IMG/VR virus record: IMGVR_UViG_3300008954_003475
Location: 62,001-126,000 of that record
Direction: 5' to 3' (one strand)
Length of the DNA: 64,000 bases
Shown: positions 1 through 64,000 of the stretch, one piece after another
Position numbering within the stretch: the stretch's first letter is position 1
Layout: each line of letters begins with the position of its first letter
Program-made: the position numbers and the translations under genes
The notes under the pieces: model-generated
Told to the model about the DNA's origin: nothing
The model's database searches: none
What the model saw: the letters and a program-made list of their open reading frames with translations, nothing else

Positions 1-579
1 AGATGCTGAAAGAAAATCATATATAGCATTTGTTGGAGCCCCGGGCCGAGAGGTGACGGATAGCTGTCTGGTGTCTAAAATACTCATATAAGAATAACTT
101 CCATCTTGCGTAAGGTTTTCCTGTTCACTAATCAAGTTTCCCGTTTCACTTACAGCAATCAATGCCTCATCAGCGTTTAAATCTGCCGAAGAAGGCATTC
201 CTAACATTCTGAAAAACGCATTCTCATATGACTCCATTACAGCCTCTGCATCCACAACTTCTTCAAGAGTTTTCTCCTCCCCTGTTACAGTTGGAATTTC
301 CTGAGCCAATTCAAATGGTAAATACGAAGACCTCATTCCGCTAAGTTCAGCAAAAAGTGAAGAAAAATTTTCCGCTACTTCTCCAAACATTTTCGCATAA
401 GCCTCGCCTTGGCCTCCTGGTGGTACAAAATCATTGTTTACACCGAACTGATCTGCCAAAGAGGCTAGGGCGGTTCCGAGGGCGGCGCTTAATTCGTTTG
501 TGGTCATACCAGAAGCGTCTACATTTGATTCTGCTTTTGCTATAAGATCTTGAATACCACCCGAGCTTGCAACTGTCAT
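1..579 (-). CDS. Hypothetical baseplate-region protein, partial (runs off the window start)
   Basis: Manually translated: ATG at 579, 3 nt after the stop of the 2738-aa gene, open for 193 codons to position 1 (MTVASSGGIQDLIAKAESNVDASGMTTNELSAALG...). Missing from the ORF track because there is no stop in the window. Confidence 0.8.
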   Translation of the reverse strand, partial: MTVASSGGIQDLIAKAESNVDASGMTTNELSAALGTALASLADQFGVNNDFVPPGGQGEAYAKMFGEVAENFSSLFAELSGMRSSYLPFELAQEIPTVTGEEKTLEEVVDAEAVMESYENAFFRMLGMPSSADLNADEALIAVSETGNLISEQENLTQDGSYSYMSILDTRQLSVTSRPGAPTNAIYDFLSAS

Positions 580-582
580 ACT

Positions 583-3500
583 TTAATTCTCCAATTTCGT
601 TCCGAAGGTTTGAGGTCCTGGCTTGGCAGACTTGGCGCTTTCATCTCTATCGTCATCTCCATACTTGCCGGAAGCTCCTCCGCCACCGGAGTCGGACCCG
701 CTCTTAGGTACGAATAAAATAGTAAGTGTTCTATCTACCTTCATTAATTCACCTGGAGCAAAAAGCAACGAATCTGCTTCTGCATCGCCTGTGCTTTCCG
801 CATCTTCTATGCAATCTACATCGGAAGAGGCCGAAGCATCCTCAGACTCTCCTCTTGTATCAATTATGCCTGACTCTGTAACAGCCTGTATGATAACCGA
901 ACAAACGGTCCCTCTCATAACAACCTTGCCCGGAGAATCCGCCGTTACAGCCAATGTATATGTTGATTCGTCCTTATCTACCAAATCTTCTTCTCCGGCG
1001 ATAACCTCGATCCGTCTTGCCGAACCTGTGTCGTCCGTCAAAAAGTCTATTTTGATGCTATCGCTTAAATCAAGAGCTTGAGATATTTCTTCATCATAAC
1101 AATCTCTTGGTATAAGTTCAATAAGAACCTTTGATTCGGCCTCTGCAACGATCATATCTCCAACTCCAGAAGCATATTCCATAGCTCCCGTAATAGACGG
1201 GAAGCCTTCCATTTCATCAAAGTCTAATTCGTCAACAATATCGCTCTTAATCAAGGTTGCAAGATCTTTTTGCTCTGGATTTATATATTCCGTAAGCGGT
1301 GTTTCATCGTCATCTCCAAGCAGCTTAAACGTTGTATTCAATGGGTTAATAACAAACCTGCAAGTATCATCTATAGAATTCTCAACGCATGCCTTAAGAG
1401 CGTCATACTTCGTTATAATGAGCGGCATCGGAACGGGATTGAGGGCCAGCTTAAGCTCCCCTGTATCTTCATCCTCAACGGCTCCGATGGCAAGTTCGTG
1501 TCTTAACTTTGGAATAATCCCAAGAGGCACGCCATCGTCATCTAACTCTTCGCTCTTAAAGTGCTGAAGGAATTCCTGCAAACAATCTAATGTGGGGGTT
1601 ATTGCTATGTCTCCCAAGTCTTCTTCGAAGCCTGGAAGGTCCAAGAGAAGCTCCATCGGCCCCGAGGCACCGCAAGCTGATGCGATATCATCGGCAACCT
1701 GTCTAACGTCAACAATGTAAAGCCTTGGGAAGTCAAACACCTTGATTGAATCAAGAGAATTTCCAAGATCCTTTTGTTCTTTTCTGTGACCGCCGCCAAA
1801 ATCATATGCCCATCCAAGCTCTGGAAATGGCATTTTATGTGCATCTTCCCAAGAGACTTCAAGAGTGTCGTCTGCTACAGTCTCCATAACAAGGAAGGAG
1901 GAGGCTGTGGAGGTGGCTGCATCTCCGCTATTTGTCCAACTTATCTCATACCCTTCCACAAAGCCCTCCCCCGCATCTGTATCAGGCTCTCCAGATATCT
2001 CAAAGGCTGTCCACGCAGCCTCTAAGGCCGCCCCCTGTTTTGTCTTTGGCAAATATTCAGTACCAGATGGTGCCAAACCAGACAAGAAGCTTGCATTGGC
2101 TTGAGCTTTAATAACAAGCTCTCCATCAACGGGGTATTCTGCTACGCCGGAAGCAGTCGCAGCAGCTCCTGGGTCGCCGGATAATATAGTACTTTTTGGA
2201 TCAATATTTCTATAAACCTCTTGATCTTCCTTTCCAAATCTTTTCTTTGGAGCACTTGGATGATTAATCATCTTTGCGTTTATTGATTCAATCTCCCCAC
2301 TCTCAGTCACAATAATTCCACCGCCTGTATCTGTTTCTTCGACAAAATATACATTAAACTCATCATCAACAAGGGCAATCATTGGAATGTTTCCAAAAGT
2401 TTTAGTAACTGTAACTGGATTAAACTCAGCCACCATAGTCTCCTCATTAACACTAGCCTCTTGAAGTTCAATCTCTACAGTTAACGGCTTTGGCTGATAG
2501 CCGTCTCCAGACTTTGTTAAGAAAATACCCGTCTTTCCATCTATTGGGCTAATAAAATCAAAATCACTTCCATCCTCTCCCTCGCCGGAGCTACCGCCAC
2601 AAACATGTAATGAATCATCCGTACTTCTCAAAAACATCGGTGGAGAATCAAGAGTCTGTAACTCGCTTATAGTTTTCTTTCTAAAAAATAATGGGAACAA
2701 TAAGAAGAATGGCCACCACGAAACTATACTTGTTTTGCCCCTATCGTTGAATTGAAACTCCACAATTCTTGGATCTGGACCTGTAAATATTGCAAACTTT
2801 TTAACGCTTCTTGTAAAAGACAAGCCAAATGTTGCATTGAAATCACTGTCATCAAACTTCAAACCTGGATAATCAATATTGGGCATTTCCCCAGAGCCTT
2901 CGGAATCTCCTTCAAAGAACCCTCCTTCTATTACGAGCAAATTATCACCTGTAGCACTGTCTGTAAGGCCAGGCAACTCATTACCCGCATAACCACTGTT
3001 GCTAGATACAACAGCCGTACCTAGTTCATCAGATGAATCTATTAAAATATCACTAGGACATATACCGGCGGGATCATCACACCAGTCATCTCCATCGACA
3101 TCTCCATCGAGCAGATCCGGCGGCGTATTTCCCCAAGTTTTCACATTATCTACCGGCAAAGTTGTATAGGTCTGAGCCAATGGCAGTAGCGCATCGGGCT
3201 CAATTCTTCCTCTTGGAGCAACCTTGCCAAGTATCAATCCGGCAAGCTGCGATGGATCAATACAAGCCTCTTCGTCGTCATCCGCACCAATTTGACAAGG
3301 GAAGGAGAATACAAGCATCAACAGCTCCAAGAATAGCTTTAGAATCGTTATAATTGGCTCTAGAACCGATAGGTCAGCCTCAAGGCTGAACAGGTGCTCA
3401 TTTATGGCCTCCTCCAGCGCTACAATCGCCGGATAGTTCTTCTGCTCAATTGCGTTTACAAGAGCTGTTATGATTTCGTTTATAGCGTTGATGATGCTTA

Positions 3501-6500
3501 AGATCTTCAGAATCACGCAGAGCAGCAACTCCAGAAGGTGCAGTAATAATGCCAAGAACATAGCAGGAACAGAAAGCTGCGGCAATAACAATATAAGATC
3601 AAATAAGCACAAGAATAATCTAATTATTGCAAACACCAATCTTATCGGATGCAGTAAAGCACATATAACATCAATAATGCAGAAGATAACCTTGATTGGA
3701 ATCAAAAGAACTTTAAAGTTTCTAAGCTGAAGCGATAACTCTGCAGTCAAGTGGAAGGAGAGATCACAGAAACTTTGCAAAAACTCTTTTGCGATATTTG
3801 CCTTATCTAGCGTTACAGATGTAAACTTGAGGAAAAACATCTCAAGCTCTTCTTGCAGCTTGCCCGCAGGACCCGTCTTGTTTCTGTTTCCACCAAAAAT
3901 TTGGTCTGGCCATTTATCATCTAGATTTAAAGCAATATCATTGCCCATCTGACGCTTGAGCCTCATTCTATTTTCTTGAGAATTTGTAAGAGAAATGCTC
4001 ATACATTCACTCATTCCAAATACTGCAAAACTGCTCATATCCGGAATTGTGATTATCCAATTCATATAAATTCCGTCTGTAAACGGAGTTCCTTTTTTGG
4101 CCTTTACTCTCTTTCCAGCAACTTCAAATTTAGTATCCTTCTTTGTTCCAATTGTTCTTAAGTAAATATTGTCATCAGAATTGACAATCATTGTTGAAAA
4201 TATTTTTTTACCATATGATTTATATGGAAGCTTTTCATTCGGATCATTAATCCGAGCTTCTACAATTTCTGGAACATTAAACTTAATTGCAGCAACCTGC
4301 TCAAACCTAAAGGATAAAACCAATTTAAACTCATTCTCAAACTTATCTATTCCCGAAGATTGAATTGCCGCATCTTTATCTATAAAGACTTGATTAATAT
4401 TTACCTTTGTAAAATCATTTGGCCTTGGCCCCATTGACGAAGCCCTCTGCTCCACACCTTCTGCTATTTGATTAAGCATTTGGCCAGCACTTGATAATTG
4501 ATCTGAAAGCGTATTTAAAGCAGCAACCCCTGACGCTATTGCGTCAAGAACAGATTGGGCTCCGTCCATAACATCATCTACTGCACCTTGCGCAGTATCA
4601 AGAGCATTTGTAATGTCATCACCTATTGACGAAGAGTCAAGCCCTCCAGCCGCATCTGCTGCTGCACGAGCCTCCTCCAGAGCCTGCTCCTCAGCCTCTG
4701 CCGCGCTTAAGGCCTCATCTCCCAAAGATTCTTGTGCCGCTTCTTCTTTTGCAGCATACTCTGCTGCAGCTGTATCATAGTCTAATTGTAGCTCCTCGAA
4801 GGCGTCACCAGCTTCATCCATGGTTTCCTTGGCAGCATCAAGCTGCGCCTTCATCCCCTCCAGGGTTGCTGCAGCCTCTTCCTTTATCCTTTCATACATT
4901 GCGGCCATTTCAGATAAGCTTAAGGCAACCGTAGTTTGGCCATTCGTATCTATCGCAATAATCTCAACACCAGGCTTCCCCTCTTCATTTACTGGCGAAT
5001 CAGACAAAGACATGCCATATATGTCTCCACCATCTTCGGCTCCAAAAACCATATCTACACTTGGATATATTTTAATTGGATTAGCAAATTCATAATAAGC
5101 ATTTTCATTTGTAGATGGTTTGGTCCCAACCTCTTCGCCGCCCGGTCGCAAGGGATAACTTTCATTGGCAATTAATGGAAGTGGAGTTAAGCCTGCATTG
5201 CCTCCTGGGAAAATTATTGAAGACATACTCTCTTCGCCACTTGAGTCGGTAAACCTGCTAAGAGTTCCGGACAACATTGTTGTTGGTCGATCCTGACCTC
5301 TGGCCAAGACCGTTATATCCCCATCGTCCTTTACGGGGCTGCTGTCTACAACATCATCACTTATTCCACCATACCTTTCGTTAGAAAATGTAACAGTCGT
5401 TCTGTTATATAAAGTTGAATCATATGTTACATTGAAATATCTATCCTTTTTGCTTATGACTACATCTGTCCATCCCTCATCTTTAATGTTTCTTATATTT
5501 CTATAATTTGCGACAAGATATGAATTTTCAGCATACTTTATCCTTCCGGCTCTCGATGGCTTTAGTCTTTTTGACCCAATATATCCTTTATACATTTTGG
5601 ACATTCTGGCCTGCTTTGGACCGGTAAAGACTACAGACAAGCGGTCTAAACCATCTGATGTAATAATTGAAAATGGAGATATTCCAGAGCTATGACCACC
5701 TTGCGTTAGTTCGCTTAAATTATTATTTTTTATTTTTTTATTAAGCGTATTTGAATCACTATTGAGAATATCGAGAGGTATATTAGACTCAATTCTTGGC
5801 TTTCCACCTAAGGCTGATGGCAAAGTTGCAACAAACCCCAAGATATGTGGCGGAGTAATAAAGGGTCTAAGCTCAGATCCTGGCTTACTATCTTTGGCTC
5901 CCAGCGGAATAATCCCATAACTTTGATCAGAACTCGACAAAGCCTGAGGGCCGCCTGGCTCGTTGAGAGGCTCGTTAGTTATAAGAATATATGCTGGATA
6001 TTCCTTTTCTGATCCAACCAATTCAGTAAATCTGCTATAATTTAAAGATGCAGCCGCCGAGCCTGGAAAGTTTAAAATAGCTTTTCTTTTACTTATATAT
6101 TCAAAGTCTGAAGAACCAATTTCGTATCCAAATTTCATAGGAACATGAAAACTAGCTCCATTCGGACTTGCAACGGTAGCCATTTCTATCTCCGAAATAG
6201 TACCCCCGCTTCCCGTCCAGCCTATATCTTCTTCTAAAATATCAAGATTTTTACCACCAGTGTCATTCAAAATTGCTATATAAGCATAAAAGGTTCCTCC
6301 AAAAATTGGCTTTTTGGATTTAATTTTAATTTCTGCATTTTGACCATCCATAAGAAGTGGAATGGAATGAACAGCGTTTGTCTCACTTCTAAACTTTGGA
6401 ACAAAAAATCCATCTCTATCTGGGATTGGCGTAGGCGTAGGCGTAATGTCTGGCAATTCTATTTTGTCAGTACCTGGTGCTGCTACATAAATTTGAAACC

Positions 6501-8799
6501 CAGGAGAAGGATCAGTCGCGCCTTCTTCGGTCTGCGGCTGGGAGCATGTTCCGCTTGAAAGCTGTAAGCATACATAAAGCGTTCCCACATTAGATCCTAA
6601 GATATCAGACACAAGAGCTTCAGAGCGCACAGTTAAACTAGTTGATGATTGATTTGCAAAAATTACCGAATAATCACCAACGCTATCTCCGTCTTGAAAA
6701 GACCCTATTAAATTCTGCATTAATGGATCTGTATAAAAGTTAACCGAAACTACATCTGTCAAACCCTTCCCTGTAAAGGTTAATGCCTTGGTTCCATAAA
6801 AGCTAGCATCTGCGGAGAAAACCAGTTTATCATCAACAAAACCATTTGGCTTTATCTTGGTTAATGTGACTGCCTTTGGATATACTTCTATATTATTTCC
6901 TGGAACTCTTACAATTTGACCTATATCATCAACCACATAAAGAGCATATTCTGTTTTTTCTGACTCAGAATAAATATCCAACCCACTTGCAGCACCACTG
7001 GATGACCCGCTTGATGTATAAGGAATCTCAAGAACCCATTCATCGTCTGGAGCATCTTCGCTCTTTGTTTTTGTAAGCGGAATCCAAATAGGAGGAATCT
7101 GATCTTCAACACTTGTTAAAATATTTGGCCTATTAGAAGCAACAATATCTCTGGCCCCGATGGTTTTAGATTCGAAAAACTTTTCATCGTTTGTTTCGTC
7201 CGCAGGCATTCCATCTCTAAACCCGAGAAGAATATCAGGTCTATTTGCCTCACCCAAAACATCCGAAGTTCTATTCGCGCCCACCTTTGCAAGCGGAACG
7301 GACAGCGGAAATCCAAGATCTTGAAATCTATATCTATTAAATGCATTTATAAAAAAATACTGTTGCTCCAGACTGTCCTTTGCCGACTGAGAATAGGCTG
7401 TTAACATCTCTTTATTAAAAGCGGATACATCACCACTATTTATATAATCTAAAAGAACTTTATATACTGCCTGAAAATCTTCTTTCGATATATCATCAAC
7501 AGACACCACAGGGCTTGCAGAAGAATCTAAATACCCCTTTGTAAGAACCGGCGCTGTAAACATCTCTACAGCCTCCCAAGACTCCCTAAACCCCCTTACT
7601 CTGGGTGGCTTTTTCGGAGTTATAATTGGAGATAAAAAGAACTCATAAGACGCAGAGGCTTTGTCTGAATCTCTATTCGTATCATACAGCCCCTCTCTGC
7701 TAATCGCTATATAACCCTTATCTCCATATTCTGGATATGTTGTATCACCCGCCATTAACTCACAGGCCGGTGGCGCTTGATATTCAAAAGCTTCTGCAGC
7801 ATAATTATTTCCATTAAGAAATTCAAAACAAAATGTTATATACTCTTCCGAAGGCTCTCCTAGGTCGTACATATTTGTTGTGTATCCAGAGCTATCTCTT
7901 CCAGATAGGTCTGGCATTTTAATATATACCGAATCATCGTTGGCCGTATAATATCCTATATCTGATTTAAACAAATCTCCAAGGATATAATCTTCTTCTA
8001 TATGAAATATAGGAAATATATCAAGCAATATTTTGACGATACTATCATCTTCTATATCAATAACACCATCGGTTTCAGCCCCTACCCCGGTCAGGTACTG
8101 TGATAACGTTTCAAATGTCTCGCCGGAAATTCCAACGTAATTCTTTAGCCCAAACTCCTCATCTGCAGCATTAACCAAGATATCCAGCATATCTTTTAAT
8201 ACTTGCATCGGAATAAACTTAAATGTTCCAACCGTTTTTAGTCCAGATAATCTTATATTATCTTCAGCCAAAGGATCTAGCTTCTTCTGCAGGTCCGAAG
8301 CATCTTCTATGCTTTCTGAAATCATCCTTGTAAGCACAATAGATGGAACGTTACCTTCATGCCAACCATCTGTAATAGACGGCATGCTTTCTAATGATTT
8401 ATTTATTTTATTTCTAGCAGTTACAAGGCTGGCTACTCGCGGAAATTCACTCGAAGTATCAACCCCCGGTGTAATAGCGCTTATATGAGCCTTTAATCTT
8501 CCAAGTCTATATTTATTAAGCTTTTTGCTATACGTAGCTTTTGTTGTGTTTATTTTCTTATCGGACTGTAAAGATATCTTTACAATTGATCCTCCAATTA
8601 ATGGAATTTTTTCTTTATCTTTTGCAGCATCAGGAAATAAAATTTCCATATCTTTAATCTTAAGATTAGAACGCCCAGAGGATGCCGTGGACGAATCATT
8701 ATCCTCTGGATTGCAATTTACGTATATTTTTGAAAATTCTTCTTGAAGATTAATATCGCCAACTAATAGCGGAAGAATCTTAGATACATTATCACCCAT
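583..8799 (-). CDS. Giant baseplate/tail-tip-associated protein (2738 aa) with IPT/Ig-like segments, an acidic coiled coil and a hydrophobic helical block
   Basis: Long ORF directly after the spike gene. IPT/TIG-like segment (VTLTKIKP...LTFTGKGLTDVVSVNF), PTPTP linker, Ala/Glu heptad region and a ~140-aa Leu/Ile/Phe-rich block. Function inferred from synteny. Confidence 0.6.
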   Translation of the reverse strand: MGDNVSKILPLLVGDINLQEEFSKIYVNCNPEDNDSSTASSGRSNLKIKDMEILFPDAAKDKEKIPLIGGSIVKISLQSDKKINTTKATYSKKLNKYRLGRLKAHISAITPGVDTSSEFPRVASLVTARNKINKSLESMPSITDGWHEGNVPSIVLTRMISESIEDASDLQKKLDPLAEDNIRLSGLKTVGTFKFIPMQVLKDMLDILVNAADEEFGLKNYVGISGETFETLSQYLTGVGAETDGVIDIEDDSIVKILLDIFPIFHIEEDYILGDLFKSDIGYYTANDDSVYIKMPDLSGRDSSGYTTNMYDLGEPSEEYITFCFEFLNGNNYAAEAFEYQAPPACELMAGDTTYPEYGDKGYIAISREGLYDTNRDSDKASASYEFFLSPIITPKKPPRVRGFRESWEAVEMFTAPVLTKGYLDSSASPVVSVDDISKEDFQAVYKVLLDYINSGDVSAFNKEMLTAYSQSAKDSLEQQYFFINAFNRYRFQDLGFPLSVPLAKVGANRTSDVLGEANRPDILLGFRDGMPADETNDEKFFESKTIGARDIVASNRPNILTSVEDQIPPIWIPLTKTKSEDAPDDEWVLEIPYTSSGSSSGAASGLDIYSESEKTEYALYVVDDIGQIVRVPGNNIEVYPKAVTLTKIKPNGFVDDKLVFSADASFYGTKALTFTGKGLTDVVSVNFYTDPLMQNLIGSFQDGDSVGDYSVIFANQSSTSLTVRSEALVSDILGSNVGTLYVCLQLSSGTCSQPQTEEGATDPSPGFQIYVAAPGTDKIELPDITPTPTPIPDRDGFFVPKFRSETNAVHSIPLLMDGQNAEIKIKSKKPIFGGTFYAYIAILNDTGGKNLDILEEDIGWTGSGGTISEIEMATVASPNGASFHVPMKFGYEIGSSDFEYISKRKAILNFPGSAAASLNYSRFTELVGSEKEYPAYILITNEPLNEPGGPQALSSSDQSYGIIPLGAKDSKPGSELRPFITPPHILGFVATLPSALGGKPRIESNIPLDILNSDSNTLNKKIKNNNLSELTQGGHSSGISPFSIITSDGLDRLSVVFTGPKQARMSKMYKGYIGSKRLKPSRAGRIKYAENSYLVANYRNIRNIKDEGWTDVVISKKDRYFNVTYDSTLYNRTTVTFSNERYGGISDDVVDSSPVKDDGDITVLARGQDRPTTMLSGTLSRFTDSSGEESMSSIIFPGGNAGLTPLPLIANESYPLRPGGEEVGTKPSTNENAYYEFANPIKIYPSVDMVFGAEDGGDIYGMSLSDSPVNEEGKPGVEIIAIDTNGQTTVALSLSEMAAMYERIKEEAAATLEGMKAQLDAAKETMDEAGDAFEELQLDYDTAAAEYAAKEEAAQESLGDEALSAAEAEEQALEEARAAADAAGGLDSSSIGDDITNALDTAQGAVDDVMDGAQSVLDAIASGVAALNTLSDQLSSAGQMLNQIAEGVEQRASSMGPRPNDFTKVNINQVFIDKDAAIQSSGIDKFENEFKLVLSFRFEQVAAIKFNVPEIVEARINDPNEKLPYKSYGKKIFSTMIVNSDDNIYLRTIGTKKDTKFEVAGKRVKAKKGTPFTDGIYMNWIITIPDMSSFAVFGMSECMSISLTNSQENRMRLKRQMGNDIALNLDDKWPDQIFGGNRNKTGPAGKLQEELEMFFLKFTSVTLDKANIAKEFLQSFCDLSFHLTAELSLQLRNFKVLLIPIKVIFCIIDVICALLHPIRLVFAIIRLFLCLFDLILLLPQLSVPAMFLALLLHLLELLLCVILKILSIINAINEIITALVNAIEQKNYPAIVALEEAINEHLFSLEADLSVLEPIITILKLFLELLMLVFSFPCQIGADDDEEACIDPSQLAGLILGKVAPRGRIEPDALLPLAQTYTTLPVDNVKTWGNTPPDLLDGDVDGDDWCDDPAGICPSDILIDSSDELGTAVVSSNSGYAGNELPGLTDSATGDNLLVIEGGFFEGDSEGSGEMPNIDYPGLKFDDSDFNATFGLSFTRSVKKFAIFTGPDPRIVEFQFNDRGKTSIVSWWPFFLLFPLFFRKKTISELQTLDSPPMFLRSTDDSLHVCGGSSGEGEDGSDFDFISPIDGKTGIFLTKSGDGYQPKPLTVEIELQEASVNEETMVAEFNPVTVTKTFGNIPMIALVDDEFNVYFVEETDTGGGIIVTESGEIESINAKMINHPSAPKKRFGKEDQEVYRNIDPKSTILSGDPGAAATASGVAEYPVDGELVIKAQANASFLSGLAPSGTEYLPKTKQGAALEAAWTAFEISGEPDTDAGEGFVEGYEISWTNSGDAATSTASSFLVMETVADDTLEVSWEDAHKMPFPELGWAYDFGGGHRKEQKDLGNSLDSIKVFDFPRLYIVDVRQVADDIASACGASGPMELLLDLPGFEEDLGDIAITPTLDCLQEFLQHFKSEELDDDGVPLGIIPKLRHELAIGAVEDEDTGELKLALNPVPMPLIITKYDALKACVENSIDDTCRFVINPLNTTFKLLGDDDETPLTEYINPEQKDLATLIKSDIVDELDFDEMEGFPSITGAMEYASGVGDMIVAEAESKVLIELIPRDCYDEEISQALDLSDSIKIDFLTDDTGSARRIEVIAGEEDLVDKDESTYTLAVTADSPGKVVMRGTVCSVIIQAVTESGIIDTRGESEDASASSDVDCIEDAESTGDAEADSLLFAPGELMKVDRTLTILFVPKSGSDSGGGGASGKYGDDDRDESAKSAKPGPQTFGTKLEN

Positions 8800-8899
8800 A
8801 CTTAACCCTTAAACTAACTTGATTTACAAACTTATTATACCAACTTATCTACACAAAGATTAAATAAATTAATTGATTATAAAATAGAAAATATAACAA

Positions 8900-11344
8900 C
8901 TATTCACTATCTGCTAAATCTGCCAACAAATCTGTGATGCACTGAATTTTCTTACCAACCTCTTCAGCCGCATCTAAAGGATTTGTCTTTGGCGAAGCAG
9001 CCGGATCATCAGAACATGGAGCTTTGTGCGTTTCTCTTGGCGGCCTGTTTGCCTGCCTTACCTCTATTCCGTTTCCTGCAAGAATAAGCTTTGCCGTACT
9101 CTCTAAGCATAAATTTCCATCATTTCTAATAATCATTGGCGCTCCGGGCTTCATCCCAGCTATAACCAAGCCTGCCTCACTTATGGAAATAATATAATCC
9201 GAAGCATGATTTCCATCTTCGGCCGCCCATCCTTCTTGTCCGCAATATCCTTTATCTGTCATATTTACTCTTAATTCAAACCTGCCTTCGCTAAAGTTAT
9301 CGCCCGTTCTGCCTCCAACATTAAGCAGGAAATCTCCATCGGTCTGAACGACCACGCTTCGACCCTCTGAATCTGTACCAAACCAAGCAACCAAGGCCCC
9401 TGCTGTATCTAAAACGATACTTTTACCGTCTTGATTATCGGCCCCGACAGAGGTCTCTATTGATCCTTCGAAATTTAAATTAGCACTTTTTCCTCCAGAC
9501 TCCTTTCTCGTGCCTTCGCCTTTGTCGGCACTCTCAGTGGCTAGTTCTTCGCTAATAGAGAATGAATTTGTATATGGAACATTGGTTTCTCCCGCGCCGC
9601 CGGAAAAACTTTTGCCAGCAACGAGAACCTCTCCGCCTGGATCCATAGCGGGTGGACCCGGATTAATCTCCACTGTGGACATAAATGTTACATCATTAGC
9701 GTCTGAGCCGTCTGCGTTTGGATCTTTAGACTTTCTCTCAAAGGACTGTCCAAGAGAATTCCCCAAAACAATACCTGGGCATGCAGTTACCGAGGTCGGA
9801 ATATGAACACATTTTATTAAATTTCCAATAAGCATTTCTGCTGCAGCATACATGTTATGATACTTTGTAGAGTTAACACGCACCTTTGTGCCGCCTGATG
9901 AATCAATTATATTTTTTAAATTATGAAAATAACCATCTTCATTCGTATGTCTAACCCCGGTTTGTCTTGTATATTTAACATCCTCCTCTGTATCTGCAAA
10001 CATAGCTTCTCTAGCAGCAGCTGTAGGATATATTTCCGTACCTTCTTCATTGCGCAGCGTAACAGGAATCTTTTCTGAAACACTCTCTGACGATGGCTTG
10101 CTTAAAGTTCCGCCCGAAGTTCTGTAGAATAAGGCATCAGTAGGGTATAAAACATTGCCAGTGTTTGATGACTTTGGAACATTTAATTTTAAAATACCCT
10201 CTTTATCAATTGCACAAATAAAGTTATCATTATCATTTGAGGTTGCTTCAGATAAAGAATTTGTAGATAACTGAAAATGATAACCAATCCCTCTTCTGCT
10301 TATTAATCTAGCAGATTCATAATCTTTATCAGAAACTTCAGACGGAATTAGACCATTATCATCTCCTGTTTTTACAACTCCATAATTTGGATCTAAAACT
10401 TCTCCCCTATGATTTACAACATTACCACCTATAATCTCTATCAATTGATGTGGAGCCAAATGTAATGCATTTCTACTTCCAATGGCCTTTATATCACTCT
10501 CCCTTTCATATATGCTAGGCACAGAAGATGCTCGATTAACGACCTCTTGATCATACCCTATGTACCCTGAATGTTCAGAAAGCTCATTAATAACAAGTCT
10601 ATATTCTGATATTGGAGGATTTCTCATTAACTCATTTGAGGCAATATTAAGAGCCCCACGGCCAGGCCAAATACCTCTAGATTTACCATCCGTATTCTTA
10701 GGATACATCAAAACCTGATGTCCACAGGGAACTGCTGCACTAGCAGAGTTGCTTTGCGGATCAAACCTTATTGCATCACCAGAGACTAAACGACTACCTG
10801 TACTGACGGATTGAATTGTATGCCCAACGGTTGATACTTTTGTTTCAGTTCCGCGCAAACTTATATATAATCCACTTTTTTGATCATTTCCTAAATATAT
10901 ATTATTATCTGTACAAGAGCCTTCCAAAAGTAACTGCCCGCCGCCAAACGCCGCCAACTTCATGTCGTTTGTATTCATGGCCGCTATAGGATAATCCGTA
11001 GTAGCTGTCGGAACAAAATCGCCTGGCTCGACCCCCTGGCGGCCCTTCCAGCCGGGTGCCCGGTCGCTATTCGGCTTTGGGATAACCTTTAAAGCCTGAA
11101 TAGTGCCTCGACTTCCTGGATGCACTCTAATGCAAAGAACTCTATCTCCTTTGTTTGGATGCCTAAATAGCCCCGAATCTCTTACTCCACCATAATAAAG
11201 AGGCGGAATTACAAAGCTGGTCCCAGTATCTTGAGAGCCCTTATGAACCGTAAGCTCTCCAGTCTTTTTGTTAACATCCAAAACAACTGCTTCAAATGGC
11301 CAAAACGATGTTATCTGTCCGGCAATATCTGAATTTCCACTCAC
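8900..11344 (-). CDS. Baseplate central spike (gp5/gpV-like: N-terminal OB fold, C-terminal beta-helix)
   Basis: N-terminal FVIPPLYYGG...LFRHPNKGDRVLCI resembles the gpV/gp5 OB-fold signature. C-terminal short beta-strand repeats (SIVLDTAGALVAWFG..SVVVQTDGDFLLNVGG). Follows the hub gene. Confidence 0.7.
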   Translation of the reverse strand: MSGNSDIAGQITSFWPFEAVVLDVNKKTGELTVHKGSQDTGTSFVIPPLYYGGVRDSGLFRHPNKGDRVLCIRVHPGSRGTIQALKVIPKPNSDRAPGWKGRQGVEPGDFVPTATTDYPIAAMNTNDMKLAAFGGGQLLLEGSCTDNNIYLGNDQKSGLYISLRGTETKVSTVGHTIQSVSTGSRLVSGDAIRFDPQSNSASAAVPCGHQVLMYPKNTDGKSRGIWPGRGALNIASNELMRNPPISEYRLVINELSEHSGYIGYDQEVVNRASSVPSIYERESDIKAIGSRNALHLAPHQLIEIIGGNVVNHRGEVLDPNYGVVKTGDDNGLIPSEVSDKDYESARLISRRGIGYHFQLSTNSLSEATSNDNDNFICAIDKEGILKLNVPKSSNTGNVLYPTDALFYRTSGGTLSKPSSESVSEKIPVTLRNEEGTEIYPTAAAREAMFADTEEDVKYTRQTGVRHTNEDGYFHNLKNIIDSSGGTKVRVNSTKYHNMYAAAEMLIGNLIKCVHIPTSVTACPGIVLGNSLGQSFERKSKDPNADGSDANDVTFMSTVEINPGPPAMDPGGEVLVAGKSFSGGAGETNVPYTNSFSISEELATESADKGEGTRKESGGKSANLNFEGSIETSVGADNQDGKSIVLDTAGALVAWFGTDSEGRSVVVQTDGDFLLNVGGRTGDNFSEGRFELRVNMTDKGYCGQEGWAAEDGNHASDYIISISEAGLVIAGMKPGAPMIIRNDGNLCLESTAKLILAGNGIEVRQANRPPRETHKAPCSDDPAASPKTNPLDAAEEVGKKIQCITDLLADLADSE

Positions 11345-11363
11345 TAAAACTTCTCCTTTAACT

Positions 11364-14300
11364 TTAACTTAATACGCTATTTGGTATGTCTATAATACCA
11401 ACTTCAATAACATTTATTTCACCTGTAAAATTAAACCCACTTATTTCATCTCTGAAGTCTAACCAGCTGTTTTGTTTGGGCCCGCCTTTTGGAAAAATAC
11501 CCAAGGCTTTATTGCTGCTGATATCTCCGGAAAGATCAGAAGTAAATACACCCAATAGCTTTCTATCCATGCATTTTATCTCACCAAGAGGATTCGTATC
11601 ATCCTCTCTTGTAAGATATGATATCTGCTCTATAATCTTTGTAGAATTTATCGGAGTTACTGGCATATTGTTTGGCAACTTCATAGATGTAAGCTCTTTT
11701 GTAGTACCCGTTGATCCGCCACCAAAAAGAGAACCAACACTTGTCATTGCCTGACTTATTCCATCCACAAGGTCATCGCCTCCAGAGTATGCATGATCTT
11801 GAGCTACTTGGCTCGGATTCTCCAAAAGAGATCTGACTATTGCCATCTTTTCGCTAACATTTTGAATCGCCTCTGTATCGTCTGGATCTTTTACGAATCC
11901 TCTAACTAAAACATATCTAGTTCCCATCATTGAGCCTGATAGGTCCATCATCATATTTGTAAATCTTATTTGATTATCTTTATAATCTAACAGCTCTGCC
12001 ATACCAGCGCCTCCAGTTGGAAATACAAGTGTCGAATCTGGCTTCAACACTCTGTAACTATCATCTGTTGATTCCGTTCTATACATCAGAGCAGGATCCT
12101 CAAGGAAGTTGGAAACAAGATCCTGTCCAATAATATCTAGCGGGCTTGGCAAATACTCTCCGGGAGGATGGCCGTAAATTAAAGAAAGGCTTGTCGTAAA
12201 ACTTTGTCCACTATATGAAAAGCTATGGTTAACAGATCTAACATAATAAAGCAATCCCTTTGCCGGAACATACACCGTATCTCCTGGCTGATAAAATTCA
12301 TTTCCAGGTACAGAAATTTCTCCTCTATTTATATTCATTTTTTGTAACAATAATTCTAATATCGCATATGGCCTCGCCTGCCCTTCGGCATCACTTATAA
12401 AAGGAACATTTATTGGACCACCTGACTTATAGCCATACTGTCTCCAAAGATCAAAGTCTGTTGCTCCAGCCCAAAAATACAAGCCATCTGTTCCAGAGTT
12501 TAAATTGGCCCCCATTCCTAGTGGCGCATCACCCTGCACATCCACTCGACAAAAGTCTGGTGGATTTTCTGTAAAGGTAGCAGATAGAATATATTCATCT
12601 TTCAATATATATCTCTTTCCTGATCCATATCCTAAAAAGTTTCTTGTATCATCTTCTATGAGATGATCAAAGACAGAACCCTCATTTGCATCTCCAGTTA
12701 TAATATCAATAGCATTTTGAGTGCTTTCTGCTAAATTCTCAAGAAACTCAACCCCATCTCCAGATATTATTCCATCTGCAACATCTATCTCATCAGAATC
12801 TTCGCCAGACTCAAGAATTCCCGAAATCTCCTCTAACTCTTCTTGTTTTGACAAGTTTGCTTGCAACATAGAAACATAACTATCTCTTTGAGATATAGCT
12901 TTTTTAATTTTATCCAAAATTCCATTGTTTCCTGTAACCACACTGTCAATATCTTCTTCATCCATAAAGAATATTAAATCTTTATTCTTAAAACCTTCTT
13001 TTTTGTCAATGCCTATGCCTTGAGCGGGATCTCTTCCGAATTGCTTCTTAAAAGTATTTCTTATGCCATTTAGGTTGTCAATTGTTGCCAGGTGTTGCGC
13101 TGGAGGCCTTATCGTATTGCCGGTGCCAGAACTGCCTGCTGCTGTCATTATATCGTTAACAATACCAGCCTCTTCTTGAAAGATTGGATCAAAAATACCC
13201 AAAAGAGTCTCTGTGTCTCCAGATAAAATATCTCCATTTTCCTGAAAAGCAGCCGTAACCTTTAGCCCATCTCCGAACAACGAATTATTACTCTCTGTTA
13301 TATCTCCAGCAGTTCCTTCAAACTCTCTCTGCTTAAGCTGCAAGCCTCCAGTTTGTGGAGAGTTGGCTCCAAAGAAATTTGCAATATCCCCAAACACTCC
13401 GCCGGCAACGGGGGCTTGAACTCCAAAGAAATCTAATGAATCTGGACCAGATAGCTGCATATTTGGAATTATCGTATGATCTGGATACCTTCCCATCATA
13501 AGGCATAATAATACAATCTTTACATTCAAAGTGTGTACCGATAAATATAATCCTTCAATTCTTGTTGAAAAAAGATTGGTTATAAACCCTGGCATAATAT
13601 CTCTGCCAGTTTCCTCCTGCGTTCTTATAACTTCCTTTAAAATAGAAAGGGGTGTTCGATTCCAAAGAGGAGGTCTAAACTCTAAATGACCCTGACTGTT
13701 GCAAAAGAATTCCAGGTGCAAATACCTAGCTGCCTCATCACATTTTTGATAAGTATCAACAAAGGTTCCTTTAAATAATGGAAAACTTCCATTATTTAAT
13801 GATAAAATAAATGGTTTAATATCAGCACTATCATACTGATCTGATACAACAAATAAATTCCTATCCCTATTCAGCCTAACATCTTCAATTCTTCTTTGCG
13901 CCCCAATCAGCCTCATTGCTCTATTTATATCATGATTTTCCTCTTCATCATCATCCAGCGGAAGGCCGGAGCTTGGACCAAACAAGCTTATTTCAATGCC
14001 AACATCGTCGGCCGAAGTTAATGCACTATTAAACTGAGTTCCAACCCTTATCTGTTCTTGAATCGCAGCATCAATTGTATCAATTTCAGCCTGCAATGTG
14101 GCAACCAAAGCGGCTGCCGGAATTCCCGTCTGAACCCCGCTTCCAGCGTTTTTTTGAAGACTTCTCATCTTCTTTCTAAGTTTCACCTTTCTCTTTTGCA
14201 AATTTTTAACCTGATTATTAGCCGTAGATCGAACCCCAGCCTGATTAATCATCTGTTCTGCCGCAGAAGAGCTAACTGACGCCATTCTATATGGGTGAAA

Positions 14301-16697
14301 ATTTCCATAATATTCATTTTGCTCTCTTACCGCCTCCACAACACCTGTTAGTGGATCTTCTGGGCTAAAGTTTGTAGAACGATCACTCTTATTGTGCGCC
14401 GCGAGAGATTGCTCTATAAATGTTTCTACATCATATGGCTGCCCAACAATCAAAATGCTTAAAATATTTGGAATATCAAGATTATTTAAAACATCATTTG
14501 TAGCTGTAACAGAATAATTTTGATCAAATTGTGAAGACATCTGGCTCTCTCCGGTTGGATCTACAATTTGAAATCCAGCCGTGGCCGTGATAACTCCGGT
14601 CTTCCACCTGTATACAAAACCATCCGGATGTTGCATTACCTTCTTTCCATCTAAAGAACCAGGTCCATTGTATTGGCTTTGAAGAAGATTTCCCTCTGTA
14701 GCGTTTTGTCCGGCTAATATCCCAGAATCATAGCTAAGCAAGCCTGATGATAATAAATTTTTATTTTCATACAGCAATTCTCTTTCAGAGCCTATAACCT
14801 GTCCTAATTCATCTTTCGCCAATTCAAACGGAGTCAGCGGATCTTCCAAGATTCCCTGAGGATCGGCCATCGCTGGTTTTATAGCAAACCTACTCCACTT
14901 TAGCCAAGACATATTATCTGTGCATGAAACATTCAAAGTCCAATAACCTCCTGAAAAATTTTCAGAAGTATTTGTAATATACCCTCCGAACACATGAATC
15001 ATTCCAAATGAATTATCCTGCATATGCCTTAATTTTTTATAAGTTTCAATATCCATTCTTTGATTTGTATATAATTGATACTCTGCCTTTAAAACTGCAG
15101 TGTCAATTTCCATAAAACCTGTATCAAAAGGTGCTTCGCTAGCCTCCTCTGGGTATAGTGACCCTCCTAATGTATAATCTGTATATGTTCTATTTCCACG
15201 AATATAAAAATGAACAGGATCTGGCGGACTCACAATTGGCTTTCCAAGATAAAAGGTTCTAAGCCTCTCTCTTACATATTCCATGTCTAAAGAAGAATCT
15301 GCAGACCCCGCGCCACCGAGCTCCATAGCGGCAGATACAATGGATGACCCATCTATCGGAGGCATACTTCCGGCCATACCCTCAGATTGCATTCCACCGT
15401 TTACTAATTCATCAAGAATTCCAACCGTTCCATTCAAAGCCTCTTCTATTGCAAGCTCTATATCATCCTCTAAAATGGTTCCAAGCCTATATGGATAAGT
15501 CATTGCGAAACTGGCAGTCCCAGGAGCAGTCTCATAGTTGGTTGAAGTTTGAAAACTATTAAAAATTGTAAGCTCAATGACCCCAGTTCCTGGCCCTATT
15601 ATATAATTGGCCGGATCGTGCGGATCAACTATCCATGTTGTTAATTGATTATCAGTAGAAAATGCATTCCTTTTAAGCACCTTTGCTATATCTTCATTCA
15701 TAGCACTATATTGCTCAACAGAAGATCCATAAGCAAAGGCATCCCCTATATCGCTAAACATGGTGTCCCAACTAAAGCTGAGATCTGCATCTGCATCTGC
15801 TCCACTTATAGCGGAAGCGTGACCATCTACACCTTCGTATTCATTTTTAAACTCTTCTTTTTTGCCTTCAAGAATCAACTTTGCAGTAGAGGCTGGCAGT
15901 GTATCTAAATAAGTTCTATTTGTATCTAAAGTAACACTCAAATAAGCTTCAATCTCTTCTCCTCTTTCATCAGTCAATAAGTTTCCATCCTCATCTCTAA
16001 GAAAAAGATCAGTAGTTGGCGCAGCGTCTGAACCTGGAGGGGCTACCGAAGATCTAGACTCAGCCAGTTGTTCATCACTTGCGTATATATACTGACCAGT
16101 GGCTGTATCATAGTATGCAGAGCCACCTTCGAGGCCCAAATTGTCCCCCCTAAGCTCAGAAAGCCACTCCTCAAGTCTTTTTGCAACATATTCTTCAGAA
16201 GTATATCCAAGTTTGTTTATATCGAATAAAGCTCCTTCGTTTATAAAAGAAGACAGCAAGTTCATACTGTACATCTTATTATCAGAAAGAAAATTTTCAA
16301 ACTTTGTTAAGCTCTCATATGCTCTTATCTGCTGAACTTTATAAGCAAACAATGCCTTAGTTGCTCTTAAAAGCATTTTTTCAGTTTTGTCCATAAACCT
16401 TAAATCATTAGCGCTTTTTAATGAAGAAAATGGCTTTTTCTTTATTAAAATTGTTGCCTCAGGAGACATCGCCAACAAGTTTCTGGTATCAGGAGTTACA
16501 GAGTTTGCATGATTTTGGTCTAAGAATATAGAAGCACCCGTGCCAACAAGCGAAGGCGGCGGGTTCTCTATAGATCCATAATCAACATGTATAGGGACTG
16601 CTCCCTGAGATATCTTTGTTCTTGCCTCATTCAAAACCTCTTTGATGCGAACATCCAACTCTGGAGTTAAACTCGGACTGGGCGCACTACCTGCCAT
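11364..16697 (-). CDS. Baseplate hub protein (gp27/gpD/Mu gp44-like), enlarged, 1777 aa
   Basis: C-terminal RGEISVPGNEFYQPGDTVYV..LLYYVRSVNHSFSY.GQSFTTSLSL is the typical hub fold end. Also FFCNSQGHLEFRPP. Lies between the tube initiator and the spike. Confidence 0.75.
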   Translation of the reverse strand: MAGSAPSPSLTPELDVRIKEVLNEARTKISQGAVPIHVDYGSIENPPPSLVGTGASIFLDQNHANSVTPDTRNLLAMSPEATILIKKKPFSSLKSANDLRFMDKTEKMLLRATKALFAYKVQQIRAYESLTKFENFLSDNKMYSMNLLSSFINEGALFDINKLGYTSEEYVAKRLEEWLSELRGDNLGLEGGSAYYDTATGQYIYASDEQLAESRSSVAPPGSDAAPTTDLFLRDEDGNLLTDERGEEIEAYLSVTLDTNRTYLDTLPASTAKLILEGKKEEFKNEYEGVDGHASAISGADADADLSFSWDTMFSDIGDAFAYGSSVEQYSAMNEDIAKVLKRNAFSTDNQLTTWIVDPHDPANYIIGPGTGVIELTIFNSFQTSTNYETAPGTASFAMTYPYRLGTILEDDIELAIEEALNGTVGILDELVNGGMQSEGMAGSMPPIDGSSIVSAAMELGGAGSADSSLDMEYVRERLRTFYLGKPIVSPPDPVHFYIRGNRTYTDYTLGGSLYPEEASEAPFDTGFMEIDTAVLKAEYQLYTNQRMDIETYKKLRHMQDNSFGMIHVFGGYITNTSENFSGGYWTLNVSCTDNMSWLKWSRFAIKPAMADPQGILEDPLTPFELAKDELGQVIGSERELLYENKNLLSSGLLSYDSGILAGQNATEGNLLQSQYNGPGSLDGKKVMQHPDGFVYRWKTGVITATAGFQIVDPTGESQMSSQFDQNYSVTATNDVLNNLDIPNILSILIVGQPYDVETFIEQSLAAHNKSDRSTNFSPEDPLTGVVEAVREQNEYYGNFHPYRMASVSSSAAEQMINQAGVRSTANNQVKNLQKRKVKLRKKMRSLQKNAGSGVQTGIPAAALVATLQAEIDTIDAAIQEQIRVGTQFNSALTSADDVGIEISLFGPSSGLPLDDDEEENHDINRAMRLIGAQRRIEDVRLNRDRNLFVVSDQYDSADIKPFILSLNNGSFPLFKGTFVDTYQKCDEAARYLHLEFFCNSQGHLEFRPPLWNRTPLSILKEVIRTQEETGRDIMPGFITNLFSTRIEGLYLSVHTLNVKIVLLCLMMGRYPDHTIIPNMQLSGPDSLDFFGVQAPVAGGVFGDIANFFGANSPQTGGLQLKQREFEGTAGDITESNNSLFGDGLKVTAAFQENGDILSGDTETLLGIFDPIFQEEAGIVNDIMTAAGSSGTGNTIRPPAQHLATIDNLNGIRNTFKKQFGRDPAQGIGIDKKEGFKNKDLIFFMDEEDIDSVVTGNNGILDKIKKAISQRDSYVSMLQANLSKQEELEEISGILESGEDSDEIDVADGIISGDGVEFLENLAESTQNAIDIITGDANEGSVFDHLIEDDTRNFLGYGSGKRYILKDEYILSATFTENPPDFCRVDVQGDAPLGMGANLNSGTDGLYFWAGATDFDLWRQYGYKSGGPINVPFISDAEGQARPYAILELLLQKMNINRGEISVPGNEFYQPGDTVYVPAKGLLYYVRSVNHSFSYSGQSFTTSLSLIYGHPPGEYLPSPLDIIGQDLVSNFLEDPALMYRTESTDDSYRVLKPDSTLVFPTGGAGMAELLDYKDNQIRFTNMMMDLSGSMMGTRYVLVRGFVKDPDDTEAIQNVSEKMAIVRSLLENPSQVAQDHAYSGGDDLVDGISQAMTSVGSLFGGGSTGTTKELTSMKLPNNMPVTPINSTKIIEQISYLTREDDTNPLGEIKCMDRKLLGVFTSDLSGDISSNKALGIFPKGGPKQNSWLDFRDEISGFNFTGEINVIEVGIIDIPNSVLS

Positions 16698-16705
16698 ATA
16701 TCACC

Positions 16706-17731
16706 TCAACTACCACTTTTGATAGAACTCTTTCTGTTTGGATTAACAGAGTTCGGCTCTACTTGTTTATTGTCATCATCTTTAAATGTAGACTTTGTAG
16801 GGTTATTATTTAAAGAGTAATTATCATATAACTCTGGTGCTGTAGGCACAGTCGTTGAAGAGCTTGCGAATGATAAATTATCAGAGCCTGGAGTGTGCCC
16901 CTTATCAACTGTGGTGCCTTGAGCCATCATCGCTTCTCCGTCATATGACAACGGCTCCCTATGCCATGGCATAAAGTTTTCCCTTCGGCCCGTTCTTCTT
17001 AATACTGTAAATGTAAATTGATAAGTAAAATGACCAGGCTCTTGAGCAGATTCTGTTGTACTAAAGTTTTCAAAATAACCTCTGTAAAACTCTCCCTGAT
17101 AATACATGTCTACATTTGTAGCAAAAGCTGCCAAACTTGGAACGCTCGTAAACTGCTCATAACTAGCCGCAGTTCCACTTCCGGTAAATGGAGCAGATAT
17201 TATATCTATAGCATTACTAACTCCAGAAACAGTGTCTGAAAAAGCCCCGCCCGTAAGAACATCTGCAACATTTGTTAGTGTTATTCCGGAAGAGCTGCTT
17301 TCTGCCAAAAGAGCTGCAGCTTCTTGCGCTGCAATTTGAGCTTCGAGCGCCAAGGCCTCTTGCCTCTTTCTTAAAACATCTCTATACTGTATTTGCTCAT
17401 GCCTATAAATATCTCTCAAAACATTTATTCCCTCTATACCCGAAGAGCCCGTTGTGCCCCCAACCTCAATCTTGGTCAAAGCCTCTCCCCAGTACTGAGT
17501 AACGAAGCCACCCTTTGTAAGATCAGACTTAATCAGTTTATTATCTCGAACATTAAAGCTCTGAGGGTTTATATACAACTGCCTTCTTGCCCATAAAGGA
17601 TCTCCGTCATCATTGTAAACCGTACCAGTTTGATTAGATCCAGATGCAGAATATGGATTTACACCGCCTGTAATAGCCTCCAATGATAAAGGAAGAAAGA
17701 AAATTATAGTTTGTCTTGTTATATCACCCAT
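16706..17731 (-). CDS. Tail tube initiator / baseplate organisation protein (gp48/gp54-like)
   Basis: LYINPQSFNVRDNKLIKSDLTKGGFVTQYWGE.LTKIEVGGTTG and YRGYFENFSTTESAQEPGHFTYQFTFTV are tube-fold motifs. Immediately follows the tape measure gene. Confidence 0.7.
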   Translation of the reverse strand: MGDITRQTIIFFLPLSLEAITGGVNPYSASGSNQTGTVYNDDGDPLWARRQLYINPQSFNVRDNKLIKSDLTKGGFVTQYWGEALTKIEVGGTTGSSGIEGINVLRDIYRHEQIQYRDVLRKRQEALALEAQIAAQEAAALLAESSSSGITLTNVADVLTGGAFSDTVSGVSNAIDIISAPFTGSGTAASYEQFTSVPSLAAFATNVDMYYQGEFYRGYFENFSTTESAQEPGHFTYQFTFTVLRRTGRRENFMPWHREPLSYDGEAMMAQGTTVDKGHTPGSDNLSFASSSTTVPTAPELYDNYSLNNNPTKSTFKDDDNKQVEPNSVNPNRKSSIKSGS

Positions 17732-17740
17732 GTTTTATCC

Positions 17741-19813
17741 TTAGTCTGTACTCGCGCCCGCACGATTTCTAGTTCCCTGTCCAAGTTCATTACTTATTGT
17801 GGCTGCTGCATTTAATACCGATCCAGCCCTATCTGTCAAATCAATCTCTATAGAAAGCTTAGCAGCAAAAGCATCCGCTATTGCTACAGCCATGGCGTCT
17901 GCCAAGTCCCTCCTACTTGAAAACCCGGCCTGCTCCAAAGCCGATGTTGATGCCTCAGACGCCGCAAGCATAGATGCTCTCTCTATATTGGCAGGTAATT
18001 CATTCATATTTAAATTAAAATTATCAAGATTACCGCTCAAATTAGTAGCAGCCTCAACGATGCCGGCATTATCGGCCGGGCCCTCCATTGTCGCGGCTCG
18101 CGTTAACGTTCCAACATCCCCTCGGGTAGCGCGAGGAGCATTGGCCCCGCCTCCTGGTGCAGATAAAATTTGACTTATAGAGCTATCTCCCTCCAGGCCA
18201 AGACTGTCTAATGCGCTAAGCAGACTATCCTGAAGGCCGCCTGATCCGGCGGCTCCTATTCTTCCCCGAATAGCCTCTCCACCCGCCTGAATACCTCCCG
18301 TTAACTTTCTTCTGCCTGCCGCAGCCACGCCTCTCATTCCTTCCAAAGCCGGTCTTGCCAAAACTGCTAACAAATTAGATTGAATTGCAAGCTGTTGATT
18401 TGCCTTTTCCCATTCATCAAGGGTTTTATCTCTTCCTTCCATCTCATTCTTTAATTGTTTTTCTAATTCTGCCTTGGTATCCACATCTCCAGATCTAGTT
18501 GCATCATCTAATCTTGAAAGCATGTCCAAAACACGAGTTGCTGACTTATCATCACCAACTCCAAATTGATTTTTTAACATCTGCTGCTGTATATAAAACT
18601 GATTCTGAAGCTCTGGAGACTCAGCTGCCTGCTGAACAGTTACGATATCTCCCCCTGTAAACGAAGCAAGGGTATCTTTCATCCCCATTGCCAATTGAGC
18701 CCCTATATCTGATTGTTCTCCAGTCTGTTCAGCCTCCAGCATGGCCGCCTGCATTCCGATTGATGCTCCCAGCACTCCTGATCCGCCACCGCCGCCGATA
18801 TCTAATCCACCTCTTTGAAATACAAGATAAGCATTTGCATAATTCGTTGTTAAATCTGCCAATGCACTAGTCAAAGTCCGCGTTAAATCAACAGCATTTT
18901 CAATTCCAAGCCCCATATCTTGCATTGTTCGTCCAAACCCTTCTAATATTGGTCTTCCAAAATCTGCTGACATTCCAAGCTTTTCGAACCCTTGTACTGC
19001 GCTATTCAATGTAGACGCAACAGTTGATGCTCTTAATCCTGTTTCTTTTGCAACTGCACTAAATCCGCCGATCATCTCTGCAGCTTCTTGGGCGCTTTTT
19101 CCCTGCTTGTTCATAGCTGTATTGAAATATTCAGCACCCTCGGATACAGATACGCCCATGGCAGCAGCTTGAGCTGCAGCAACAGCATAGAGCTTTGTTG
19201 ACCCAATTCCCGTATCAACACTTTGATTTAACTGATCTAATGATAAGCTGGTATTTTTAGTCGCCTCAACAAACCCTGTCATGGCATCTTTTGTAAGATA
19301 CATAGATTGTGCAAATTGACTTGCCGTCTCTGTCCTTAAACCATCTGCAAATCTTTCTGCTTCGCCAATTGTGCTTCCAAACTGCTTTCCTAAGTCAAAA
19401 ATGCCTTTATCATATTCTCTTAACGCTCTGGAGGGCCCGTCAAAAGTTTCTGCCAATAACTTAGCAGATTCAACAGCACCTTCTCCAAGCTCGCCAAGAA
19501 TGCTCGTGCCAACCGACATGGCTTGAAACATAGCATTTGCCGCGCTACCAACCCCTGGAATTTTTGAAGCAAGAGTTCCAAGAAAGCTAAGAGATTTAGA
19601 GCCTGCGTCTGTCATGCCGCTGATTGCCTCTGCAGCCTCCTCAAAGGCTGGAGTCATACCGCCGACCTTACTGCCACCAACTGACGAGCCAAGTTCAAAA
19701 ATACTCTTTACAGAACTATTAAACCCCTCTGTAGTATCCTTGGCCTCTTTCGCAGCCTTACGGTACGCCTCGACCTCAGCACGGAGCTGTGCAACCTCAT
19801 CTTGAACGGACAT
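17741..19813 (-). CDS. Tape measure protein (690 aa)
   Basis: Ala/Gly/Ser-rich helical sequence in the canonical position after the tail chaperones and before the tube initiator. Confidence 0.75.
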   Translation of the reverse strand: MSVQDEVAQLRAEVEAYRKAAKEAKDTTEGFNSSVKSIFELGSSVGGSKVGGMTPAFEEAAEAISGMTDAGSKSLSFLGTLASKIPGVGSAANAMFQAMSVGTSILGELGEGAVESAKLLAETFDGPSRALREYDKGIFDLGKQFGSTIGEAERFADGLRTETASQFAQSMYLTKDAMTGFVEATKNTSLSLDQLNQSVDTGIGSTKLYAVAAAQAAAMGVSVSEGAEYFNTAMNKQGKSAQEAAEMIGGFSAVAKETGLRASTVASTLNSAVQGFEKLGMSADFGRPILEGFGRTMQDMGLGIENAVDLTRTLTSALADLTTNYANAYLVFQRGGLDIGGGGGSGVLGASIGMQAAMLEAEQTGEQSDIGAQLAMGMKDTLASFTGGDIVTVQQAAESPELQNQFYIQQQMLKNQFGVGDDKSATRVLDMLSRLDDATRSGDVDTKAELEKQLKNEMEGRDKTLDEWEKANQQLAIQSNLLAVLARPALEGMRGVAAAGRRKLTGGIQAGGEAIRGRIGAAGSGGLQDSLLSALDSLGLEGDSSISQILSAPGGGANAPRATRGDVGTLTRAATMEGPADNAGIVEAATNLSGNLDNFNLNMNELPANIERASMLAASEASTSALEQAGFSSRRDLADAMAVAIADAFAAKLSIEIDLTDRAGSVLNAAATISNELGQGTRNRAGASTD

Positions 19814-19819
19814 TTTGCT

Positions 19820-20757
19820 TTATTTATCCTTTGTTATATTAAATAATCTAGACATATCTTTCGGCATCCTCGTACTCCTAGCGTCTCTAGGCTTGTCTCC
19901 AGTATTACCTTGTAAATTAGTATTTTTATACTTACCCCGAATAGACTTAACCAATTCATCATTCTTTCTAAATTCTTCTTGAAGTATTTGTCTTTCGAAT
20001 TCTTCATCTGAAGCAAATCTGTCATCATCCTTAGAATCTCTAATATTTCTAATTTTTTGCACAGCTTCAGAATTCCAGAACGAAGCCAAATATTCAGCAA
20101 GATCTAGATTATATTCATATTTGTTTTTTTCATCTTCTTGCAACATTTGGGCGTACCAAAGCCATTGAGCTTCGCTGATATTCTCGAAACGCTCATCGTC
20201 AGAAGTGCAACTCCATGTCTTGCATAGAGCCCAGCGGAGCCTGCTGATTGGCTCCTCGGTTATACTTTTAAATCTTCTAAACCAATCTCTTCACTAGAGG
20301 CTGCTACAAGCTTTTCGTATATTTGATATACTCTTTCAACAACAACTGACTGCATGTTAAGAACAACATCCAACCTTCTCTCTGCAACGCCCTCTAACTC
20401 TTCATTTGCACAAAGATCTTCTAAAGGAACTCCATTTACCGACTCAATAACATAAGAAACAGTAACAGGCTTTATGTCTAGCAATCTATCTATCTGATCA
20501 AATTGCATCACTGTTTGCATAATTTCCTTTTGCTGCTTTGTAGATAATGTGGTTATAACAAATTTATATCCAACTATATCCACAACCTCATTTATCTTTC
20601 CTAAAAAAATTAAATTTTTCAAATCATCTAGACCGAGCATTGTTTCATTTGTTTCTTCTTTACGATTGTCGTCTACAACGGGCTCGATCTCTTCTAAGCT
20701 ATCTTCTTCATTACTTGTATCATTAGAACGACTAATCGTGGCGGTTCTCTTTGGCAT
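19820..20757 (-). CDS. Tail assembly chaperone GT-like fusion made by -1 ribosomal frameshift (~312 aa)
   Basis: Slippery T TTA AAA at 20266-20272. The -1 frame is open from there (KSITEEPISRLRWALCKTW...QWLWYAQ) straight into the 19820..20146 ORF (MLQEDEK...). Confidence 0.8.
20260..20757 (-). CDS. Tail assembly chaperone G-like (165 aa)
   Basis: Acidic small protein between tube and tape measure genes, GGAG SD, ends LEDLKV* over the slippery site. Confidence 0.8.
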   Translation of the reverse strand: MPKRTATISRSNDTSNEEDSLEEIEPVVDDNRKEETNETMLGLDDLKNLIFLGKINEVVDIVGYKFVITTLSTKQQKEIMQTVMQFDQIDRLLDIKPVTVSYVIESVNGVPLEDLCANEELEGVAERRLDVVLNMQSVVVERVYQIYEKLVAASSEEIGLEDLKV

Positions 20758-20810
20758 TGAGTCTCCTTTCTTTAGTTATACTAAAAATGCTATATTATTT
20801 TACTTTATAT

Positions 20811-20844
20811 AAACAAAAAACACCATCTTTTAAAAAGATGGTGT
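20811..20844 (-). terminator. Rho-independent terminator after the tail tube gene
   Basis: 11-bp stem ACACCATCTTT/AAAGATGGTGT (20820-20844) followed on the minus strand by TTTTT(G)TTT. Confidence 0.8.
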
Positions 20845-20872
20845 CTTTATAATTTAATTTAATTTTTGTATA

Positions 20873-21508
20873 TCAACTATAAGCTGCCGAAATAAGACCC
20901 GGGAAGTCCAAGGGACCTCTGCGGTCGCCCATATCCGCAGCCTGCTCAACTGCATCCACATCGATCTTGGAGGCATCGACCTCTCTGCTGCCACCCACGC
21001 CTTGGCTGTTTGCAACCGGCTCGTGTGCTCGCTTGGAAGATATGAATTCACAATCAATACCAGCAGATTCTGCAATAGTATAATCAGAAGTTTGATAAGT
21101 CTTTGATAAATTATTGAACCAGCAATTATGATAAGTCGTTATAACCGCATCATCACCGTCTCCTGTAAACTTATCAATAACCACTATATCAAACGGCATT
21201 CTTTGAGCATGAATATTCTTAAAGCCTCTGGCAAAAGATTCAGGCAAAGATAAGCCATCAAATACAATTCTGTTAACCTGCAAAGAGAACTTTGCCGGAG
21301 ACTGAGGAACTAACTCTATTATGCCATCAGTTCCAACTTCCGAAATAGGCTTGTTAGATCTTGACTGAGTTTCTTGAAAAGACTGGATCGCGCCGACTGG
21401 CTCGCCATTGACATAAACAATAACCTGCGTTGATAGACCGGTTCTAGTCTTTGCGCCTGTAATTGTAGCGCTATCAAATAAAGTTGATGTATTTGGATAA
21501 TCTGCCAT
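20873..21508 (-). CDS. Tail tube protein
   Basis: VYVNGEPVGAIQSFQETQSRSNKPISEVGTDGIIELVP...FSLQVNRIVF...PFDI...TYHNCWF is a myovirus tube pattern. Directly after the sheath gene. Confidence 0.88.
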   Translation of the reverse strand: MADYPNTSTLFDSATITGAKTRTGLSTQVIVYVNGEPVGAIQSFQETQSRSNKPISEVGTDGIIELVPQSPAKFSLQVNRIVFDGLSLPESFARGFKNIHAQRMPFDIVVIDKFTGDGDDAVITTYHNCWFNNLSKTYQTSDYTIAESAGIDCEFISSKRAHEPVANSQGVGGSREVDASKIDVDAVEQAADMGDRRGPLDFPGLISAAYS

Positions 21509-21520
21509 TATTTTCTCCTA

Positions 21521-24500
21521 TTATATGACCCCAACTTCTATATCTATAAAGATGTAATTTATAGGATAAGCTGGAGAGAACTGTAAAAATACGTTAATCT
21601 GTCTTGGGTCAACCTTATCTTGTTCAACCCTAACATTCTTATACTGAGTGACCAACCCTTGAGCAATTAGTGCCGACATAATCGAACTAACCCTAGCTCC
21701 AACAAGGTTGTTTGTATCTCCGCTTTGTACTCCGCCTATAAATCCCTTAAGAGAGTTTCTCAAAACTCGTTTAACGGTGTCTCTAATGAAGATAATAGAG
21801 ATTTCTTCATCCTCAACAAATCCTGATTGACTTGTTGTTCTGCCTGCCAAAACCTTTCCGCCTCCGGTTACTGGCTCAACAACTGTTGCGCCGACGTTAC
21901 CAAGGCCATTTAAAATGACAGGTCTAAAAATCTTGTCTCTGGTTAATGCAAATCCAGATAATGTCTTGTATGTTAACGGAAGAGCTACATTCTGTCTTGC
22001 CGATAGCCACCCAGAAGCTGCTGCGGCCATATAAAACCCGTGTAGATTAACATTTGTTCCATTTACATTTCTAACAATCGTATCTGGGAACATATAAACA
22101 CATCTGTTGCTCGTATAGTTATCACTTAGCTTGAAGTTTACAAGGTCTTCCACATTATCATCAAGAACCTCTTCTGGATCATCTCCCTGAATTCCTTCAA
22201 GAATTCCGATATCTTCGACCGCAACCTCTTCTGTTCCGATTAAAGCAGCGGCTGAAACCCCCATTTGCGCTCCGATAAATGCCACCCTCTCCATCCTGTT
22301 TGCAACAGAACTCATGTTCTCACAGTGATTAACTGTTGCTCTAAAGATTGAAGAAATAGCCTGAGTTGGAAGAGGTACGATGATTTGAGCATCCGCAGCC
22401 TCAAGCGCCTCAAGCGCGTTAAACCAATTTGTATCAAAATAATCTGAATCATTTTCGTCTACATAAGAAATCTTAAGACCATCACCATCCTGAAGAACGC
22501 CGCTAGTTACAAGATCTTCATGAAGAAGAAGACAAGCATCATCAGGGGTGCTAGAAGGATCCTTGATGAAGAAGTTAATATCTTCATATTCAGCCGCAAG
22601 AGTTATAGCCTCACCATCGCTGGCCCTCACAACATATGCTTTTGAATCATCTGTTACTGCGCTTATTGTAAGCTCGACCTCATCAACTCCATCATTATCC
22701 AGCCCCAGCGCTCCAGAAACCTGCTCTTTACTTGTTAAAGCCGTTCTGCTATCCCAAGCTTCTCCGGCATTTTCCATGCTTGTAACGACAATTGTCATCC
22801 CAACATGTTCTCCGTCAAAATCAAATTCTGGAGTTGTGAAGTAAAATCCATCATCATCTTCGGCAATTTCGCCTTCGATTCCATTTCCAACAATGTCCTC
22901 ATCTATATTTACAACCGTATATGAGAAAGCATTATCAGAACTTCCTATCCAATTATATTGCTGGATATCTGATTCAAGCTGAGAGTTATAAAAGTCTACT
23001 TTATTCGGGAAAACCTGTGTTTCTTCGCCATCTCTTACAATAAAAATGTTAACCCTAGAGTCTGCATCAGGTCGGCCATTTCTAAGGCCTGTAATTGGTC
23101 TTGAGATAACGAACCTAAGATCATCTACTTCGCAACCAGATCCACAATCTGGAAATCCACCGACTCCCAAAGAATCTCTTTCTTCTAATAGAGTTGCGGT
23201 TGTTCTTCTTGGGATTGCAGGCTTGCATTGAAGCGCAAGAATTGCTGGCGCCCCATTCTCCATGGCCATCTGTGACCCAAGAGAAAGAGTGTTGTCTTCG
23301 CTTGGGTTTCCGTGCTTCGTAAATAATGAATTAGCACCTGTAAAAAACTCTGGATCATTAAGATCACCTTCGAAAACATATTTTGCCTCTAAGTTATCGC
23401 CCAAAGCTAAAGCTCTTGAGTTTACATCAATATAGAACTTATCCCCCACCTCGAATGGAACCGCACCCTCTTCTATTCCTAATAGTAAAATTCCATTATT
23501 TTCTAACATATGGAATGTAAGGCCTGTGTCTGATAAACCACCGGTACCCTCTAAGTCTGGAAGGCCTGTACTTTCATCGTCAAGAGCATGAAGTCTAAGC
23601 CTTCTGGTTGAAGTAATTGCGCTAACAGTATACCTGCCTCCATTGGAGTTCGTTCCTGCGCACATCACCACAGTCTTTCCTACATCGCCGCTTGTAAAGC
23701 TGCCCTCAGTAGTTGGCGCTCCAGTTGTAGTATTGTGAAGAACATCCTCATCATCTATCAACAGGTTTGTCGCCCGGATCTCCCAATCCATATCAGTCCA
23801 ATCGGCGGGGCCAAGACTGTCTGTAGTAAGAGTTATTGTTGTGTCTGTTCCATCATATTCTAAATCTTCTATTTCATATCCTGCATAACCATCTATGCAT
23901 AAAAAGTCTCCCGCCATGGCCTGACCCTGAGTAACAATATCGGCACCAGCAACAACAAAAGTATCAGTCGTAGATTCTGTTTCATCCCCACTCTTTAGAG
24001 TTGCAGAGCCCTGGGGGAATGCAAGTCCGGAGACATCTCCGTAAGCTACAACAAACCCATCTGTGCATTCGTCTGAAGTTCCAGAGATTGCTCCATCTCC
24101 ACTGGTGTAATATGAACTGTGAAAGGCCATCGGGCTTCCTGCGGAATCATAAATCTGTCCAGATTCAGACCCTGTAACGCTAAACGTGGCCAGCCCAGGA
24201 ATGGGATCGCCATTTGAATCTCTTACGACACTTACGCATCTTACGGTCCACCTCTCTGCCGGAGCAGAGTCATCAAGTACATCCAGGGTAATAAACGGAT
24301 CACAACTTGCATCTTCAATGATTGTTCCCGTTCCTATATTCATACTTGCTGCAGAATATCCCTTTCCGTCCTGATCGCCAATAGAGGCTCCCTGCAGCTC
24401 AATGCATCCTGTTGCAGGATCTAATCTAAAGTCAAAGGCTGAATCAAAACCATTTGCATCAATCTCATCTTCCTTTCCAAAAAGAAGAGTTCCGTTTAAT

Positions 24501-24763
24501 CGAAGCTCTGTTCTTCCGCTAACGACAGGAATGTTTTGAAGCTCAAAAAAGCGCCCATCACCGCTACCGGTGGGGCTGCAATCTGCCGCTCCATCCTCTC
24601 CGCCGCCTGCTGCGGCCTGAACAATGGTCTCCTCCCTGAGGCCTTCGCCCATAACACAAACTATTCTTATTCCGCCTGGGATAGAGACCCCACGGGAAAG
24701 AACCCTATCTCTTGCAAATGCTCCAGGCTGAATGAAACCTGAAATGCCGGGTATATTAGCCAT
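21521..24763 (-). CDS. Contractile tail sheath protein (1080 aa, with insertions)
   Basis: N-terminal PGAFARD..S. C-terminal sheath core (ERVAFIG...LTYKTLSGF...GRTTSQSG..EDEEISIIFIRD...VEQDKVDPRQINVFLQFSPAYPINYIFIDIEV). Confidence 0.92.
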   Translation of the reverse strand: MANIPGISGFIQPGAFARDRVLSRGVSIPGGIRIVCVMGEGLREETIVQAAAGGGEDGAADCSPTGSGDGRFFELQNIPVVSGRTELRLNGTLLFGKEDEIDANGFDSAFDFRLDPATGCIELQGASIGDQDGKGYSAASMNIGTGTIIEDASCDPFITLDVLDDSAPAERWTVRCVSVVRDSNGDPIPGLATFSVTGSESGQIYDSAGSPMAFHSSYYTSGDGAISGTSDECTDGFVVAYGDVSGLAFPQGSATLKSGDETESTTDTFVVAGADIVTQGQAMAGDFLCIDGYAGYEIEDLEYDGTDTTITLTTDSLGPADWTDMDWEIRATNLLIDDEDVLHNTTTGAPTTEGSFTSGDVGKTVVMCAGTNSNGGRYTVSAITSTRRLRLHALDDESTGLPDLEGTGGLSDTGLTFHMLENNGILLLGIEEGAVPFEVGDKFYIDVNSRALALGDNLEAKYVFEGDLNDPEFFTGANSLFTKHGNPSEDNTLSLGSQMAMENGAPAILALQCKPAIPRRTTATLLEERDSLGVGGFPDCGSGCEVDDLRFVISRPITGLRNGRPDADSRVNIFIVRDGEETQVFPNKVDFYNSQLESDIQQYNWIGSSDNAFSYTVVNIDEDIVGNGIEGEIAEDDDGFYFTTPEFDFDGEHVGMTIVVTSMENAGEAWDSRTALTSKEQVSGALGLDNDGVDEVELTISAVTDDSKAYVVRASDGEAITLAAEYEDINFFIKDPSSTPDDACLLLHEDLVTSGVLQDGDGLKISYVDENDSDYFDTNWFNALEALEAADAQIIVPLPTQAISSIFRATVNHCENMSSVANRMERVAFIGAQMGVSAAALIGTEEVAVEDIGILEGIQGDDPEEVLDDNVEDLVNFKLSDNYTSNRCVYMFPDTIVRNVNGTNVNLHGFYMAAAASGWLSARQNVALPLTYKTLSGFALTRDKIFRPVILNGLGNVGATVVEPVTGGGKVLAGRTTSQSGFVEDEEISIIFIRDTVKRVLRNSLKGFIGGVQSGDTNNLVGARVSSIMSALIAQGLVTQYKNVRVEQDKVDPRQINVFLQFSPAYPINYIFIDIEVGVI

Positions 24764-24807
24764 TTATAAATCCTCCACGCTTGCGATAACTCACCAAATT
24801 ATTTATT

Positions 24808-24814
24808 ATTAGTA
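24808..24814 (-). promoter_or_regulatory. TACTAAT motif, putative late promoter of the sheath operon
   Basis: Intergenic AAACTACTAATAATAAATAA about 45 nt upstream of the sheath ATG. The same 7-mer recurs upstream of five other structural genes. Confidence 0.5.
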
Positions 24815-24835
24815 GTTTCATTTTTCTATAATCTT

Positions 24836-25645
24836 TTAAAAAATTTCTGTTAATTCAATGATATCATCGAACCTACTAGACAGAACATCTGCCTCAGTTT
24901 TAACTCCTGGAATTGGATGCCACGTCGGCTGAATACTAAATGCTATTTTTTCAACAACATTTTCAATCGGAATCTCAACCCTCCACTCGGAAAAAGTACT
25001 TAAACTAATGCTTGTGTTATATACATAGTCATTAGCATACGGCTCCGCTGCTTCTGCGCCAATTCTTAATTGACTTACAAATAAACCATTTGCCCTTAGC
25101 TCATTCCATAGCACATACTGTATTGCCATTGAAACTATATCAACCAATTCTTCCAATTCACTTTGACTTTCAGAATGAATTCCCAATTCGAAACCTAACT
25201 CCCAACGTCCTGCGTAAACCCTATGAGTGGGAGTGCTAACAAGCCTTCTTGCGCCATAATCCGTCTCTACCATATCGGTTCTATACTTATAAGTCATATT
25301 TTGATTAAAAGACACTGGCTTATAAGATCCGCCGCTTGACTTTACAACAATTGCTGGAAAAAACTTAACTTCATATCTGTATGCATCACTTATCAATATT
25401 TTAGTGGTAAACTCTGAGTCTACATCAATGCCTGTTTGGTCTGGAGTCAAAGGATAACCATATTCATCATCTCGATATGTAAAGATGGAATCATTTCTAA
25501 AGACATTTCTCAAACCATCAATCAATAATGTTTTAGGATGTACTATTGCTGTTTGCTGAACAATATAGTTATCAGTGAAAAAACTTGAATAAACAACATG
25601 ATCGCCATTAAGGCCAGATCCTGGTAAATTCTGTTCGTCAATCAT
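24836..25645 (-). CDS. Tail terminator / tail completion protein
   Basis: Directly upstream of the sheath gene. FPAIVVK...WELGFELGIHSESQSELEELVDIV...YNTSISLSTFSEW pattern typical of tail-terminator folds. Confidence 0.65.
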   Translation of the reverse strand: MIDEQNLPGSGLNGDHVVYSSFFTDNYIVQQTAIVHPKTLLIDGLRNVFRNDSIFTYRDDEYGYPLTPDQTGIDVDSEFTTKILISDAYRYEVKFFPAIVVKSSGGSYKPVSFNQNMTYKYRTDMVETDYGARRLVSTPTHRVYAGRWELGFELGIHSESQSELEELVDIVSMAIQYVLWNELRANGLFVSQLRIGAEAAEPYANDYVYNTSISLSTFSEWRVEIPIENVVEKIAFSIQPTWHPIPGVKTEADVLSSRFDDIIELTEIF

Positions 25646-25989
25646 TTCTTATAATCCCTAAACTGTAACGGTAAATATTTCAAGTCTTCGATACTGGAGG
25701 CTTGTTCACAAAAATGTTTAATCTCTCTAACATACTTATCTAACTTTTCTTTATTTTTTAAATCATCAGCATCGAGTATAATAGTTTTTTTGAACATTAA
25801 CTCTGTAACAATCTCACCATTATTAGCATCTAAATTACCAGAAACCATCTCTATAGAATTATTGTCAGAAACGATATTAACGCTTCGACTCATTTCTTTC
25901 TTAAGAAAATCAGATAGATTTTGAATCGTTCGTTCTAGAATATTATTCTTTCTTCTTTTTTTACTAAAAATTTTAACAGCAAACATCAC
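25642..25989 (-). CDS. Hypothetical protein (115 aa)
   Basis: ORF with ATGA-type overlaps to both neighbours. Confidence 0.65.
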   Translation of the reverse strand: MMFAVKIFSKKRRKNNILERTIQNLSDFLKKEMSRSVNIVSDNNSIEMVSGNLDANNGEIVTELMFKKTIILDADDLKNKEKLDKYVREIKHFCEQASSIEDLKYLPLQFRDYKK

Positions 25990-26465
25990 CTTACCTCGTA
26001 GTCAGAAATATCATCAGCCAAATCTATCACTATGTTTATTGGCTTGAATTTCTTATGAATATATTCTACTCCGTATTTTCCCGAAGGCAATCTTACTTCC
26101 CAATATCCGTCACTATTGGTTTTTGCATTTTTAACAAGCTTGTTATTTCCATCGTAAACATTAACTATAACATCATAAATTGGAACCTTGGACTTGTTAA
26201 CAATAAATCCATGTGTTTTTATATTTCCCAAAACTAATCTATCAACCTTTTGCTGTTTTTGTGTAGGCCGATTTGAAGAAGGCTCCTTAATTACGGGAGA
26301 AGCAGTCACTGCTGCGGCTGCATTTTTATTAAGTTTTGAAACTTTATTGCTTAAGAGTTTTACATTATCATCTACAACCTGCACTCGTTTATCAAGGGTT
26401 TCCAATTTATCTAAAATTTCATAAATAGCATCTATGGCCGATTGTTCTTTTGTCTTAGACATCAC
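25986..26465 (-). CDS. Coiled coil plus carboxypeptidase-regulatory-like (prealbumin-fold) domain protein
   Basis: N-terminal heptads. C-terminal PIYDVIVNVYD...KTNSDGYWEVRLPSGKYGVEYIHKKF matches the CarboxypepD_reg-like pattern. Confidence 0.6.
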   Translation of the reverse strand: MMSKTKEQSAIDAIYEILDKLETLDKRVQVVDDNVKLLSNKVSKLNKNAAAAVTASPVIKEPSSNRPTQKQQKVDRLVLGNIKTHGFIVNKSKVPIYDVIVNVYDGNNKLVKNAKTNSDGYWEVRLPSGKYGVEYIHKKFKPINIVIDLADDISDYEVR

Positions 26466-26470
26466 TCCTC

Positions 26471-29400
26471 CTAGTAATCATCATCTGATACGTTATTCGC
26501 CTCTACGTACCCATAGAATGTAGAGTTGTTCAGTCCAGACTCAGCCCCAATACCATAAGGGCCAGTCGTTTGGTCTGTTACATTTATTGAAATGTTTCCA
26601 TTTATAATAACATTATTAACGTAGCTGCCGCCATCCCAATAAATAGCCCCGTCGCCCCAGCCTATAGAATCAAAAAAACAATCTTTTACAATCAAATTGC
26701 CGAAATATAGCCCAGAACCACGGCCCTGCCTAACAGCCCACTCCCATGGCTCAGCGTCATTTACACTAGTCCGTGTTCCATTGTCAATTCCTATACAATT
26801 TATTTTAGAAAGCCTAAAAGTAGCCTCTGGAGAGCTGGTTGAGCTTCCAGTGCTAGATATTTCTTGAGCTACTTCAACAATAGAGCCTCGGTCTGTAAAG
26901 GATTCATGCTGTTTATATGTAAAACTTTCAAGCGTTACTCCATAAACTATATCCTCAGAAGAAGATCTGTTTCCGGGCTCTCCTCCTCCTATATAAATTA
27001 ACACACTTTGATCAGCAGAACTTCCACCGACCAGCAGCTCTCCGCTTCGCTGTATTATAGTGTTTGGCCCAGCGCCGCTAAGTATCAAGTCAAAATCAAT
27101 AATAATTGTTTCAGAAACATTATATGTCCCTTCTTTTAGAAAAATATTTGGGGTTCCCATTTTTGGAAATAATTTTGAAAACATTCTCGCATAATCTACG
27201 GCAGCCTTAATATCTGTAAAGTGTCCAAACCTTTGATCATTGGCAACCGTTATATCACCAATAAGCTTATGGTCAATATGATCTATAAACAATCTAAGAT
27301 CTGTTACCGTTGTTGTCTCCCCAGAAGTATCTACTTCCACATAAGCAAGATTTGCTACGGCCTGACCCGCAAATGGCGACACATACTCTGCACCAGCACC
27401 TGCTCGATCAACCTCGTTTTCAACAATAATACATCCACTTCCATCCAAAGCTATATAAAAATTATCTGTATCATTATAATCCTCAACACCCCCATCGTAT
27501 TTGTAAACAAGATCTGTAACTCCCAAGTATTCAAACCTTACACCGTTTACTACTGCAACTCCTGGGTTTATAGTTATCTTGCATGTACTGCTATCCACAT
27601 ATGTAATGCTATCTATATCTGTAGCTCGAATTACTCCGCTTGTTCTTAATTCATTTCTTGGACCCTGTATGTATCTTTCAAGAAATGCTTCTCCAATGAT
27701 TGTATCATCAACAGTTCCTGTGATTCTTTTGTTCCTTACAGTCGGAACTGCTCCACCGGTTTCAGATGCAGATCCTAAAATAAATCCAAAATCAGCCGAA
27801 TAAACCCCTCTGCACAAATGCAACACGCTACTTGGAAGATCATCATAGCCTATTAACACCGATGTCTGTTCTGAAAGTGGCGGGCCTGATGCTAAAACCT
27901 CCAAAACTATATACGACATCTTATCTCTGGAAAAAACCTTATATTCTCCGGTTGCACCCACAAAGGTCTCCTCCCCCTCACTCCCCGGCGTCACATCATA
28001 AGGGGGCGTTGTAGACTCTCCAACCGTGGTTCCCAAATAAGCCATACCATCGGTTGTTACTGTTACAACATAAATATCATCCGCTTGAATAAAGCCTCCT
28101 GACACATCTGAAACAATGGCATAAAATCCGGCTGTTTCAATATGCCTTACAGTGTCTAGTTTCTTTTTATAAAAAATATCTTTATTTTGATCAACGAATA
28201 CATCAAACATAATAAGACCATCGGTCTCAAGAAACTCCATCTCTCCGATTGGGGCTGTACACCTTATTACAAAAACTGAAGAATCATCCGAAATCTCCCC
28301 TTGTAATGCTGGAGTTCCAGATGTAGGATCCAATATTATTGTATTTGCAGATACATTACGAATTCTGAAAGTACCATCGTCTCCAGATTCTGTAGAGCCG
28401 TCAATTACACATAAATCACCAGTTCTAATATCATCTGCTATAAAGTCTGTAGATACAGAGCTCAAATACATTGTTCCTGCAGCAATAAGTATAGAGTCAT
28501 CTCCATACTTCTTTATCTTTCCAAAATCTTCTAAAAGTCTTCCATTAATATGATAAGCGTTTCCCCCAGAGCCTTCAACCTCTCTGTCCAAAAGATATGA
28601 TAGCCCCAAGACTTCTGCCGCATCAGTTGTTGCTGCGACCAATTTGATTGTTCTGTTTTTAGAATCTTCTGCAAAGCTTGGCAAAACGTGCGTAATTGCC
28701 AACTCATAACATCTTAATGATCTTATCTTATATGCAAAAATGTTTAAGTTATTAGCTACAGCATAATCATTTATTTTAAAAACAATTGTATCAAGATTTT
28801 GAATATCAAAGTCTTCATCATAAACTGTTATCTCAACTGTATCTCCTCCGTCTATTTCCAAGGCAATCATATCAGCCACGCCATCTTCAAGACTCGTTGG
28901 CTTTATTCCGGACGATATAATTGTTGCTGCATTCGGAAGGGCCACTTGAACATCTGGCGTATTAGATTTATCGTATCTAGGTCTAACGCTACAGTTTAAT
29001 CCATTCTCATTATAATTTACAAATTGATTTTTAGTTATCTTAGCCGTCGTTCCTTCTTCAATCTCATTTACTGGACCGCCAAATATCATTACATAATCTA
29101 CATCACCTTCGTCGGTCAATGCTACAGATGCAATTAAATATTCTGTATTATCTTCTTCAAACGAAGAATCTACAACGGAAAGTATATCAAAAGGCTTTGG
29201 GGCGGTCGTTGGTGTTGGCGGGGTTGAAAAAGATACTTTAGATGTGCTTTTATCATTTGGACCATCATAAATTATTTCGCTGGCCTCTGTCAGCAGCGTG
29301 CCTATCTCATTCCCCTCCCAGGCATTATAGGAAGAACCCGTTCTTATTATTCCATTCGAATTGAAGTTAAGATTTGAATTTCTGAGCCCCTCTCCTTCCA

Positions 29401-30094
29401 ATTCTGCTAAATCATCAATGGCTCCTTGAACACTTGATGAGCTAATTAAATCTGAAGTTTCTTCATTGCTATAATATATCTGTCCCGCAATATGAGAATT
29501 ATTATTTGCGCCTATACTTTCACCGGTATAGTTCATATGAGCATTATAAATTTCTTCCAAAATCTCCTGAAGAGTTCCCTCTCCAAGAGCCATCGTTGCA
29601 TCGGAAGACTCCTCAGCCTCCGCTGCTTCTACGGCTATTGCTTTGGCATAATGTCTATTTATAGCATCATCATGAACGTGTGCCGAAACAATCGCATTAA
29701 GCTCTTCAAGGGTTATAATAAACGCATCTAATCTGTTGTCCAAAATAGAAATTTGATCTTGCAGCAAATGAGTTGGAAAGTTTAATCGTAATTTGCTTTC
29801 ATTAATTGCCGCGACTTTTGATACGTCTGTATCTGTAACAGGGCCTGAAAGAACATTCGATCTATCCAAAGCTTCTTTTAATATATTTCCATTTTCATCC
29901 AAAGCATTTGACAGCCTTGCCGAAACGGTATTTCCGGTTGCTCCTTGCGGATTTATACCCAGAGCCTTTTCAATATTAAATATTGCAGACCTAAGACTAT
30001 TAAACACATCAGAGCCTATCTCGGTAATATTATCTCTAATTACCGGGATCTCTACTGATGTATCTAATTCATTTGGATATTTTGATTTTGGCAC
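26471..30094 (-). CDS. Tailspike/tail fibre paralogue 2 (1207 aa, C-terminal pectate-lyase-like beta-helix)
   Basis: GTG start with GAGG SD. N-terminus near-identical to 30104..36016 (MPKSKYPNELDTS.EIP). HFTDIKAAVD...NIFLKEGTYNVSETIII...LSGAGPNTII is a beta-helix entry motif. Confidence 0.75.
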   Translation of the reverse strand: MPKSKYPNELDTSVEIPVIRDNITEIGSDVFNSLRSAIFNIEKALGINPQGATGNTVSARLSNALDENGNILKEALDRSNVLSGPVTDTDVSKVAAINESKLRLNFPTHLLQDQISILDNRLDAFIITLEELNAIVSAHVHDDAINRHYAKAIAVEAAEAEESSDATMALGEGTLQEILEEIYNAHMNYTGESIGANNNSHIAGQIYYSNEETSDLISSSSVQGAIDDLAELEGEGLRNSNLNFNSNGIIRTGSSYNAWEGNEIGTLLTEASEIIYDGPNDKSTSKVSFSTPPTPTTAPKPFDILSVVDSSFEEDNTEYLIASVALTDEGDVDYVMIFGGPVNEIEEGTTAKITKNQFVNYNENGLNCSVRPRYDKSNTPDVQVALPNAATIISSGIKPTSLEDGVADMIALEIDGGDTVEITVYDEDFDIQNLDTIVFKINDYAVANNLNIFAYKIRSLRCYELAITHVLPSFAEDSKNRTIKLVAATTDAAEVLGLSYLLDREVEGSGGNAYHINGRLLEDFGKIKKYGDDSILIAAGTMYLSSVSTDFIADDIRTGDLCVIDGSTESGDDGTFRIRNVSANTIILDPTSGTPALQGEISDDSSVFVIRCTAPIGEMEFLETDGLIMFDVFVDQNKDIFYKKKLDTVRHIETAGFYAIVSDVSGGFIQADDIYVVTVTTDGMAYLGTTVGESTTPPYDVTPGSEGEETFVGATGEYKVFSRDKMSYIVLEVLASGPPLSEQTSVLIGYDDLPSSVLHLCRGVYSADFGFILGSASETGGAVPTVRNKRITGTVDDTIIGEAFLERYIQGPRNELRTSGVIRATDIDSITYVDSSTCKITINPGVAVVNGVRFEYLGVTDLVYKYDGGVEDYNDTDNFYIALDGSGCIIVENEVDRAGAGAEYVSPFAGQAVANLAYVEVDTSGETTTVTDLRLFIDHIDHKLIGDITVANDQRFGHFTDIKAAVDYARMFSKLFPKMGTPNIFLKEGTYNVSETIIIDFDLILSGAGPNTIIQRSGELLVGGSSADQSVLIYIGGGEPGNRSSSEDIVYGVTLESFTYKQHESFTDRGSIVEVAQEISSTGSSTSSPEATFRLSKINCIGIDNGTRTSVNDAEPWEWAVRQGRGSGLYFGNLIVKDCFFDSIGWGDGAIYWDGGSYVNNVIINGNISINVTDQTTGPYGIGAESGLNNSTFYGYVEANNVSDDDY

Positions 30095-30103
30095 GTTATC
30101 CTC

Positions 30104-33100
30104 TTAACCGCAATGGTATGTGCATCCAACAAATGCTTTTTTATAGGTTTGACCATCAAACTCAAATTCAACACATTCATAATTATTACTATTTAAATCA
30201 AAATTACAATCTTGGGTAATCTTTGCCACAGTATAGTTGTGAAGCAAATCATCATCTTGCCTCATACCATAACCAGGAATTTCGCAAGTTGTTATGTAAT
30301 CTCCATTCTCCAAATCACCATTTATATTACAAATCCAAACAGCACCTTCTCCTAGTGAGTTAATAATCAGCCTTTCATCATCCTCTTTTTTTGCATAAGA
30401 AGATACGAATGCTCCTATCGAATAAGATCTTGTATCACTGCCTTCATCCTCCATATCAGATATTACTCCAAAAGCTTTTTTATCATTTCTTACACTTGAT
30501 AGCCCAACCTCTGGCAATGATTCATTTATGCTAGGCTTTTTTAATCCATCTAGATTACTATAAAAACCCTTTGAAATAACTATCAGCCCTATGTTGTCCT
30601 TGTCGTGCAAGGCTTTATCCCCCAGAGATCTATGCTGACCTGTAAAGTTAAGCTCGTCTACATTATTTGCCGGATTTAAATATGCTCGAACACCATCGAA
30701 GGAACCTCCATAACTATTTTTATGATGAAAGGCTAATACGTTTGAGTTTCCATCGTATGAAGATCTCACGTGTATTGTCCATCTAACATCTGCCGTACCG
30801 GCAAGGATTCCGTCATCACCGCCATGGGTTGCATACTGATGAATCCTTATTCCTGAGTTGCTATCATCGTCAGATTGAAACACATCAAATCGCCCATTCT
30901 TCATAGCCATTCTAAATTTTTCATCAAAATTAGTGCCAAGCAGACCAGTGTTAAATGGATCTTCATCTACATTATATGGCCCAAAAGCTAAATTACTATA
31001 GGTATCTGACGATGAAGACCAATATGTTGCTATATCTCCATACATAGATGTAGAGCCAGCCTTTATAAAAAGACATGGTCCCTCCGCCTGGCTGCCTGCA
31101 ACATTTATTACCCCAACCTGATGACCTGGACTGCTTACTGATAAAGAATCATATATAGCAACATTTCCGGTTCTATCTATATACAAGGCCTTGCCATAGT
31201 CGGTCCACAAGCTCAAAGTATCATCGTCTGCAGCGGATCCAATCAATGTTTCAACGCCACTGCGGATAGCGAAACTAACATCGTCTATAGTAATGGATCC
31301 ACCAACATTGAGATCGCCTGTGTTCACGGAACCACTAACATTCAACCTGTGGCCATCAGGTGTCGTGGTCCCTATCGCAACGCCACCACTGCCATTGGCA
31401 CACATCATAAGATCACTATCTCCAGAGTTTTGAAGATGCATTGAAGAAGAAGCGGAACCATCTCTGGCCAATATCTCATTGGCATCGAATGCTAGATGAT
31501 CACCGCTTGTATCTCCTACTATTAAGATTCCGGTACTATTTGACTCACTTATTTCGTCCGAACCTGTGGTGCCTCCATAAACATATAACGGCACTTGAGA
31601 ATCGGCCACCCCTATCCCAACTCCATCTTCAGTTATGGTCAAACTATCACTTAAAGATCTTCTGTTGATCTTGAATACCGCCGAATCAGTTGTAGAGCTA
31701 CTTCTTGTTCCCATTACAAATTGGCCATTGGAGGCAGGCGTGTCTCCATCCCACTCGATAAAGCCACCATGGTTAAACACGCCCGCATCTCCGGAGCAAT
31801 CCTCAACAAACTCAATTCTTGATGAACAGTTTCCTCCCCCAGCATCGGGCGATCCCAGTCTAAACACCACATCATCACCAATGAGGTGAAGATTTGGCTG
31901 AGTTGTTGATGGACTTGAGTTTTCAATCGTTATACTTTCTGCTATAATATCTGTTGCTGCAATATTTGTAACAGCAAGCGTTTCAATGGGAAGAAGCCTA
32001 TCTGACCATTCATGATTGCCGTCATAGTCGATCTTGCCCGATCCTGAGCCATCATTATCAGCACATATGTTTCCAACTATTTGTATATTATTTATTGCAG
32101 GACAATCATCAAAGTCAAAAATATTTTCTCCAGCAACATACGAGCCAACCAGCGGATCGACATAAGCACAATGAATAAGATAATTGTCCATCCCATCCAC
32201 CACCATATCCGTTCCACCGGGAGCGATTCCTGACCCTCTAGAAACATTATTTGATATATTTATATTTCTAATATTTGCTGCAGCAAAATCATCAAACTTT
32301 ATTGCTGAATTTAAAAATTGACAATTTGTTATAGAGATATTTCCTGCGCCATGATCTGTCGCCTCTTCCAGCCTGTCATGAGCCTCAACTATAATTCCGC
32401 CATAGCTAATGTCGGCAGCACCGTCAGCGCCCTCATCACACTCTGATGAGTCAAAAATAACATTATCAATGTTAACTCCCCAATTTAGCTTATAGCCTTC
32501 CGAATCTGAAAGATGATTTGGGTCTTTAATAGATGGATCTATAATATTTATAGAAGAAAGTCTCATTCTGAAATTGCTTAAATTCACAAAGCCATTATTT
32601 ATTACATCCATGTCCATATCTGGCACAGAAGAGCTTATAGTCGGATCAAGGCCATATGCATCATCATCAATGGCCATTCCAGGTCCTGCAATTTTTATAC
32701 CAGACCAATTATCGGCGCTTCTTGAGACCAGCCTAGTATCTAGATCGTTAGAGTCATCATATATGTCGGCTATATCTATAACTGTCGAATATCCTTCTCC
32801 AACTATATTTACGGGAAAGTTTATCCATATACCTTGATTTAAATGTCTTGCATTAAGAGTTTTGTTATCGGTTGTTGTTCCAGAGTCCTCTGCGTGATCA
32901 ACAATGACCCTATGAGTTCCAGACTTCAGATGAATCGTCGGAACACCAGCGCTTGAATATGCTTCAGAAAATCTTTTCGCATACTTGAGAGCTTCATTGA
33001 TTGTTAAAAAGTGTCCCATACCTCTTTGCGGAGATACGGTAATTGAATTAAGAATTCTTAAGTCTAATTGGTCAATAAATAATCTCAAATCAGTTGCAAA

Positions 33101-36016
33101 AGGAGGATCTCCAATAGTGGTGTCAGAACCATCTCCATTGTATTCTACAGTACATAAGACGCAATAATCATACGGATCAAATGGTGAGGAACAAACCCCG
33201 CTTGCTCCAGAGGAGTTTGAACTAGCAAAAACAATCTCTCCCCACTGGTTCATGGCTACAAAAAATTTATCTGTATCGGGAGAAGGCCCCCAAGGAGAGT
33301 TGATTCCTGTTATCAAATTATTTCTTGCGCTTATTTCAAATCTTTTTCCCTTCACATAACAAACGCCACCCGCTATATCTATAACATAATGTCCGTTTAC
33401 ATTTATTGACTCATGATCATCCAAGTCAGTATAGGGCGTTAATAAGTCCGTGCTAGAGTCAAGAACCGATGTTGTCACCTCAAGCCCGCTGACTACACCA
33501 TTTGATCTAGTTTCTCGAATAGGCCTTTGCTGCATTGTGTATATGGCATCAGTTCCAAGATCCTTGTGTCCAACATTTCCTCTGCGCAACTTTGAAAAAA
33601 GCCTAGGATAATCAGTTCCAGCCCCGGAAACTCTTGAGGATCCAGCTTCATAATGCGATCTTGCAATGAGAAGATTTTGCCCATCATTTACCTCCTCAAA
33701 CCCATAAAGACCTATAGTGGTAGCAACTCCAGACCCAGCGGCTCCAATGTCATCATCTATCTGTGCCGATATAGCAGAAGAATCCTGAATAAACAATGTA
33801 AGCTTTATATCATACTTTCCAGAAGATACCTCTATATAAGAGTTTGAAAGACTGCCCAGAATAACTGGATCGCCTCCATCTAAGGCTATTAAGTCAACTC
33901 CATCTACAGTCCTCTCTAACGTTAGCCCCTCTCCAGATGCTGCCGAATACACAGAGACATCCCCAGCAAAGTCTACTACGGCCACTACGTTCGAAACAGT
34001 ATCTCCATCCCCCGTGTTGGATAAGGCTCCATATATTAATCTTCTATTATAAAAAACACTTCTATCATAATCCATAAAAACATCTATAATTGCAACATAT
34101 GAAGATCCGTCTATCTCGCTAAATGCCATATCTGCCAATGATAATGAATTTTTAAATATATAAAACTCTGTACTTTCATCAGAAGATCCTGTCCAAGCCC
34201 CGCCTGACAGTTGGTTTGAATCTACACCAACCTTGGACCCTGACTCATGAACGCTTGTTACGAGATAAGTTCCATCGTCAGCGCTAGATTCCGCAATGAC
34301 CAAAAGGTCTCCTACACATATCGCTTCTTCTAAAAAGTTTACAGAAGTTGACGATATCTGTGACGATCCAGACAAAAGCTCCAACCCGGTCTCTGCCAAT
34401 TTTGTACCAAGACCGTTATAAGCTTTGCCCTGTATATAATATCTTGTTCCAAGACCAGCATCTATAACTGAGTCTTCATAATCTGATAAGCCCATAGAGT
34501 CAAGGGCGTCATCGGATCCTCTTGAAACTTTTAATGTATAAGAATTTGTAGCAGAACTTTCTATAGAATGAACAAATGCAATTTCAGAAGGCTTATTCTC
34601 ATCATAATCTATTCTGTATGCATAAACGCTATAACCTCCAGCCGAGAATTGTTCATTTAGCTTTTTAAGAATCGTATCAACCGTTTGTACTGTAGCTTCT
34701 CCATCATAAACATCCAAATCAATGGCGGTTCCTTCGTCAATTGTTATAGAAAAATATCTATTTCCTTCGGACCCTATTCCGTTTATTTCCGAAGGCCTTA
34801 TTCCGTTTGTTATAATTGCTGCGGCTTCTGGGTTTGCTATTTGCAAAGTATCTGCATTAGAAGTTGGAATGCCAGATTCGTCATAGGCCTCATACTCTCT
34901 AACTGACACAAGCAATCCGCCAAGATTTGCTTCTTTGTTTGTGTTTTGATAAATTTTTGCCGTAGTATCAACCTCTGCATCTTCTCCGAATCTTGCAAAA
35001 ACATATACTCCTGTTATTTTGGTCTCATCATCAGGGTCGTATACAACTTCGCTAATCTGATATTCTGCAGTTCCAGACTCATCTGTTATTTGTAATATAT
35101 CAGACTTTTTAATGCTTATTTCAGGCACATCTTGTGCTGTATTAAAACCAATATGATGGCCCTGAGGCGACTCATAAGATATGCTTGCATAATAGGTTAT
35201 GCCAGTACTATCCAGTATCAGCTGTCCTACGTCATCCTCAAGAGAGGATACAAGCTGACCAGTTCTTGCTACTCCATTATCATGCTGATGATTCTGGTGA
35301 TCATCAAGCTGACCAACGGCATGTGCCAAGATATCCTCTATAGCGCCCTGAACATCATCTGAATCTATATAGGCAGAAACATCTGTTGTATCAAAAAATA
35401 ACTGATCAGCTTCGTGTGATCTGTTTGATATCGATATATCACTTCCATCATAATTTATATGCGATTGAAAAACTGACTCAAAAGCATCTTGCGATGTTGT
35501 AATATCTAAAGATGTAATTCCAGTTGAAGAAGAGGTATTATCAATAGCCTCTATAGTAATTGCCTGCCCCTTGTGTCTATTTGTAGCAGAAGTATGCACA
35601 TGGGCATTAAACAAAACTGCAAGCTCATCTATTGTAGCAAGCATGGCATCTACTTGATTCATCAATTGAGATACTTCGTCTTGCAATAATTGCGTTGGAT
35701 AATTTAAACGAAGCTTGCTTTCATTAATAGCGGCAGTTTTAGAAACATCACTATCAACAATTGGGCCACTTAAAACGTTCGCCCTATCAAGGGCTTCTTT
35801 TAATATATTTCCATTGCCATCTATAGCCTTATTGAGTCTGTCCGAAACAGTATTCCCAACAGCTCCTTGCGGATTAATACCCAACGTTCTTTCTATCTGA
35901 AATAAAGCAGATCTTATACTATTGAGGACATCAGAGCCAACCTCTATGATGTTGTCTCTAACTGCCGGTATTTCAATAGATGTATCTAATTCATTTGGAT
36001 ATTTTGACTTTGGCAT
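30104..36016 (-). CDS. Tailspike/tail fibre paralogue 1 (1970 aa) with beta-helix, fibre repeats and a C-terminal chaperone-like domain
   Basis: HFLTINEALK...IHLKSGTH...VNIVGEGYSTVI beta-helix entry, then GIGV/AIGT fibre segments, and a terminal FTGQHR...GEGAVWI...GDYITTC..PGYGM.QDDD.LHNYTVAKIT.DC...FVGCTYHCG domain. Confidence 0.78.
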   Translation of the reverse strand: MPKSKYPNELDTSIEIPAVRDNIIEVGSDVLNSIRSALFQIERTLGINPQGAVGNTVSDRLNKAIDGNGNILKEALDRANVLSGPIVDSDVSKTAAINESKLRLNYPTQLLQDEVSQLMNQVDAMLATIDELAVLFNAHVHTSATNRHKGQAITIEAIDNTSSSTGITSLDITTSQDAFESVFQSHINYDGSDISISNRSHEADQLFFDTTDVSAYIDSDDVQGAIEDILAHAVGQLDDHQNHQHDNGVARTGQLVSSLEDDVGQLILDSTGITYYASISYESPQGHHIGFNTAQDVPEISIKKSDILQITDESGTAEYQISEVVYDPDDETKITGVYVFARFGEDAEVDTTAKIYQNTNKEANLGGLLVSVREYEAYDESGIPTSNADTLQIANPEAAAIITNGIRPSEINGIGSEGNRYFSITIDEGTAIDLDVYDGEATVQTVDTILKKLNEQFSAGGYSVYAYRIDYDENKPSEIAFVHSIESSATNSYTLKVSRGSDDALDSMGLSDYEDSVIDAGLGTRYYIQGKAYNGLGTKLAETGLELLSGSSQISSTSVNFLEEAICVGDLLVIAESSADDGTYLVTSVHESGSKVGVDSNQLSGGAWTGSSDESTEFYIFKNSLSLADMAFSEIDGSSYVAIIDVFMDYDRSVFYNRRLIYGALSNTGDGDTVSNVVAVVDFAGDVSVYSAASGEGLTLERTVDGVDLIALDGGDPVILGSLSNSYIEVSSGKYDIKLTLFIQDSSAISAQIDDDIGAAGSGVATTIGLYGFEEVNDGQNLLIARSHYEAGSSRVSGAGTDYPRLFSKLRRGNVGHKDLGTDAIYTMQQRPIRETRSNGVVSGLEVTTSVLDSSTDLLTPYTDLDDHESINVNGHYVIDIAGGVCYVKGKRFEISARNNLITGINSPWGPSPDTDKFFVAMNQWGEIVFASSNSSGASGVCSSPFDPYDYCVLCTVEYNGDGSDTTIGDPPFATDLRLFIDQLDLRILNSITVSPQRGMGHFLTINEALKYAKRFSEAYSSAGVPTIHLKSGTHRVIVDHAEDSGTTTDNKTLNARHLNQGIWINFPVNIVGEGYSTVIDIADIYDDSNDLDTRLVSRSADNWSGIKIAGPGMAIDDDAYGLDPTISSSVPDMDMDVINNGFVNLSNFRMRLSSINIIDPSIKDPNHLSDSEGYKLNWGVNIDNVIFDSSECDEGADGAADISYGGIIVEAHDRLEEATDHGAGNISITNCQFLNSAIKFDDFAAANIRNINISNNVSRGSGIAPGGTDMVVDGMDNYLIHCAYVDPLVGSYVAGENIFDFDDCPAINNIQIVGNICADNDGSGSGKIDYDGNHEWSDRLLPIETLAVTNIAATDIIAESITIENSSPSTTQPNLHLIGDDVVFRLGSPDAGGGNCSSRIEFVEDCSGDAGVFNHGGFIEWDGDTPASNGQFVMGTRSSSTTDSAVFKINRRSLSDSLTITEDGVGIGVADSQVPLYVYGGTTGSDEISESNSTGILIVGDTSGDHLAFDANEILARDGSASSSMHLQNSGDSDLMMCANGSGGVAIGTTTPDGHRLNVSGSVNTGDLNVGGSITIDDVSFAIRSGVETLIGSAADDDTLSLWTDYGKALYIDRTGNVAIYDSLSVSSPGHQVGVINVAGSQAEGPCLFIKAGSTSMYGDIATYWSSSSDTYSNLAFGPYNVDEDPFNTGLLGTNFDEKFRMAMKNGRFDVFQSDDDSNSGIRIHQYATHGGDDGILAGTADVRWTIHVRSSYDGNSNVLAFHHKNSYGGSFDGVRAYLNPANNVDELNFTGQHRSLGDKALHDKDNIGLIVISKGFYSNLDGLKKPSINESLPEVGLSSVRNDKKAFGVISDMEDEGSDTRSYSIGAFVSSYAKKEDDERLIINSLGEGAVWICNINGDLENGDYITTCEIPGYGMRQDDDLLHNYTVAKITQDCNFDLNSNNYECVEFEFDGQTYKKAFVGCTYHCG

Positions 36017-36059
36017 TAACTCTTCCTATAATTTTAACTTTCATATTCATTAAAATAAA

Positions 36060-36066
36060 ATTAGTA
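36060..36066 (-). promoter_or_regulatory. TACTAAT motif upstream of tailspike 1
   Basis: Intergenic AATACTAATTTTATTTTAAT about 44 nt before the ATG at 36016. Confidence 0.45.
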
Positions 36067-36089
36067 TTAGAAACTTGACAGATAATTGA

Positions 36090-36539
36090 TTAAGGCATTT
36101 CCATCTGATCTGTAATAGCATCAGCACCTACAAAGGCTGCAATTGTAATTGCAATGCCTAAAGATAAAAATCCTATATTTTCCAATGTTTGAAATCTATC
36201 TCTTCTATTATATTTATCCAAAAGATCCTGATTTATTACAGTCAGATGAGCATATCTATCCACCTGTGACTGAGAATAATCAAGGTTTAACTTATACAAA
36301 TCTATCTGCTGCACCCTCAGAACCTCTAACTCTCTATGCCTATCTAACTCCAACTCTTTAGCTTCTAATTCTTCAATTCTATTAAGAAGAGCTGTTGCCT
36401 CATCGATGGTAAAGACATAAGAGTCTTCCTCAAGTGTTGTTCCAGCCTTCACTATATCTCCCGCCCAACTTATGCTGGGAGTAAAAACAAGAGAAGCTAT
36501 AACAGCAAAAGACATCAATTGCTTTAAAACGAACCTCAT
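36090..36539 (-). CDS. Signal peptide + coiled coil + C-terminal TM protein; possible spanin-like component
   Basis: MRFVLKQLMSFAVIASLVFTPSISWA|GD signal peptide without Cys, heptad region, C-terminal IGFLSLGIAITIAAFVGA. Confidence 0.5.
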   Translation of the reverse strand: MRFVLKQLMSFAVIASLVFTPSISWAGDIVKAGTTLEEDSYVFTIDEATALLNRIEELEAKELELDRHRELEVLRVQQIDLYKLNLDYSQSQVDRYAHLTVINQDLLDKYNRRDRFQTLENIGFLSLGIAITIAAFVGADAITDQMEMP

Positions 36540-36748
36540 AAATCTAACTCCATATTTCCGATATGATCTTTAACGTCTACCTTATCTGGAGACATTAAAG
36601 ACTCCATCTCTTTTATATCAATTAAAAGATATTCCCTTCCTGTTGATATATTTTCTTTTATTTTTTCCGCAAGGGATATTAAGCCCTCATAAACTTTGCT
36701 ATTTTTATCTTTTGAAATATCAATAAGCTTGTTAATCTTTTCTAACAT
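36536..36748 (-). CDS. Hypothetical protein (70 aa)
   Basis: ORF translationally coupled (overlapping start/stop) to both neighbours. Confidence 0.65.
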   Translation of the reverse strand: MLEKINKLIDISKDKNSKVYEGLISLAEKIKENISTGREYLLIDIKEMESLMSPDKVDVKDHIGNMELDL

Positions 36749-37110
36749 TAAAAACCTCTTTCATCAAAAAACTCATCTAGTTCATCTTCCGAAACTTCTT
36801 TTCTTGCCTCGAATTCTTCAAGAGTTTTTATTTCTTCTATTATTTCTTCTATTCTGCTTTCTAAACTTAAAATCTTTTCATCATTTCTATCTATTTCTTC
36901 TTGAGCTTTCTCAATTTCAACTTCGGTTCTAACCTTTTTAAGTTCTAGCTCAAGAATCTCGCGAGCATTTATTTTCTTTCTTAATAAGAAGACCGCTATA
37001 AAGCCAAAAATGCCTACTATTGCACCAAATATCAGTTTAGCTTTTAGTCCAACCTTTTTAAAAAAGTCACCAATTGCATACCAAAACCCTTTATCTTCTT
37101 CTTCACTCAT
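36748..37110 (-). CDS. i-spanin-like protein (N-terminal TM + coiled coil); start revised to MSEEEDK
   Basis: ATG at 37110 overlaps the stop of the upstream gene (ATGAGTGA). TM LIFGAIVGIFGFIAVFLL followed by a long charged heptad region. Confidence 0.55.
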   Translation of the reverse strand: MSEEEDKGFWYAIGDFFKKVGLKAKLIFGAIVGIFGFIAVFLLRKKINAREILELELKKVRTEVEIEKAQEEIDRNDEKILSLESRIEEIIEEIKTLEEFEARKEVSEDELDEFFDERGF

Positions 37111-37375
37111 TATCTTCTTCCTGCTCCTCTTCCTTGCTATTTTCAGCTTCGTACTTCCTGTCAGTCCAACGCCTGGTAACATATGCTGTAAATGTCGCAG
37201 CAAGATATGCCGTCATTGCCGAAGCCTCCATGGGCTGAAGGCCTAATTCAAAGTCTTTATAAGAAATTCTACCGAAAGTCGCTAACAAAATGTTCAGTGT
37301 AACTACTGAAAAAGCAAAAAATGCGAATGTAAGCATTGCATCTGGCTTTCCTGCTGTATTTTTAATCCAATACAT
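37103..37375 (-). CDS. Holin-like two-TM membrane protein (90 aa)
   Basis: TM1 LTFAFFAFSVVTLNILLATF, TM2 AMTAYLAATFTAYV, charged C-terminal tail. Adjacent to spanin-like genes. Confidence 0.55.
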   Translation of the reverse strand: MYWIKNTAGKPDAMLTFAFFAFSVVTLNILLATFGRISYKDFELGLQPMEASAMTAYLAATFTAYVTRRWTDRKYEAENSKEEEQEEDNE

Positions 37376-37383
37376 TATCCCTC

Positions 37384-39375
37384 CTAAGTGCTCAAACTAT
37401 ATGGAATAGTATAAACAATATCTGTCTTATCCATCCTCTTTAACTTTAACCTTTGCCTTGTGAAGTGTCTATAAAACAACTTATCTTTCGTAACGTCCAA
37501 AACTTCATATATATATTCTGCATCATCATTAAAATCAAATCGCACGATTAAATCTCTATCTCTTATTGCCGGGTTTGGCAAAGTCCAACCCTGAGGCTCA
37601 TAAACTTGTTCGAGATGCGTATGCAGCCCTAACTTCAAATCTTCTGTTGTATCTCCAAATGCGACCATAACCCTGCCATCCTCTCTTCTCTTGTAGTCAT
37701 ACTGAGTAAAGCCGCCGATAAAGCCTGTTCCATAACACTTCTTGCAAGATTTAATCTTTGGATGCATCCTTCTGGAATCAGAACAGCTGCAGATCTCTCC
37801 ATCCCAGATTCTTTTCAAAAGAATTATGGGCTCCCCAGATTGATCCAGAAGAACCTCTTCTCTGTTGAGCATTCGATCAAAGAGGTTCATACCTCTATAT
37901 TTATTAAACTCTCCTCCGAGATAGCTTCCACAATCACTTTGTCCTTGAAAAATATGTTGAGGAATGGCCCTATGATATCCGCAGAAATCAAAGCCTTGAA
38001 AAAACTTTTTATCATTATCTGTATAGTCAGTTATAACCAGCCCCGTTCCGTCAAGCTCTCGTCCGCTCTCATATCCGTCTATATATGTTGGCGTTGCCAT
38101 TATTATTACAGAGTTTTTATCCTGACATGCCAAAAACATCTTTATAGGATCCCCCTCTAAATAAATTCCGGCGCTTGTTCCATTTAATCCTCGTCCTCCG
38201 GAAGGAAGAAGAAATGAAGTGTCTGTTTTTGCTGTATATTTAATTACCTCTGCATTATTAACAATCAATATTCCAGTAGCCGGATATCCATCTGTTGAAG
38301 AAACGGGAAATATTGTATCATCCTCTAAAACTTGTTCGGTTATTTCAATATCATCTGGAATACGATATGTGTCATCGGCAACTTCTTCCATTCCTGTTAA
38401 ATCTACACTTCCCGAAAAGGTCTCCAAGGCTCTGACTGCAAATGACAAAGTAAGCCCGGGAGTCAGCCCAGAAATTTGCGCACACCTGCTTTCTGATGAA
38501 GATATATATTTGGGATTTGAATCAAAAATTTCTAATCTAGACTCATCATGAAAGATTAAAGCGTAAGAATCTCCCTTATAAGATCTAGACATGGGTTTGT
38601 ACCACTCCACCTGAAGCATATCTCCACGACCCATGTTGGATACTTTTCTAATTCCTTGTGCAAATCCTAAAAACTTAACTTGTGGAAATGTTGATGAAAG
38701 AATTATCTCTGGCAAGTCAACAGTATAAGAGAACTTTCCTCTTAGTACATTTCCAGAAGTATCTTCTATCGTATATCTCAACTGATATGGGCCATCACGG
38801 AAAGATTCTGTTGGCTCGATTCTAACGGAAGCTCCGTCTGTTATCTTGGTTATTGCTGACGAATCTCCATCGAAGTATTCTTCAAACTCACCATCAACTA
38901 CTATCGGAAGATCATTTAACCATACATTTATAGAGCTAGTATTTACATCGTCTATTTCATCTTTAAATTGCAAAAACAGCACCTGGTCCGATTTAACCAA
39001 ATCTCCAGGCTCAGGTGAGGACAATTCCAGTATAGGCTCTAGCGGTATAACTTTAAAAACATATTCAAAGTTATAATATTTGCCATCAAGATCTTTTACT
39101 TGAATTTTGACAAGAACAACCGTTCCAGGAATAAAATCATCTTCACGATCTATAGCGACAGAAAGCCCTGCATCTATTACAGATATATCCGAATAAGTTC
39201 CATCATATCCCGCTTTAAACTCTAAATCTTTGATCGCTCTTGCGCCACTTATCTCAACGACCAAAGAGGACGAATCTATGCCTGTGTCATCATCTACGAT
39301 GACAAATTCTATTAAGGAATCTAGGTCTGCGTAGGTAGTTCCCTCAGATGGGGATTGCCCAGATAATGTTAGCAT
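37384..39375 (-). CDS. Head closure/neck protein with N-terminal Ig/FN3-like domains and a Zn-ribbon insert
   Basis: Start revised to ATG 39375 (GGAGG SD). Two Ig-like repeats (SP.EG/PGD....D..I.F...D...ID.SS) and an FN3-like region. C-terminal CSC...CKKCYGTGFIGGF...WTLPNPAIRDRDLIVRF...YEV head-closure-like domain. Confidence 0.6.
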   Translation of the reverse strand: MLTLSGQSPSEGTTYADLDSLIEFVIVDDDTGIDSSSLVVEISGARAIKDLEFKAGYDGTYSDISVIDAGLSVAIDREDDFIPGTVVLVKIQVKDLDGKYYNFEYVFKVIPLEPILELSSPEPGDLVKSDQVLFLQFKDEIDDVNTSSINVWLNDLPIVVDGEFEEYFDGDSSAITKITDGASVRIEPTESFRDGPYQLRYTIEDTSGNVLRGKFSYTVDLPEIILSSTFPQVKFLGFAQGIRKVSNMGRGDMLQVEWYKPMSRSYKGDSYALIFHDESRLEIFDSNPKYISSSESRCAQISGLTPGLTLSFAVRALETFSGSVDLTGMEEVADDTYRIPDDIEITEQVLEDDTIFPVSSTDGYPATGILIVNNAEVIKYTAKTDTSFLLPSGGRGLNGTSAGIYLEGDPIKMFLACQDKNSVIIMATPTYIDGYESGRELDGTGLVITDYTDNDKKFFQGFDFCGYHRAIPQHIFQGQSDCGSYLGGEFNKYRGMNLFDRMLNREEVLLDQSGEPIILLKRIWDGEICSCSDSRRMHPKIKSCKKCYGTGFIGGFTQYDYKRREDGRVMVAFGDTTEDLKLGLHTHLEQVYEPQGWTLPNPAIRDRDLIVRFDFNDDAEYIYEVLDVTKDKLFYRHFTRQRLKLKRMDKTDIVYTIPYSLST

Positions 39376-39400
39376 ATAAACCTCCAATTGAGGCTTTTCT

Positions 39401-39407
39401 ATTAGTA
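39401..39407 (-). promoter_or_regulatory. TACTAAT motif upstream of the neck gene
   Basis: CTCTACTAATAGAAAA in the 23-nt intergenic gap. Confidence 0.45.
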
Positions 39408-39410
39408 GAG

Positions 39411-39923
39411 CTAATCGTCGTTAGCTCTTTCCATTATCTCTTCTTTTTTATCTTCTTTTTGACCCTCTGGAACATCATGAAACTTTAAAAGATGATTTAC
39501 ATACTTTTCAGCCTCATCCTCGCCCCTTTGTTCTTCATCAAATTTTACTTGATATTGAAAGGCTTCAATCTCATCTTCTCTGTTTAAATAATCTTTTCTT
39601 TTATCAGTTTGCTTTTTACCATATTCATCAATATGCTGTATAGCATGAACTAGCTCATGTATTACATATCTCATTAATACTTCAAAGGGTTTCTTCATTA
39701 ATTTTGGACTTAAAACAATATTTCCATTGACCGTTTTAGCTGTAACTTTAACTTTGTCGAATCTAATCGGTACGCTTTTTAATATCCACACACCTACGCC
39801 AAGGTCTTCGCATATCTCTTTTGCAACACTATCATTCATAAGCGCTGTTCTAATCTTTGATAGCGTTTCCATTTGATTCATCAAATGGTTATTTTTTTTC
39901 TTTGCCGATATTACCTTGATCAT
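39411..39923 (-). CDS. Zincin-like metallopeptidase (HEXXH)
   Basis: VIHELVHAIQH followed by YLNREDEIEAF (downstream Glu ligand pattern). Confidence 0.7.
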   Translation of the reverse strand: MIKVISAKKKNNHLMNQMETLSKIRTALMNDSVAKEICEDLGVGVWILKSVPIRFDKVKVTAKTVNGNIVLSPKLMKKPFEVLMRYVIHELVHAIQHIDEYGKKQTDKRKDYLNREDEIEAFQYQVKFDEEQRGEDEAEKYVNHLLKFHDVPEGQKEDKKEEIMERANDD

Positions 39924-40143
39924 CTAACTCGCCCTCTTCTTTAAAAAAATAATCATCTAAATTTTCAGACTCACTAGTTATAGCTAAATTAGCAAGAAAC
40001 GAACTTTGCTCAAGCATAGATATGCGCTCTTCAGCTCTTTTTATTAAGTGTTTTAGCCCTAAAAGCTCAAGCTGTATCTCCTCAAACGTCCGAGGGGAGT
40101 TAAAACCGCAATAAGAAAGGGAACAATTTTCTGGCTCTCTCAT
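39889..40143 (-). CDS. Hypothetical protein (84 aa)
   Basis: ORF with GGAG SD and a short coiled-coil-like segment. Confidence 0.55.
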   Translation of the reverse strand: MREPENCSLSYCGFNSPRTFEEIQLELLGLKHLIKRAEERISMLEQSSFLANLAITSESENLDDYFFKEEGELDDQGNIGKEKK

Positions 40144-40170
40144 ATAATCTCCAACTAATATATTACCTAT

Positions 40171-40740
40171 TTATTCTGGTGTTGCTTCAAGTTCTTTAGA
40201 TAATTCTTGATACCTTCTATAGGTTACGCCTGTCGAGTCGTGACCTCCGCGTTCCCAAACTTCATTCATAAGGTGATATCTTCTATAAGTGTGATCCCAG
40301 CCAAAGGCGTGTCCAAGCTCATGCTCTAAAACCCTTTCTTTTGTTGTCTCTTTTTGTTGTAAAAAAATCTCTGCATGTAATATTATATTTAAATCTCTAT
40401 TTATAGTCCTTCTTGTTATTGCAATTTTATCGTAATCAAACCCCTGATCTGGAATTGTTATAATAATTTCACCGAAGAGTGGCCTTCCGGCACAAGACAT
40501 AGACTCATCATTATATATTACTTTTTCAAAAGTATACCCCAACCTCTCCCAATACCCCAAAGCCTTTCTTACCCGACCATCTGAAATTGACAAAACTTTA
40601 CATACCTTTACGACTGGGTTCATTACCCAGTATGAGTTTGTATCAGGATATGACGGAGGGCCGAACATTGCCTCCTCCGGAGTGTAGGATGCAACAAGAA
40701 TCGGCGTTAATAGTAACAATATAAAATATTTCAATTTCAT
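40171..40740 (-). CDS. Matrixin/M10-like metzincin metallopeptidase with signal peptide
   Basis: HELGHAFGWDH (HEXXHXXGXXH) plus Met-turn HLMNE. Hydrophobic N-terminus MKLKYFILLLLTPILVA. Confidence 0.8.
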   Translation of the reverse strand: MKLKYFILLLLTPILVASYTPEEAMFGPPSYPDTNSYWVMNPVVKVCKVLSISDGRVRKALGYWERLGYTFEKVIYNDESMSCAGRPLFGEIIITIPDQGFDYDKIAITRRTINRDLNIILHAEIFLQQKETTKERVLEHELGHAFGWDHTYRRYHLMNEVWERGGHDSTGVTYRRYQELSKELEATPE

Positions 40741-40812
40741 TACTTATTTTATACTCTATTTCATTTGAATATATTCCTCAAAAGTGATAGCTTTAAAATA
40801 TAAGAATATTTT

Positions 40813-40819
40813 TACTAAT
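40813..40819 (+). promoter_or_regulatory. TACTAAT motif upstream of the plus-strand decoration/fibre cassette
   Basis: TTTACTAATATTATTATTTAAA on the + strand, about 53 nt before the ATG at 40872. Orientation follows the gene. Confidence 0.5.
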
Positions 40820-40871
40820 ATTATTATTTAAATTAATACTCATAAGAAGAGTTTATTTAGAGAGGTTCAAA

Positions 40872-41504
40872 ATGGCACTTATACTTTTAAATCCAGGACT
40901 AAGACCATTGGGGCAGTTTGACTTTGCTGACGATGATGCATCCAAAGTAACTGGTGGCGAAATAGCAAAAATTGTAACATATACTTCATCAACTGAGAAG
41001 GCGGCTCCAGATGTAACTGGCAATCAAGACCTGGTACACTTCCAGCTTGATTCATTTTCAGATGGAAGACTTTGCGGATTAGTAGACGAAGGAACTTCCT
41101 CGGAAGAAGATTCTACTCCTGGATATGGAACTTTGATGGGACAAGCAATAGGGGTAACTACCACCATGGTCGCCGGATCAACTATTATGGGCCCATCAAC
41201 TGTTTATAGCTCAGGAAAGGCCACAATCTGGCATCAAGCTGGACTTTATGGAATCACAGAGGAGGCTTTTGTCTCTGGACAGCCAGCTGCAGCTTTTGGG
41301 GCCGGTATTAACACCAGTTTGTTCGGAACAGCAACTGGCGGAGCAACCGCCGGAAAACTAACCACAGTAAGCACAGGCAATGAGGCCGCTTGGTGGCTAA
41401 GCAGAGAATCAGGATCTTCGCTCGTATCAACCACCAACTCCCAGGCCGGGCTTACCGCCGCTACAGAATATCACATAATATATTTCCCCGGACCAACCAA
41501 ATAG
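40872..41504 (+). CDS. Capsid decoration protein paralogue
   Basis: Colinear with the gene upstream of the MCP: MAL.LLNPGLRPLG.FD, GL.DEG, YGTL.G..IG, SGK.T.WHQ.GLYG, SSLVST. Confidence 0.7.
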   Translation: MALILLNPGLRPLGQFDFADDDASKVTGGEIAKIVTYTSSTEKAAPDVTGNQDLVHFQLDSFSDGRLCGLVDEGTSSEEDSTPGYGTLMGQAIGVTTTMVAGSTIMGPSTVYSSGKATIWHQAGLYGITEEAFVSGQPAAAFGAGINTSLFGTATGGATAGKLTTVSTGNEAAWWLSRESGSSLVSTTNSQAGLTAATEYHIIYFPGPTK

Positions 41505-41513
41505 GAATAAACC

Positions 41514-43298
41514 ATGGCTAATGAATCTCAAAACAATTACGCTGCAAAAGCAGCATCCTCAACACCATCTACTGCAGATGGCGCAGCACTTGGATCTGCA
41601 ACTGCCGAATACTCCGATTTATACCTTGCAGACGAAGGCGTTCTCTATTTTGGCAATAATCAAGATGTCTTATTAACACATAATGCAGATACTGGACTTA
41701 CTTTGTCCGGAACAACAAGTGCCATTCTTGTTGCCGGTAGCTTTACAGGAGATCTTACAGGAGATGTGACAGGAGATCTTACAGGAGATGTGACAGGAGA
41801 TGTGACAGGAGATGTGACAGGAGATCTTACAGGAGATGTGACAGGAGATCTTACAGGAGATGTAACGGGCGGAACCATAACTGCCAGCGGAAACTTAACA
41901 GTCGATACCGACACTCTCTTTGTTGATGCATCAGGGGACAAGGTTGGAGTTGGAACGACGAGTCCCGCCTATACTCTTGATGTTCATAACCCTAGTGGTG
42001 CTGGAATGTATACCATAGTTGCATCAGATACTACCTCCATGGCGGAGGGCGTGGGCGGAGGTATTACTTTCCGAGGCGTTTACAATGCCGGGACTTCGTT
42101 AACAGAGTTTGCGAGCATCCGAGCTGCTAAATCAAATGGAACAGCTGTAAATTATGATGCTGACTTAGTTTTCCTTACTAGAGCCGATGGATCAGGAGAG
42201 TCGACTGAGCATATGCGTATTGACTCCTCTGGCAAGGTTGGAATTGGAACGGCGAGTCCCGACTATACACTGGAGGTCAAAAATCCGACTGGCTATGGGA
42301 TGTATACCATAGTTGCAACAGATTCTACCTCCCAGGCTGCGGGCGTGGGCGGAGGCATTACTTTCCGAGGCGTTTACAATGCCGGGACTGGGGTAACAGA
42401 GTTTGCGAGCATCCGAGCCGCTAAATCAAATGGATCAGTCGGAAACTATGATTCTGACTTAGTCTTCCTCACTAGAGCGAATGGATCAGGAGACTCAACT
42501 GAGCATATGCGCATTGATTCTGCAGGAAATGTAGGCATCGGAACAGACTCTCCATCAACAACTTTGGATGTAAGCGGAGACCTAACAGTCTCGGGAACTA
42601 TAACAAATACGGAAATCGCAACGAATACTACTCACAGTGGTGGAGATGGTTCTGATCATGCAGATGTGGCAACGAATACCGCAGGTATCGCTACCAACGT
42701 AACTGCTATTGGGCTCAACACCACTCACAGAGGAAGCAGTGGCTCTGAGCATGCGGATGTGGCAACGAATACTACTCACAGTGGTGGAGATGGTTCTGAT
42801 CATGCAGATGTGGCAACGAATACTACTCACAGCGGTGGAGATGGTTCTGATCATGCAGATGTGGCAACGAATACTGCACACCTCAGTAGCACCGGCGCGG
42901 ATCACAGCTACATCGATCAAGATGTAACCTCTACCGCTACCCCCTCCTTTGCCGGCCTGACTGTCGCGGGAGCAGCAGCGTTCTCTGGTCCGAGCGAAAC
43001 ATTTGTTACATTTACAGATTCAGACGCTACACCCTCTGTAACTGCTGGCAATTTGTTCAAAACCAACACATCAGGTGTTACGATTACAACATTCGATGAT
43101 GGAACTGCCGGACAGACGGTAGTCGTCATCTCTGCTGGAGCCATAGTTTACGATGCTGCCTCTGCCACTTTAAACTGCGGAACCTCAAATATAACAACTG
43201 CCTCTGGCGATGTCACAACATGGGTTTTCGATGGAACTATTTGGTACTTATTGTCTTGGATGGACAATGATGCAGACCTGTCTTCTGGCGGATTCTAA
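41514..43298 (+). CDS. Fibre/adhesin-like virion protein with several internal repeat types
   Basis: YSDLYLADEGVLYFGNNQDVLLTHNADTGLTL module, (GD[LV]T)x10, duplicated 98-aa VG[IV]GT domain, His-containing 17-aa repeats, C-terminal DATPSV...TITTFDDG..GQ module. Confidence 0.7.
   Translation: MANESQNNYAAKAASSTPSTADGAALGSATAEYSDLYLADEGVLYFGNNQDVLLTHNADTGLTLSGTTSAILVAGSFTGDLTGDVTGDLTGDVTGDVTGDVTGDLTGDVTGDLTGDVTGGTITASGNLTVDTDTLFVDASGDKVGVGTTSPAYTLDVHNPSGAGMYTIVASDTTSMAEGVGGGITFRGVYNAGTSLTEFASIRAAKSNGTAVNYDADLVFLTRADGSGESTEHMRIDSSGKVGIGTASPDYTLEVKNPTGYGMYTIVATDSTSQAAGVGGGITFRGVYNAGTGVTEFASIRAAKSNGSVGNYDSDLVFLTRANGSGDSTEHMRIDSAGNVGIGTDSPSTTLDVSGDLTVSGTITNTEIATNTTHSGGDGSDHADVATNTAGIATNVTAIGLNTTHRGSSGSEHADVATNTTHSGGDGSDHADVATNTTHSGGDGSDHADVATNTAHLSSTGADHSYIDQDVTSTATPSFAGLTVAGAAAFSGPSETFVTFTDSDATPSVTAGNLFKTNTSGVTITTFDDGTAGQTVVVISAGAIVYDAASATLNCGTSNITTASGDVTTWVFDGTIWYLLSWMDNDADLSSGGF
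41748..41867 (+). repeat. 12-nt tandem repeat x10 encoding GD(L/V)T
   Basis: Units GGAGATCTTACA and GGAGATGTGACA, read directly. Confidence 0.95.
41940..42527 (+). repeat. 294-nt tandem domain duplication (2 x 98 aa)
   Basis: AAGGTTGGA(G/A)TTGGAACG at 41940 and 42234. Copies share ITFRGVYNAGT, TEFASIRAAKSNG and STEHMRIDS. Confidence 0.9.
42618..42863 (+). repeat. 51-nt repeats encoding ATNTTHSGGDGSDHADV (three near-perfect copies, one degenerate)
   Basis: Copies start at 42618, 42762 and 42813, with a degenerate NTTHRGSSGSEHADV in between. Confidence 0.9.
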
Positions 43299-43349
43299 AC
43301 ACCATACAAAACACCATATAGCGCCGGCACCAAGGCCAAGATCGCTATC

Positions 43350-44258
43350 TTATATGATTCTACGGCTTCTAAGGTGACGTAAGCGCACGAACGCTGGCGC
43401 TCCAGAGCTTAGGTTTGTAAAGGTTCCAAAAGACGCTGGGTTTGGGCGAATGCTGTTTTTTATAAACTTTAACCTTTCACGATATGATGTTAAAAAGTTT
43501 TGATAATGTGATGCAAGAAAGTCTCCAAGCGCTGGAGGCTGATAAGAAATGCCTCCGTCGCTAATTGTGAAGTCTCTTCCTTTTTCAACCATTGATTGAG
43601 ATGCTAATGCCAAAATATATGCACCCTCTGTAACTGCATGGCTAAATGTTTTATATATAATCTCATCTGCAAATGTATATGATGTAAAAAATGGAACCAT
43701 ATTAAATTCAGATAATGCTGAACATAGAAAGCATGCTAAAAGCTCATCACTGAAAACATTGCACTCTTCTGTTACCAACTCTCCATATCCATCTGTAACA
43801 AAGGCTCCATACTCATCTCTCTTTGGCTTTTCTCCATCGGATCTAAGCCTTGCCTTTAACAGCTTCAGCAAGATGTTTAAACCTGTAAGCTCTGATGTTG
43901 AAAAGTCAAAATTTACATCATCACCAAGTGATGCTGCTCCAGCAACTGCAGACGCTTCATCTGTAGTTAAAAATTTAAACTCGTTAGATAGAGAAACACC
44001 GCCTATTGCCGCAGACCAAGTGTCGGTCCACAGACCTTTATCTGCAGAATCACTAACACTATATGTATATACATACAGCCCTGTATCGGTCCTTGAAACT
44101 CCGTCAGATGTTGCTGCTACGATAACACCTCCATCTGGATCTGTAATTTTTATTTCAGGAGTTGAATCTGCATTCATAGCCAGACCATCTGGCCCAAAAT
44201 ACTGAATGCTAAGCTCTACGTCCTCACCTCTAATCGCTTTATTTCTATTGTTTGCCAT
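43350..44258 (-). CDS. Head-tail adaptor/neck protein with N-terminal Ig-like domain
   Basis: N-terminal GVSRTDTGLYVYTYSV..W.D.W Ig-like domain. C-terminal FSDELLACFL..ALSEFN..P...ISDGGISY adaptor-like helical domain. Confidence 0.65.
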   Translation of the reverse strand: MANNRNKAIRGEDVELSIQYFGPDGLAMNADSTPEIKITDPDGGVIVAATSDGVSRTDTGLYVYTYSVSDSADKGLWTDTWSAAIGGVSLSNEFKFLTTDEASAVAGAASLGDDVNFDFSTSELTGLNILLKLLKARLRSDGEKPKRDEYGAFVTDGYGELVTEECNVFSDELLACFLCSALSEFNMVPFFTSYTFADEIIYKTFSHAVTEGAYILALASQSMVEKGRDFTISDGGISYQPPALGDFLASHYQNFLTSYRERLKFIKNSIRPNPASFGTFTNLSSGAPAFVRLRHLRSRRII

Positions 44259-44581
44259 TATCTAGACTCTGCTCTTGGAATTGCTGTTGACGCAGCTTTA
44301 ACTGTAAAATTCTCAAGAGTTGTATACTCCTGCGCATCCACTGTATAGGTGATAATTACCACATAGTCTCCAACTGTTGCAGGTGTGTAATCATAATAAT
44401 ATGTTCCATAATCGCTGTCAATTTCGCTCATTGCCGCAGGAAGGCCAGTCTCAGCAATTCCATCTGGCTTTATTATCGAAGTTATTGTAGGCGAAATATC
44501 GCTTGTTTCGGCAATTCCTCCTTCGGTAACCTGAAGAGGCACTCTTACCGATGATCCTATGCTGTAACTTCCTAATGCCAT
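44258..44581 (-). CDS. Small Ig-like structural protein
   Basis: YGTYYYDYTPATVGDYVVIITY beta-sandwich pattern resembling the N-terminal domain of the adjacent adaptor. Confidence 0.55.
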   Translation of the reverse strand: MALGSYSIGSSVRVPLQVTEGGIAETSDISPTITSIIKPDGIAETGLPAAMSEIDSDYGTYYYDYTPATVGDYVVIITYTVDAQEYTTLENFTVKAASTAIPRAESR

Positions 44582-44584
44582 TTG

Positions 44585-45022
44585 TTACGACTCCTCTACA
44601 TAAACTGCATATAGTGACGATCCTAAACCAATAGCTTCCTCGTAAGTGTTTATAATAGTAATTACATTGCTTGCTACAGAAATTTCATCATTTATCAAAA
44701 CACCATTTAAATATACCGTTAGAGTATTGCTCTTTGGGATTCCAGACAACGTGTATGGGCCAGCGCTGCCAACTACCAACTGAGAGGATAAATCCTCTAC
44801 CGTAAGAATTGATGTAGTTGTAACTGTCTGAAGAATCGTCGTCTCTAAAACATCTGAGTCCAAAACCCTATTCGTAATAGACTTATTATCATCATCCTCT
44901 ACAAACTCTACAAATTTAACTAAATTTCCAGATAAGTCTTTTTTTAAAGAAGTTCTTTTAGTTACAGTAACGCCATCAACCTCTACTTCTACTGCTGGCC
45001 TCTGGTATGTAGTTGAACCCAT
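44585..45022 (-). CDS. Hypothetical structural protein
   Basis: GGAG SD. C-terminal YTLSGIPKSNTLTVYLNGVLI is a common phage structural beta module. Confidence 0.55.
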   Translation of the reverse strand: MGSTTYQRPAVEVEVDGVTVTKRTSLKKDLSGNLVKFVEFVEDDDNKSITNRVLDSDVLETTILQTVTTTSILTVEDLSSQLVVGSAGPYTLSGIPKSNTLTVYLNGVLINDEISVASNVITIINTYEEAIGLGSSLYAVYVEES

Positions 45023-45048
45023 TCTAGATCTCCAAAATAGTTAATTTA

Positions 45049-45055
45049 ATTAGTA
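45049..45055 (-). promoter_or_regulatory. TACTAAT motif immediately after a terminator
   Basis: ATACTAATTAAATTAA begins a few nt after the terminator U-tract, 27 nt before the ATG at 45022. Confidence 0.5.
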
Positions 45056-45058
45056 TAT

Positions 45059-45086
45059 AAAATGCTGGGGGCCGAAGCCCCCAGCA
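45059..45086 (-). terminator. Rho-independent terminator with C(UUCG)G tetraloop
   Basis: Minus strand TGCTGGGGGC-TTCG-GCCCCCAGCA-TTTT. Confidence 0.9.
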
Positions 45087-45138
45087 AGAACAGTTAATTC
45101 ATAATTTTATTTGTTACAATATTTAATCAGTCTTCAGT

Positions 45139-46758
45139 TTAGTCTACGATGCAGAACTGGACCAACCAATCATCGCCATCGAAATCACTGGCGGCCGTTT
45201 CAAAGAGTTCTATATTTATGTGATCGCCTGAAGCTACTAGTCTCCATTCAGAATCGGCAGCAGGTGCCTCACCTCCACTATAAATTCCGTCATATAGCAC
45301 TCCGTTTCTGAATAACATTAAATCACCATCGAACTTATGACCACCAGGAAGCAAATCCTTGCTTGCTTTAACCTGGGCAGTTCGAACATTGCTGGATGGA
45401 GCTCCAAGCGCACCAGCACCTGTAGCAGGAACCCTGGCATTGGTCTTCTTGAAGTCAAGCTGCAGAGTAGCTACAGCGGCAGAGCCATTGAAAGAGAAAG
45501 CCTTAACTCCTCCGTTGTTCGCCGGGCTGAGCGCGAGAAGGTTGGAGCCCAAGCGCACACCCGAAATTTCCTGAAATTCAAGTTTGTCAATATCAATAGC
45601 GGCGTCGGCGGCAATATGAGCATCTGAAAGCGCAGAATACACAGGAAGTGACCCATTCGACACAAGAACAGTATTGTTCCCTCCAAGCGCAAGATGCGCA
45701 GGGTCGTCCCCCGCATCGCCGTAAATCAGATTTCCAGCTGGAATATCAGCAAGATTGGACAAGGCGACCTGATCAGCCCCAATATGATCACCGGTGACTC
45801 CACCTGCGGTGATTTTAAGCGCATCTTCTGCAATTGAAAGACCACCAGTTGCTCCAGCTGTAAGGTTTATATCAACGGTTCCAGCGTTAGCAACAAGGCC
45901 GCTTCCGAAAGCATAATCAGTAGGCATAGAAACCTGGACCCAGGAGGCATCAGATTTGCGAGTATAAAGGATTCTAGAGCTTATATCTAAAACTGTAGAA
46001 CCTGTTTCAATAGTATCCGCCACCCAAGCGCCACCGACTCGCTCCTGAACCGTGTTGGCGAGACCGTCAAAGGCACCGCCTCCAGTTGGAGAGGCAGAAA
46101 CAAGAAATCTATCTCCATTGTTGGAAGAGGTCGGAGCGTTGACCCTTCCCAATACAGGCTCTTCATAAGAAAGACCCTTAATGAGGTCGTCTACATACTT
46201 TTTGCGAGCAGCATCATTGTCGCCAGCAGGTGCTGGGAGGCCACCGAGCTGCTGACTGTTCATATTCACAACTGCATTTGGTGCAGTCATCTGGTCTAAC
46301 CTATGAGCTTGAACGCCAGCACTGAAGTTATTCACCTGAGAGTGAGTAATATCAATATCTCTGTGACTAGCAGCAGTTAAACGACCCTGAGCATCAACCG
46401 TGAATGTTGGGATCTGATGATCGTTGGCCTCGACGCCGTAGTCCCCAGCTGTAACAGCGGTGTTTGCAAGTTTGTCAGCTGTAACAGCATCATCAACAAT
46501 CATATTTGTTGCAACCTGAACTTCAGAGACGGTGCCGCCGGCGACCGAGCCCAATAGTCTGTTCGCGACAGCAACATCCTGCATCTTAGCATATGTTACA
46601 TTGTCATCCAGAATTTTGGAAGTTTCAACTGCATTGGCAGCAAGGTGACTTGCGGCAATGGAAGTCCCTTTAACGCGAAGCGAATCGCCGGTGTCTTCGA
46701 TGGTGATTTCGTCACCCATGCCGGTCATATCTATTTGTTTTCCTTTAATTTTAGCCAT
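45139..46758 (-). CDS. Fibre-like virion protein (539 aa) with a DUF2793-like segment
   Basis: VTADKLA and TVDAQGRLTAAS fibre motifs, DAARKKYVD, GDRFLVSASPTG..AFDG....VQERVGGAW. GC-rich, highly biased codons like the capsid genes. Confidence 0.6.
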   Translation of the reverse strand: MAKIKGKQIDMTGMGDEITIEDTGDSLRVKGTSIAASHLAANAVETSKILDDNVTYAKMQDVAVANRLLGSVAGGTVSEVQVATNMIVDDAVTADKLANTAVTAGDYGVEANDHQIPTFTVDAQGRLTAASHRDIDITHSQVNNFSAGVQAHRLDQMTAPNAVVNMNSQQLGGLPAPAGDNDAARKKYVDDLIKGLSYEEPVLGRVNAPTSSNNGDRFLVSASPTGGGAFDGLANTVQERVGGAWVADTIETGSTVLDISSRILYTRKSDASWVQVSMPTDYAFGSGLVANAGTVDINLTAGATGGLSIAEDALKITAGGVTGDHIGADQVALSNLADIPAGNLIYGDAGDDPAHLALGGNNTVLVSNGSLPVYSALSDAHIAADAAIDIDKLEFQEISGVRLGSNLLALSPANNGGVKAFSFNGSAAVATLQLDFKKTNARVPATGAGALGAPSSNVRTAQVKASKDLLPGGHKFDGDLMLFRNGVLYDGIYSGGEAPAADSEWRLVASGDHINIELFETAASDFDGDDWLVQFCIVD

Positions 46759-46894
46759 TTTAATTTTCTCCTTTTAAATGGTTGTTAGCAGCCTTCTTTG
46801 TTTAGGAAGGCATAAAAACTTAACATAAGGTATAAGAAATAAAACAAAAGAAACTTGCCTATTGGCAAACTAAAGATAGATTCAGCAAAGTGTG

Positions 46895-47261
46895 TTATTT
46901 ATTTTTTTTAACAATTTTATTTTTTATCTTAATAATCAATTTAATAAAAAAATTAATTATTTTTTGAGAAAAAGAAATTGGATACAGATTCTTTTCACCC
47001 CTCTTTATAACAAAGTCGTCTATATTGCTTAAATTTAAGACTATTTCCTTTGCCTCTGGAACCCAAACCTTCTTGCCTCCTTTGCCAGGCAGCCAGGTTC
47101 TGCCTTCCAATAGGACTACGCGTAATTCAGCAGATGAGACTTCACAGCTTGAAACCAATCTAATTGTTTTATTTTTCTCTAAAAGAATATCTCCAGGTAT
47201 TGGGATTGGGAGTATCTCATTCTCTATTATTATATAATATTTATCTTTATAATTAAAAACT

Positions 47262-47287
<26 letters not shown>
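46895..47287 (-). CDS. Hypothetical protein (probable start ATG 47269)
   Basis: ORF. ATG at 47269 overlaps the upstream stop (ATGGATAA). Confidence 0.55.
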
Positions 47288-47692
<405 letters not shown>

Positions 47693-47693
<1 letters not shown>

Positions 47694-48289
47694 TATATAG
47701 CCCTGTTTTTTATAAATTCATTTACAACAAACTCTTTATCTTTAGTAGTTGCCCAATGCCAAATATAAGTTTTTTTCATTGTATCTATCTTTTCCTCAAA
47801 GCTTTTGCATTCATTTTTTATTTGGTTTTTATGTTCTTTTTTTAACTCCGGAATATCTAAATATAAGGAGTTAGCACAAACTAAAAGACTAAATAAATTT
47901 TCATTTTTTATAGAATCTACACATTTCTGATAAACCTTAATTAACTTGCTGCTTTCAGCTTTAGTTAAATATTTAGCGTGCTTATCGGGATGAGTGATTT
48001 TTACAATCCGTTTATATAAAGACTTTATGTCTTCATCATCTAAAAGTCTACAATCTAATAGAGCTGCATCTTCAGTCTTTTGAGCATCTTCAGACGACAG
48101 CTCTTTTATCGCCTTTTTGTTCAAAACTTCATTTGTAACTAAAGAATAATTTTCTCCAGAATGCTTTTCAACTTCTTTAAAAAATGGCTCATAATTATCT
48201 AAAAAAAATTCTTCAACTTCCTCATATTCTTTTTCCAAATATATTGCTTTTAAAAAAATACTTTGATCACTATTCTGCATAGTATGCAC
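47693..48289 (-). CDS. J-domain (DnaJ-like) co-chaperone; probable start ATG 48280
   Basis: IKSLYKRIVKITHPDKH contains helix II and the HPD motif. GAGG SD upstream of ATG 48280. Confidence 0.75.
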
Positions 48290-48305
48290 CCCTCAGGAAG
48301 ATCCT

Positions 48306-48529
48306 TCAATATTTAGAGAAAGTATTAACAGATGCTAAAATTCTTACAATTAAGCGCGTATTTTCAGCGTTATCTAGCTCTGGAGAAATATTTAAATTTT
48401 GCAATTTATTTACTTCTTTGAAAAAGTCTACACAATAATTGTCAAACTTTTCCTTTACTTCTTTACTTCTTTAAATTCTTCCGAAAGATATTTTGCTTTA
48501 AAGAATATACTTTTTTTAGTTGCTTGCAT
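48306..48529 (-). pseudogene. Frameshifted paralogue of the J-domain protein N-terminus
   Basis: MQATKKSIFFKAKYLSEEFKEVKK* as read. Removing one copy of the tandem 8-mer at 48457-48472 restores a 71-aa ORF with 17/31 ungapped identities to the next gene's N-terminus. Confidence 0.7.
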
Positions 48530-48687
48530 ATTGATAACCAAGGAATATTTATGTTTGTGTTAAAATTTTAACGATTATTTTAACCTAACACACTTGGTCA
48601 CATACAGAACTGTAGCTTTAGCTATATACTTATCTTATAATATTAATATGTAAAGAGAATAACCACTATACTGTGTAAGGATTAAGC

Positions 48688-49482
48688 ATGTCAGCAGGAA
48701 TAAAAGGATCACAAATACGAGATGAAACAGTAACCGCTGCAGATCCAGGCCCAAATTCTGTTGGAAACAGTGAGCTAGCTAGCACAGCAATCTCTAGCCA
48801 AACAGAAAAGAATCCAGCTGTAAACGGTGATTCTGTTTTAATCAGCGACTCTGCTGACTCCGGAGCCTTGAAGAGGGTTCAGATTGGAAACCTCGGAATT
48901 GGCGGAGGTGGTGGCGACTCAAATATGATTGAAGATGCCGATCATGATACGAAAATACAAGTAGAAGAATCTGCAGATGAAGATAAAATAAGATTTGATA
49001 CTGCTGGTGCTGAAAGAGTAATTATTGATAATGCTGGCAATGTCGGTATTAATATATCAACACCTAAAACCATACTTGATACTCACCACAACCCTACTGG
49101 GTTGTCTAATGATACCGGTGGGGGAGAAGTAGTTACTTTCGGCACTGGCAACCTAACTGCTGGGAAAATTTATTTTCTTAACAGCAGTGGAGCTTGGACT
49201 GAAACAGACGCCGATGCTATCCCAACAAGTGATGGTCTATTAGCCATTGCATTAGGCTCAGCACCATCAAATGGAATGCTTTTACGCGGCTTCTTTGATG
49301 CAACTACTTATCTTTCAAATTTTATTTCAGGTCTTCCTGTTTATCTTTCTGCAACAGCGGCAACTATGGATACAACACAACCTTCAGGTACCGGGAAAAT
49401 AGTCCGATGTATAGGCTATTGTACAAACACGGCCAATGTCATTTACTTTAATCCAAGCTCTACTACAGTAGAGTTATCATAA
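48688..49482 (+). CDS. Virion fibre/decoration-like protein (264 aa)
   Basis: GDSNMIEDADHDTKIQVEESADEDKIRFDTAGAER..I...GNVGI module. C-terminal GKIYFL...W..TDAD...GLLAIAL...PVYLS...PSGTG.IVR.IGY capsid-cement-like module. Confidence 0.6.
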   Translation: MSAGIKGSQIRDETVTAADPGPNSVGNSELASTAISSQTEKNPAVNGDSVLISDSADSGALKRVQIGNLGIGGGGGDSNMIEDADHDTKIQVEESADEDKIRFDTAGAERVIIDNAGNVGINISTPKTILDTHHNPTGLSNDTGGGEVVTFGTGNLTAGKIYFLNSSGAWTETDADAIPTSDGLLAIALGSAPSNGMLLRGFFDATTYLSNFISGLPVYLSATAATMDTTQPSGTGKIVRCIGYCTNTANVIYFNPSSTTVELS

Positions 49483-50560
49483 TGCCAATTAATAAAGTCA
49501 ATGGGAATTTACTTTCAGCTATTAACAAAATGCAAGGAATTGCCGATTCAGCTATCACCAAAATAAATGGACAAACTATTGGAGAGGCAATACACAGCCC
49601 ACTCTGGGTTGCAGTAGGGGCACAAAGCTTGCATACTCTACAGATGCAGACGCCTCAACCTGGACCGAGGTTGCGGTCGCTAGTGTTTCGGCCTTTAAAG
49701 ATCTCACATTCGGAAAGAATGGTAGTGGCACAGATACATGGTATGGGTGTTCCACCACAGATTCAAAAGGAGCCGTTTACAGCACAGACCCCACAGACGC
49801 CAATTCGTGGTCAACAGTTAATCCTCCGGGTTCCGGCGGCGGCACAACTATAGAATATAGTGCGACTGAAACTTTGATAATGGGCAGAGAACATGAAAAC
49901 TATTCAATTCGACGCTCCACAGACTTCGGGGTTACATGGGTTAACACGACAATTAATAATATTCCAGGCAATGATCCAAAAGCATCAGACTCTTTAGCAA
50001 CTGACGGAAATGGGTTGTGGATGGCAGGAATGGGAACACTAGGCGTTATATTAAAATCTTATGATGATGGTATCAATTGGTATAAGTCTACCGATTTGGG
50101 TTCCGACAAACATATTGGATTAGAATATAATAATGGCGCATGGATAGCAACGGAACAAGGCGAAACAATTAACAGATGTATATCTGTGGCTCAAAGCGAT
50201 ACCACAGATACATGGACCCAAACTGCTCCTCCAACATGGAATCGTCCTGCTGATGCAATTGCTCATGTAACTGGCAACACTTGGATGCTTGGCGCTACTA
50301 GACGAAATATGTATAAAAGCACAGATAATGGAGCAACTTGGACAGCTGTAACAAGCCTTACTAATGTTGCTGAAACATCTGCACAAACAAACAATAATGC
50401 CTACTCAATGGCTTCTGACGGCACTACAGTAGTGGCTACTGGCCGTAACGGCTATATTAATGTGTCAACCGATTTGGGCCAGTCTTGGACTGTGGCTCAT
50501 ACCATGTCAAATAATCAACACATGGTAGCTGTTGAATATAATAAGGTTAAGCCTTATTAA
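49482..50560 (+). pseudogene. BNR/Asp-box beta-propeller gene split by a 1-nt frameshift (359 aa if repaired)
   Basis: Frame switches after WVAVG at the G4 tract 49617-49620. The -1 frame reads TKLAYSTDADASTW... without stops into the 49874..50560 ORF. Asp-boxes STDFGVTW, SYDDGINW, STDNGATW, STDLGQSW. Confidence 0.75.
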
Positions 50561-50634
50561 TATGACGGGCGGGTGGATAATTATAGGCTCGTATCTTCCA
50601 CCACACCCATAGAGCTTATTGCTTCGTTATATAT

Positions 50635-50856
50635 TTAGCTTGAATACAAAAGCTTTTTCAGGGATCTTACTTGGTTATCGAACTTGCAGAAGTCACTGCT
50701 AAAGTATTCCAAAGATAACGTATCTGCTTTCGAGTCTTGATCATCCAGTATAAACTGAAACCTTCCAGTTGGAAGTTTTTTTGCGCTAACAAGCGGCAAA
50801 CCTTTAAAGGTCAAGTATGCAGCCAGTGCCAAATCAGATGTCTCATATTGATTCAT
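50635..50856 (-). CDS. DUF5659-like small protein
   Basis: YETSDLALAAYL...FQFIL...YFS pattern recalled for this family. GAGG SD. Confidence 0.55.
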   Translation of the reverse strand: MNQYETSDLALAAYLTFKGLPLVSAKKLPTGRFQFILDDQDSKADTLSLEYFSSDFCKFDNQVRSLKKLLYSS

Positions 50857-50904
50857 ATAAGTGTCCTCTTACATAATGTTGTTTTAAATTAATAGAAGAA
50901 AAGA

Positions 50905-51408
50905 CTATTTCGCATCATGTTTCTCTATATACCTTCTGTGTGTAGAACAAATAGTATTACCATTTGGAGCCTGTCTCTTACACCTGTTGCCATCGGTTTT
51001 TACAAAATCACACTGTATAAATTCAAATCCGACCACATCGGTGTATGTATTATTCTCTTGATGATTAAGGGCCAAATCCTTAACCTCATCCATCTCTATA
51101 GGCTCAGACAGAATAGTCTCTTCCATAACGATGGGCCCAAAAGACTCTTCTTCAACCTCATCTTTCTCTTCCAAAGTAATATATGGATCTGGATTAATCA
51201 TTTCCATATATTGTTCACCAGAAGGTTTTAAGTCTGCAAGATTTTCTTCATAGTCGAAAAATGTGTCATACTTTTCCAACTCATAATCTTCTTCATCCAT
51301 AATTACATGATTCTTTCCTCGCCTGGAAAAAACAGAAGTTTTGGCCCTATTTTTAAGAGGAGTTGCTTCAATAAATTTTAATCTAGATTGTAATCTTTTG
51401 GGTATCAT
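50905..51408 (-). CDS. Acidic protein with a C-terminal CCCH-type zinc finger
   Basis: QCDFVKTDGNRCKRQAPNGNTICSTH. Confidence 0.6.
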   Translation of the reverse strand: MIPKRLQSRLKFIEATPLKNRAKTSVFSRRGKNHVIMDEEDYELEKYDTFFDYEENLADLKPSGEQYMEMINPDPYITLEEKDEVEEESFGPIVMEETILSEPIEMDEVKDLALNHQENNTYTDVVGFEFIQCDFVKTDGNRCKRQAPNGNTICSTHRRYIEKHDAK

Positions 51409-51439
51409 TTTTCTTATTTATATAATAAAATTACCATAA

Positions 51440-51475
51440 AAACAAAAAAGGTACAGTGGAAACCACTGTACCTTT
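51440..51475 (-). terminator. Rho-independent terminator after the major capsid gene
   Basis: 13-bp stem AAAGGTACAGTGG/CCACTGTACCTTT (51447-51475) followed on the minus strand by TTTGTTTTT. Confidence 0.9.
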
Positions 51476-51499
51476 AATGTTGTCTTAAAGACTGAGCTG

Positions 51500-52552
51500 T
51501 TAAGCAGTCACAGTACCTGTAGCGACACCACGAGGGTTGACGATACCAATACCAATGATTTCATTAACGACCCAACCAAGCTTAAGCTGCTTGGGCTCAT
51601 CGGCAGGAAGAACCTCAATGTCCTGACGGACAGGCATCACACCAACAAACTCTGGATCAGCACAAGCAAAGGCACGACCGGCTGGAACAACCTTGGATAC
51701 GACAATGTCGGCACCAAAGATGTGACCATAAAGTCCGGTCTGAAGCAACTCACGCTGAGTCACTGGATCGACCTGCGATCCACCGCCTGCACCAGCAGAC
51801 TCCCAGTTCAGCATATCAGTAAATTCATTAATGTTGAGGAAGTACTTAGAAGTAACTAAGTCCCAACGATCAATGCTTCGCTTAAGATCAAGCATACCAG
51901 ACTTAGAAAGCTGAGTGGTATTAGTTCCGCCTGTAGCGTTACCATCAGCATTAGAAAGGTCTAGCGAAACAGGAGCATTCTCACCACCGCCATTTGTAGA
52001 ATCTCCAGCGAACTGAAGAGCAGCAAAGACGTTAGCATCCTCCTGTGCCTGGATCTCCTGACGAGCCTTCTGCTGCGCACGATCAACAACGTTGAATCGA
52101 CGCCGCTTGACTTCAGCGATACGAACCGTTGGGTTTGAAACAACCTCAAACTCAGGGACGGTCACGCGATCACCAAAGACGCGAGACTCAGGGGCAGAAC
52201 CATTACTGGATACAACTACGGCCGCGACATCAATATCACGATCATAAACTGGAAGAGCGCCTTGTGGCAGCGGATCAACAACTAATGCCTTACGAGCGAC
52301 ACCCTGATAATCAAGGTTTCGACGGATCGGATTAGCCATTGCCTGACCTAAAGCAATCTTTCCTTCTTGGGTCATCAAAGCCTGCTTGATCATCTCATCT
52401 CTCTGGCTATCATTCAAGCCAGGCGCGGTGGCCTGAGCATTGCTTGATGGCTGAAGATCTTCGATAACAGAAGCATACTTGACGATTTGACTTAGAGCCT
52501 CCTGAACATTGGAGGCATTGATTTCACCATGTGTATTAAATAGTGTAGACAT
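51500..52552 (-). CDS. Major capsid protein (HK97 fold, 350 aa)
   Basis: IRRNLDYQGVARKALVVDPLPQG..PVYDRD (E-loop), KARQEIQAQEDANVFAAL (spine helix), GHIFGADIVVSKVVPAG..F (P-domain). Strong codon bias and a strong terminator after it. Confidence 0.9.
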   Translation of the reverse strand: MSTLFNTHGEINASNVQEALSQIVKYASVIEDLQPSSNAQATAPGLNDSQRDEMIKQALMTQEGKIALGQAMANPIRRNLDYQGVARKALVVDPLPQGALPVYDRDIDVAAVVVSSNGSAPESRVFGDRVTVPEFEVVSNPTVRIAEVKRRRFNVVDRAQQKARQEIQAQEDANVFAALQFAGDSTNGGGENAPVSLDLSNADGNATGGTNTTQLSKSGMLDLKRSIDRWDLVTSKYFLNINEFTDMLNWESAGAGGGSQVDPVTQRELLQTGLYGHIFGADIVVSKVVPAGRAFACADPEFVGVMPVRQDIEVLPADEPKQLKLGWVVNEIIGIGIVNPRGVATGTVTA

Positions 52553-52561
52553 AATATCCTC

Positions 52562-53218
52562 CTATGGACTAGTCGGGTTAAGACTAAGCAGGTATACTGC
52601 GTAGTACTCGACAGCAGTGTTAGTTAACCCTGCTGACGCTCTATTGGTTGAGACAAGTGACGAATCTGCCACTGCTCCACAGAAAACTCCAAGCTGATCA
52701 CCGCCTGTAGTTCCAAGACGACCTGTTGCCGCCTCTCCAAAGACAGCTGTATTAACAGCCGTCATAGCATCAATACCATTGGTCGCATGAGCGGTAGCGG
52801 CAGAGCCGTTAACGCCATAGAGACCAGGCTGATGCCACACGGTAACCTTACCGGAAGCACGATTAGTCGCAGGACCAATCGTTACTGCACCGGACTCACT
52901 TGTAGCCGCTCCAGTATTTGAGCCAATCAGTTCTCCAAACAAAGTACCATACTGAGCAATACCCTCGTCGGCAAGGCCGCCTAAGGCACCATCTGTACGA
53001 ACACTGAGCTGAAAGTTCCAAAGAATCGGAGCTAAAAGACCAGCACCACCGCCTACACCCATAGGACCAACATCGCCAACATCAGCAGCGTAACCATCAC
53101 CCGCAGAATCTGCGGCCAAGGATACATATTCACCACCAGTAATTGCAGCAGCATCGGCACCATCGAGATCAAACGTACCAAGGGGTCTTAACCCTGGGTT
53201 TAATAATTTAAGAGCCAT
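52562..53218 (-). CDS. Capsid decoration/cement protein; start revised to MALKLL
   Basis: GGAG SD before ATG 53218. Directly upstream of the MCP with the same codon bias. Gly/Ala-rich beta pattern ASGKVTVWHQPGLYGV. Confidence 0.7.
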   Translation of the reverse strand: MALKLLNPGLRPLGTFDLDGADAAAITGGEYVSLAADSAGDGYAADVGDVGPMGVGGGAGLLAPILWNFQLSVRTDGALGGLADEGIAQYGTLFGELIGSNTGAATSESGAVTIGPATNRASGKVTVWHQPGLYGVNGSAATAHATNGIDAMTAVNTAVFGEAATGRLGTTGGDQLGVFCGAVADSSLVSTNRASAGLTNTAVEYYAVYLLSLNPTSP

Positions 53219-53248
53219 TTTAATATTCTCCATATTAAATTTTACATT

Positions 53249-53273
53249 GATATGTTCAACCATTGAACATATC
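53249..53273. promoter_or_regulatory. Perfect 11-bp hairpin in the leader of the decoration/MCP genes
   Basis: GATATGTTCAA-CCA-TTGAACATATC with no U-tract on the minus strand. Confidence 0.55.
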
Positions 53274-53305
53274 CTTTAGTCATTAGACTGTAACTTAAAA
53301 GCTGA

Positions 53306-55966
53306 TTACTTACTTCTTTTTTCAAGAACATCACGCACCCAGGCGTAGTTTGCTCTATAGTTTCCCGTTGGAGCACTAAGTGCCACTCCGTGTGTCTGAC
53401 GCTTTTGTTCTAATCCGTTTTCAACCAAGCCACCTCTTCCGATAGAGTCTAAGACAACTACCGCCTTTGGATGAGCCGAGTGAATCAGGTCAACTCCAGT
53501 TTCATCATGCACATTATATAGGGATTTGTAATCACCCTTTGGTGTTTCCGCCTTTTCGTCATACAGTCCTTTAAGACCTGTAAAATAAGATCGGAGATAT
53601 TGGTCGCTATTGTTAAGATCTGTTACAGCATCTTTACAATAGGCCTTCGAAACATCATCTGCGCCCTTAAAGAGCTCAGAATCATCGTAAATTGTATTGT
53701 TATTAGTAGAACTTAAAGCTTCTTCTGCAATTTTCTTAAGAGAATCAAATCTTTCTAGTCTACTTTCTTCAAAAATATCATGTGTTTGCTCCGCATATTT
53801 CATGAGCAACTCTATTCTTTCAGAAGCATCTACGCCTAATCTAAAGGCTCTACGGCGTCGGCGCCTAACGTCTCGACCCATCCTCTGCTTCTTTCTTCCG
53901 GCATAACCCTGGCCTCGTAAGCCTCTGATTTTTCGGCCCCTTGTTAGCCTTCGGCTTCTTCTTCTGCCCATAAGCTTTCCTCCAGCTACGCCTCTTTCTG
54001 CAAGGCCATAACCTGCGGCGGCAATAAATGCTTCATTTATAGCCCTTTGTGCATCGCCTCCCTGTTCAACAAGCTTTACATTATAAACACCTCCAGCGCC
54101 TTTTAGGTCATCCAGACCCTCTCTGACTGATGCTACAAGAAATGGATCTGTTGGGTTTGGGCCTCCTCGAACTCTTCTTACAAAAGCATAATGCAAATCT
54201 ATCCCATCATCCGTAGTAAAGGGTGGGACCAATCTAACATAAAATGGCATTCTATATACTCTCTTAAGCTGCTCTAAAGACTGTCTTAAAGCAGCTTGAG
54301 CCGCTGGATCTCCAGCATCCGCTGCAGCCTGTAACTCCGCAAGCCCTTGAGCCGCTCTTTTCCAATCTCCAGATCTTGCACTGCTTGTTATCTCCTCTAC
54401 TGATGGAGGAAGGTCTTCGGGGGTTTGACCGCCACTATCTTCCGGCGGTAGATCACCACCCTTGTCTTCATCATCGTCCTGCCAAGGAAGATCCCCCTGG
54501 CCTGCCTGATAGGCAAGGTAACCAATGCCTGCCACGGCAGCTCCTCCAAGAAGCCACTTTAACCACTTTCGGCCCTTAGCAGCTTTAACAGCATCCTCTC
54601 CAACATTAACGGCTAATTTTAAATGAGTATTTCCAATATCTTGAAGCTTTTGTATAACCCTTACATACTCATCATCAGCAATTCTTCCTGCTCGCTTAGC
54701 ATCGTCAAGAACAGTAACTATCCTGTCCATATCATCAGCCTCTCGCAACAAAACTTTATTTCCAGTTTGCTCAGCTAATTGACGCATTGAATTCTGTGTT
54801 TCTCCAATGTGAAGATGCAGCTCTGCTTTTCCGCCAGCAACATCCCCAACGCTTCCGCCGCCGCCTCCGCCGCCGCCAGCGCCAGCGCCGCCTCGACCTA
54901 TTGACGTTGCCTTAGCATCTACCTCAGATATAGCATTGGTAACCTGCTTCATCTCTGAATCAAGTCCATTCACATAGTTCTTAAAGCCTCTCATGCGGTT
55001 GCCGAAACCAGCCTGCTGAGTTGCTACTTGATTTATTCCCATAAATATATCACCAGTTGAGGCGTTGTCCCCAATCCTAAGTGACTGTCTCGCATTCTGT
55101 TCGGCAAGCTGAGCATACGAAAACCCCTTTTCTAAACTTTTTCTCATACTAGCACGAAGAGCGACCGGACGTATTTTATCAAGAGACTTCCAAGCGGCCT
55201 TTAAGTCTTTCACATCACCAGATCTTAAATACTGCTTTAATGAAACATCTATCTTTTCAATACCTTTTACTATCTTTTCTCGATTCCTCTCCATCTCCAG
55301 AAGCTCATCTGGAGTATATTTCCCTGCTCCACGAGCAGCCTCTTCGCCCAAACTCTTGGCGCTTCCCCTCGTAGCTCTTGCAAGATCTCGTTCTCGCTTA
55401 GCCGCTTCGGCTGCTGCTCCGCCGGTTCTTGTCCCGGCCGCTGCCGTATCACCTGCTTTTCCAAAAGCAGAATAATCACCTGACTTAATAGCCTTCCATA
55501 CCTTTTGTGCATTCTCTTTCCCAACAGCCCTTTCAACTATAAGAATCATCTCGTCTTCAGACTTTCCTGCCTTTACCGCATCCCCAAGAGCAGCGCCAAG
55601 CTTTTGAATCTTCTGTGTTTGTGCTCCGCCTCGATTACTGGCGGAAAACAAAGCCCTAAAGCCTTCCGGAAGATCCAGGCCTCTTATCGAACCTCCTGCT
55701 GCAATGGTGCCTTCCGTTGCAACAGCCGCTGCTCTGCGCGCAGCAGCAGCGGCTGCTTCAGCGGCAGCTTTGTCGGCCGCCCGGGCAGCGGCAACAGCAG
55801 CATCGGCCTCTCTTACGGCCTTAGCACCCCTAAGGGCATCGTCAAATCCCGAGACCACCCCGGCCTCTTTCTTTAAAGACTGATCTAATCTCTTCTCTTG
55901 AAGCCTGAACATAGTTTCAAAATATGCATTTATAGCGCTGTCTTCAGATATTTTATTTATACGCAT
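53306..55966 (-). CDS. Putative internal head / ejection protein (886 aa) with one TM helix
   Basis: Ala/Gly/Arg-rich helical protein in the head module. TM-like KWLKWLLGGAAVAGIGYLAY, an Arg-rich block, and hydrophobic-x-K-x-A motifs near both ends. Confidence 0.5.
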   Translation of the reverse strand: MRINKISEDSAINAYFETMFRLQEKRLDQSLKKEAGVVSGFDDALRGAKAVREADAAVAAARAADKAAAEAAAAAARRAAAVATEGTIAAGGSIRGLDLPEGFRALFSASNRGGAQTQKIQKLGAALGDAVKAGKSEDEMILIVERAVGKENAQKVWKAIKSGDYSAFGKAGDTAAAGTRTGGAAAEAAKRERDLARATRGSAKSLGEEAARGAGKYTPDELLEMERNREKIVKGIEKIDVSLKQYLRSGDVKDLKAAWKSLDKIRPVALRASMRKSLEKGFSYAQLAEQNARQSLRIGDNASTGDIFMGINQVATQQAGFGNRMRGFKNYVNGLDSEMKQVTNAISEVDAKATSIGRGGAGAGGGGGGGGSVGDVAGGKAELHLHIGETQNSMRQLAEQTGNKVLLREADDMDRIVTVLDDAKRAGRIADDEYVRVIQKLQDIGNTHLKLAVNVGEDAVKAAKGRKWLKWLLGGAAVAGIGYLAYQAGQGDLPWQDDDEDKGGDLPPEDSGGQTPEDLPPSVEEITSSARSGDWKRAAQGLAELQAAADAGDPAAQAALRQSLEQLKRVYRMPFYVRLVPPFTTDDGIDLHYAFVRRVRGGPNPTDPFLVASVREGLDDLKGAGGVYNVKLVEQGGDAQRAINEAFIAAAGYGLAERGVAGGKLMGRRRSRRLTRGRKIRGLRGQGYAGRKKQRMGRDVRRRRRRAFRLGVDASERIELLMKYAEQTHDIFEESRLERFDSLKKIAEEALSSTNNNTIYDDSELFKGADDVSKAYCKDAVTDLNNSDQYLRSYFTGLKGLYDEKAETPKGDYKSLYNVHDETGVDLIHSAHPKAVVVLDSIGRGGLVENGLEQKRQTHGVALSAPTGNYRANYAWVRDVLEKRSK

Positions 55967-56382
55967 GTAACTTCCTGCTCTAAAATCTCATCAATTGTTC
56001 TTTCGATCTTATAAGCCAATTTGATGTTTCCCTCTTCTATAGCCGCTCTCGCCAAGCTTCTAAGGTCATCAACAACTTCATCCTGAAGGTCATCACCATC
56101 CTCTATAAGTCCATCTTCTGCAGATTCATCATCTGCGACTTCATCATCTTGAGCATCGCCCGTAAAAACTGATTTTACAGTCTCCTTTACCTCTTGAGCT
56201 TTTTGTTTAACCTTTTCCAAAAGATTCATATTTTCGTTAGCCTCTTGAGCAACATCTGCGGCAATTTTTCTCTGAAGAATCTCTGCTCTATGAACAGTAT
56301 CTACAATGCTCTTTTCAAGCTCTTGCCATACTTCGCTGCTTTGGTAATGGGCTCGATCTTCCTTGCTCCATGAATTAGGCAT
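55957..56382 (-). CDS. Acidic head-associated protein (scaffold/core-like)
   Basis: GGAG SD, RKIAAD motif, acidic tract, C-terminal LAYKIERTIDEI helix. Confidence 0.5.
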   Translation of the reverse strand: MPNSWSKEDRAHYQSSEVWQELEKSIVDTVHRAEILQRKIAADVAQEANENMNLLEKVKQKAQEVKETVKSVFTGDAQDDEVADDESAEDGLIEDGDDLQDEVVDDLRSLARAAIEEGNIKLAYKIERTIDEILEQEVTCV

Positions 56383-56420
56383 TTATATCTCCAATATTGT
56401 ATATCATCACATTTTAAATA

Positions 56421-56427
56421 ATTAGTA
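56421..56427 (-). promoter_or_regulatory. TACTAAT motif
   Basis: AAACTACTAATTATTTAAAAT overlapping the end of the upstream gene, 39 nt before ATG 56382. Confidence 0.45.
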
Positions 56428-56429
56428 GT

Positions 56430-57122
56430 TTACAACAACATGAATTCCAGGGTTCCAATCGCTGCAGATGGAGGCCCCGTACATATCGAAACTCCCGGAT
56501 GACTATCCGTAGGCTGAGAAGAGGTTAGCTTGCCGTCAAGCCCTACATATAAAGTGCAATTAACCGGATAAATCTGTGTTGTATCAAACTGATCTGTTGC
56601 ATATATACCTCTTTGGTAATGAAGAGTAACTCGACCACTACCTACTGTAGTGTCGTCTCCCGGTTTGCCTGCAACTCTATAAATATAATTTACAATTATC
56701 CTATAGCTATCATATGTTCCATCGCCATCGGCATCATGGTTTAATTCCGTTCCAGCCGGAATAGTCACAACTCCATTTACAGAATTCAAAACAATAGATA
56801 TAGTAGAGGTAAAGCTACTTTCTATAATATTTGGATATTCCATAACGCCAGTAACCTCAACGGTTCCAACGCGATTTCCATTATCATCTATTTCAGAAGA
56901 TTGAGCCTCAATCACTAAGACCTCATCTATTTGAGCCTTTGTAAACGCAGAGGTTCTAACATCATCAATAATACCTAACGGGGCAGTTCCATCGCTTATA
57001 CTTGCAACTATATCATTTCCAATTAATCCAAGCTGGGCAAACATGCCGGGTTCAAACTCTGCCGTTGGATCAACGGGCAAGCTCATTGGCAATGCATTAC
57101 CACTATGAATAACTTTAAGCAA
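56430..57122 (-). CDS. Divergent capsid decoration-like protein with a central insertion
   Basis: TTG start with GGGGAG SD. GSGRVTLHYQRGIY parallels ASGKVTVWHQPGLY, and LYVGLDGKLT parallels ...GKLTT/GRLGT of the two other decoration genes. Confidence 0.55.
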   Translation of the reverse strand: MLKVIHSGNALPMSLPVDPTAEFEPGMFAQLGLIGNDIVASISDGTAPLGIIDDVRTSAFTKAQIDEVLVIEAQSSEIDDNGNRVGTVEVTGVMEYPNIIESSFTSTISIVLNSVNGVVTIPAGTELNHDADGDGTYDSYRIIVNYIYRVAGKPGDDTTVGSGRVTLHYQRGIYATDQFDTTQIYPVNCTLYVGLDGKLTSSQPTDSHPGVSICTGPPSAAIGTLEFMLL

Positions 57123-57147
57123 TTTGTTCTCCCCGGTTAAAAGTATT

Positions 57148-57178
57148 AAAAGGGAGGGAAAAGACTTCCCTCCCTTTT
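57148..57178 (-). terminator. Terminator-like hairpin (possibly bidirectional)
   Basis: AAAAGGGAGGGAA-AAGAC-TTCCCTCCCTTTT, giving a T-run after the GC stem on both strands. Confidence 0.7.
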
Positions 57179-57207
57179 ATTTTACTATTAATAGTAAAAA
57201 TATTTTA

Positions 57208-57762
57208 CTAGTAACCGATTTTATTAATGGTAACTCTCACCATATCAGCAGCAAATTTATCACCATTATTAGAAAAATCAGAGGCCATCTTATTAAGGGT
57301 ATTAACTATACCCTCTTTTCTTTTGCCCTCTTTTACCAAGTCGCCCCTAATGCTAAAAGCAGTAGCCTCAACAACGTCTGCCGCGAAGGCTTCGCCCTTA
57401 GCTCGCAAGCTGCCTGCAATCTTTCCAAGTCCATTCATAATATATTGGCCGGAAGGGTCAACGGATGAAAATGTTTCAAGATTATCTATCACATCATCGA
57501 CCATAGAAGCGCTATCGGTTACAGCATCATCACCAGAATCAACCAACATATCAGAAAGAGCTGCGTCAGAAAGATAGTCTTCAGCATCATTAATCATGTC
57601 ATCAGCTTTATCTCCGCCATCTTGGTTGAGCTTTTTATCTCCGCCATCATTGTTGCCCAGAGGCTTCTGCTCCTGAGCTTCCTTTACCATTGTTTGACCA
57701 CTGCCCATGAGCCTTGAAAACTCATGAGCAATGTTATCGCCATTAGTTCTAATGCTATACAT
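57208..57762 (-). CDS. Head-associated protein with internal LxKxA(G/S) helical repeats; start revised to MYSIRT
   Basis: Repeats LGKIAGSLRAKGEAFAADVVEAT and LNKMASDFSNNGDKFAADMVRVT, plus MVKEAQ. Confidence 0.6.
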   Translation of the reverse strand: MYSIRTNGDNIAHEFSRLMGSGQTMVKEAQEQKPLGNNDGGDKKLNQDGGDKADDMINDAEDYLSDAALSDMLVDSGDDAVTDSASMVDDVIDNLETFSSVDPSGQYIMNGLGKIAGSLRAKGEAFAADVVEATAFSIRGDLVKEGKRKEGIVNTLNKMASDFSNNGDKFAADMVRVTINKIGY

Positions 57763-57770
57763 ATTACCCC

Positions 57771-60700
57771 CTATTCCCACATCGAAGACAAAGAGTCTGG
57801 AGATAATAGTACTGTGTTAGAAGAAGTGTGGGATCCAGAATCAGACTCTACACCAATATTGACGCCTCCAAGATCAGAAGCAATCTTTGTAGAACTGACA
57901 GATCTCGCGTTTCCTATGCTTCTCTTGAATGCCTCAAACGCATTATTATCAAAAGTCATAATCTCATCAACCTGTCTATCAAGAGCCACCTTGGTTGTTC
58001 CAAGAAGTCCCTTGTTCTGCATTTCCATTCCAACGTCATATGCTCTACGCAACTTCACTCTGTACACCTCTCTCTCTTCATCCGCTCGCTTTTCAGCCAA
58101 CTTAGTATTCAGAGTATTCTGCAATGAAGCTGTTACACTGTTTGGATTACTCTCAACAGCGTTTGTTGTTACATTAGTATCGGCAACAATCGAGCTAAGA
58201 CCATCCTCTGCAACCTCGTCCGCAACAGTTGTCGTATCATCAGCACTCTTCAACAGAGCCTCTCTGCTTCTGGCACGTTCTGCCAAAACTCGACCTTCTG
58301 CCTGCTTTAGAATGGCTTCACGACGAGAGCGCCGAAGGTTCATAGCCTCAAGAACCAGTCCGTCTGCAGCTTCATCGCCGCTGCCATCGCCCGCCTCCCA
58401 AGCTTCATCGTCAGAACCTACATCTGGACCGAGCATTGCATCTTCAGCATAATTGACAGTATCTTCAGCAGCATCCTCCACAGTATCTTCAGCAGCATCA
58501 TCAGCAGCATCAGCAGATAGGTCAAAATCTTGAGCAAATCTCACCAAAGCCCTGGCCTCGCCTGTAATTTGATCTGCATCTTTTACAGCAGAACTTGCAA
58601 GCTTAACGAACTGGCCTGTCTGAGCGTTAGAAAGCTTAGAAATATTATCATAAGTTTCTGCAACCATAGAAAGTTCATCAGCAGAGCTGTCTAGCTTTCT
58701 ATATGCTTTCTTAAGATTTGTTACAAGCTGACTTGATAACGCTCCAAGGCCGCCATCTCCAGCCTCAACCTCTTCGCCCGGCCCGCCTTTATCCTTTCCG
58801 GTAAAGACATTTACGTCAACATCTGCAAGCCTCTGATCTTCAAGCTGTCCAACAAGGTCTCTCACCTCATCGAGCAACTGCTCAATTTCGGCCAACCTAT
58901 TATCAATAGCTTCAGCAGGCTCCTCCTCAGCCCCCTCTTCCGCCTCAGGCTCTTCGTCGCCAAGCGGAGGGAGATCATCCATCGGAGCAGCTTCAGCCTC
59001 ACCGCCTCCGAGGTCTGGAACATCACCGCCTCCGAGGTCTGGAACATCACCGCCTCCGAGGTCTGGAGCATCACCGCCTCCGAGGTCTGGCATGTCTTGA
59101 GCTGTCTTTAAAAGACCCGAAACATAATTAAGACCAAAAGCGCGAATCTGATCACAGACCTCTCTGCCATACTCCTGGCTCTTTAACCAGTTCCAATTAC
59201 TTCTTAATTCTGGTCCAAAAATATCACCAGCAGTAGCGGCAACAACCCTTTTGTTCCCTGCAAAAACTTCAAACATACTGTTTGTATGATCAACAGACCC
59301 ATCCAAATTTCTACGAACACTAAAGCGTGTACTCAAAGAAGGCCCATTATAAGCCTGCTTTGTAAGTCCGGCGGACCCATCAGAGGCTCTATGCAGAGTT
59401 TCCTTGACCTGAGAATCTCCAGGCCACGTACCAGAAGTTCCGCCCATGTTGCCGCCTTGCAGCATCTGCTTGTCTTGATTGTCCCTAACGCCCTTATAGT
59501 CTTCAGACTTATAAGCGTTAGGCTCAACACCATCTGCTCCACCTTGCATATAGGCCAACCTGCGCAATCTGCGATCCTCTAACTGAGCACGACTAAGCTT
59601 CTCCTTAGCGTTAATCTCTTCCTTCTCCTTAGCTGACAGGTCATAAGTTCCCGTCATCTGCCTATCTTGGTTATCTCTAAGATTCTTAGAATCTTCAGAC
59701 TTATAAGTATTGGGCTCTGCACCATCTGCTCCACCTTGCATATAGGCTATACGGCGGCGAAGCTCTGCCCTCTTTCTCATTCTTGACTCATTCATAATAT
59801 CCTCCACTATTGAATTGATTGAAAAGTCGTCTACATAATCATTGGTCTTTTCATTATTGTTTGCCACTTTAACGTTAAGACCAACGCTTGTAGCTGCGAA
59901 TCCAGTCAAAGGCTCACCGCCAGACGGATGCACTTGTGATAAAACATCATCACCTTGTGGAAAATCGGGATTATTCCCAGAATCTCCACCACCTAAATAA
60001 CCTATCCTAGAACTTACTGCACTCTGTTCTTGAACATCCCCAGGAAGCCTTGATCCCTTGACATTCTCATATGTAGTAAATCTCTCAGTAGGCGTTACAG
60101 AAGTATCCTCTCTCGAAGGCAAATTCAATTCTCCAATTAAATTTGCAATTATTTCTTTTACATTAGAAGGTACTCCAGGATCACTTAGTACATTTGCCGC
60201 CTGGGATACCGCTTTTAAAGCTTCAGCTGTATTTCTAGATCTTTCCGATGAATCTGTAAACTCATCAGACGAATTCTTTAACAAACCATTATTTTCCAAA
60301 AATCCTCTTACAATATTTTTTCTTTCCGATACAGAACAGCCATCTTTACCACAGGCCGTCTTCATGATTCCTTCCAAATGCTCTGCCTGCTTAAGACTCA
60401 AGGTCCCAAGCATACTGCTAACATCATCTATTCCATAATTTATAAACTCAGTTTTATATTCTTGCAAAGAAGCAATACACTTTAATAATACCGCTCCAGG
60501 TTCAGCAGGCTGAACAACAAGGCTGTACTCTATTGGCTTTAGCCCAACATTAATCTCCCCATGAGCTGTCTTGTTTAAAATATGTTGACAATACTCTTTT
60601 TGAGTAGTGGCCTTATTTAAACATTCAGAACATACGGATGTTTCTACGGCTGTTCCCATAGAGCCATATCTCACAAGGCCTGTTTCAACCTTTCTTGCTA

Positions 60701-61190
60701 AATCTGGATAATTAATCTTGTCCAATGCACACAAGCCAACAACTTGCTTGAACTTTTCATCATAATGGGTATCTAAGATTATTCCTCTTATTCCGTCTAC
60801 GGAACTTGATTCATGATCCCTACACAAAGGAAGGCCAACCCATCGACTGGTGGCCTTCTTTAGTTCAGACTCTGGAAAAATATCTCTATTATTATTCCTA
60901 TGTGGCTGAACGTTTCCATGCCACTTCCAATTTTCATCGAAAAAGCCCCAAGCGTCTTCTCCGCCCGAGGCTTTCTTTATATGCCCTTCTTCGTTTAACA
61001 AAGAAGATTCTGCTGCTTTTAAAAATATTATTGAAAAATATAAAAAGTCATCTGACTTAGGAGCTATAGATTTTATATTGCTAGCTAATTTTGATAGTTG
61101 CTTTACCAGCTTTGGGTTTGCAAGCACTTCTTGCTGTTCGTGCGTATCTACAACATTGTTCTCTGGAGAAGAACATATCTTTTTAAACAT
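57771..61190 (-). CDS. Prohead protease fused to a long scaffold-like region (~1140 aa); start revised to MFKKIC
   Basis: GLPLCRDH...GIRGIILD (His), YGSMG (Ser) followed by a CxxC...C.H Zn insert and EYSLVVQPAEPGA. Long acidic/coiled-coil C-terminal part. Confidence 0.8.
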   Translation of the reverse strand: MFKKICSSPENNVVDTHEQQEVLANPKLVKQLSKLASNIKSIAPKSDDFLYFSIIFLKAAESSLLNEEGHIKKASGGEDAWGFFDENWKWHGNVQPHRNNNRDIFPESELKKATSRWVGLPLCRDHESSSVDGIRGIILDTHYDEKFKQVVGLCALDKINYPDLARKVETGLVRYGSMGTAVETSVCSECLNKATTQKEYCQHILNKTAHGEINVGLKPIEYSLVVQPAEPGAVLLKCIASLQEYKTEFINYGIDDVSSMLGTLSLKQAEHLEGIMKTACGKDGCSVSERKNIVRGFLENNGLLKNSSDEFTDSSERSRNTAEALKAVSQAANVLSDPGVPSNVKEIIANLIGELNLPSREDTSVTPTERFTTYENVKGSRLPGDVQEQSAVSSRIGYLGGGDSGNNPDFPQGDDVLSQVHPSGGEPLTGFAATSVGLNVKVANNNEKTNDYVDDFSINSIVEDIMNESRMRKRAELRRRIAYMQGGADGAEPNTYKSEDSKNLRDNQDRQMTGTYDLSAKEKEEINAKEKLSRAQLEDRRLRRLAYMQGGADGVEPNAYKSEDYKGVRDNQDKQMLQGGNMGGTSGTWPGDSQVKETLHRASDGSAGLTKQAYNGPSLSTRFSVRRNLDGSVDHTNSMFEVFAGNKRVVAATAGDIFGPELRSNWNWLKSQEYGREVCDQIRAFGLNYVSGLLKTAQDMPDLGGGDAPDLGGGDVPDLGGGDVPDLGGGEAEAAPMDDLPPLGDEEPEAEEGAEEEPAEAIDNRLAEIEQLLDEVRDLVGQLEDQRLADVDVNVFTGKDKGGPGEEVEAGDGGLGALSSQLVTNLKKAYRKLDSSADELSMVAETYDNISKLSNAQTGQFVKLASSAVKDADQITGEARALVRFAQDFDLSADAADDAAEDTVEDAAEDTVNYAEDAMLGPDVGSDDEAWEAGDGSGDEAADGLVLEAMNLRRSRREAILKQAEGRVLAERARSREALLKSADDTTTVADEVAEDGLSSIVADTNVTTNAVESNPNSVTASLQNTLNTKLAEKRADEEREVYRVKLRRAYDVGMEMQNKGLLGTTKVALDRQVDEIMTFDNNAFEAFKRSIGNARSVSSTKIASDLGGVNIGVESDSGSHTSSNTVLLSPDSLSSMWE
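59001..59090 (-). repeat. 24-nt tandem repeat (about 3.75 copies) encoding DLGGGD(A/V)P
   Basis: ACCGCCTCCGAGGTCTGGA(A/G)CATC units at 59001, 59025, 59049, 59073. Confidence 0.9.
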
Positions 61191-61286
61191 AGCAAACCCT
61201 TCTAGACTAATAAACCGGTACAAACATTTATATAAATATTAGTTTTTAAACTTTTTGTGTAATTTTTTTTTGAATTACATAGTTTT

Positions 61287-61469
61287 TTATTCTTTGTTTT
61301 CCAATCCATCTTCCGAAGAATATTCATTTATTATCTTAACTCTTCTATCTTTTTCTTCGTCAGAGTCTAAATAAATAGTATTTTCTTCTTGATTATCAAC
61401 GTTGTCATCTTTTTCTTTAGAATTTTTTACTATGATTTTCTTAGTCTTATCACCAAACTTTATAAACAT
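61287..61469 (-). CDS. Small charged hypothetical protein
   Basis: 60-aa ORF starting 2 nt after the upstream stop. Confidence 0.55.
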   Translation of the reverse strand: MFIKFGDKTKKIIVKNSKEKDDNVDNQEENTIYLDSDEEKDRRVKIINEYSSEDGLENKE

Positions 61470-61471
61470 GC

Positions 61472-63739
61472 TTACTCCGATAGTACCAAAATTCCTAAAA
61501 TATTTGAATTTATATACTCTTTTGCTCTAGAAAGAGAAAGTCCCATATCATTTATTAAGTTTTCTGCACTTCCAGTTTTCTCTGTACATTGATTTATAAA
61601 ATCATCAGATTCTATAATATTTATTAAATCAAAAACGTCTTTAATTCCATCGGACGAGTTTTTTGCAGCAAGCGCAATAGAGCTTATTATCTCAGATGTA
61701 GTTGAAACATCCTTGATGTCATTCATTATCTGAATTCCATTCTTTATGTTTATTAACATTCTTTTTGTAATTCGCGCATTTCTTTTAGAAGATTGACTAT
61801 ATTGTCCTTTGCTATTTGCAATTACCTCAACATTTCCTTGAACTTTCTGATATTCTGCAAGATTCTTTTTAAGATTTTCAACCAACGTTTCGCACATATC
61901 TTCAGATCTGTCAAAATATCTCATCGCTTGCTTTGCTTTGTTCTTAACCTCATCCGGAACAGGAATGCCTGCTGTTTTTACAAAAGAATCATTATATAGC
62001 TCAATAGTTCTTCCTGAATACTTTTCTTTAAGGGCCGAAAAAACATCCTCTGTTCCAAAGCCTTCAGGAACTCTGATCAAATCTGTATCAACAGAAATCT
62101 TAACGCCTGTCTTAATCTCAATCTCTTTTTGAATTATATTTTCTAATACAAATTTATCATTATCTCCCCTGGATACAAAAACAAGTTTTTTATTTGTATC
62201 TGTCGATATATCAGATATTTTCTTCAATGCTTTATTTCTATTTACATTATTCAGATTAGAAAAGCTCATAAATTGACTAGGGATTAATGAATATTTAAAA
62301 TTAATATTTTCATAGAAACCCTTTGATACTAAATTATTTAATCTAATATCTACAAAAGCTTCTTTATCAATCGAAAAGGTTTCATCATATAGACCTCTAA
62401 ATATTTTATCATCCCTATCTGGAGGCCTATGCCTATACAGTCTAATCTTTGCTTTATTATCTATAATTAAATTATCAATATCAAATGCAACTATATCTTT
62501 TATACTATCATTATTTAATGATGCCTTTTTAACTATTGTTTTTGCAGAATTTTCATCATCATTTATAACATAAATCTTATTATTTAAAATATTATAAAAG
62601 CCAGAATTTAATAAATTAGAACGCTTAAAAATAACTTTATCTACACCAATTCCATTAATTATATTTGATATCTTTGATAAATCTTTATCAAGACCTGCTC
62701 CATAATCTATATACATTAAATTAGATTCTTTAATACCAAGAACATCAGAGAGTCCTCCGGATATCTCTAAAACGTTTTTAACCCCAGAGCACCCATATAC
62801 GCCCAAAGATCCTGGTTTAATATTTTTGCAAATCTTTTTAATTTTTGAATTATCATCTATAAAAATAATATCAATTGGATAATTAACACTTCCCATGTGA
62901 TAACAAACGTCTGTAGGCTTATCATATGGAAATAATAATCCGGATTCCTTTTCTAATTTAGAATAAACTTGGAGGCCATCAATTTTTTCTTTATATGTTT
63001 TTGCCACATCACACTTAAAAACAATAGATGCATCATTGATATTGTCTTTCCCATAGCACCTAACAACTGCCGTTTTGTTTAAATCATTTCGTGAAACAAT
63101 ATACTTGCCAATCTTATCTATATGTTTATCTGTAATAATAAATCCTAATTTTTCTATAGAAGAAGATATGTCTATTGAGTTACTCGTAACAATAAACCCA
63201 TGGCCAACCGGTCTGAGGTGGTCGCAGATGTTGCCCAAAACTATCTCTAAAGAATCTTCTTCAGATGGCGTGCTGGTTATATAAAAACCATCAAATTTAT
63301 TTCTAAAAGTATGAAACATTGGATTTCCATATTCTTGATGAAAATTATGTAAATTTACTTTACTCGTTGCATTTTTAGATAAATTAATTAAATTATGACC
63401 TGCTTTTAAAATAACAGAAGCATTATCATCTGTCTGTTCTCCAATCCCCAAAACTGTTGATCCTCGCCTAAGCAGCCGCATAAACTTGTTGGAAAGATTT
63501 GCCAAAGCTTGATACTCATCATCTTCTATATCTGAATATAAATCTTCTGCCGGAAAAAATATACCTCCAGAGTATCCCACAGGGGCTTGCTCTTCAGGAG
63601 TTGTAGATATTTGAGCCACCATCATATCATAACGAGGCTGTGCATCCATATGTATATCCATGTGCGCATCTCCCGATGCAGACATAGATCCCATCTCAAG
63701 CTCTGGATCTCCAATATATGGCCAAGATAACTTTCTCAT
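61472..63739 (-). CDS. Multidomain protein containing a DUF192-like domain
   Basis: FKCDVAKTYKEKIDGLQ....LEKESGLLFPY......YHMGSVNYPIDIIFID....IKKI...IKPG...VLEISGG matches the DUF192 pattern. Confidence 0.65.
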   Translation of the reverse strand: MRKLSWPYIGDPELEMGSMSASGDAHMDIHMDAQPRYDMMVAQISTTPEEQAPVGYSGGIFFPAEDLYSDIEDDEYQALANLSNKFMRLLRRGSTVLGIGEQTDDNASVILKAGHNLINLSKNATSKVNLHNFHQEYGNPMFHTFRNKFDGFYITSTPSEEDSLEIVLGNICDHLRPVGHGFIVTSNSIDISSSIEKLGFIITDKHIDKIGKYIVSRNDLNKTAVVRCYGKDNINDASIVFKCDVAKTYKEKIDGLQVYSKLEKESGLLFPYDKPTDVCYHMGSVNYPIDIIFIDDNSKIKKICKNIKPGSLGVYGCSGVKNVLEISGGLSDVLGIKESNLMYIDYGAGLDKDLSKISNIINGIGVDKVIFKRSNLLNSGFYNILNNKIYVINDDENSAKTIVKKASLNNDSIKDIVAFDIDNLIIDNKAKIRLYRHRPPDRDDKIFRGLYDETFSIDKEAFVDIRLNNLVSKGFYENINFKYSLIPSQFMSFSNLNNVNRNKALKKISDISTDTNKKLVFVSRGDNDKFVLENIIQKEIEIKTGVKISVDTDLIRVPEGFGTEDVFSALKEKYSGRTIELYNDSFVKTAGIPVPDEVKNKAKQAMRYFDRSEDMCETLVENLKKNLAEYQKVQGNVEVIANSKGQYSQSSKRNARITKRMLINIKNGIQIMNDIKDVSTTSEIISSIALAAKNSSDGIKDVFDLINIIESDDFINQCTEKTGSAENLINDMGLSLSRAKEYINSNILGILVLSE

Positions 63740-63794
63740 TTCTTAACTTTTAACTCCTAATAACTATATAATCTATACTAAAAATAGCAGAATA

Positions 63795-64000
63795 TTATAA
63801 CCTTATCATTAGCTCGCTTAAAACAATATTTATAAAATATGGATCTTTTCCATTCAAAATATTCTTAACAAGACTAAGACTGACCCCTATAGCGGCCCCT
63901 CCCGGAGACTTCTTGCCTGCAATCTCCATTACATTAAACTCTTCTAATTTTTTTGAAACATTACTATACGACCTTACTCGGGCCTCAGGGGACATGCTGC
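63795..64000 (-). CDS. Hypothetical protein, probably the C-terminus of a gene starting beyond the window
   Basis: The frame stays open from ATG 63995 to the window edge. Confidence 0.55.
   Translation of the reverse strand, partial: SMSPEARVRSYSNVSKKLEEFNVMEIAGKKSPGGAAIGVSLSLVKNILNGKDPYFINIVLSELMIRL

What the first reader, a model, noticed from the sequence alone, without database searches (positions are those of the whole stretch)
51500..63739. Pervasive hydrophobic-x-[KR]-x-A motif across head-module proteins: candidate new prohead-protease cleavage code
Seen: the motif recurs, usually just before acidic or low-complexity tracts. MCP: IVKYA|S (residues 23-27, nt 52472-52486). 886-aa protein: LKKEA|G, LMKYA|E, LKKIA|E, LFKGA|D. 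57208 gene: MVKEA|Q, LGKIA|G, LNKMA|S. Protease/scaffold: LTKQA|Y, LLKTA|Q, FVKLA|S, LVRFA|Q, ILKQA|E, LLKSA|D, plus looser HIKKA|S, NVKVA|N, STKIA|S, RRIA|Y, RRLA|Y. DUF192 protein: LSKNA|T, LNKTA|V, IVKKA|S, FVKTA|G. By eye it is much sparser in the tail genes. Known: T4 gp21 and phiKZ gp175 process many head proteins at short motifs ending in Glu. Inference: this phage's protease cuts after Ala in a basic context, trims a ~27-aa MCP propeptide, shreds its own scaffold, and marks a set of internal-head cargo proteins. The motif could be used to predict the packaged proteome genome-wide.
Basis: partly seen in the sequence, partly recalled or inferred. Interest (0 to 1): 0.82.

Follow-up and report, generated by a model that had tools for sequence, protein, structure and literature searches.

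The report
Likely new phage protease cleavage motif
A five-residue pattern (Leu/Ile/Met/Phe-x-Lys-x-Ala) is ten times denser in this giant marine phage's head-assembly proteins than in its other proteins. It is conserved in distant relatives, including cultured phages, and most likely marks where the head-maturation protease cuts, a specificity not found described for phages and not yet tested at the bench.

Summary
The refined motif [LIFM]-x-K-x-A occurs 24 times in the 8 head-module ORFs (3.96 expected) and 10 times in the other 33 ORFs (10.6 expected). L.K.A is the top hit of an unbiased scan of about 80,000 gapped triplets. Reversed, shifted and charge-swapped control motifs are not enriched. 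In diverged orthologues the Lys and Ala are conserved (0.71/0.72) while the x positions drift (0.39-0.40).

The same motif marks head modules in distant lineages sharing this protease clade: Bacillus phage G, Vibrio phage D181 and Salmonella phage Arash. In Arash the head module has 37 hits against 4.5 expected; the rest of the genome has 52 against 47.7. In 130 full-length representatives of the protease-scaffold family, the motif brackets the catalytic domain, is depleted inside it and is dense in the scaffold part. Eight of 15 head-side proteins carry it within their first 40 residues, including MCP (23-27) and portal (11-15).

Best reading: substrate sites of an assemblin-fold prohead serine protease, probably cut after Ala. 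A cut after Lys is not excluded, and nothing is experimentally shown. The "before acidic tracts" claim fails. This is a new variant of a known kind.

The parts
57771..61223 (-). Protease-scaffold fusion ORF (1150 aa from the TTG; the true start is probably Met12 at 61188-61190). It has an N-terminal leader, an assemblin-fold catalytic domain and a ~900-aa scaffold-like C-terminal part carrying 10 of its 12 motif copies.
   Evidence: PHROG head maturation protease, E = 1.4e-11. Orthologues start MFKK. AF2 model pLDDT 84. Foldseek gives 190 viral hits, mostly prohead proteases, and the top PDB hits are T4 gp21 and EBV protease. Motif count is 12 against 2.8 expected.
60456..60908 (-). Catalytic core of the prohead serine protease (ORF residues about 106-256). 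Candidate catalytic His137 is at 60813-60815 and Ser188 (YGSMG) at 60660-60662. The core also holds an invariant CxxC...CxH cluster.
   Evidence: H, SM and the Cys/His residues are invariant across window, phage G, D181, Arash, Myrna, RSL1 and Motura and across 71 family members. Across 130 family representatives the motif is depleted here, 19 against 35 expected.
61083..61097 (-). LSKLA|S, the N-terminal leader site of the protease and candidate autoprocessing site.
   Evidence: Kept in 22/23 orthologues. It aligns with LVKTA|A (phage G), LEKSA|A (D181) and LTKQA|A (Arash). Family-wide hot spot: 129 hits in the 20-40 profile bin across 130 proteins.
60354..60368 (-). IMKTA|C, the first conserved site after the catalytic domain and candidate release site.
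   Evidence: Kept in 20/23 orthologues. The family has a second hot spot just after the core. G, D181 and Arash have L[EQ]KVA|[SN] directly at the domain end, where this clade has LL[KR]C[IL]AS.
58242..59780 (-). Scaffold-part sites: MRKRA 59766-59780, LRRLA 59553-59567, LTKQA 59352-59366, LLKTA 59100-59114, FVKLA 58596-58610, LVRFA 58533-58547, ILKQA 58299-58313 and LLKSA 58242-58256.
   Evidence: Coordinates verified. Kept in 23/23, 22/23, 5/23, 22/23, 19/23, 18/23, 13/23 and 10/23 orthologues respectively.
51500..52552 (-). Major capsid protein (350 aa, HK97 fold, 46% identical to phage G gp27). It has an N-terminal extension of about 43 aa that phage G lacks.
   Evidence: phrog_2522, E = 1.3e-69; tblastn; PDB 6wkk aligns from residue 46.
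52472..52486 (-). IVKYA|S, MCP residues 23-27. A cut here would remove a 27-aa propeptide (nt 52472-52552).
   Evidence: Near-invariant in 60 relatives (one has IVRYA), while residues 33-45 vary. Arash MCP has LVKEA|G and D181 MCP has LTKEA|G, both at residues 25-29.
53306..55966 (-). 886-aa head-module protein with Ala-, Gly- and Arg-rich tracts. Sites: LKKEA|G 55862-55876 (res 31-35), LMKYA 53792-53806, LKKIA 53726-53740 and LFKGA|D 53660-53674 (res 765-769). Candidate internal head protein with an N-terminal propeptide and a released C-terminal domain.
   Evidence: At site 31, K identity is 0.89 and A 0.86, against 0.05/0.16 at the x positions and 0.13 in the flanks. Site 765 is kept in 34/37 orthologues.
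57208..57780 (-). 190-aa acidic head-module protein. Sites: MVKEA|Q 57676-57690, LGKIA|G 57415-57429 and LNKMA|S 57283-57297.
   Evidence: 3 against 0.47 expected. Site 162 is kept in 23/24 orthologues with variable x positions. Orthologues are enriched 7.75x.
61472..63739 (-). 755-aa protein with a DUF192 domain (res 242-339). Conserved sites: IVKKA|S 62522-62536 and FVKTA|G 61970-61984. Its other three instances are not conserved.
   Evidence: Pfam PF02643, E = 2.8e-18. Sites 402 and 586 are kept in 9/11 and 10/11 orthologues; sites 120, 220 and 457 in 0-2/11.
52562..53263 (-). 233-aa Gly/Ala-rich protein next to the MCP. It has no motif and is predicted uncleaved; possibly a decoration protein.
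   Evidence: 0 hits here, and 1 against 8.9 expected over 61 orthologues. No similarity to phage G gp26.
56430..57122 (-). 230-aa well-conserved head-module protein with no K-type motif; predicted uncleaved.
   Evidence: 0 against 2.8 expected over 28 orthologues.
55957..56382 (-). 141-aa acidic head-module protein. Its only match (LARAA) is R-type and poorly conserved.
   Evidence: Kept in 4/27 orthologues.

Best explanation
The window carries the head-assembly module of a very large, uncultured marine myophage distantly related to Bacillus phage G. Its 1150-aa gene encodes a prohead serine protease of the HK97 / T4 gp21 / herpesvirus-assemblin fold, fused to its own scaffold. The motif [L/M/I/F]-x-K-x-A, often followed by S/A/G/E/Q, is most likely the substrate signature of that protease.

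Inferred mechanism: inside the assembled prohead the protease frees itself at sites flanking its catalytic domain. It cuts the scaffold part into pieces. It removes short N-terminal propeptides from the MCP (27 aa), the portal (~15 aa) and several accessory or internal head proteins. It also separates domains of the 886-aa and DUF192 proteins.

The three constrained residues alternate (i, i+2, i+4), as expected for a substrate bound as an extended strand with P5, P3 and P1 side chains facing the enzyme. The scissile bond is most likely after the Ala, as in herpesvirus A|S sites.

Shown here: the motif's existence, specificity, conservation, distribution and association with the protease clade, and the protease fold. 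Inferred: cleavage itself, the scissile bond, and which individual sites are used.
For: Specificity:
- Head ORFs have 24 against 3.96 expected; other ORFs 10 against 10.6.
- L.K.A is the top pattern of about 80,000 unbiased triplets.
- Composition-matched control motifs are flat.
- P1 tolerates only small residues, A > C, S, G.

Selective constraint:
- Motif Lys identity is 0.71 against 0.41 for other Lys (p = 4e-5). Motif Ala is 0.72 against 0.36 (p = 2e-5). The x positions are at 0.39-0.40.
- Individual sites survive in 30-40% identical orthologues.

Independent lineages:
- Phage G protease gp19 has 5 copies of the refined motif (7 if Val is allowed at P5) where about 0.6 are expected. Its portal has MAKQA|A near the N-terminus.
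- The Vibrio phage D181 head module has 32 against about 5. Its top unbiased triplet is K.AS (18 against 2, p = 9e-12).
- The Salmonella phage Arash head module has 37 against 4.5, while the rest of the genome has 52 against 47.7.
- A divergent metagenomic clade (L101) shows N-terminal sites in many head proteins.
- Pfam found no DUF192 or other shared enzyme domain in the Arash and G head-module proteins scanned.

Position relative to the enzyme, in 130 full-length family representatives:
- N-leader: 252 against 33 expected.
- Catalytic core: 19 against 35.
- Scaffold part: 818 against 215.
- Hot spots lie on both flanks of the core.
- The leader site and the domain-end site align across window, G, D181 and Arash.

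N-terminal bias:
- 8 of 15 head-side ORFs have a site starting within the first 40 residues (0.67 expected, P = 8e-8), against 1 of 33 other ORFs.
- The portal site, looked for as a prediction, was found and is conserved.

Enzyme identity:
- PHROG protease hit and invariant His and Ser-Met.
- Confident model, pLDDT 84.
- 190 BFVD matches, dominated by prohead proteases. Top PDB hits are T4 gp21, EBV, HSV-1 and HCMV proteases.
Against: - There is no proteomic or biochemical evidence for any cut. The phage is uncultured.
- The published Arash virion mass spectrometry gives only coverage, not termini.
- The scissile bond is undetermined.
- Several instances lie inside folded, conserved regions and are probably structural rather than cut. 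FLKAA at protease residues 67-71 has pLDDT about 95. MIKQA at MCP residues 54-58 aligns to mature phage G MCP.
- In this clade the site at the end of the catalytic domain is off-register (LLKCIAS).
- Phage G's MCP has no motif and no N-terminal extension, so MCP trimming is not universal in the group.
- More distant protease relatives lack the motif (Motura, phiRSL1) or show it only weakly (Myrna).
- PDB fold matches are weak (E about 0.01, TM 0.26-0.47).
Confidence: 0.7

Rival explanations
1. The enzyme and substrates are the same, but the bond cut is after the Lys. The register would be Phi(P3)-x-K(P1)|x(P1')-A(P2'). That matches T4 gp21 (L/I-x-E|) and the Lys|Ser cut of HK97 gp5, with Ala acting as a prime-side determinant.
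For: Known assemblin-fold proteases put a hydrophobic residue at P3: T4 L/I-x-E, herpes V/L/I-x-A. This is my own knowledge, with PrV YLQA-T and VQA-S from PMC4498786. Lys is the most strictly defined position, with Arg not accepted in this clade. HK97 cuts after Lys103 (own knowledge).
Against: The residue after Lys is unconstrained and often bulky. In contrast Ala is replaced only by C, S or G, and the residue after Ala is S/A/G in 20/31 D181 sites and 24/35 Arash sites. K.AS is the top triplet in D181. That pattern fits A|S as the scissile pair better than a P2'-P3' signature.
Confidence: 0.22
2. The motif is a non-catalytic docking or capsid-targeting signal. It would bind the capsid interior, portal or scaffold so that proteins are co-assembled, and it would not be cut.
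For: N-terminal capsid-targeting sequences exist in T4 internal proteins (own knowledge). The motif is multivalent in scaffold-like proteins and sits in a predicted helix in the protease leader.
Against: It also occurs in the MCP and portal themselves. It flanks the catalytic domain and avoids its interior. Its i/i+2/i+4 spacing and small-residue requirement at the last position are typical of protease subsites, not helix packing. Helix-type control motifs are not enriched. In T4 the targeting sequences are themselves removed at protease sites.
Confidence: 0.06
3. The motif is a by-product of composition, helical periodicity, internal repeats or shared ancestry, with no function of its own.
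For: Scaffold proteins are helical and rich in K, A and L. Two sites lie in a tandem repeat (482 and 553). Orthologue counts are not independent.
Against: Reversed and shifted motifs with identical composition give O/E of about 1. The motif appears in unrelated proteins and in lineages with no detectable similarity between their accessory proteins. The x positions drift while K and A stay fixed.
Confidence: 0.02

Closest known systems
Herpesvirus assemblin (HSV UL26, CMV UL80a, PrV pUL26) with its release (R) and maturational (M) sites
   Same: The fold superfamily is shared: the top PDB hits include EBV, HSV-1 and HCMV proteases. The architecture is the same, with an N-terminal protease fused to a C-terminal scaffold and self-release at a site right after the catalytic domain (PMC4498786). 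If the Ala register is right, the cut follows Ala before a small residue (PrV YLQA-T, VQA-S). Phage G, D181 and Arash have L-[EQ]-K-V-A|[SN] exactly at the end of the protease domain.
   Different: In herpesviruses P3 is hydrophobic and few sites are used. Here the Ala register puts Lys at P3 and the hydrophobic residue at P5. Dozens of sites occur across many proteins. There is no detectable sequence similarity.
T4 gp21 prohead protease (cuts at L/I-x-E)
   Same: It is the best PDB structural match (5jbl, prob 0.92). One short motif is shared by MCP, portal-vertex, scaffold and internal proteins. N-terminal propeptides are removed, the protease processes itself and the scaffold is shredded.
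   Different: T4 has Glu at P1. Here there is no acidic residue in the motif. The T4 protease is not fused to the scaffold.
phiKZ gp175, 201phi2-1 and SPN3US gp245 giant-phage proteases (S/A/G/T-x-E; A-x-E)
   Same: These are giant phages in which many head and ejection proteins lose N-terminal propeptides at a three-residue motif, with Ser preferred at P1' (PMC5694885 and PMC10052503). The motif is used there to predict substrates.
   Different: The motif is different (Glu at P1), the MCP lineage is different, and those cuts are mapped by mass spectrometry. Here nothing is mapped.
HK97 gp4 protease acting on the gp5 delta domain
   Same: COG3740-type prohead proteases dominate the BFVD structural matches. 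HK97 trims the MCP N-terminus and cuts after a Lys (own knowledge), which would fit the alternative register.
   Different: HK97 has a 102-residue delta domain that acts as the scaffold, and no defined multi-protein motif. Here the MCP propeptide would be only 27 aa and the scaffold is a separate domain fused to the protease.
Bacillus phage G head module (gp14 portal, gp19 protease, gp27 MCP)
   Same: It is the closest cultured relative: MCP 46% identical, protease domain 34%. Its protease carries several motif copies at aligned positions.
   Different: The G protease is a stand-alone 300-aa protein. The G MCP (282 aa) lacks the N-terminal extension and the motif.

Membership tests
Prohead (capsid maturation) serine proteases of the HK97 / T4 gp21 / herpes assemblin fold | Assemblin-like fold of the catalytic domain | tested here: met
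   The AF2 model from a 71-sequence alignment has pLDDT 84 and pTM 0.74. BFVD gives 190 matches at E <= 1e-3, mostly annotated prohead or COG3740 proteases. The top PDB hits are T4 gp21 5jbl (prob 0.92) and EBV protease 1o6e (prob 0.84), but E is only about 0.01. Sequence profiles found nothing in PDB or Pfam.
Prohead (capsid maturation) serine proteases of the HK97 / T4 gp21 / herpes assemblin fold | Conserved catalytic Ser and His | tested here: met
   His137 and Ser188-Met189 (YGSMG) are invariant in 7 distant homologues and in 71 family members. Their catalytic role is inferred from position, not shown.
Prohead (capsid maturation) serine proteases of the HK97 / T4 gp21 / herpes assemblin fold | Gene placed between portal and MCP, with an adjacent or fused scaffold | tested here: met
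   The gene order is TerL, portal, three ORFs, DUF192 protein, protease-scaffold, four ORFs, MCP. The same order is seen in phage G, Arash and D181.
Prohead (capsid maturation) serine proteases of the HK97 / T4 gp21 / herpes assemblin fold | Proteolytic activity on head proteins | not testable with these tools
   This needs expression and assay, or virion proteomics.
Multi-substrate prohead-protease cleavage code (T4 / phiKZ type) | One short motif shared by MCP, portal, scaffold, the protease itself and accessory head proteins, and absent from tail and non-structural proteins | tested here: met
   p230 and p233 are motif-free.
Multi-substrate prohead-protease cleavage code (T4 / phiKZ type) | Sites placed to release N-terminal propeptides and to free the protease domain | tested here: met
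   8 of 15 head-side ORFs have a site within the first 40 residues (P = 8e-8). Hot spots lie on both flanks of the catalytic core.
Multi-substrate prohead-protease cleavage code (T4 / phiKZ type) | Glu at P1 (L/I-x-E or S/A/G-x-E) | tested here: not met
   Phi-x-[DE]-x-A and Phi-x-E-x-A are not enriched (0.74-0.95x). The unbiased scan finds no E-ending motif. The system works like these but has a different specificity class.
Multi-substrate prohead-protease cleavage code (T4 / phiKZ type) | Mapped mature termini at the motif | not testable with these tools
   No peptide-level data were available.
Herpesvirus-type specificity (V/L/I-x-A|S) | Ala at P1 and a small residue at P1' | tested here: inconclusive
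   Ala is obligatory, with only C, S or G as alternatives. The next residue is enriched for S/A/G/E/Q. The scissile bond itself is not known.
Herpesvirus-type specificity (V/L/I-x-A|S) | Hydrophobic residue at P3 | tested here: not met
   In the Ala register P3 is Lys and the hydrophobic residue is at P5.

The most novel reading that the evidence does not exclude
A very large clade of prohead proteases cuts after Ala in the context [LMIF]-x-K-x-A|[S/A/G]. The clade has 1881 clusters at 50% identity and consists mostly of ~1100-1500-aa protease-scaffold fusions of marine and other giant phages; more distant relatives occur in phage G, Salmonella phage Arash and Vibrio phage D181. This would be a phage counterpart of the herpesvirus Ala|Ser specificity, with the same logic of protease, release site and scaffold. 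The motif would then allow processed head and internal proteins to be read directly from sequence in thousands of uncultured giant phages.
Probability: 0.42. Interest if true: 0.75.

Novelty: new variant of a known kind. Interest (0 to 1): 0.62.

Why it matters
Prohead-protease specificities are mapped for only a handful of phages (T4, the phiKZ group, HK97), and the best-defined ones end in Glu. A different motif that can be read from sequence, shared by a very large and mostly uncultured group of giant phages, would have several uses.
- Mature capsid, portal and internal-protein boundaries could be predicted for structural work.
- Candidate packaged or ejected proteins could be nominated.
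- Mis-annotations could be corrected. Myrna gp97 is annotated 'tape measure', and Arash head proteins are annotated only as 'structural protein'.

If the cut is after Ala, the finding also adds a functional parallel between phage prohead proteases and herpesvirus assemblin, beyond the shared fold. It is directly testable because three cultured phages (G, Arash, Vibrio D181) carry the motif.

Tried and rejected
- The phage G capsid paper (PMC7316594), which might report mature termini, is not held.
- The Arash paper and its supplements give only coverage and sequences. They contain no peptide termini, and the word 'protease' does not occur in the main text.
- A literature search for LxKxA / K-x-A style names found nothing relevant. 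The giant-phage proteolysis papers describe only x-E motifs.
- The protease profile found nothing in PDB sequences or Pfam.
- The first AF2 run on 13 close sequences was unusable (pLDDT 51). A 71-sequence alignment fixed this.
- Tests for p233 as a homologue of the phage G decoration protein gp26, and for p230 as a homologue of the Motura gene upstream of its MCP, found no similarity.
- The word-indexed MCP search returned only relatives at 82% identity or more, so it added no diversity. One representative's contig was too short to include an MCP.
- Compositional or helical artefact as an explanation was rejected by the control motifs.
- A link between the motif and the DUF192 protein was rejected. 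Pfam found no DUF192 domain in the Arash or phage G head-module proteins scanned, although both carry the motif.
- Motura and phiRSL1 (same MCP and protease superfamily) lack the motif and Myrna is only weakly enriched, so the code does not extend to the whole superfamily.

Full report
WHAT THE LOCUS IS
The window is part of IMG/VR contig IMGVR_UViG_3300008954_003475 (221,878 bp). Almost all long ORFs run on the minus strand.

The finding's region is a head-assembly module. In transcription order it contains:
- a 755-aa protein with a DUF192 domain (61472-63739);
- an 1150-aa ORF whose N-terminal part matches head-maturation proteases (57771-61223; phrog_18299, E = 1.4e-11);
- ORFs of 190, 230, 141, 886 and 233 aa;
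- a 350-aa major capsid protein (51500-52552; phrog_2522, E = 1.3e-69).

The large terminase and the portal lie just upstream of the window on the same contig (L084). A tail sheath lies downstream (21521-24763).

The closest cultured relative is Bacillus phage G. Its MCP is 46% identical (PDB 6wkk) and its protease gp19 is 34% identical. Relatives are abundant in metagenomes, including Tara Oceans samples.

CHECKING THE OBSERVATION

Against residue shuffles of each protein, [LIFMV]x[KR]xA occurs 30 times in the eight head ORFs against 10.8 expected. In the other 33 ORFs it occurs 22 times against 25.5.

Relaxing one position at a time defines the real motif:
- P5 is L, M, I or F. Val is not enriched.
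- P3 is Lys. Arg is at 1.2x.
- P1 is Ala at 6.5x, with C, S and G weaker.

For [LIFM]xKxA the head ORFs have 24 against 3.96 expected (6.1 per 1000 aa). The rest have 10 against 10.6 (0.62 per 1000 aa).

Control motifs of identical composition are flat, which rules out composition, local K/A/L richness and helical periodicity:
- reversed: 0.97x;
- Phi-x-[DE]-x-A: 0.95x;
- Lys shifted by one position: 1.1-1.2x.

To guard against post-hoc motif choice I scanned about 80,000 exact gapped triplets. L.K.A ranks first (13 against 1.75, p = 4.6e-8), ahead of RRR, AAA and GGG runs. Codons at the fixed positions are diverse.

One sub-claim fails. Sites are not preferentially followed by acidic tracts (D/E 0.172 against 0.156, p = 0.22).

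CONSERVATION
Eighty related loci were fetched (MCP 75-100% identical). Their accessory head proteins are only 30-60% identical to the window's, which gives power to detect constraint.
- Motif Lys residues are 0.71 identical across orthologues, against 0.41 for other Lys in the same proteins (p = 4e-5).
- Motif Ala residues are at 0.72, against 0.36 (p = 2e-5).
- The two x positions sit at background, 0.39-0.40.

Examples:
- In the 886-aa protein, site 31-35 has K at 0.89 and A at 0.86, with x positions at 0.05/0.16 and flanks at 0.13.
- Site 765-769 of the same protein is kept in 34/37 orthologues.
- Site 162-166 of the 190-aa protein is kept in 23/24.
- DUF192-protein sites 402 and 586 are kept in 9/11 and 10/11.
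- Eight sites in the protease-scaffold are kept in at least 18/23.

Other instances are not conserved and may be chance. These include DUF192 sites 120, 220 and 457, site 406 of the 886-aa protein, and protease site 216.

The MCP site IVKYA|S is near-invariant in 60 relatives, while residues 33-45 behind it vary freely. Orthologues as a whole are enriched 2.6-7.8x while most control motifs stay close to 1x. The 230-aa and 233-aa proteins have essentially none.

INDEPENDENT LINEAGES
- Phage G. The 300-aa protease gp19 carries 5 copies of the refined motif (7 if Val is allowed at P5) where about 0.6 are expected. The portal has MAKQA|A at residues 16-20. The MCP has none and lacks the ~43-residue N-terminal extension.
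- Vibrio phage D181 (and D148, D69). The protease hit is only 26% identical. The head module has 32 hits against about 5 expected. The top unbiased triplet is K.AS (18 against 2, p = 9e-12). The MCP has LTKEA|G at residues 25-29.
- Salmonella phage Arash. The MCP is 62% identical to D181's. The head module has 37 hits against 4.5. The rest of the complete 181-kb genome has 52 against 47.7. There is a single outlier, gp242 (8 against 0.72), which the authors annotated as structural. The MCP has LVKEA|G at residues 25-29.
- A metagenomic clade with a ~40% identical protease (L101). It shows N-terminal sites in many head-module ORFs.
- More distant members of the superfamily. Motura and phiRSL1 lack the motif and Myrna is only weakly enriched.

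The only enzyme detected in common across the motif-bearing head modules is the protease. Pfam found no DUF192 domain in the Arash or phage G head-module proteins scanned.

WHERE THE MOTIF SITS RELATIVE TO THE ENZYME
A profile of the protease region finds 1881 clusters (50% identity) at E <= 1e-3. The best 150 are mostly 1000-1560-aa protease-scaffold fusions.

In those 150 the motif occurs 1172 times against 296 expected (3.96x). The reversed motif is at 0.99x and the E variant at 0.74x. Arg at P3 is also enriched in this wider set (2.6x).

Mapped onto 130 full-length proteins:
- the N-terminal leader has 252 against 33 expected, with a sharp hot spot (129 hits in one 20-residue bin);
- the catalytic core has 19 against 35, so it is depleted;
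- the C-terminal scaffold part has 818 against 215, with a second hot spot just after the core.

The leader site aligns across the window (LSKLA|S), phage G (LVKTA|A), D181 (LEKSA|A) and Arash (LTKQA|A). The domain-end site is LEKVA|S in G, LQKVA|S in D181 and LEKVA|N in Arash. In the window's own clade that position is off-register (LL[KR]C[IL]AS), and the next conserved site is IMKTA|C at residues 286-290.

N-TERMINAL BIAS AND A PREDICTION
Eight of 15 head-side ORFs have a site starting within the first 40 residues. These are the MCP, portal, protease, the 886-aa and 190-aa proteins, and three small upstream ORFs. Only 0.67 are expected (P = 8e-8). Among the other 33 ORFs, 1 does.

I predicted a portal site before reading the portal sequence. 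It is ISKKA|A at residues 11-15. Relatives have ISKKA|G, ISKYA|S and LKKLS|D at that position.

THE ENZYME
So is a CxxC...CxH cluster.

An AF2 model built on the deeper alignment is confident (pLDDT 84, pTM 0.74). It matches 190 predicted viral structures at E <= 1e-3, dominated by prohead or COG3740 proteases. In the PDB its top matches are T4 gp21 and the EBV, HSV-1 and HCMV proteases, though weakly.

The likely true start of the ORF is Met12.

MECHANISM
Shown: a specific, conserved, protein-level motif that tracks one protease clade. It flanks the catalytic domain, is dense in the scaffold part, and sits near the N-termini of the MCP, portal and accessory head proteins.

Inferred: it is the protease's substrate signature. 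The protease would release itself, fragment the scaffold and trim propeptides, including 27 residues from the MCP.

The alternation of constrained residues (i, i+2, i+4) fits an extended strand in a protease groove.

Two registers are possible.
- After Ala: P5 hydrophobic, P3 Lys, P1 Ala, P1' small. This fits the small-residue-only tolerance at that position, the S/A/G preference after it and the herpesvirus precedent of cutting after Ala (PMC4498786).
- After Lys: P3 hydrophobic, P1 Lys. This fits the T4 register and HK97's Lys|Ser cut (own knowledge).

I put the cleavage-motif reading at about 0.7. Within that reading I favour the Ala register by roughly 2:1.

COMPARISON WITH WHAT IS KNOWN
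Functionally this resembles the T4 gp21 and phiKZ/SPN3US systems, where one short motif is shared by many head proteins and N-terminal propeptides are removed (PMC5694885, PMC10052503). Their defining Glu at P1 is absent here.

Architecturally it resembles herpesvirus pUL26: protease, release site, scaffold, maturational site.

Searches of the held literature found no description of this motif. The Arash paper does not discuss a protease.

I therefore rate it a new variant of a known kind. It is computationally well supported, experimentally untested, and directly testable in three cultured phages.

LIMITS
- Orthologue counts share ancestry.
- Expected values come from per-protein composition.
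- Individual sites cannot be called cut or uncut. Some, such as FLKAA 67-71 in the protease fold and MIKQA 54-58 in the MCP, are probably structural.
- Single hits in other proteins are at background frequency. Genome-wide prediction works only for motif-dense, N-terminal or conserved sites.

Noticed in passing
window 26471-30094 and 30104-36016 (minus strand): Two adjacent giant ORFs (1207 and 1970 aa) share a 61% identical N-terminal 200 residues. They look like paralogous tail or fibre proteins with a common anchoring domain and different distal parts.
   Followed up: partly
window 60456-60908 (protease core): A CxxC...CxH cluster (C198, C201, C212, H214 in ORF numbering) is invariant from this phage to phage G, Myrna, phiRSL1 and Motura. 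It may be a zinc-binding insertion in this branch of prohead proteases.
   Followed up: no
L101:10001-14707 (P0100) and other ~1400-1650-aa representatives (e.g. P0013, P0077, P0092): Some family members carry an intein (Hint, Intein_splicing and LAGLIDADG hits) inside the protease gene. It splits the protease profile at about position 98-99, next to the conserved N-x-N-x-D motif.
   Followed up: partly
L092:2668-6303 (Mycobacterium phage Myrna gp97): This gene is annotated 'tape measure' in the record, but it is a 1211-aa protease-scaffold fusion. It lies two genes upstream of the major head protein (gp99), with gp98 between them, and has the same architecture as the window's 1150-aa ORF.
   Followed up: partly
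Salmonella phage Arash 174466-175335 (gp242; L098:11467-12336): This is the only protein outside the Arash head module with strong motif enrichment (8 against 0.72 expected). It is annotated structural from mass spectrometry and is a candidate dispersed scaffold or internal head protein.
   Followed up: no
window 61188-61223: The listed TTG start of the protease ORF is probably 11 codons too early. Most orthologues with a complete N-terminus begin at the equivalent of Met12 (MFKK...).
   Followed up: yes
window 61472-63739: A DUF192 (COG1430) domain sits inside a 755-aa head-module protein between the portal-side genes and the protease. No equivalent was found in the Arash or phage G head-module proteins scanned, and its role in the head is unknown.
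   Followed up: partly
window 53306-55966: The 886-aa protein combines poly-Ala and poly-Gly tracts, a hydrophobic segment (WLKWLLGGAAVAGIGYLAY) and a very Arg-rich stretch (RRRSRRL...RRRRRR) just upstream of three motif sites. It may be a DNA-binding internal head protein.
   Followed up: no
window 52505-52531 (MCP residues 8-16): The MCP N-terminal segment GE(I/L)NAS is also present about 30 residues into the MCPs of Motura and phiRSL1, which lack the cleavage-type motif. Part of the putative propeptide is therefore older than the motif.
   Followed up: no
window 58900-59100 and 59500-59800 (scaffold part): The scaffold part contains internal repeats: four PDLGGGD(A/V) units, and two ~70-residue units (RR(I/L)AYMQGGADG-EPN-YKSED...RDNQD). 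Each ~70-residue unit carries one motif-like site.
   Followed up: no

What the first reader, a model, noticed from the sequence alone, without database searches (positions are those of the whole stretch)
53306..55966. Putative ejected head protein: cleavable ends, TM helix and an Arg-rich block
Seen: candidate cleavage motifs near residue 35 and in the last ~170 aa flank a core with Ala-rich helices, a Gly run, a single TM-like helix (~54500-54570), an acidic Pro-rich linker, and a strongly basic block (RRRSRRLTRGRKIRGLRGQGYAGRKKQRMGRDVRRRRRR, ~53850-53970). Inference: a DNA-associated pilot protein packaged in the head that inserts into the inner membrane on infection, or a superinfection/host-takeover effector. 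Ejection proteins are well known in podoviruses but poorly defined in this kind of myovirus.
Basis: inference. Interest (0 to 1): 0.62.

Follow-up and report, generated by a model that had tools for sequence, protein, structure and literature searches.

The report
Basic head-module protein, marine jumbo phage
This 886-residue gene is a real, conserved but uncharacterised head-module protein of an uncultivated marine jumbo contractile-tailed phage; its layout fits a protein built into the head and trimmed by the head protease, but whether it is ejected into the host or enters a membrane is untested.

Summary
It lies in the late head operon of a ~222-kb fragment of a jumbo myophage whose capsid protein is 46% identical to that of Bacillus phage G. 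The order protease-fusion, p190, p230, p141, this gene, p233, capsid protein is kept in the four related contigs read in full.

It founds a metagenome-only family: 320 cluster representatives, none in cultured phages. Conservation is end-weighted: leader 40%, middle ~20%, last 135 aa 70% identity. A short motif (hydrophobic-x-K-x-A) is about 4-fold enriched in the head-module proteins. In this family it is kept at residue 31 (20/24) and residue 765 (23/24), flanking a basic 78-kDa core.

AlphaFold gives a confident fold with no known match for residues 520-710, including the Arg block. It gives no globular fold for the ultra-conserved C-terminus. The "TM helix" is weak here (hydropathy 1.12) but kept in position. 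The Arg block's charge is not kept (0 to +23).

Best reading: a protease-processed internal head protein anchored by its termini. Ejection and membrane insertion remain inference. A scaffold or inner-capsid-lining role is not excluded.

The parts
53306..55966 (-). ORF of 886 aa (P0001), 95.4 kDa, pI 9.3; founding member of a metagenome-only head-module family
55862..55966 (-). N-terminal leader, residues 1-35 (MRINK..S..D.YFE.M.RFN.K...phi-x-K-x-A). It ends in the motif LKKEA (residues 31-35, nt 55862-55876). Candidate targeting sequence or propeptide.
   Evidence: Alignments A1 and A6; 40% mean identity; motif kept in 20/24
54572..55861 (-). Variable N-terminal half, residues 36-465. It holds the Ala-rich stretch (41-80, nt 55727-55846) and the Gly run (359-371, nt 54854-54892). 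The family's length differences lie mainly in this region.
   Evidence: 19-22% identity; P0047 has its hydrophobic segment at residue 1270 of 1647
54500..54571 (-). Gly/Ala-rich hydrophobic segment, residues 466-489 (KWLKWLLGGAAVAGIGYLAYQAG). Basic residues precede it and acidic residues follow. TM-like but weak.
   Evidence: Kyte-Doolittle mean 1.12 here, 0.88-1.99 in relatives; the position is kept, also in the permuted 331-410 aa relatives
54392..54499 (-). Acidic Pro/Gly-rich linker, residues 490-525 (pI 4.05)
53972..54391 (-). Confidently predicted folded domain, residues 526-665: three-helix bundle, beta-hairpin (PPF...L.YAF) and helices. No known fold match.
   Evidence: AlphaFold pLDDT 87-97; no match in PDB, VIA-wide, BFVD or the Atlas
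53849..53971 (-). Arg-rich block, residues 666-706 (21 K+R, 1 D+E). It is predicted as helix-loop-long helix continuous with the folded domain.
   Evidence: net charge of the aligned stretch 0 to +23 across the family
53660..53806 (-). Three phi-x-K-x-A motif instances spaced 22 residues apart: LMKYA at 721, LKKIA at 743, LFKGA at 765. Candidate C-terminal processing or docking sites.
   Evidence: kept in 14/24, 6/24 and 23/24 homologs
53309..53713 (-). Ultra-conserved C-terminal region, residues 752-886 (STNN...ADDFSKSYYKDAV...AHPK...GGLVENGLEQKRQTHGVALSAPTGNYRANYAW). No autonomous globular fold is predicted.
   Evidence: 70% mean identity; 320 representatives found; pLDDT ~30 with 18 sequences, and 67 with pTM 0.30 with 141 sequences
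55957..56382 (-). p141, an acidic 141-aa protein (pI 4.3). Its last 10 nt overlap the start of the 886-aa ORF (…AGGAAGTTACATGCGTATAA), giving translational coupling.
   Evidence: the overlap is kept in all related loci where both genes are present
57771..61223 (-). 1150-aa head-maturation protease fused to a long acidic scaffold-like extension. It carries 10 motif instances.
   Evidence: phrog_18299 at residues 126-221
57208..57780 (-). p190, an acidic protein with 3 motif instances. Its likely true start is the ATG at 57762.
56430..57122 (-). p230, a very conserved protein of unknown role
52562..53263 (-). p233, a Gly/Ala-rich protein between this gene and the capsid protein. It sits where the decoration protein gp26 sits in phage G. 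Its likely true start is the conserved MALKLLNPG.
51500..52552 (-). Major capsid protein (350 aa). It is PHROG 2522 type, 46.5% identical to Bacillus phage G gp27, and has a 42-aa N-terminal extension containing the invariant IVKYAS.
57147..57179 (-). Strong terminator-like hairpin upstream of p230; start of the p230-to-capsid-protein transcription unit
51447..51475 (-). Strong terminator-like hairpin just after the capsid gene

Best explanation
The gene encodes an internal head (prohead core) protein of an uncultivated marine jumbo myophage.

**Shown:**
- It belongs to the late head operon.
- It is translationally coupled to an acidic neighbour.
- It is the one basic protein among acidic scaffold-like proteins.
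- It has conserved ends around a fast-evolving middle.

**Inferred:**
- It is recruited into the assembling prohead through its conserved termini. The N-terminal 35-residue leader would act like a capsid-targeting sequence. The ultra-conserved but non-globular C-terminal ~120-135 residues would act as a segment that becomes ordered only on a conserved partner, either the capsid shell or the core.
- The phage's protease (1150-aa fusion protein) would cut at or near hydrophobic-x-K-x-A sites, next to residue 35 and within 721-769. That would free a ~78-kDa basic core (pI ~9.5). The core carries a Gly-rich hydrophobic helix, an acidic/Pro linker, a folded domain with no known fold match, and an Arg-rich arm.
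- In this subclade the Arg arm most likely binds the packaged DNA or the acidic scaffold.

**More speculative:** the core leaves the head with the DNA, and its hydrophobic helix then engages the host inner membrane.
For: - **Head-module position and synteny.** The full order protease-fusion > p190 > p230 > p141 > family gene > p233 > capsid protein is seen in four related contigs read in full. It also holds, by gene sizes, in two contigs listed without DNA, one of which has the protease gene in two pieces. A seventh contig is cut just upstream of the family gene and shows only the downstream part.
- **Coupling.** There is a 10-nt overlap with p141 and an AGGA ribosome-binding site. Terminators bracket the unit p230 to capsid protein.
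- **End-weighted conservation.** Leader 40%, middle 19-22%, C-terminal region 70% identity. The C-terminal profile finds 320 representatives, and the domain is almost always at or within 22-35 aa of the C-terminus of 450-1672 aa proteins.
- **Conserved partner candidates.** The capsid protein is at least 82% identical across the 120 best of more than 1800 hits. A conserved binding partner therefore exists for a conserved tag.
- **Motif.** 24 observed against 5.4 +/- 2.3 expected in head proteins (0 of 2000 shuffles), and 6.1 against 1.55 per 1000 aa genome-wide. It is kept at residues 31 (20/24) and 765 (23/24). It is invariant as IVKYAS in the N-terminal extension of 6 capsid proteins, and present at conserved N-terminal positions in the protease and p190.
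- **Charge.** pI 9.3 against 4.2-5.7 for all neighbours.
- **Structure.** The C-terminal region is not globular even with 141 sequences (pTM 0.30). Residues 520-710 fold confidently.
- **Hydrophobic segment.** A Gly-rich hydrophobic segment is kept in position, even in permuted distant relatives encoded directly upstream of the same type of capsid protein.
Against: - There is no virion proteomics and no cultured relative. tblastn with four family members and an HMM search found nothing in 50,697 phage records, nor in phage G, LR745208, Rctr197k or GR7B.
- The motif was defined post hoc. It may be a docking or helix-capping motif rather than a cleavage site, and the protease's specificity is unknown.
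- The hydrophobic segment scores 1.12, below TM thresholds.
- Arg-block basicity drops to 0 to +5 in several branches.
- No enzymatic or known domain gives an independent functional handle.
- The position between protease and capsid gene equally fits a scaffold.
Confidence: 0.45

Rival explanations
1. Scaffolding or core protein proper. It co-assembles with the capsid protein through its conserved C-terminal region, helps set the size of a very large capsid, is cut into pieces by the protease, and leaves before or during DNA packaging. It has no role in infection.
For: - The gene lies between the protease and the capsid gene, the canonical scaffold position.
- In distant relatives the family gene is directly upstream of the capsid gene.
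- The variable region has low-complexity Ala-rich stretches.
- The C-terminal end is the most conserved part, as in scaffolds whose C-terminus binds coat protein (P22 gp8 from my own knowledge).
- There are several motif instances near the C-terminus.
Against: - The module already holds three strongly acidic, motif-rich scaffold-like candidates: the protease extension with 10 sites, p190 with 3 sites, and p141.
- This protein is basic (pI 9.3) and has only 4 sites, clustered at the ends, so the 78-kDa core would stay intact.
- Neither a conserved hydrophobic Gly-rich segment nor a confidently folded 190-aa domain is a usual scaffold feature.
- Length varies 450-1672 aa within a clade with near-identical capsid proteins.
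Confidence: 0.25
2. Minor capsid protein lining the inner face of the shell. The extended, ultra-conserved C-terminal region lies along capsid-protein capsomers as a cement or tape-measure-like element. The rest projects inward and contacts DNA. It stays in the capsid after ejection.
For: - The C-terminal region is highly conserved yet predicted non-globular, with short helices and extended segments.
- Its conservation parallels that of the capsid protein and p230.
- Related contigs reach 345 kb, which implies a very large capsid. From my own knowledge, large capsids such as phiKZ and PBCV-1 use extended inner minor proteins.
Against: - If the well-kept site at 765-769 is a cleavage site, the C-terminal region would be separated from the rest.
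- The hydrophobic segment and acidic linker remain unexplained.
- Phage G, with the same type of capsid protein, has no homolog.
Confidence: 0.15
3. Not a virion component. It would be an assembly chaperone or a membrane-associated initiator of prohead assembly, or a host-takeover or superinfection-exclusion effector that merely sits in the late operon.
For: - A hydrophobic segment follows the positive-inside pattern, with K/R before it and D/E after it.
- There is no direct evidence of packaging.
Against: - A single central hydrophobic helix would place one ~400-aa half outside the cytoplasm, and there is no N-terminal signal-like hydrophobic stretch.
- There is strict synteny and translational coupling inside the structural operon.
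- Its most conserved region tracks the most conserved structural proteins.
- No effector or enzyme domain was found.
Confidence: 0.08

Closest known systems
T4 internal proteins IPI-III and Alt (capsid-targeting-sequence proteins cleaved by gp21)
   Same: - Basic protein in an acidic scaffold environment.
- Short conserved N-terminal leader ending at a candidate protease site.
- Encoded by a myovirus with a gp21/assemblin-type prohead protease hit.

The T4 properties are from my own knowledge and PMC9026906.
   Different: - No sequence or profile similarity.
- The motif is hydrophobic-x-K-x-A, not L/I-x-E.
- It has a second, much more conserved C-terminal module, a hydrophobic segment and a large size (886 aa).
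- The gene lies inside the head operon.
Ejection (E) and inner-body proteins of phiKZ-like giant phages (SPN3US, 201phi2-1)
   Same: Both come from a giant myovirus. Both are large head proteins of unknown fold with N-terminal propeptides removed by the prohead protease, packaged with the DNA (PMC5694885, PMC7411985, PMC10052503).
   Different: - Unrelated type of capsid protein: phage G / PHROG 2522, not phiKZ type.
- No homology.
- A single gene with no paralogue in the 222-kb record, whereas, from my own knowledge, phiKZ-like phages have paralogue families.
- A different candidate motif.
- A conserved C-terminal tag.
Podovirus ejection proteins (T7 gp14/gp15/gp16; P22 gp7/gp20/gp16)
   Same: In both, a latent hydrophobic segment sits in an otherwise soluble head-internal protein. 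P22 gp7 also loses a 20-residue leader (my own knowledge).
   Different: - No homology.
- This is a contractile-tailed phage, where a trans-envelope channel built from head proteins is not established.
- The hydrophobic segment is weak here.
Scaffolding proteins with a C-terminal coat-binding end (P22 gp8, lambda Nu3, T4 gp22)
   Same: The gene lies between the protease and the capsid gene, and the C-terminal end is the most conserved part.
   Different: It is basic rather than acidic, has a folded domain and a hydrophobic segment, has few internal motif sites, and shows very variable length.

Membership tests
T4-type CTS internal head proteins | Sequence or profile homology to IPI-III, Alt or other annotated internal proteins | tested here: not met
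   No PHROG or Pfam family at E<=0.01, apart from a sub-threshold DUF6384 hit
T4-type CTS internal head proteins | Short N-terminal targeting leader ending at a prohead-protease site | tested here: inconclusive
   The conserved 35-aa leader ends in phi-x-K-x-A, kept in 20/24. The motif is enriched in head proteins. Cleavage itself has not been shown.
T4-type CTS internal head proteins | Present in mature heads and ejected with the DNA | not testable with these tools
   Uncultivated IMG/VR record, ~66% complete
phiKZ-like ejection / inner-body proteins | Homology to phiKZ, SPN3US or 201phi2-1 head proteins, in a genome with a phiKZ-type capsid protein | tested here: not met
   tblastn against 50,697 phage records found nothing. 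The capsid protein is PHROG 2522 / phage G type.
Podovirus ejection proteins (T7 gp14-16, P22 gp7/20/16) | Sequence homology | tested here: not met
Podovirus ejection proteins (T7 gp14-16, P22 gp7/20/16) | Membrane-active hydrophobic segment | tested here: inconclusive
   Kyte-Doolittle mean 1.12 here, 0.88-1.99 in relatives; Gly/Ala-rich; position kept
Scaffolding proteins | Gene between protease and major capsid gene | tested here: met
Scaffolding proteins | Acidic, largely helical, non-globular protein that is degraded or expelled | tested here: not met
   pI 9.3. Residues 520-710 fold confidently (pLDDT ~90). Motif sites lie only near the ends. Expulsion cannot be tested.
SPP1 gp7 / Mu F minor head proteins (PF04233) | Pfam Phage_Mu_F domain | tested here: not met
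   No Pfam hit

The most novel reading that the evidence does not exclude
The family is a previously unrecognised class of head-stored ejection protein in an abundant clade of marine jumbo myophages. In this reading the protein is loaded by a two-ended tag: an N-terminal leader plus an ultra-conserved C-terminal segment that folds on binding and docks on the capsid shell. The prohead protease releases it at hydrophobic-x-K-x-A sites. It is delivered with the DNA, after which its Gly-rich helix oligomerises in the inner membrane while the Arg-rich domain (no known fold match) escorts the DNA end.
Probability: 0.15. Interest if true: 0.7.

Novelty: new variant of a known kind. Interest (0 to 1): 0.45.

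Why it matters
Phages with the phage G type of capsid protein include a very abundant, entirely uncultivated marine clade: more than 1800 capsid-protein hits and contigs up to 345 kb. Nothing is known about how their very large heads are built or what they carry besides DNA.

This family is a conserved, lineage-specific component of that head module, with three testable properties:
- A candidate protease recognition motif shared by the capsid protein, protease, p190 and this protein.
- A domain that is extremely conserved but not autonomously folded, and so probably reports a conserved binding surface.
- A confidently predicted domain with no known fold match.

If a member is cultured, one virion mass-spectrometry experiment would settle both the motif and the fate of the protein. 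It would also show whether ejection proteins exist outside phiKZ-like giant myoviruses.

Tried and rejected
- **Family scans.** Pfam and PHROG scans of the protein and of long relatives gave nothing, apart from a sub-threshold DUF6384 hit at 466-581 (E 0.005, 16 bits against a cutoff of 25). I disregard that hit.
- **PHROG scan of 141 C-terminal domains.** Only weak unnamed hits (phrog_3675, 7 members, best E 0.0018).
- **PDB sequence-profile searches with A2 and A4.** Chance-level hits only.
- **Fold searches of the 520-886 model.** No match in PDB by Foldseek (best E 3). VIA-wide gave a best Z of 6.1 on a generic three-helix bundle. BFVD gave a best E of 0.07. The Atlas gave TM <= 0.29 by the model's length, none of the ten rows reaching 0.5. 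The ESM Atlas feature search gave no usable hit, and its own model of the whole protein is poor (pTM 0.20).
- **Cultured-phage searches.** tblastn against cultured-phage records with P0001, P0161, P0064 and P0152 found no match. HMM searches of whole records of phage G, LR745208, Rctr197k and Vibrio phage GR7B found no match, while the window's own genome matched as a positive control.
- **Paralogues in the own genome.** None found by tblastn.
- **Complex prediction.** Capsid protein with the C-terminal region gave no verdict (score 0.00; controls not run). This counts neither for nor against binding.
- **Leader comparison.** A profile-profile comparison of this family's leader with the p190 leader aligned only the 8-column xxKxA motif (E 0.14). 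A shared targeting-leader fold is not supported.
- **Capsid N-terminal extension.** I tested whether the extension co-occurs with the family. The absence in phage G fits, but Rctr197k aligns from residue 4 and lacks the family, so I dropped the idea.
- **L005 upstream genes.** Neither the 358-aa nor the 729-aa protein upstream of P0161 is related to the protease.
- **Tools and codes not used.** I used no reads tools and named no alternative genetic code.
Full report
**1. The observation**

The window holds an ATG-started ORF at 53306..55966 on the minus strand, 886 aa. All listed features are there:
- Ala-rich residues 41-80 (22 Ala in 40).
- A Gly run at 359-371.
- A Gly/Ala-rich hydrophobic stretch at 466-489 (nt 54500-54571), preceded by K/R/W and followed by an acidic Pro/Gly linker at 490-525.
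- An Arg block at 666-706 (nt 53849-53971) with 21 K+R and one acidic residue.

The start codon lies inside the last codons of the upstream 141-aa gene, behind an AGGA ribosome-binding site. It is supported by the leader MRINK..S..D.YFE.M, kept in most homologs.

**2. Genome and neighbourhood**

The window is bases 62001-126000 of a single 221,878-bp linear IMG/VR virus record, judged ~66% complete. The 350-aa protein at 51500-52552 is a major capsid protein of PHROG 2522. It is 46.5% identical to gp27 of the 498-kb Bacillus phage G. A 1080-aa tail sheath lies at 21521-24763, so the phage has a contractile tail.

On the minus strand the head module reads as follows:
- a 755-aa DUF192 protein;
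- a 1150-aa protein with a head-maturation-protease hit at residues 126-221 and a long acidic extension;
- p190, p230 and p141;
- the 886-aa protein;
- p233;
- the capsid protein.

Strong terminator-like hairpins at 57179-57147 and 51475-51447 bracket the unit from p230 to the capsid gene.

The full gene order, including the 10-nt overlap between p141 and the family gene, recurs in four related metagenomic contigs read in full. One is from Tara Oceans. By gene sizes it also holds in two contigs listed without DNA, one of which has the protease gene in two pieces. A seventh contig is cut just upstream of the family gene and shows only the downstream genes.

The capsid protein is extraordinarily conserved: the best 120 of more than 1800 hits are at least 82% identical, on contigs up to 345 kb. 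This is therefore an abundant, uncultivated clade of marine jumbo phages.

**3. The family**

The word search found 24 relatives of 547-1163 aa. A profile of the last 152 residues, searched against 1.84 billion cluster representatives, found 320 proteins at E<=0.001 and 97 at E<=1e-30. In almost all of them the domain sits at the C-terminus, or 22-35 residues before it, of proteins of 450-1672 aa.

Four representatives (331-410 aa) carry only the second half of the domain, near their N-terminus. It is followed by a hydrophobic segment and a further ~170-250 residues with no family hit. One of them is encoded directly upstream of a PHROG 2522 capsid protein.

No cultured phage has the family. 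tblastn with four divergent members against 50,697 phage records was blank. HMM searches of phage G, LR745208, Rctr197k and Vibrio phage GR7B were blank too, while the window's own genome matched at 5e-61. There is no paralogue in the 222-kb record.

**4. Conservation pattern**

Mean identity of 23 homologs to this protein, by region:

| Region | Residues | Mean identity |
|---|---|---|
| Leader | 1-35 | 40% |
| Variable part | 36-465 | 19-22% |
| Hydrophobic segment | 466-489 | 27% |
| Folded domain | 526-665 | 31% |
| Arg block | 666-706 | 36% |
| C-terminal region | 752-886 | 70% |

The architecture really is conserved ends around a variable middle. The length differences lie mainly in the N-terminal half. 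No Pfam domain appears in the longer members, so there is no recognisable enzymatic cargo.

**5. The candidate cleavage motif**

Aligning orthologous head proteins from five loci showed a recurring hydrophobic-x-K-x-A element near conserved N-terminal positions:
- IVKYAS, invariant in the 42-aa N-terminal extension of six capsid proteins. Phage G's capsid protein lacks this extension.
- [ST]KLA in the protease.
- MVKEA or KKVA in p190.
- LKKEA in this protein.

Counts of [LIVMF].K.A:
- 24 in the eight head-module proteins, against 5.4 +/- 2.3 in composition-preserving shuffles (0 of 2000 reach 24).
- 6.1 per 1000 aa in the head module, against 1.55 per 1000 aa in the other 166 ORFs.
- The protease's scaffold-like extension has 10 and p190 has 3.
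- This protein has 4, at residues 31, 721, 743 and 765. The last three are exactly 22 residues apart.

Across 24 family members the motif is kept at residue 31 in 20, at 721 in 14, at 743 in 6 and at 765 in 23.

I defined the motif after seeing the sequences, and no cleavage has been shown. It could equally be a docking motif. If it does mark cleavage, the products would be:
- a 4-kDa leader;
- a ~78-kDa core of pI ~9.5 (residues 36-769);
- a 13-kDa C-terminal piece.

**6. Structure**

AlphaFold2 on residues 520-886 with 18 sequences gave pLDDT 87-97 for residues 520-710. That region contains a three-helix bundle, a beta-hairpin and further helices. The Arg block is modelled as helix, loop and long helix. 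Residues 735-886 scored about 30.

With a 141-sequence alignment the C-terminal region still reached only pLDDT 67 and pTM 0.30, as short helices without a compact fold. A region that is 70% identical across the family yet does not fold on its own is best explained by folding on a conserved partner.

The confident 520-710 domain has no match in PDB, the 48,000-chain VIA search, BFVD or the ESM Atlas.

**7. The hydrophobic segment and the Arg block**

The hydrophobic segment scores only 1.12 (Kyte-Doolittle, 19 residues). That is below usual transmembrane values. Relatives range from 0.88 to 1.99. A Gly-rich hydrophobic stretch with the same flanks is kept in position throughout the family and in the permuted relatives.

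A single central membrane helix could not be inserted in the producing cell without exporting one ~400-residue half. If it is membrane-active at all, it must be latent, as in podovirus ejection proteins. That step is inference.

The Arg block's net charge is +22 here but ranges from 0 to +23 in the family. Strong DNA or acid-scaffold binding is therefore a trait of this subclade, not of the family.

This protein is the only basic one (pI 9.3) among neighbours of pI 4.2-5.7.

**8. Interpretation**

The most economical reading is an internal head (prohead-core) protein. It would be recruited through conserved termini, trimmed by the phage protease, and leave a basic core inside the head with the DNA (confidence 0.45).

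Functionally the closest parallels are T4's basic internal proteins with their capsid-targeting sequence, and the propeptide-bearing ejection proteins of phiKZ-like phages (PMC9026906, PMC5694885, PMC7411985, PMC10052503). It is not a member of any of these families by sequence.

It also differs from them in several ways:
- a second, dominant C-terminal tag;
- a different candidate motif;
- a hydrophobic segment;
- a folded domain with no known fold match.

Ejection and membrane insertion are possible but unsupported by any direct evidence. The rivals are a true scaffold that exits (0.25), an inner-capsid-lining minor protein (0.15) and a non-virion role (0.08).

A complex prediction of the capsid protein with the C-terminal region returned no verdict. 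It is not used as evidence either way.

**9. Verdict**

- **Observation:** confirmed.
- **Interpretation:** partly supported. Head protein with conserved, probably processed ends: yes. Pilot, membrane or effector role: untested.
- **Novelty:** a sequence-novel, metagenome-only family that looks like a new variant of a known kind of protein (a protease-processed internal head protein).
- **Interest:** moderate (0.45). The main value is a set of sharp, cheap experimental predictions for an abundant uncultivated phage clade.

Noticed in passing
window 57771-61223 (-): The 1150-aa protease-fusion protein has tandem PDLGGGD[AV] repeats. It also has a duplicated ~35-aa unit (RR[IL]AYMQGGADG.EPN.YKSED.K..RDNQD.QM) in its acidic extension. 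Its N-terminal 11 codons (TTG start) are absent from orthologs, so the real start is probably the ATG giving MFKKICSSPEN.
   Followed up: partly
window 61472-63739 (-): A 755-aa head-module protein carries a DUF192 (PF02643) domain at residues 242-339 (E 3e-18). It is conserved in all related loci. It is not shown to be the portal. By synteny the portal is more likely the ~474-503-aa gene further upstream, beyond the window end, which in locus L003 follows a 974-aa gene with intein and LAGLIDADG hits.
   Followed up: partly
window 56430-57122 (-): p230 is nearly as conserved as the capsid protein across loci and has no family hit. It may be a second shell or vertex protein.
   Followed up: no
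window 51500-52552 (-): The capsid protein has a 42-aa, almost invariant N-terminal extension (LFNTHGEINASNVQEAL.QIVKYAS.IEDLQPSS) that phage G gp27 lacks. It is a likely propeptide or scaffold-binding arm.
   Followed up: partly
window 50635-50856 (-) and 50905-51408 (-): A 73-aa ORF has the same size and position as the DUF5659 gene downstream of the capsid gene in related loci. This was not scanned directly. A 167-aa acidic ORF ends in a Cys/His-rich motif like a zinc finger.
   Followed up: no
window 583-8799, 11364-16697, 30104-36016, 26471-30094 (-): Four very large ORFs (2738, 1777, 1970 and 1207 aa) lie around the tail sheath gene. The 1777-aa and 1207-aa ORFs had no PHROG hit; the other two were not scanned. 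They are presumably tail, baseplate or fibre giants.
   Followed up: partly
window 40872-43298 (+) and 48688-50560 (+): There are short plus-strand islands in an otherwise minus-strand window, and GC skew flattens there. The 594-aa ORF has tail-fibre PHROG hits. The 228-aa ORF at 49874-50560 looks like a beta-propeller/BNR-type repeat protein.
   Followed up: no
L005:2-2191: This is the distant branch where the family domain is N-terminal. The gene two upstream encodes a 729-aa protein (5'-truncated) with a PG_binding_1-like segment just under Pfam's cutoff, plus collagen-like repeats. A cell-wall-binding domain next to the capsid gene hints at ejected head or neck proteins in that lineage.
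   Followed up: partly
window 53660-53806 (-), and p190 residues 118 and 162: The three C-terminal motif instances in the 886-aa protein are spaced exactly 22 residues apart. Two in p190 are 44 apart. This may be a repeated helical docking unit rather than independent cleavage sites.
   Followed up: no
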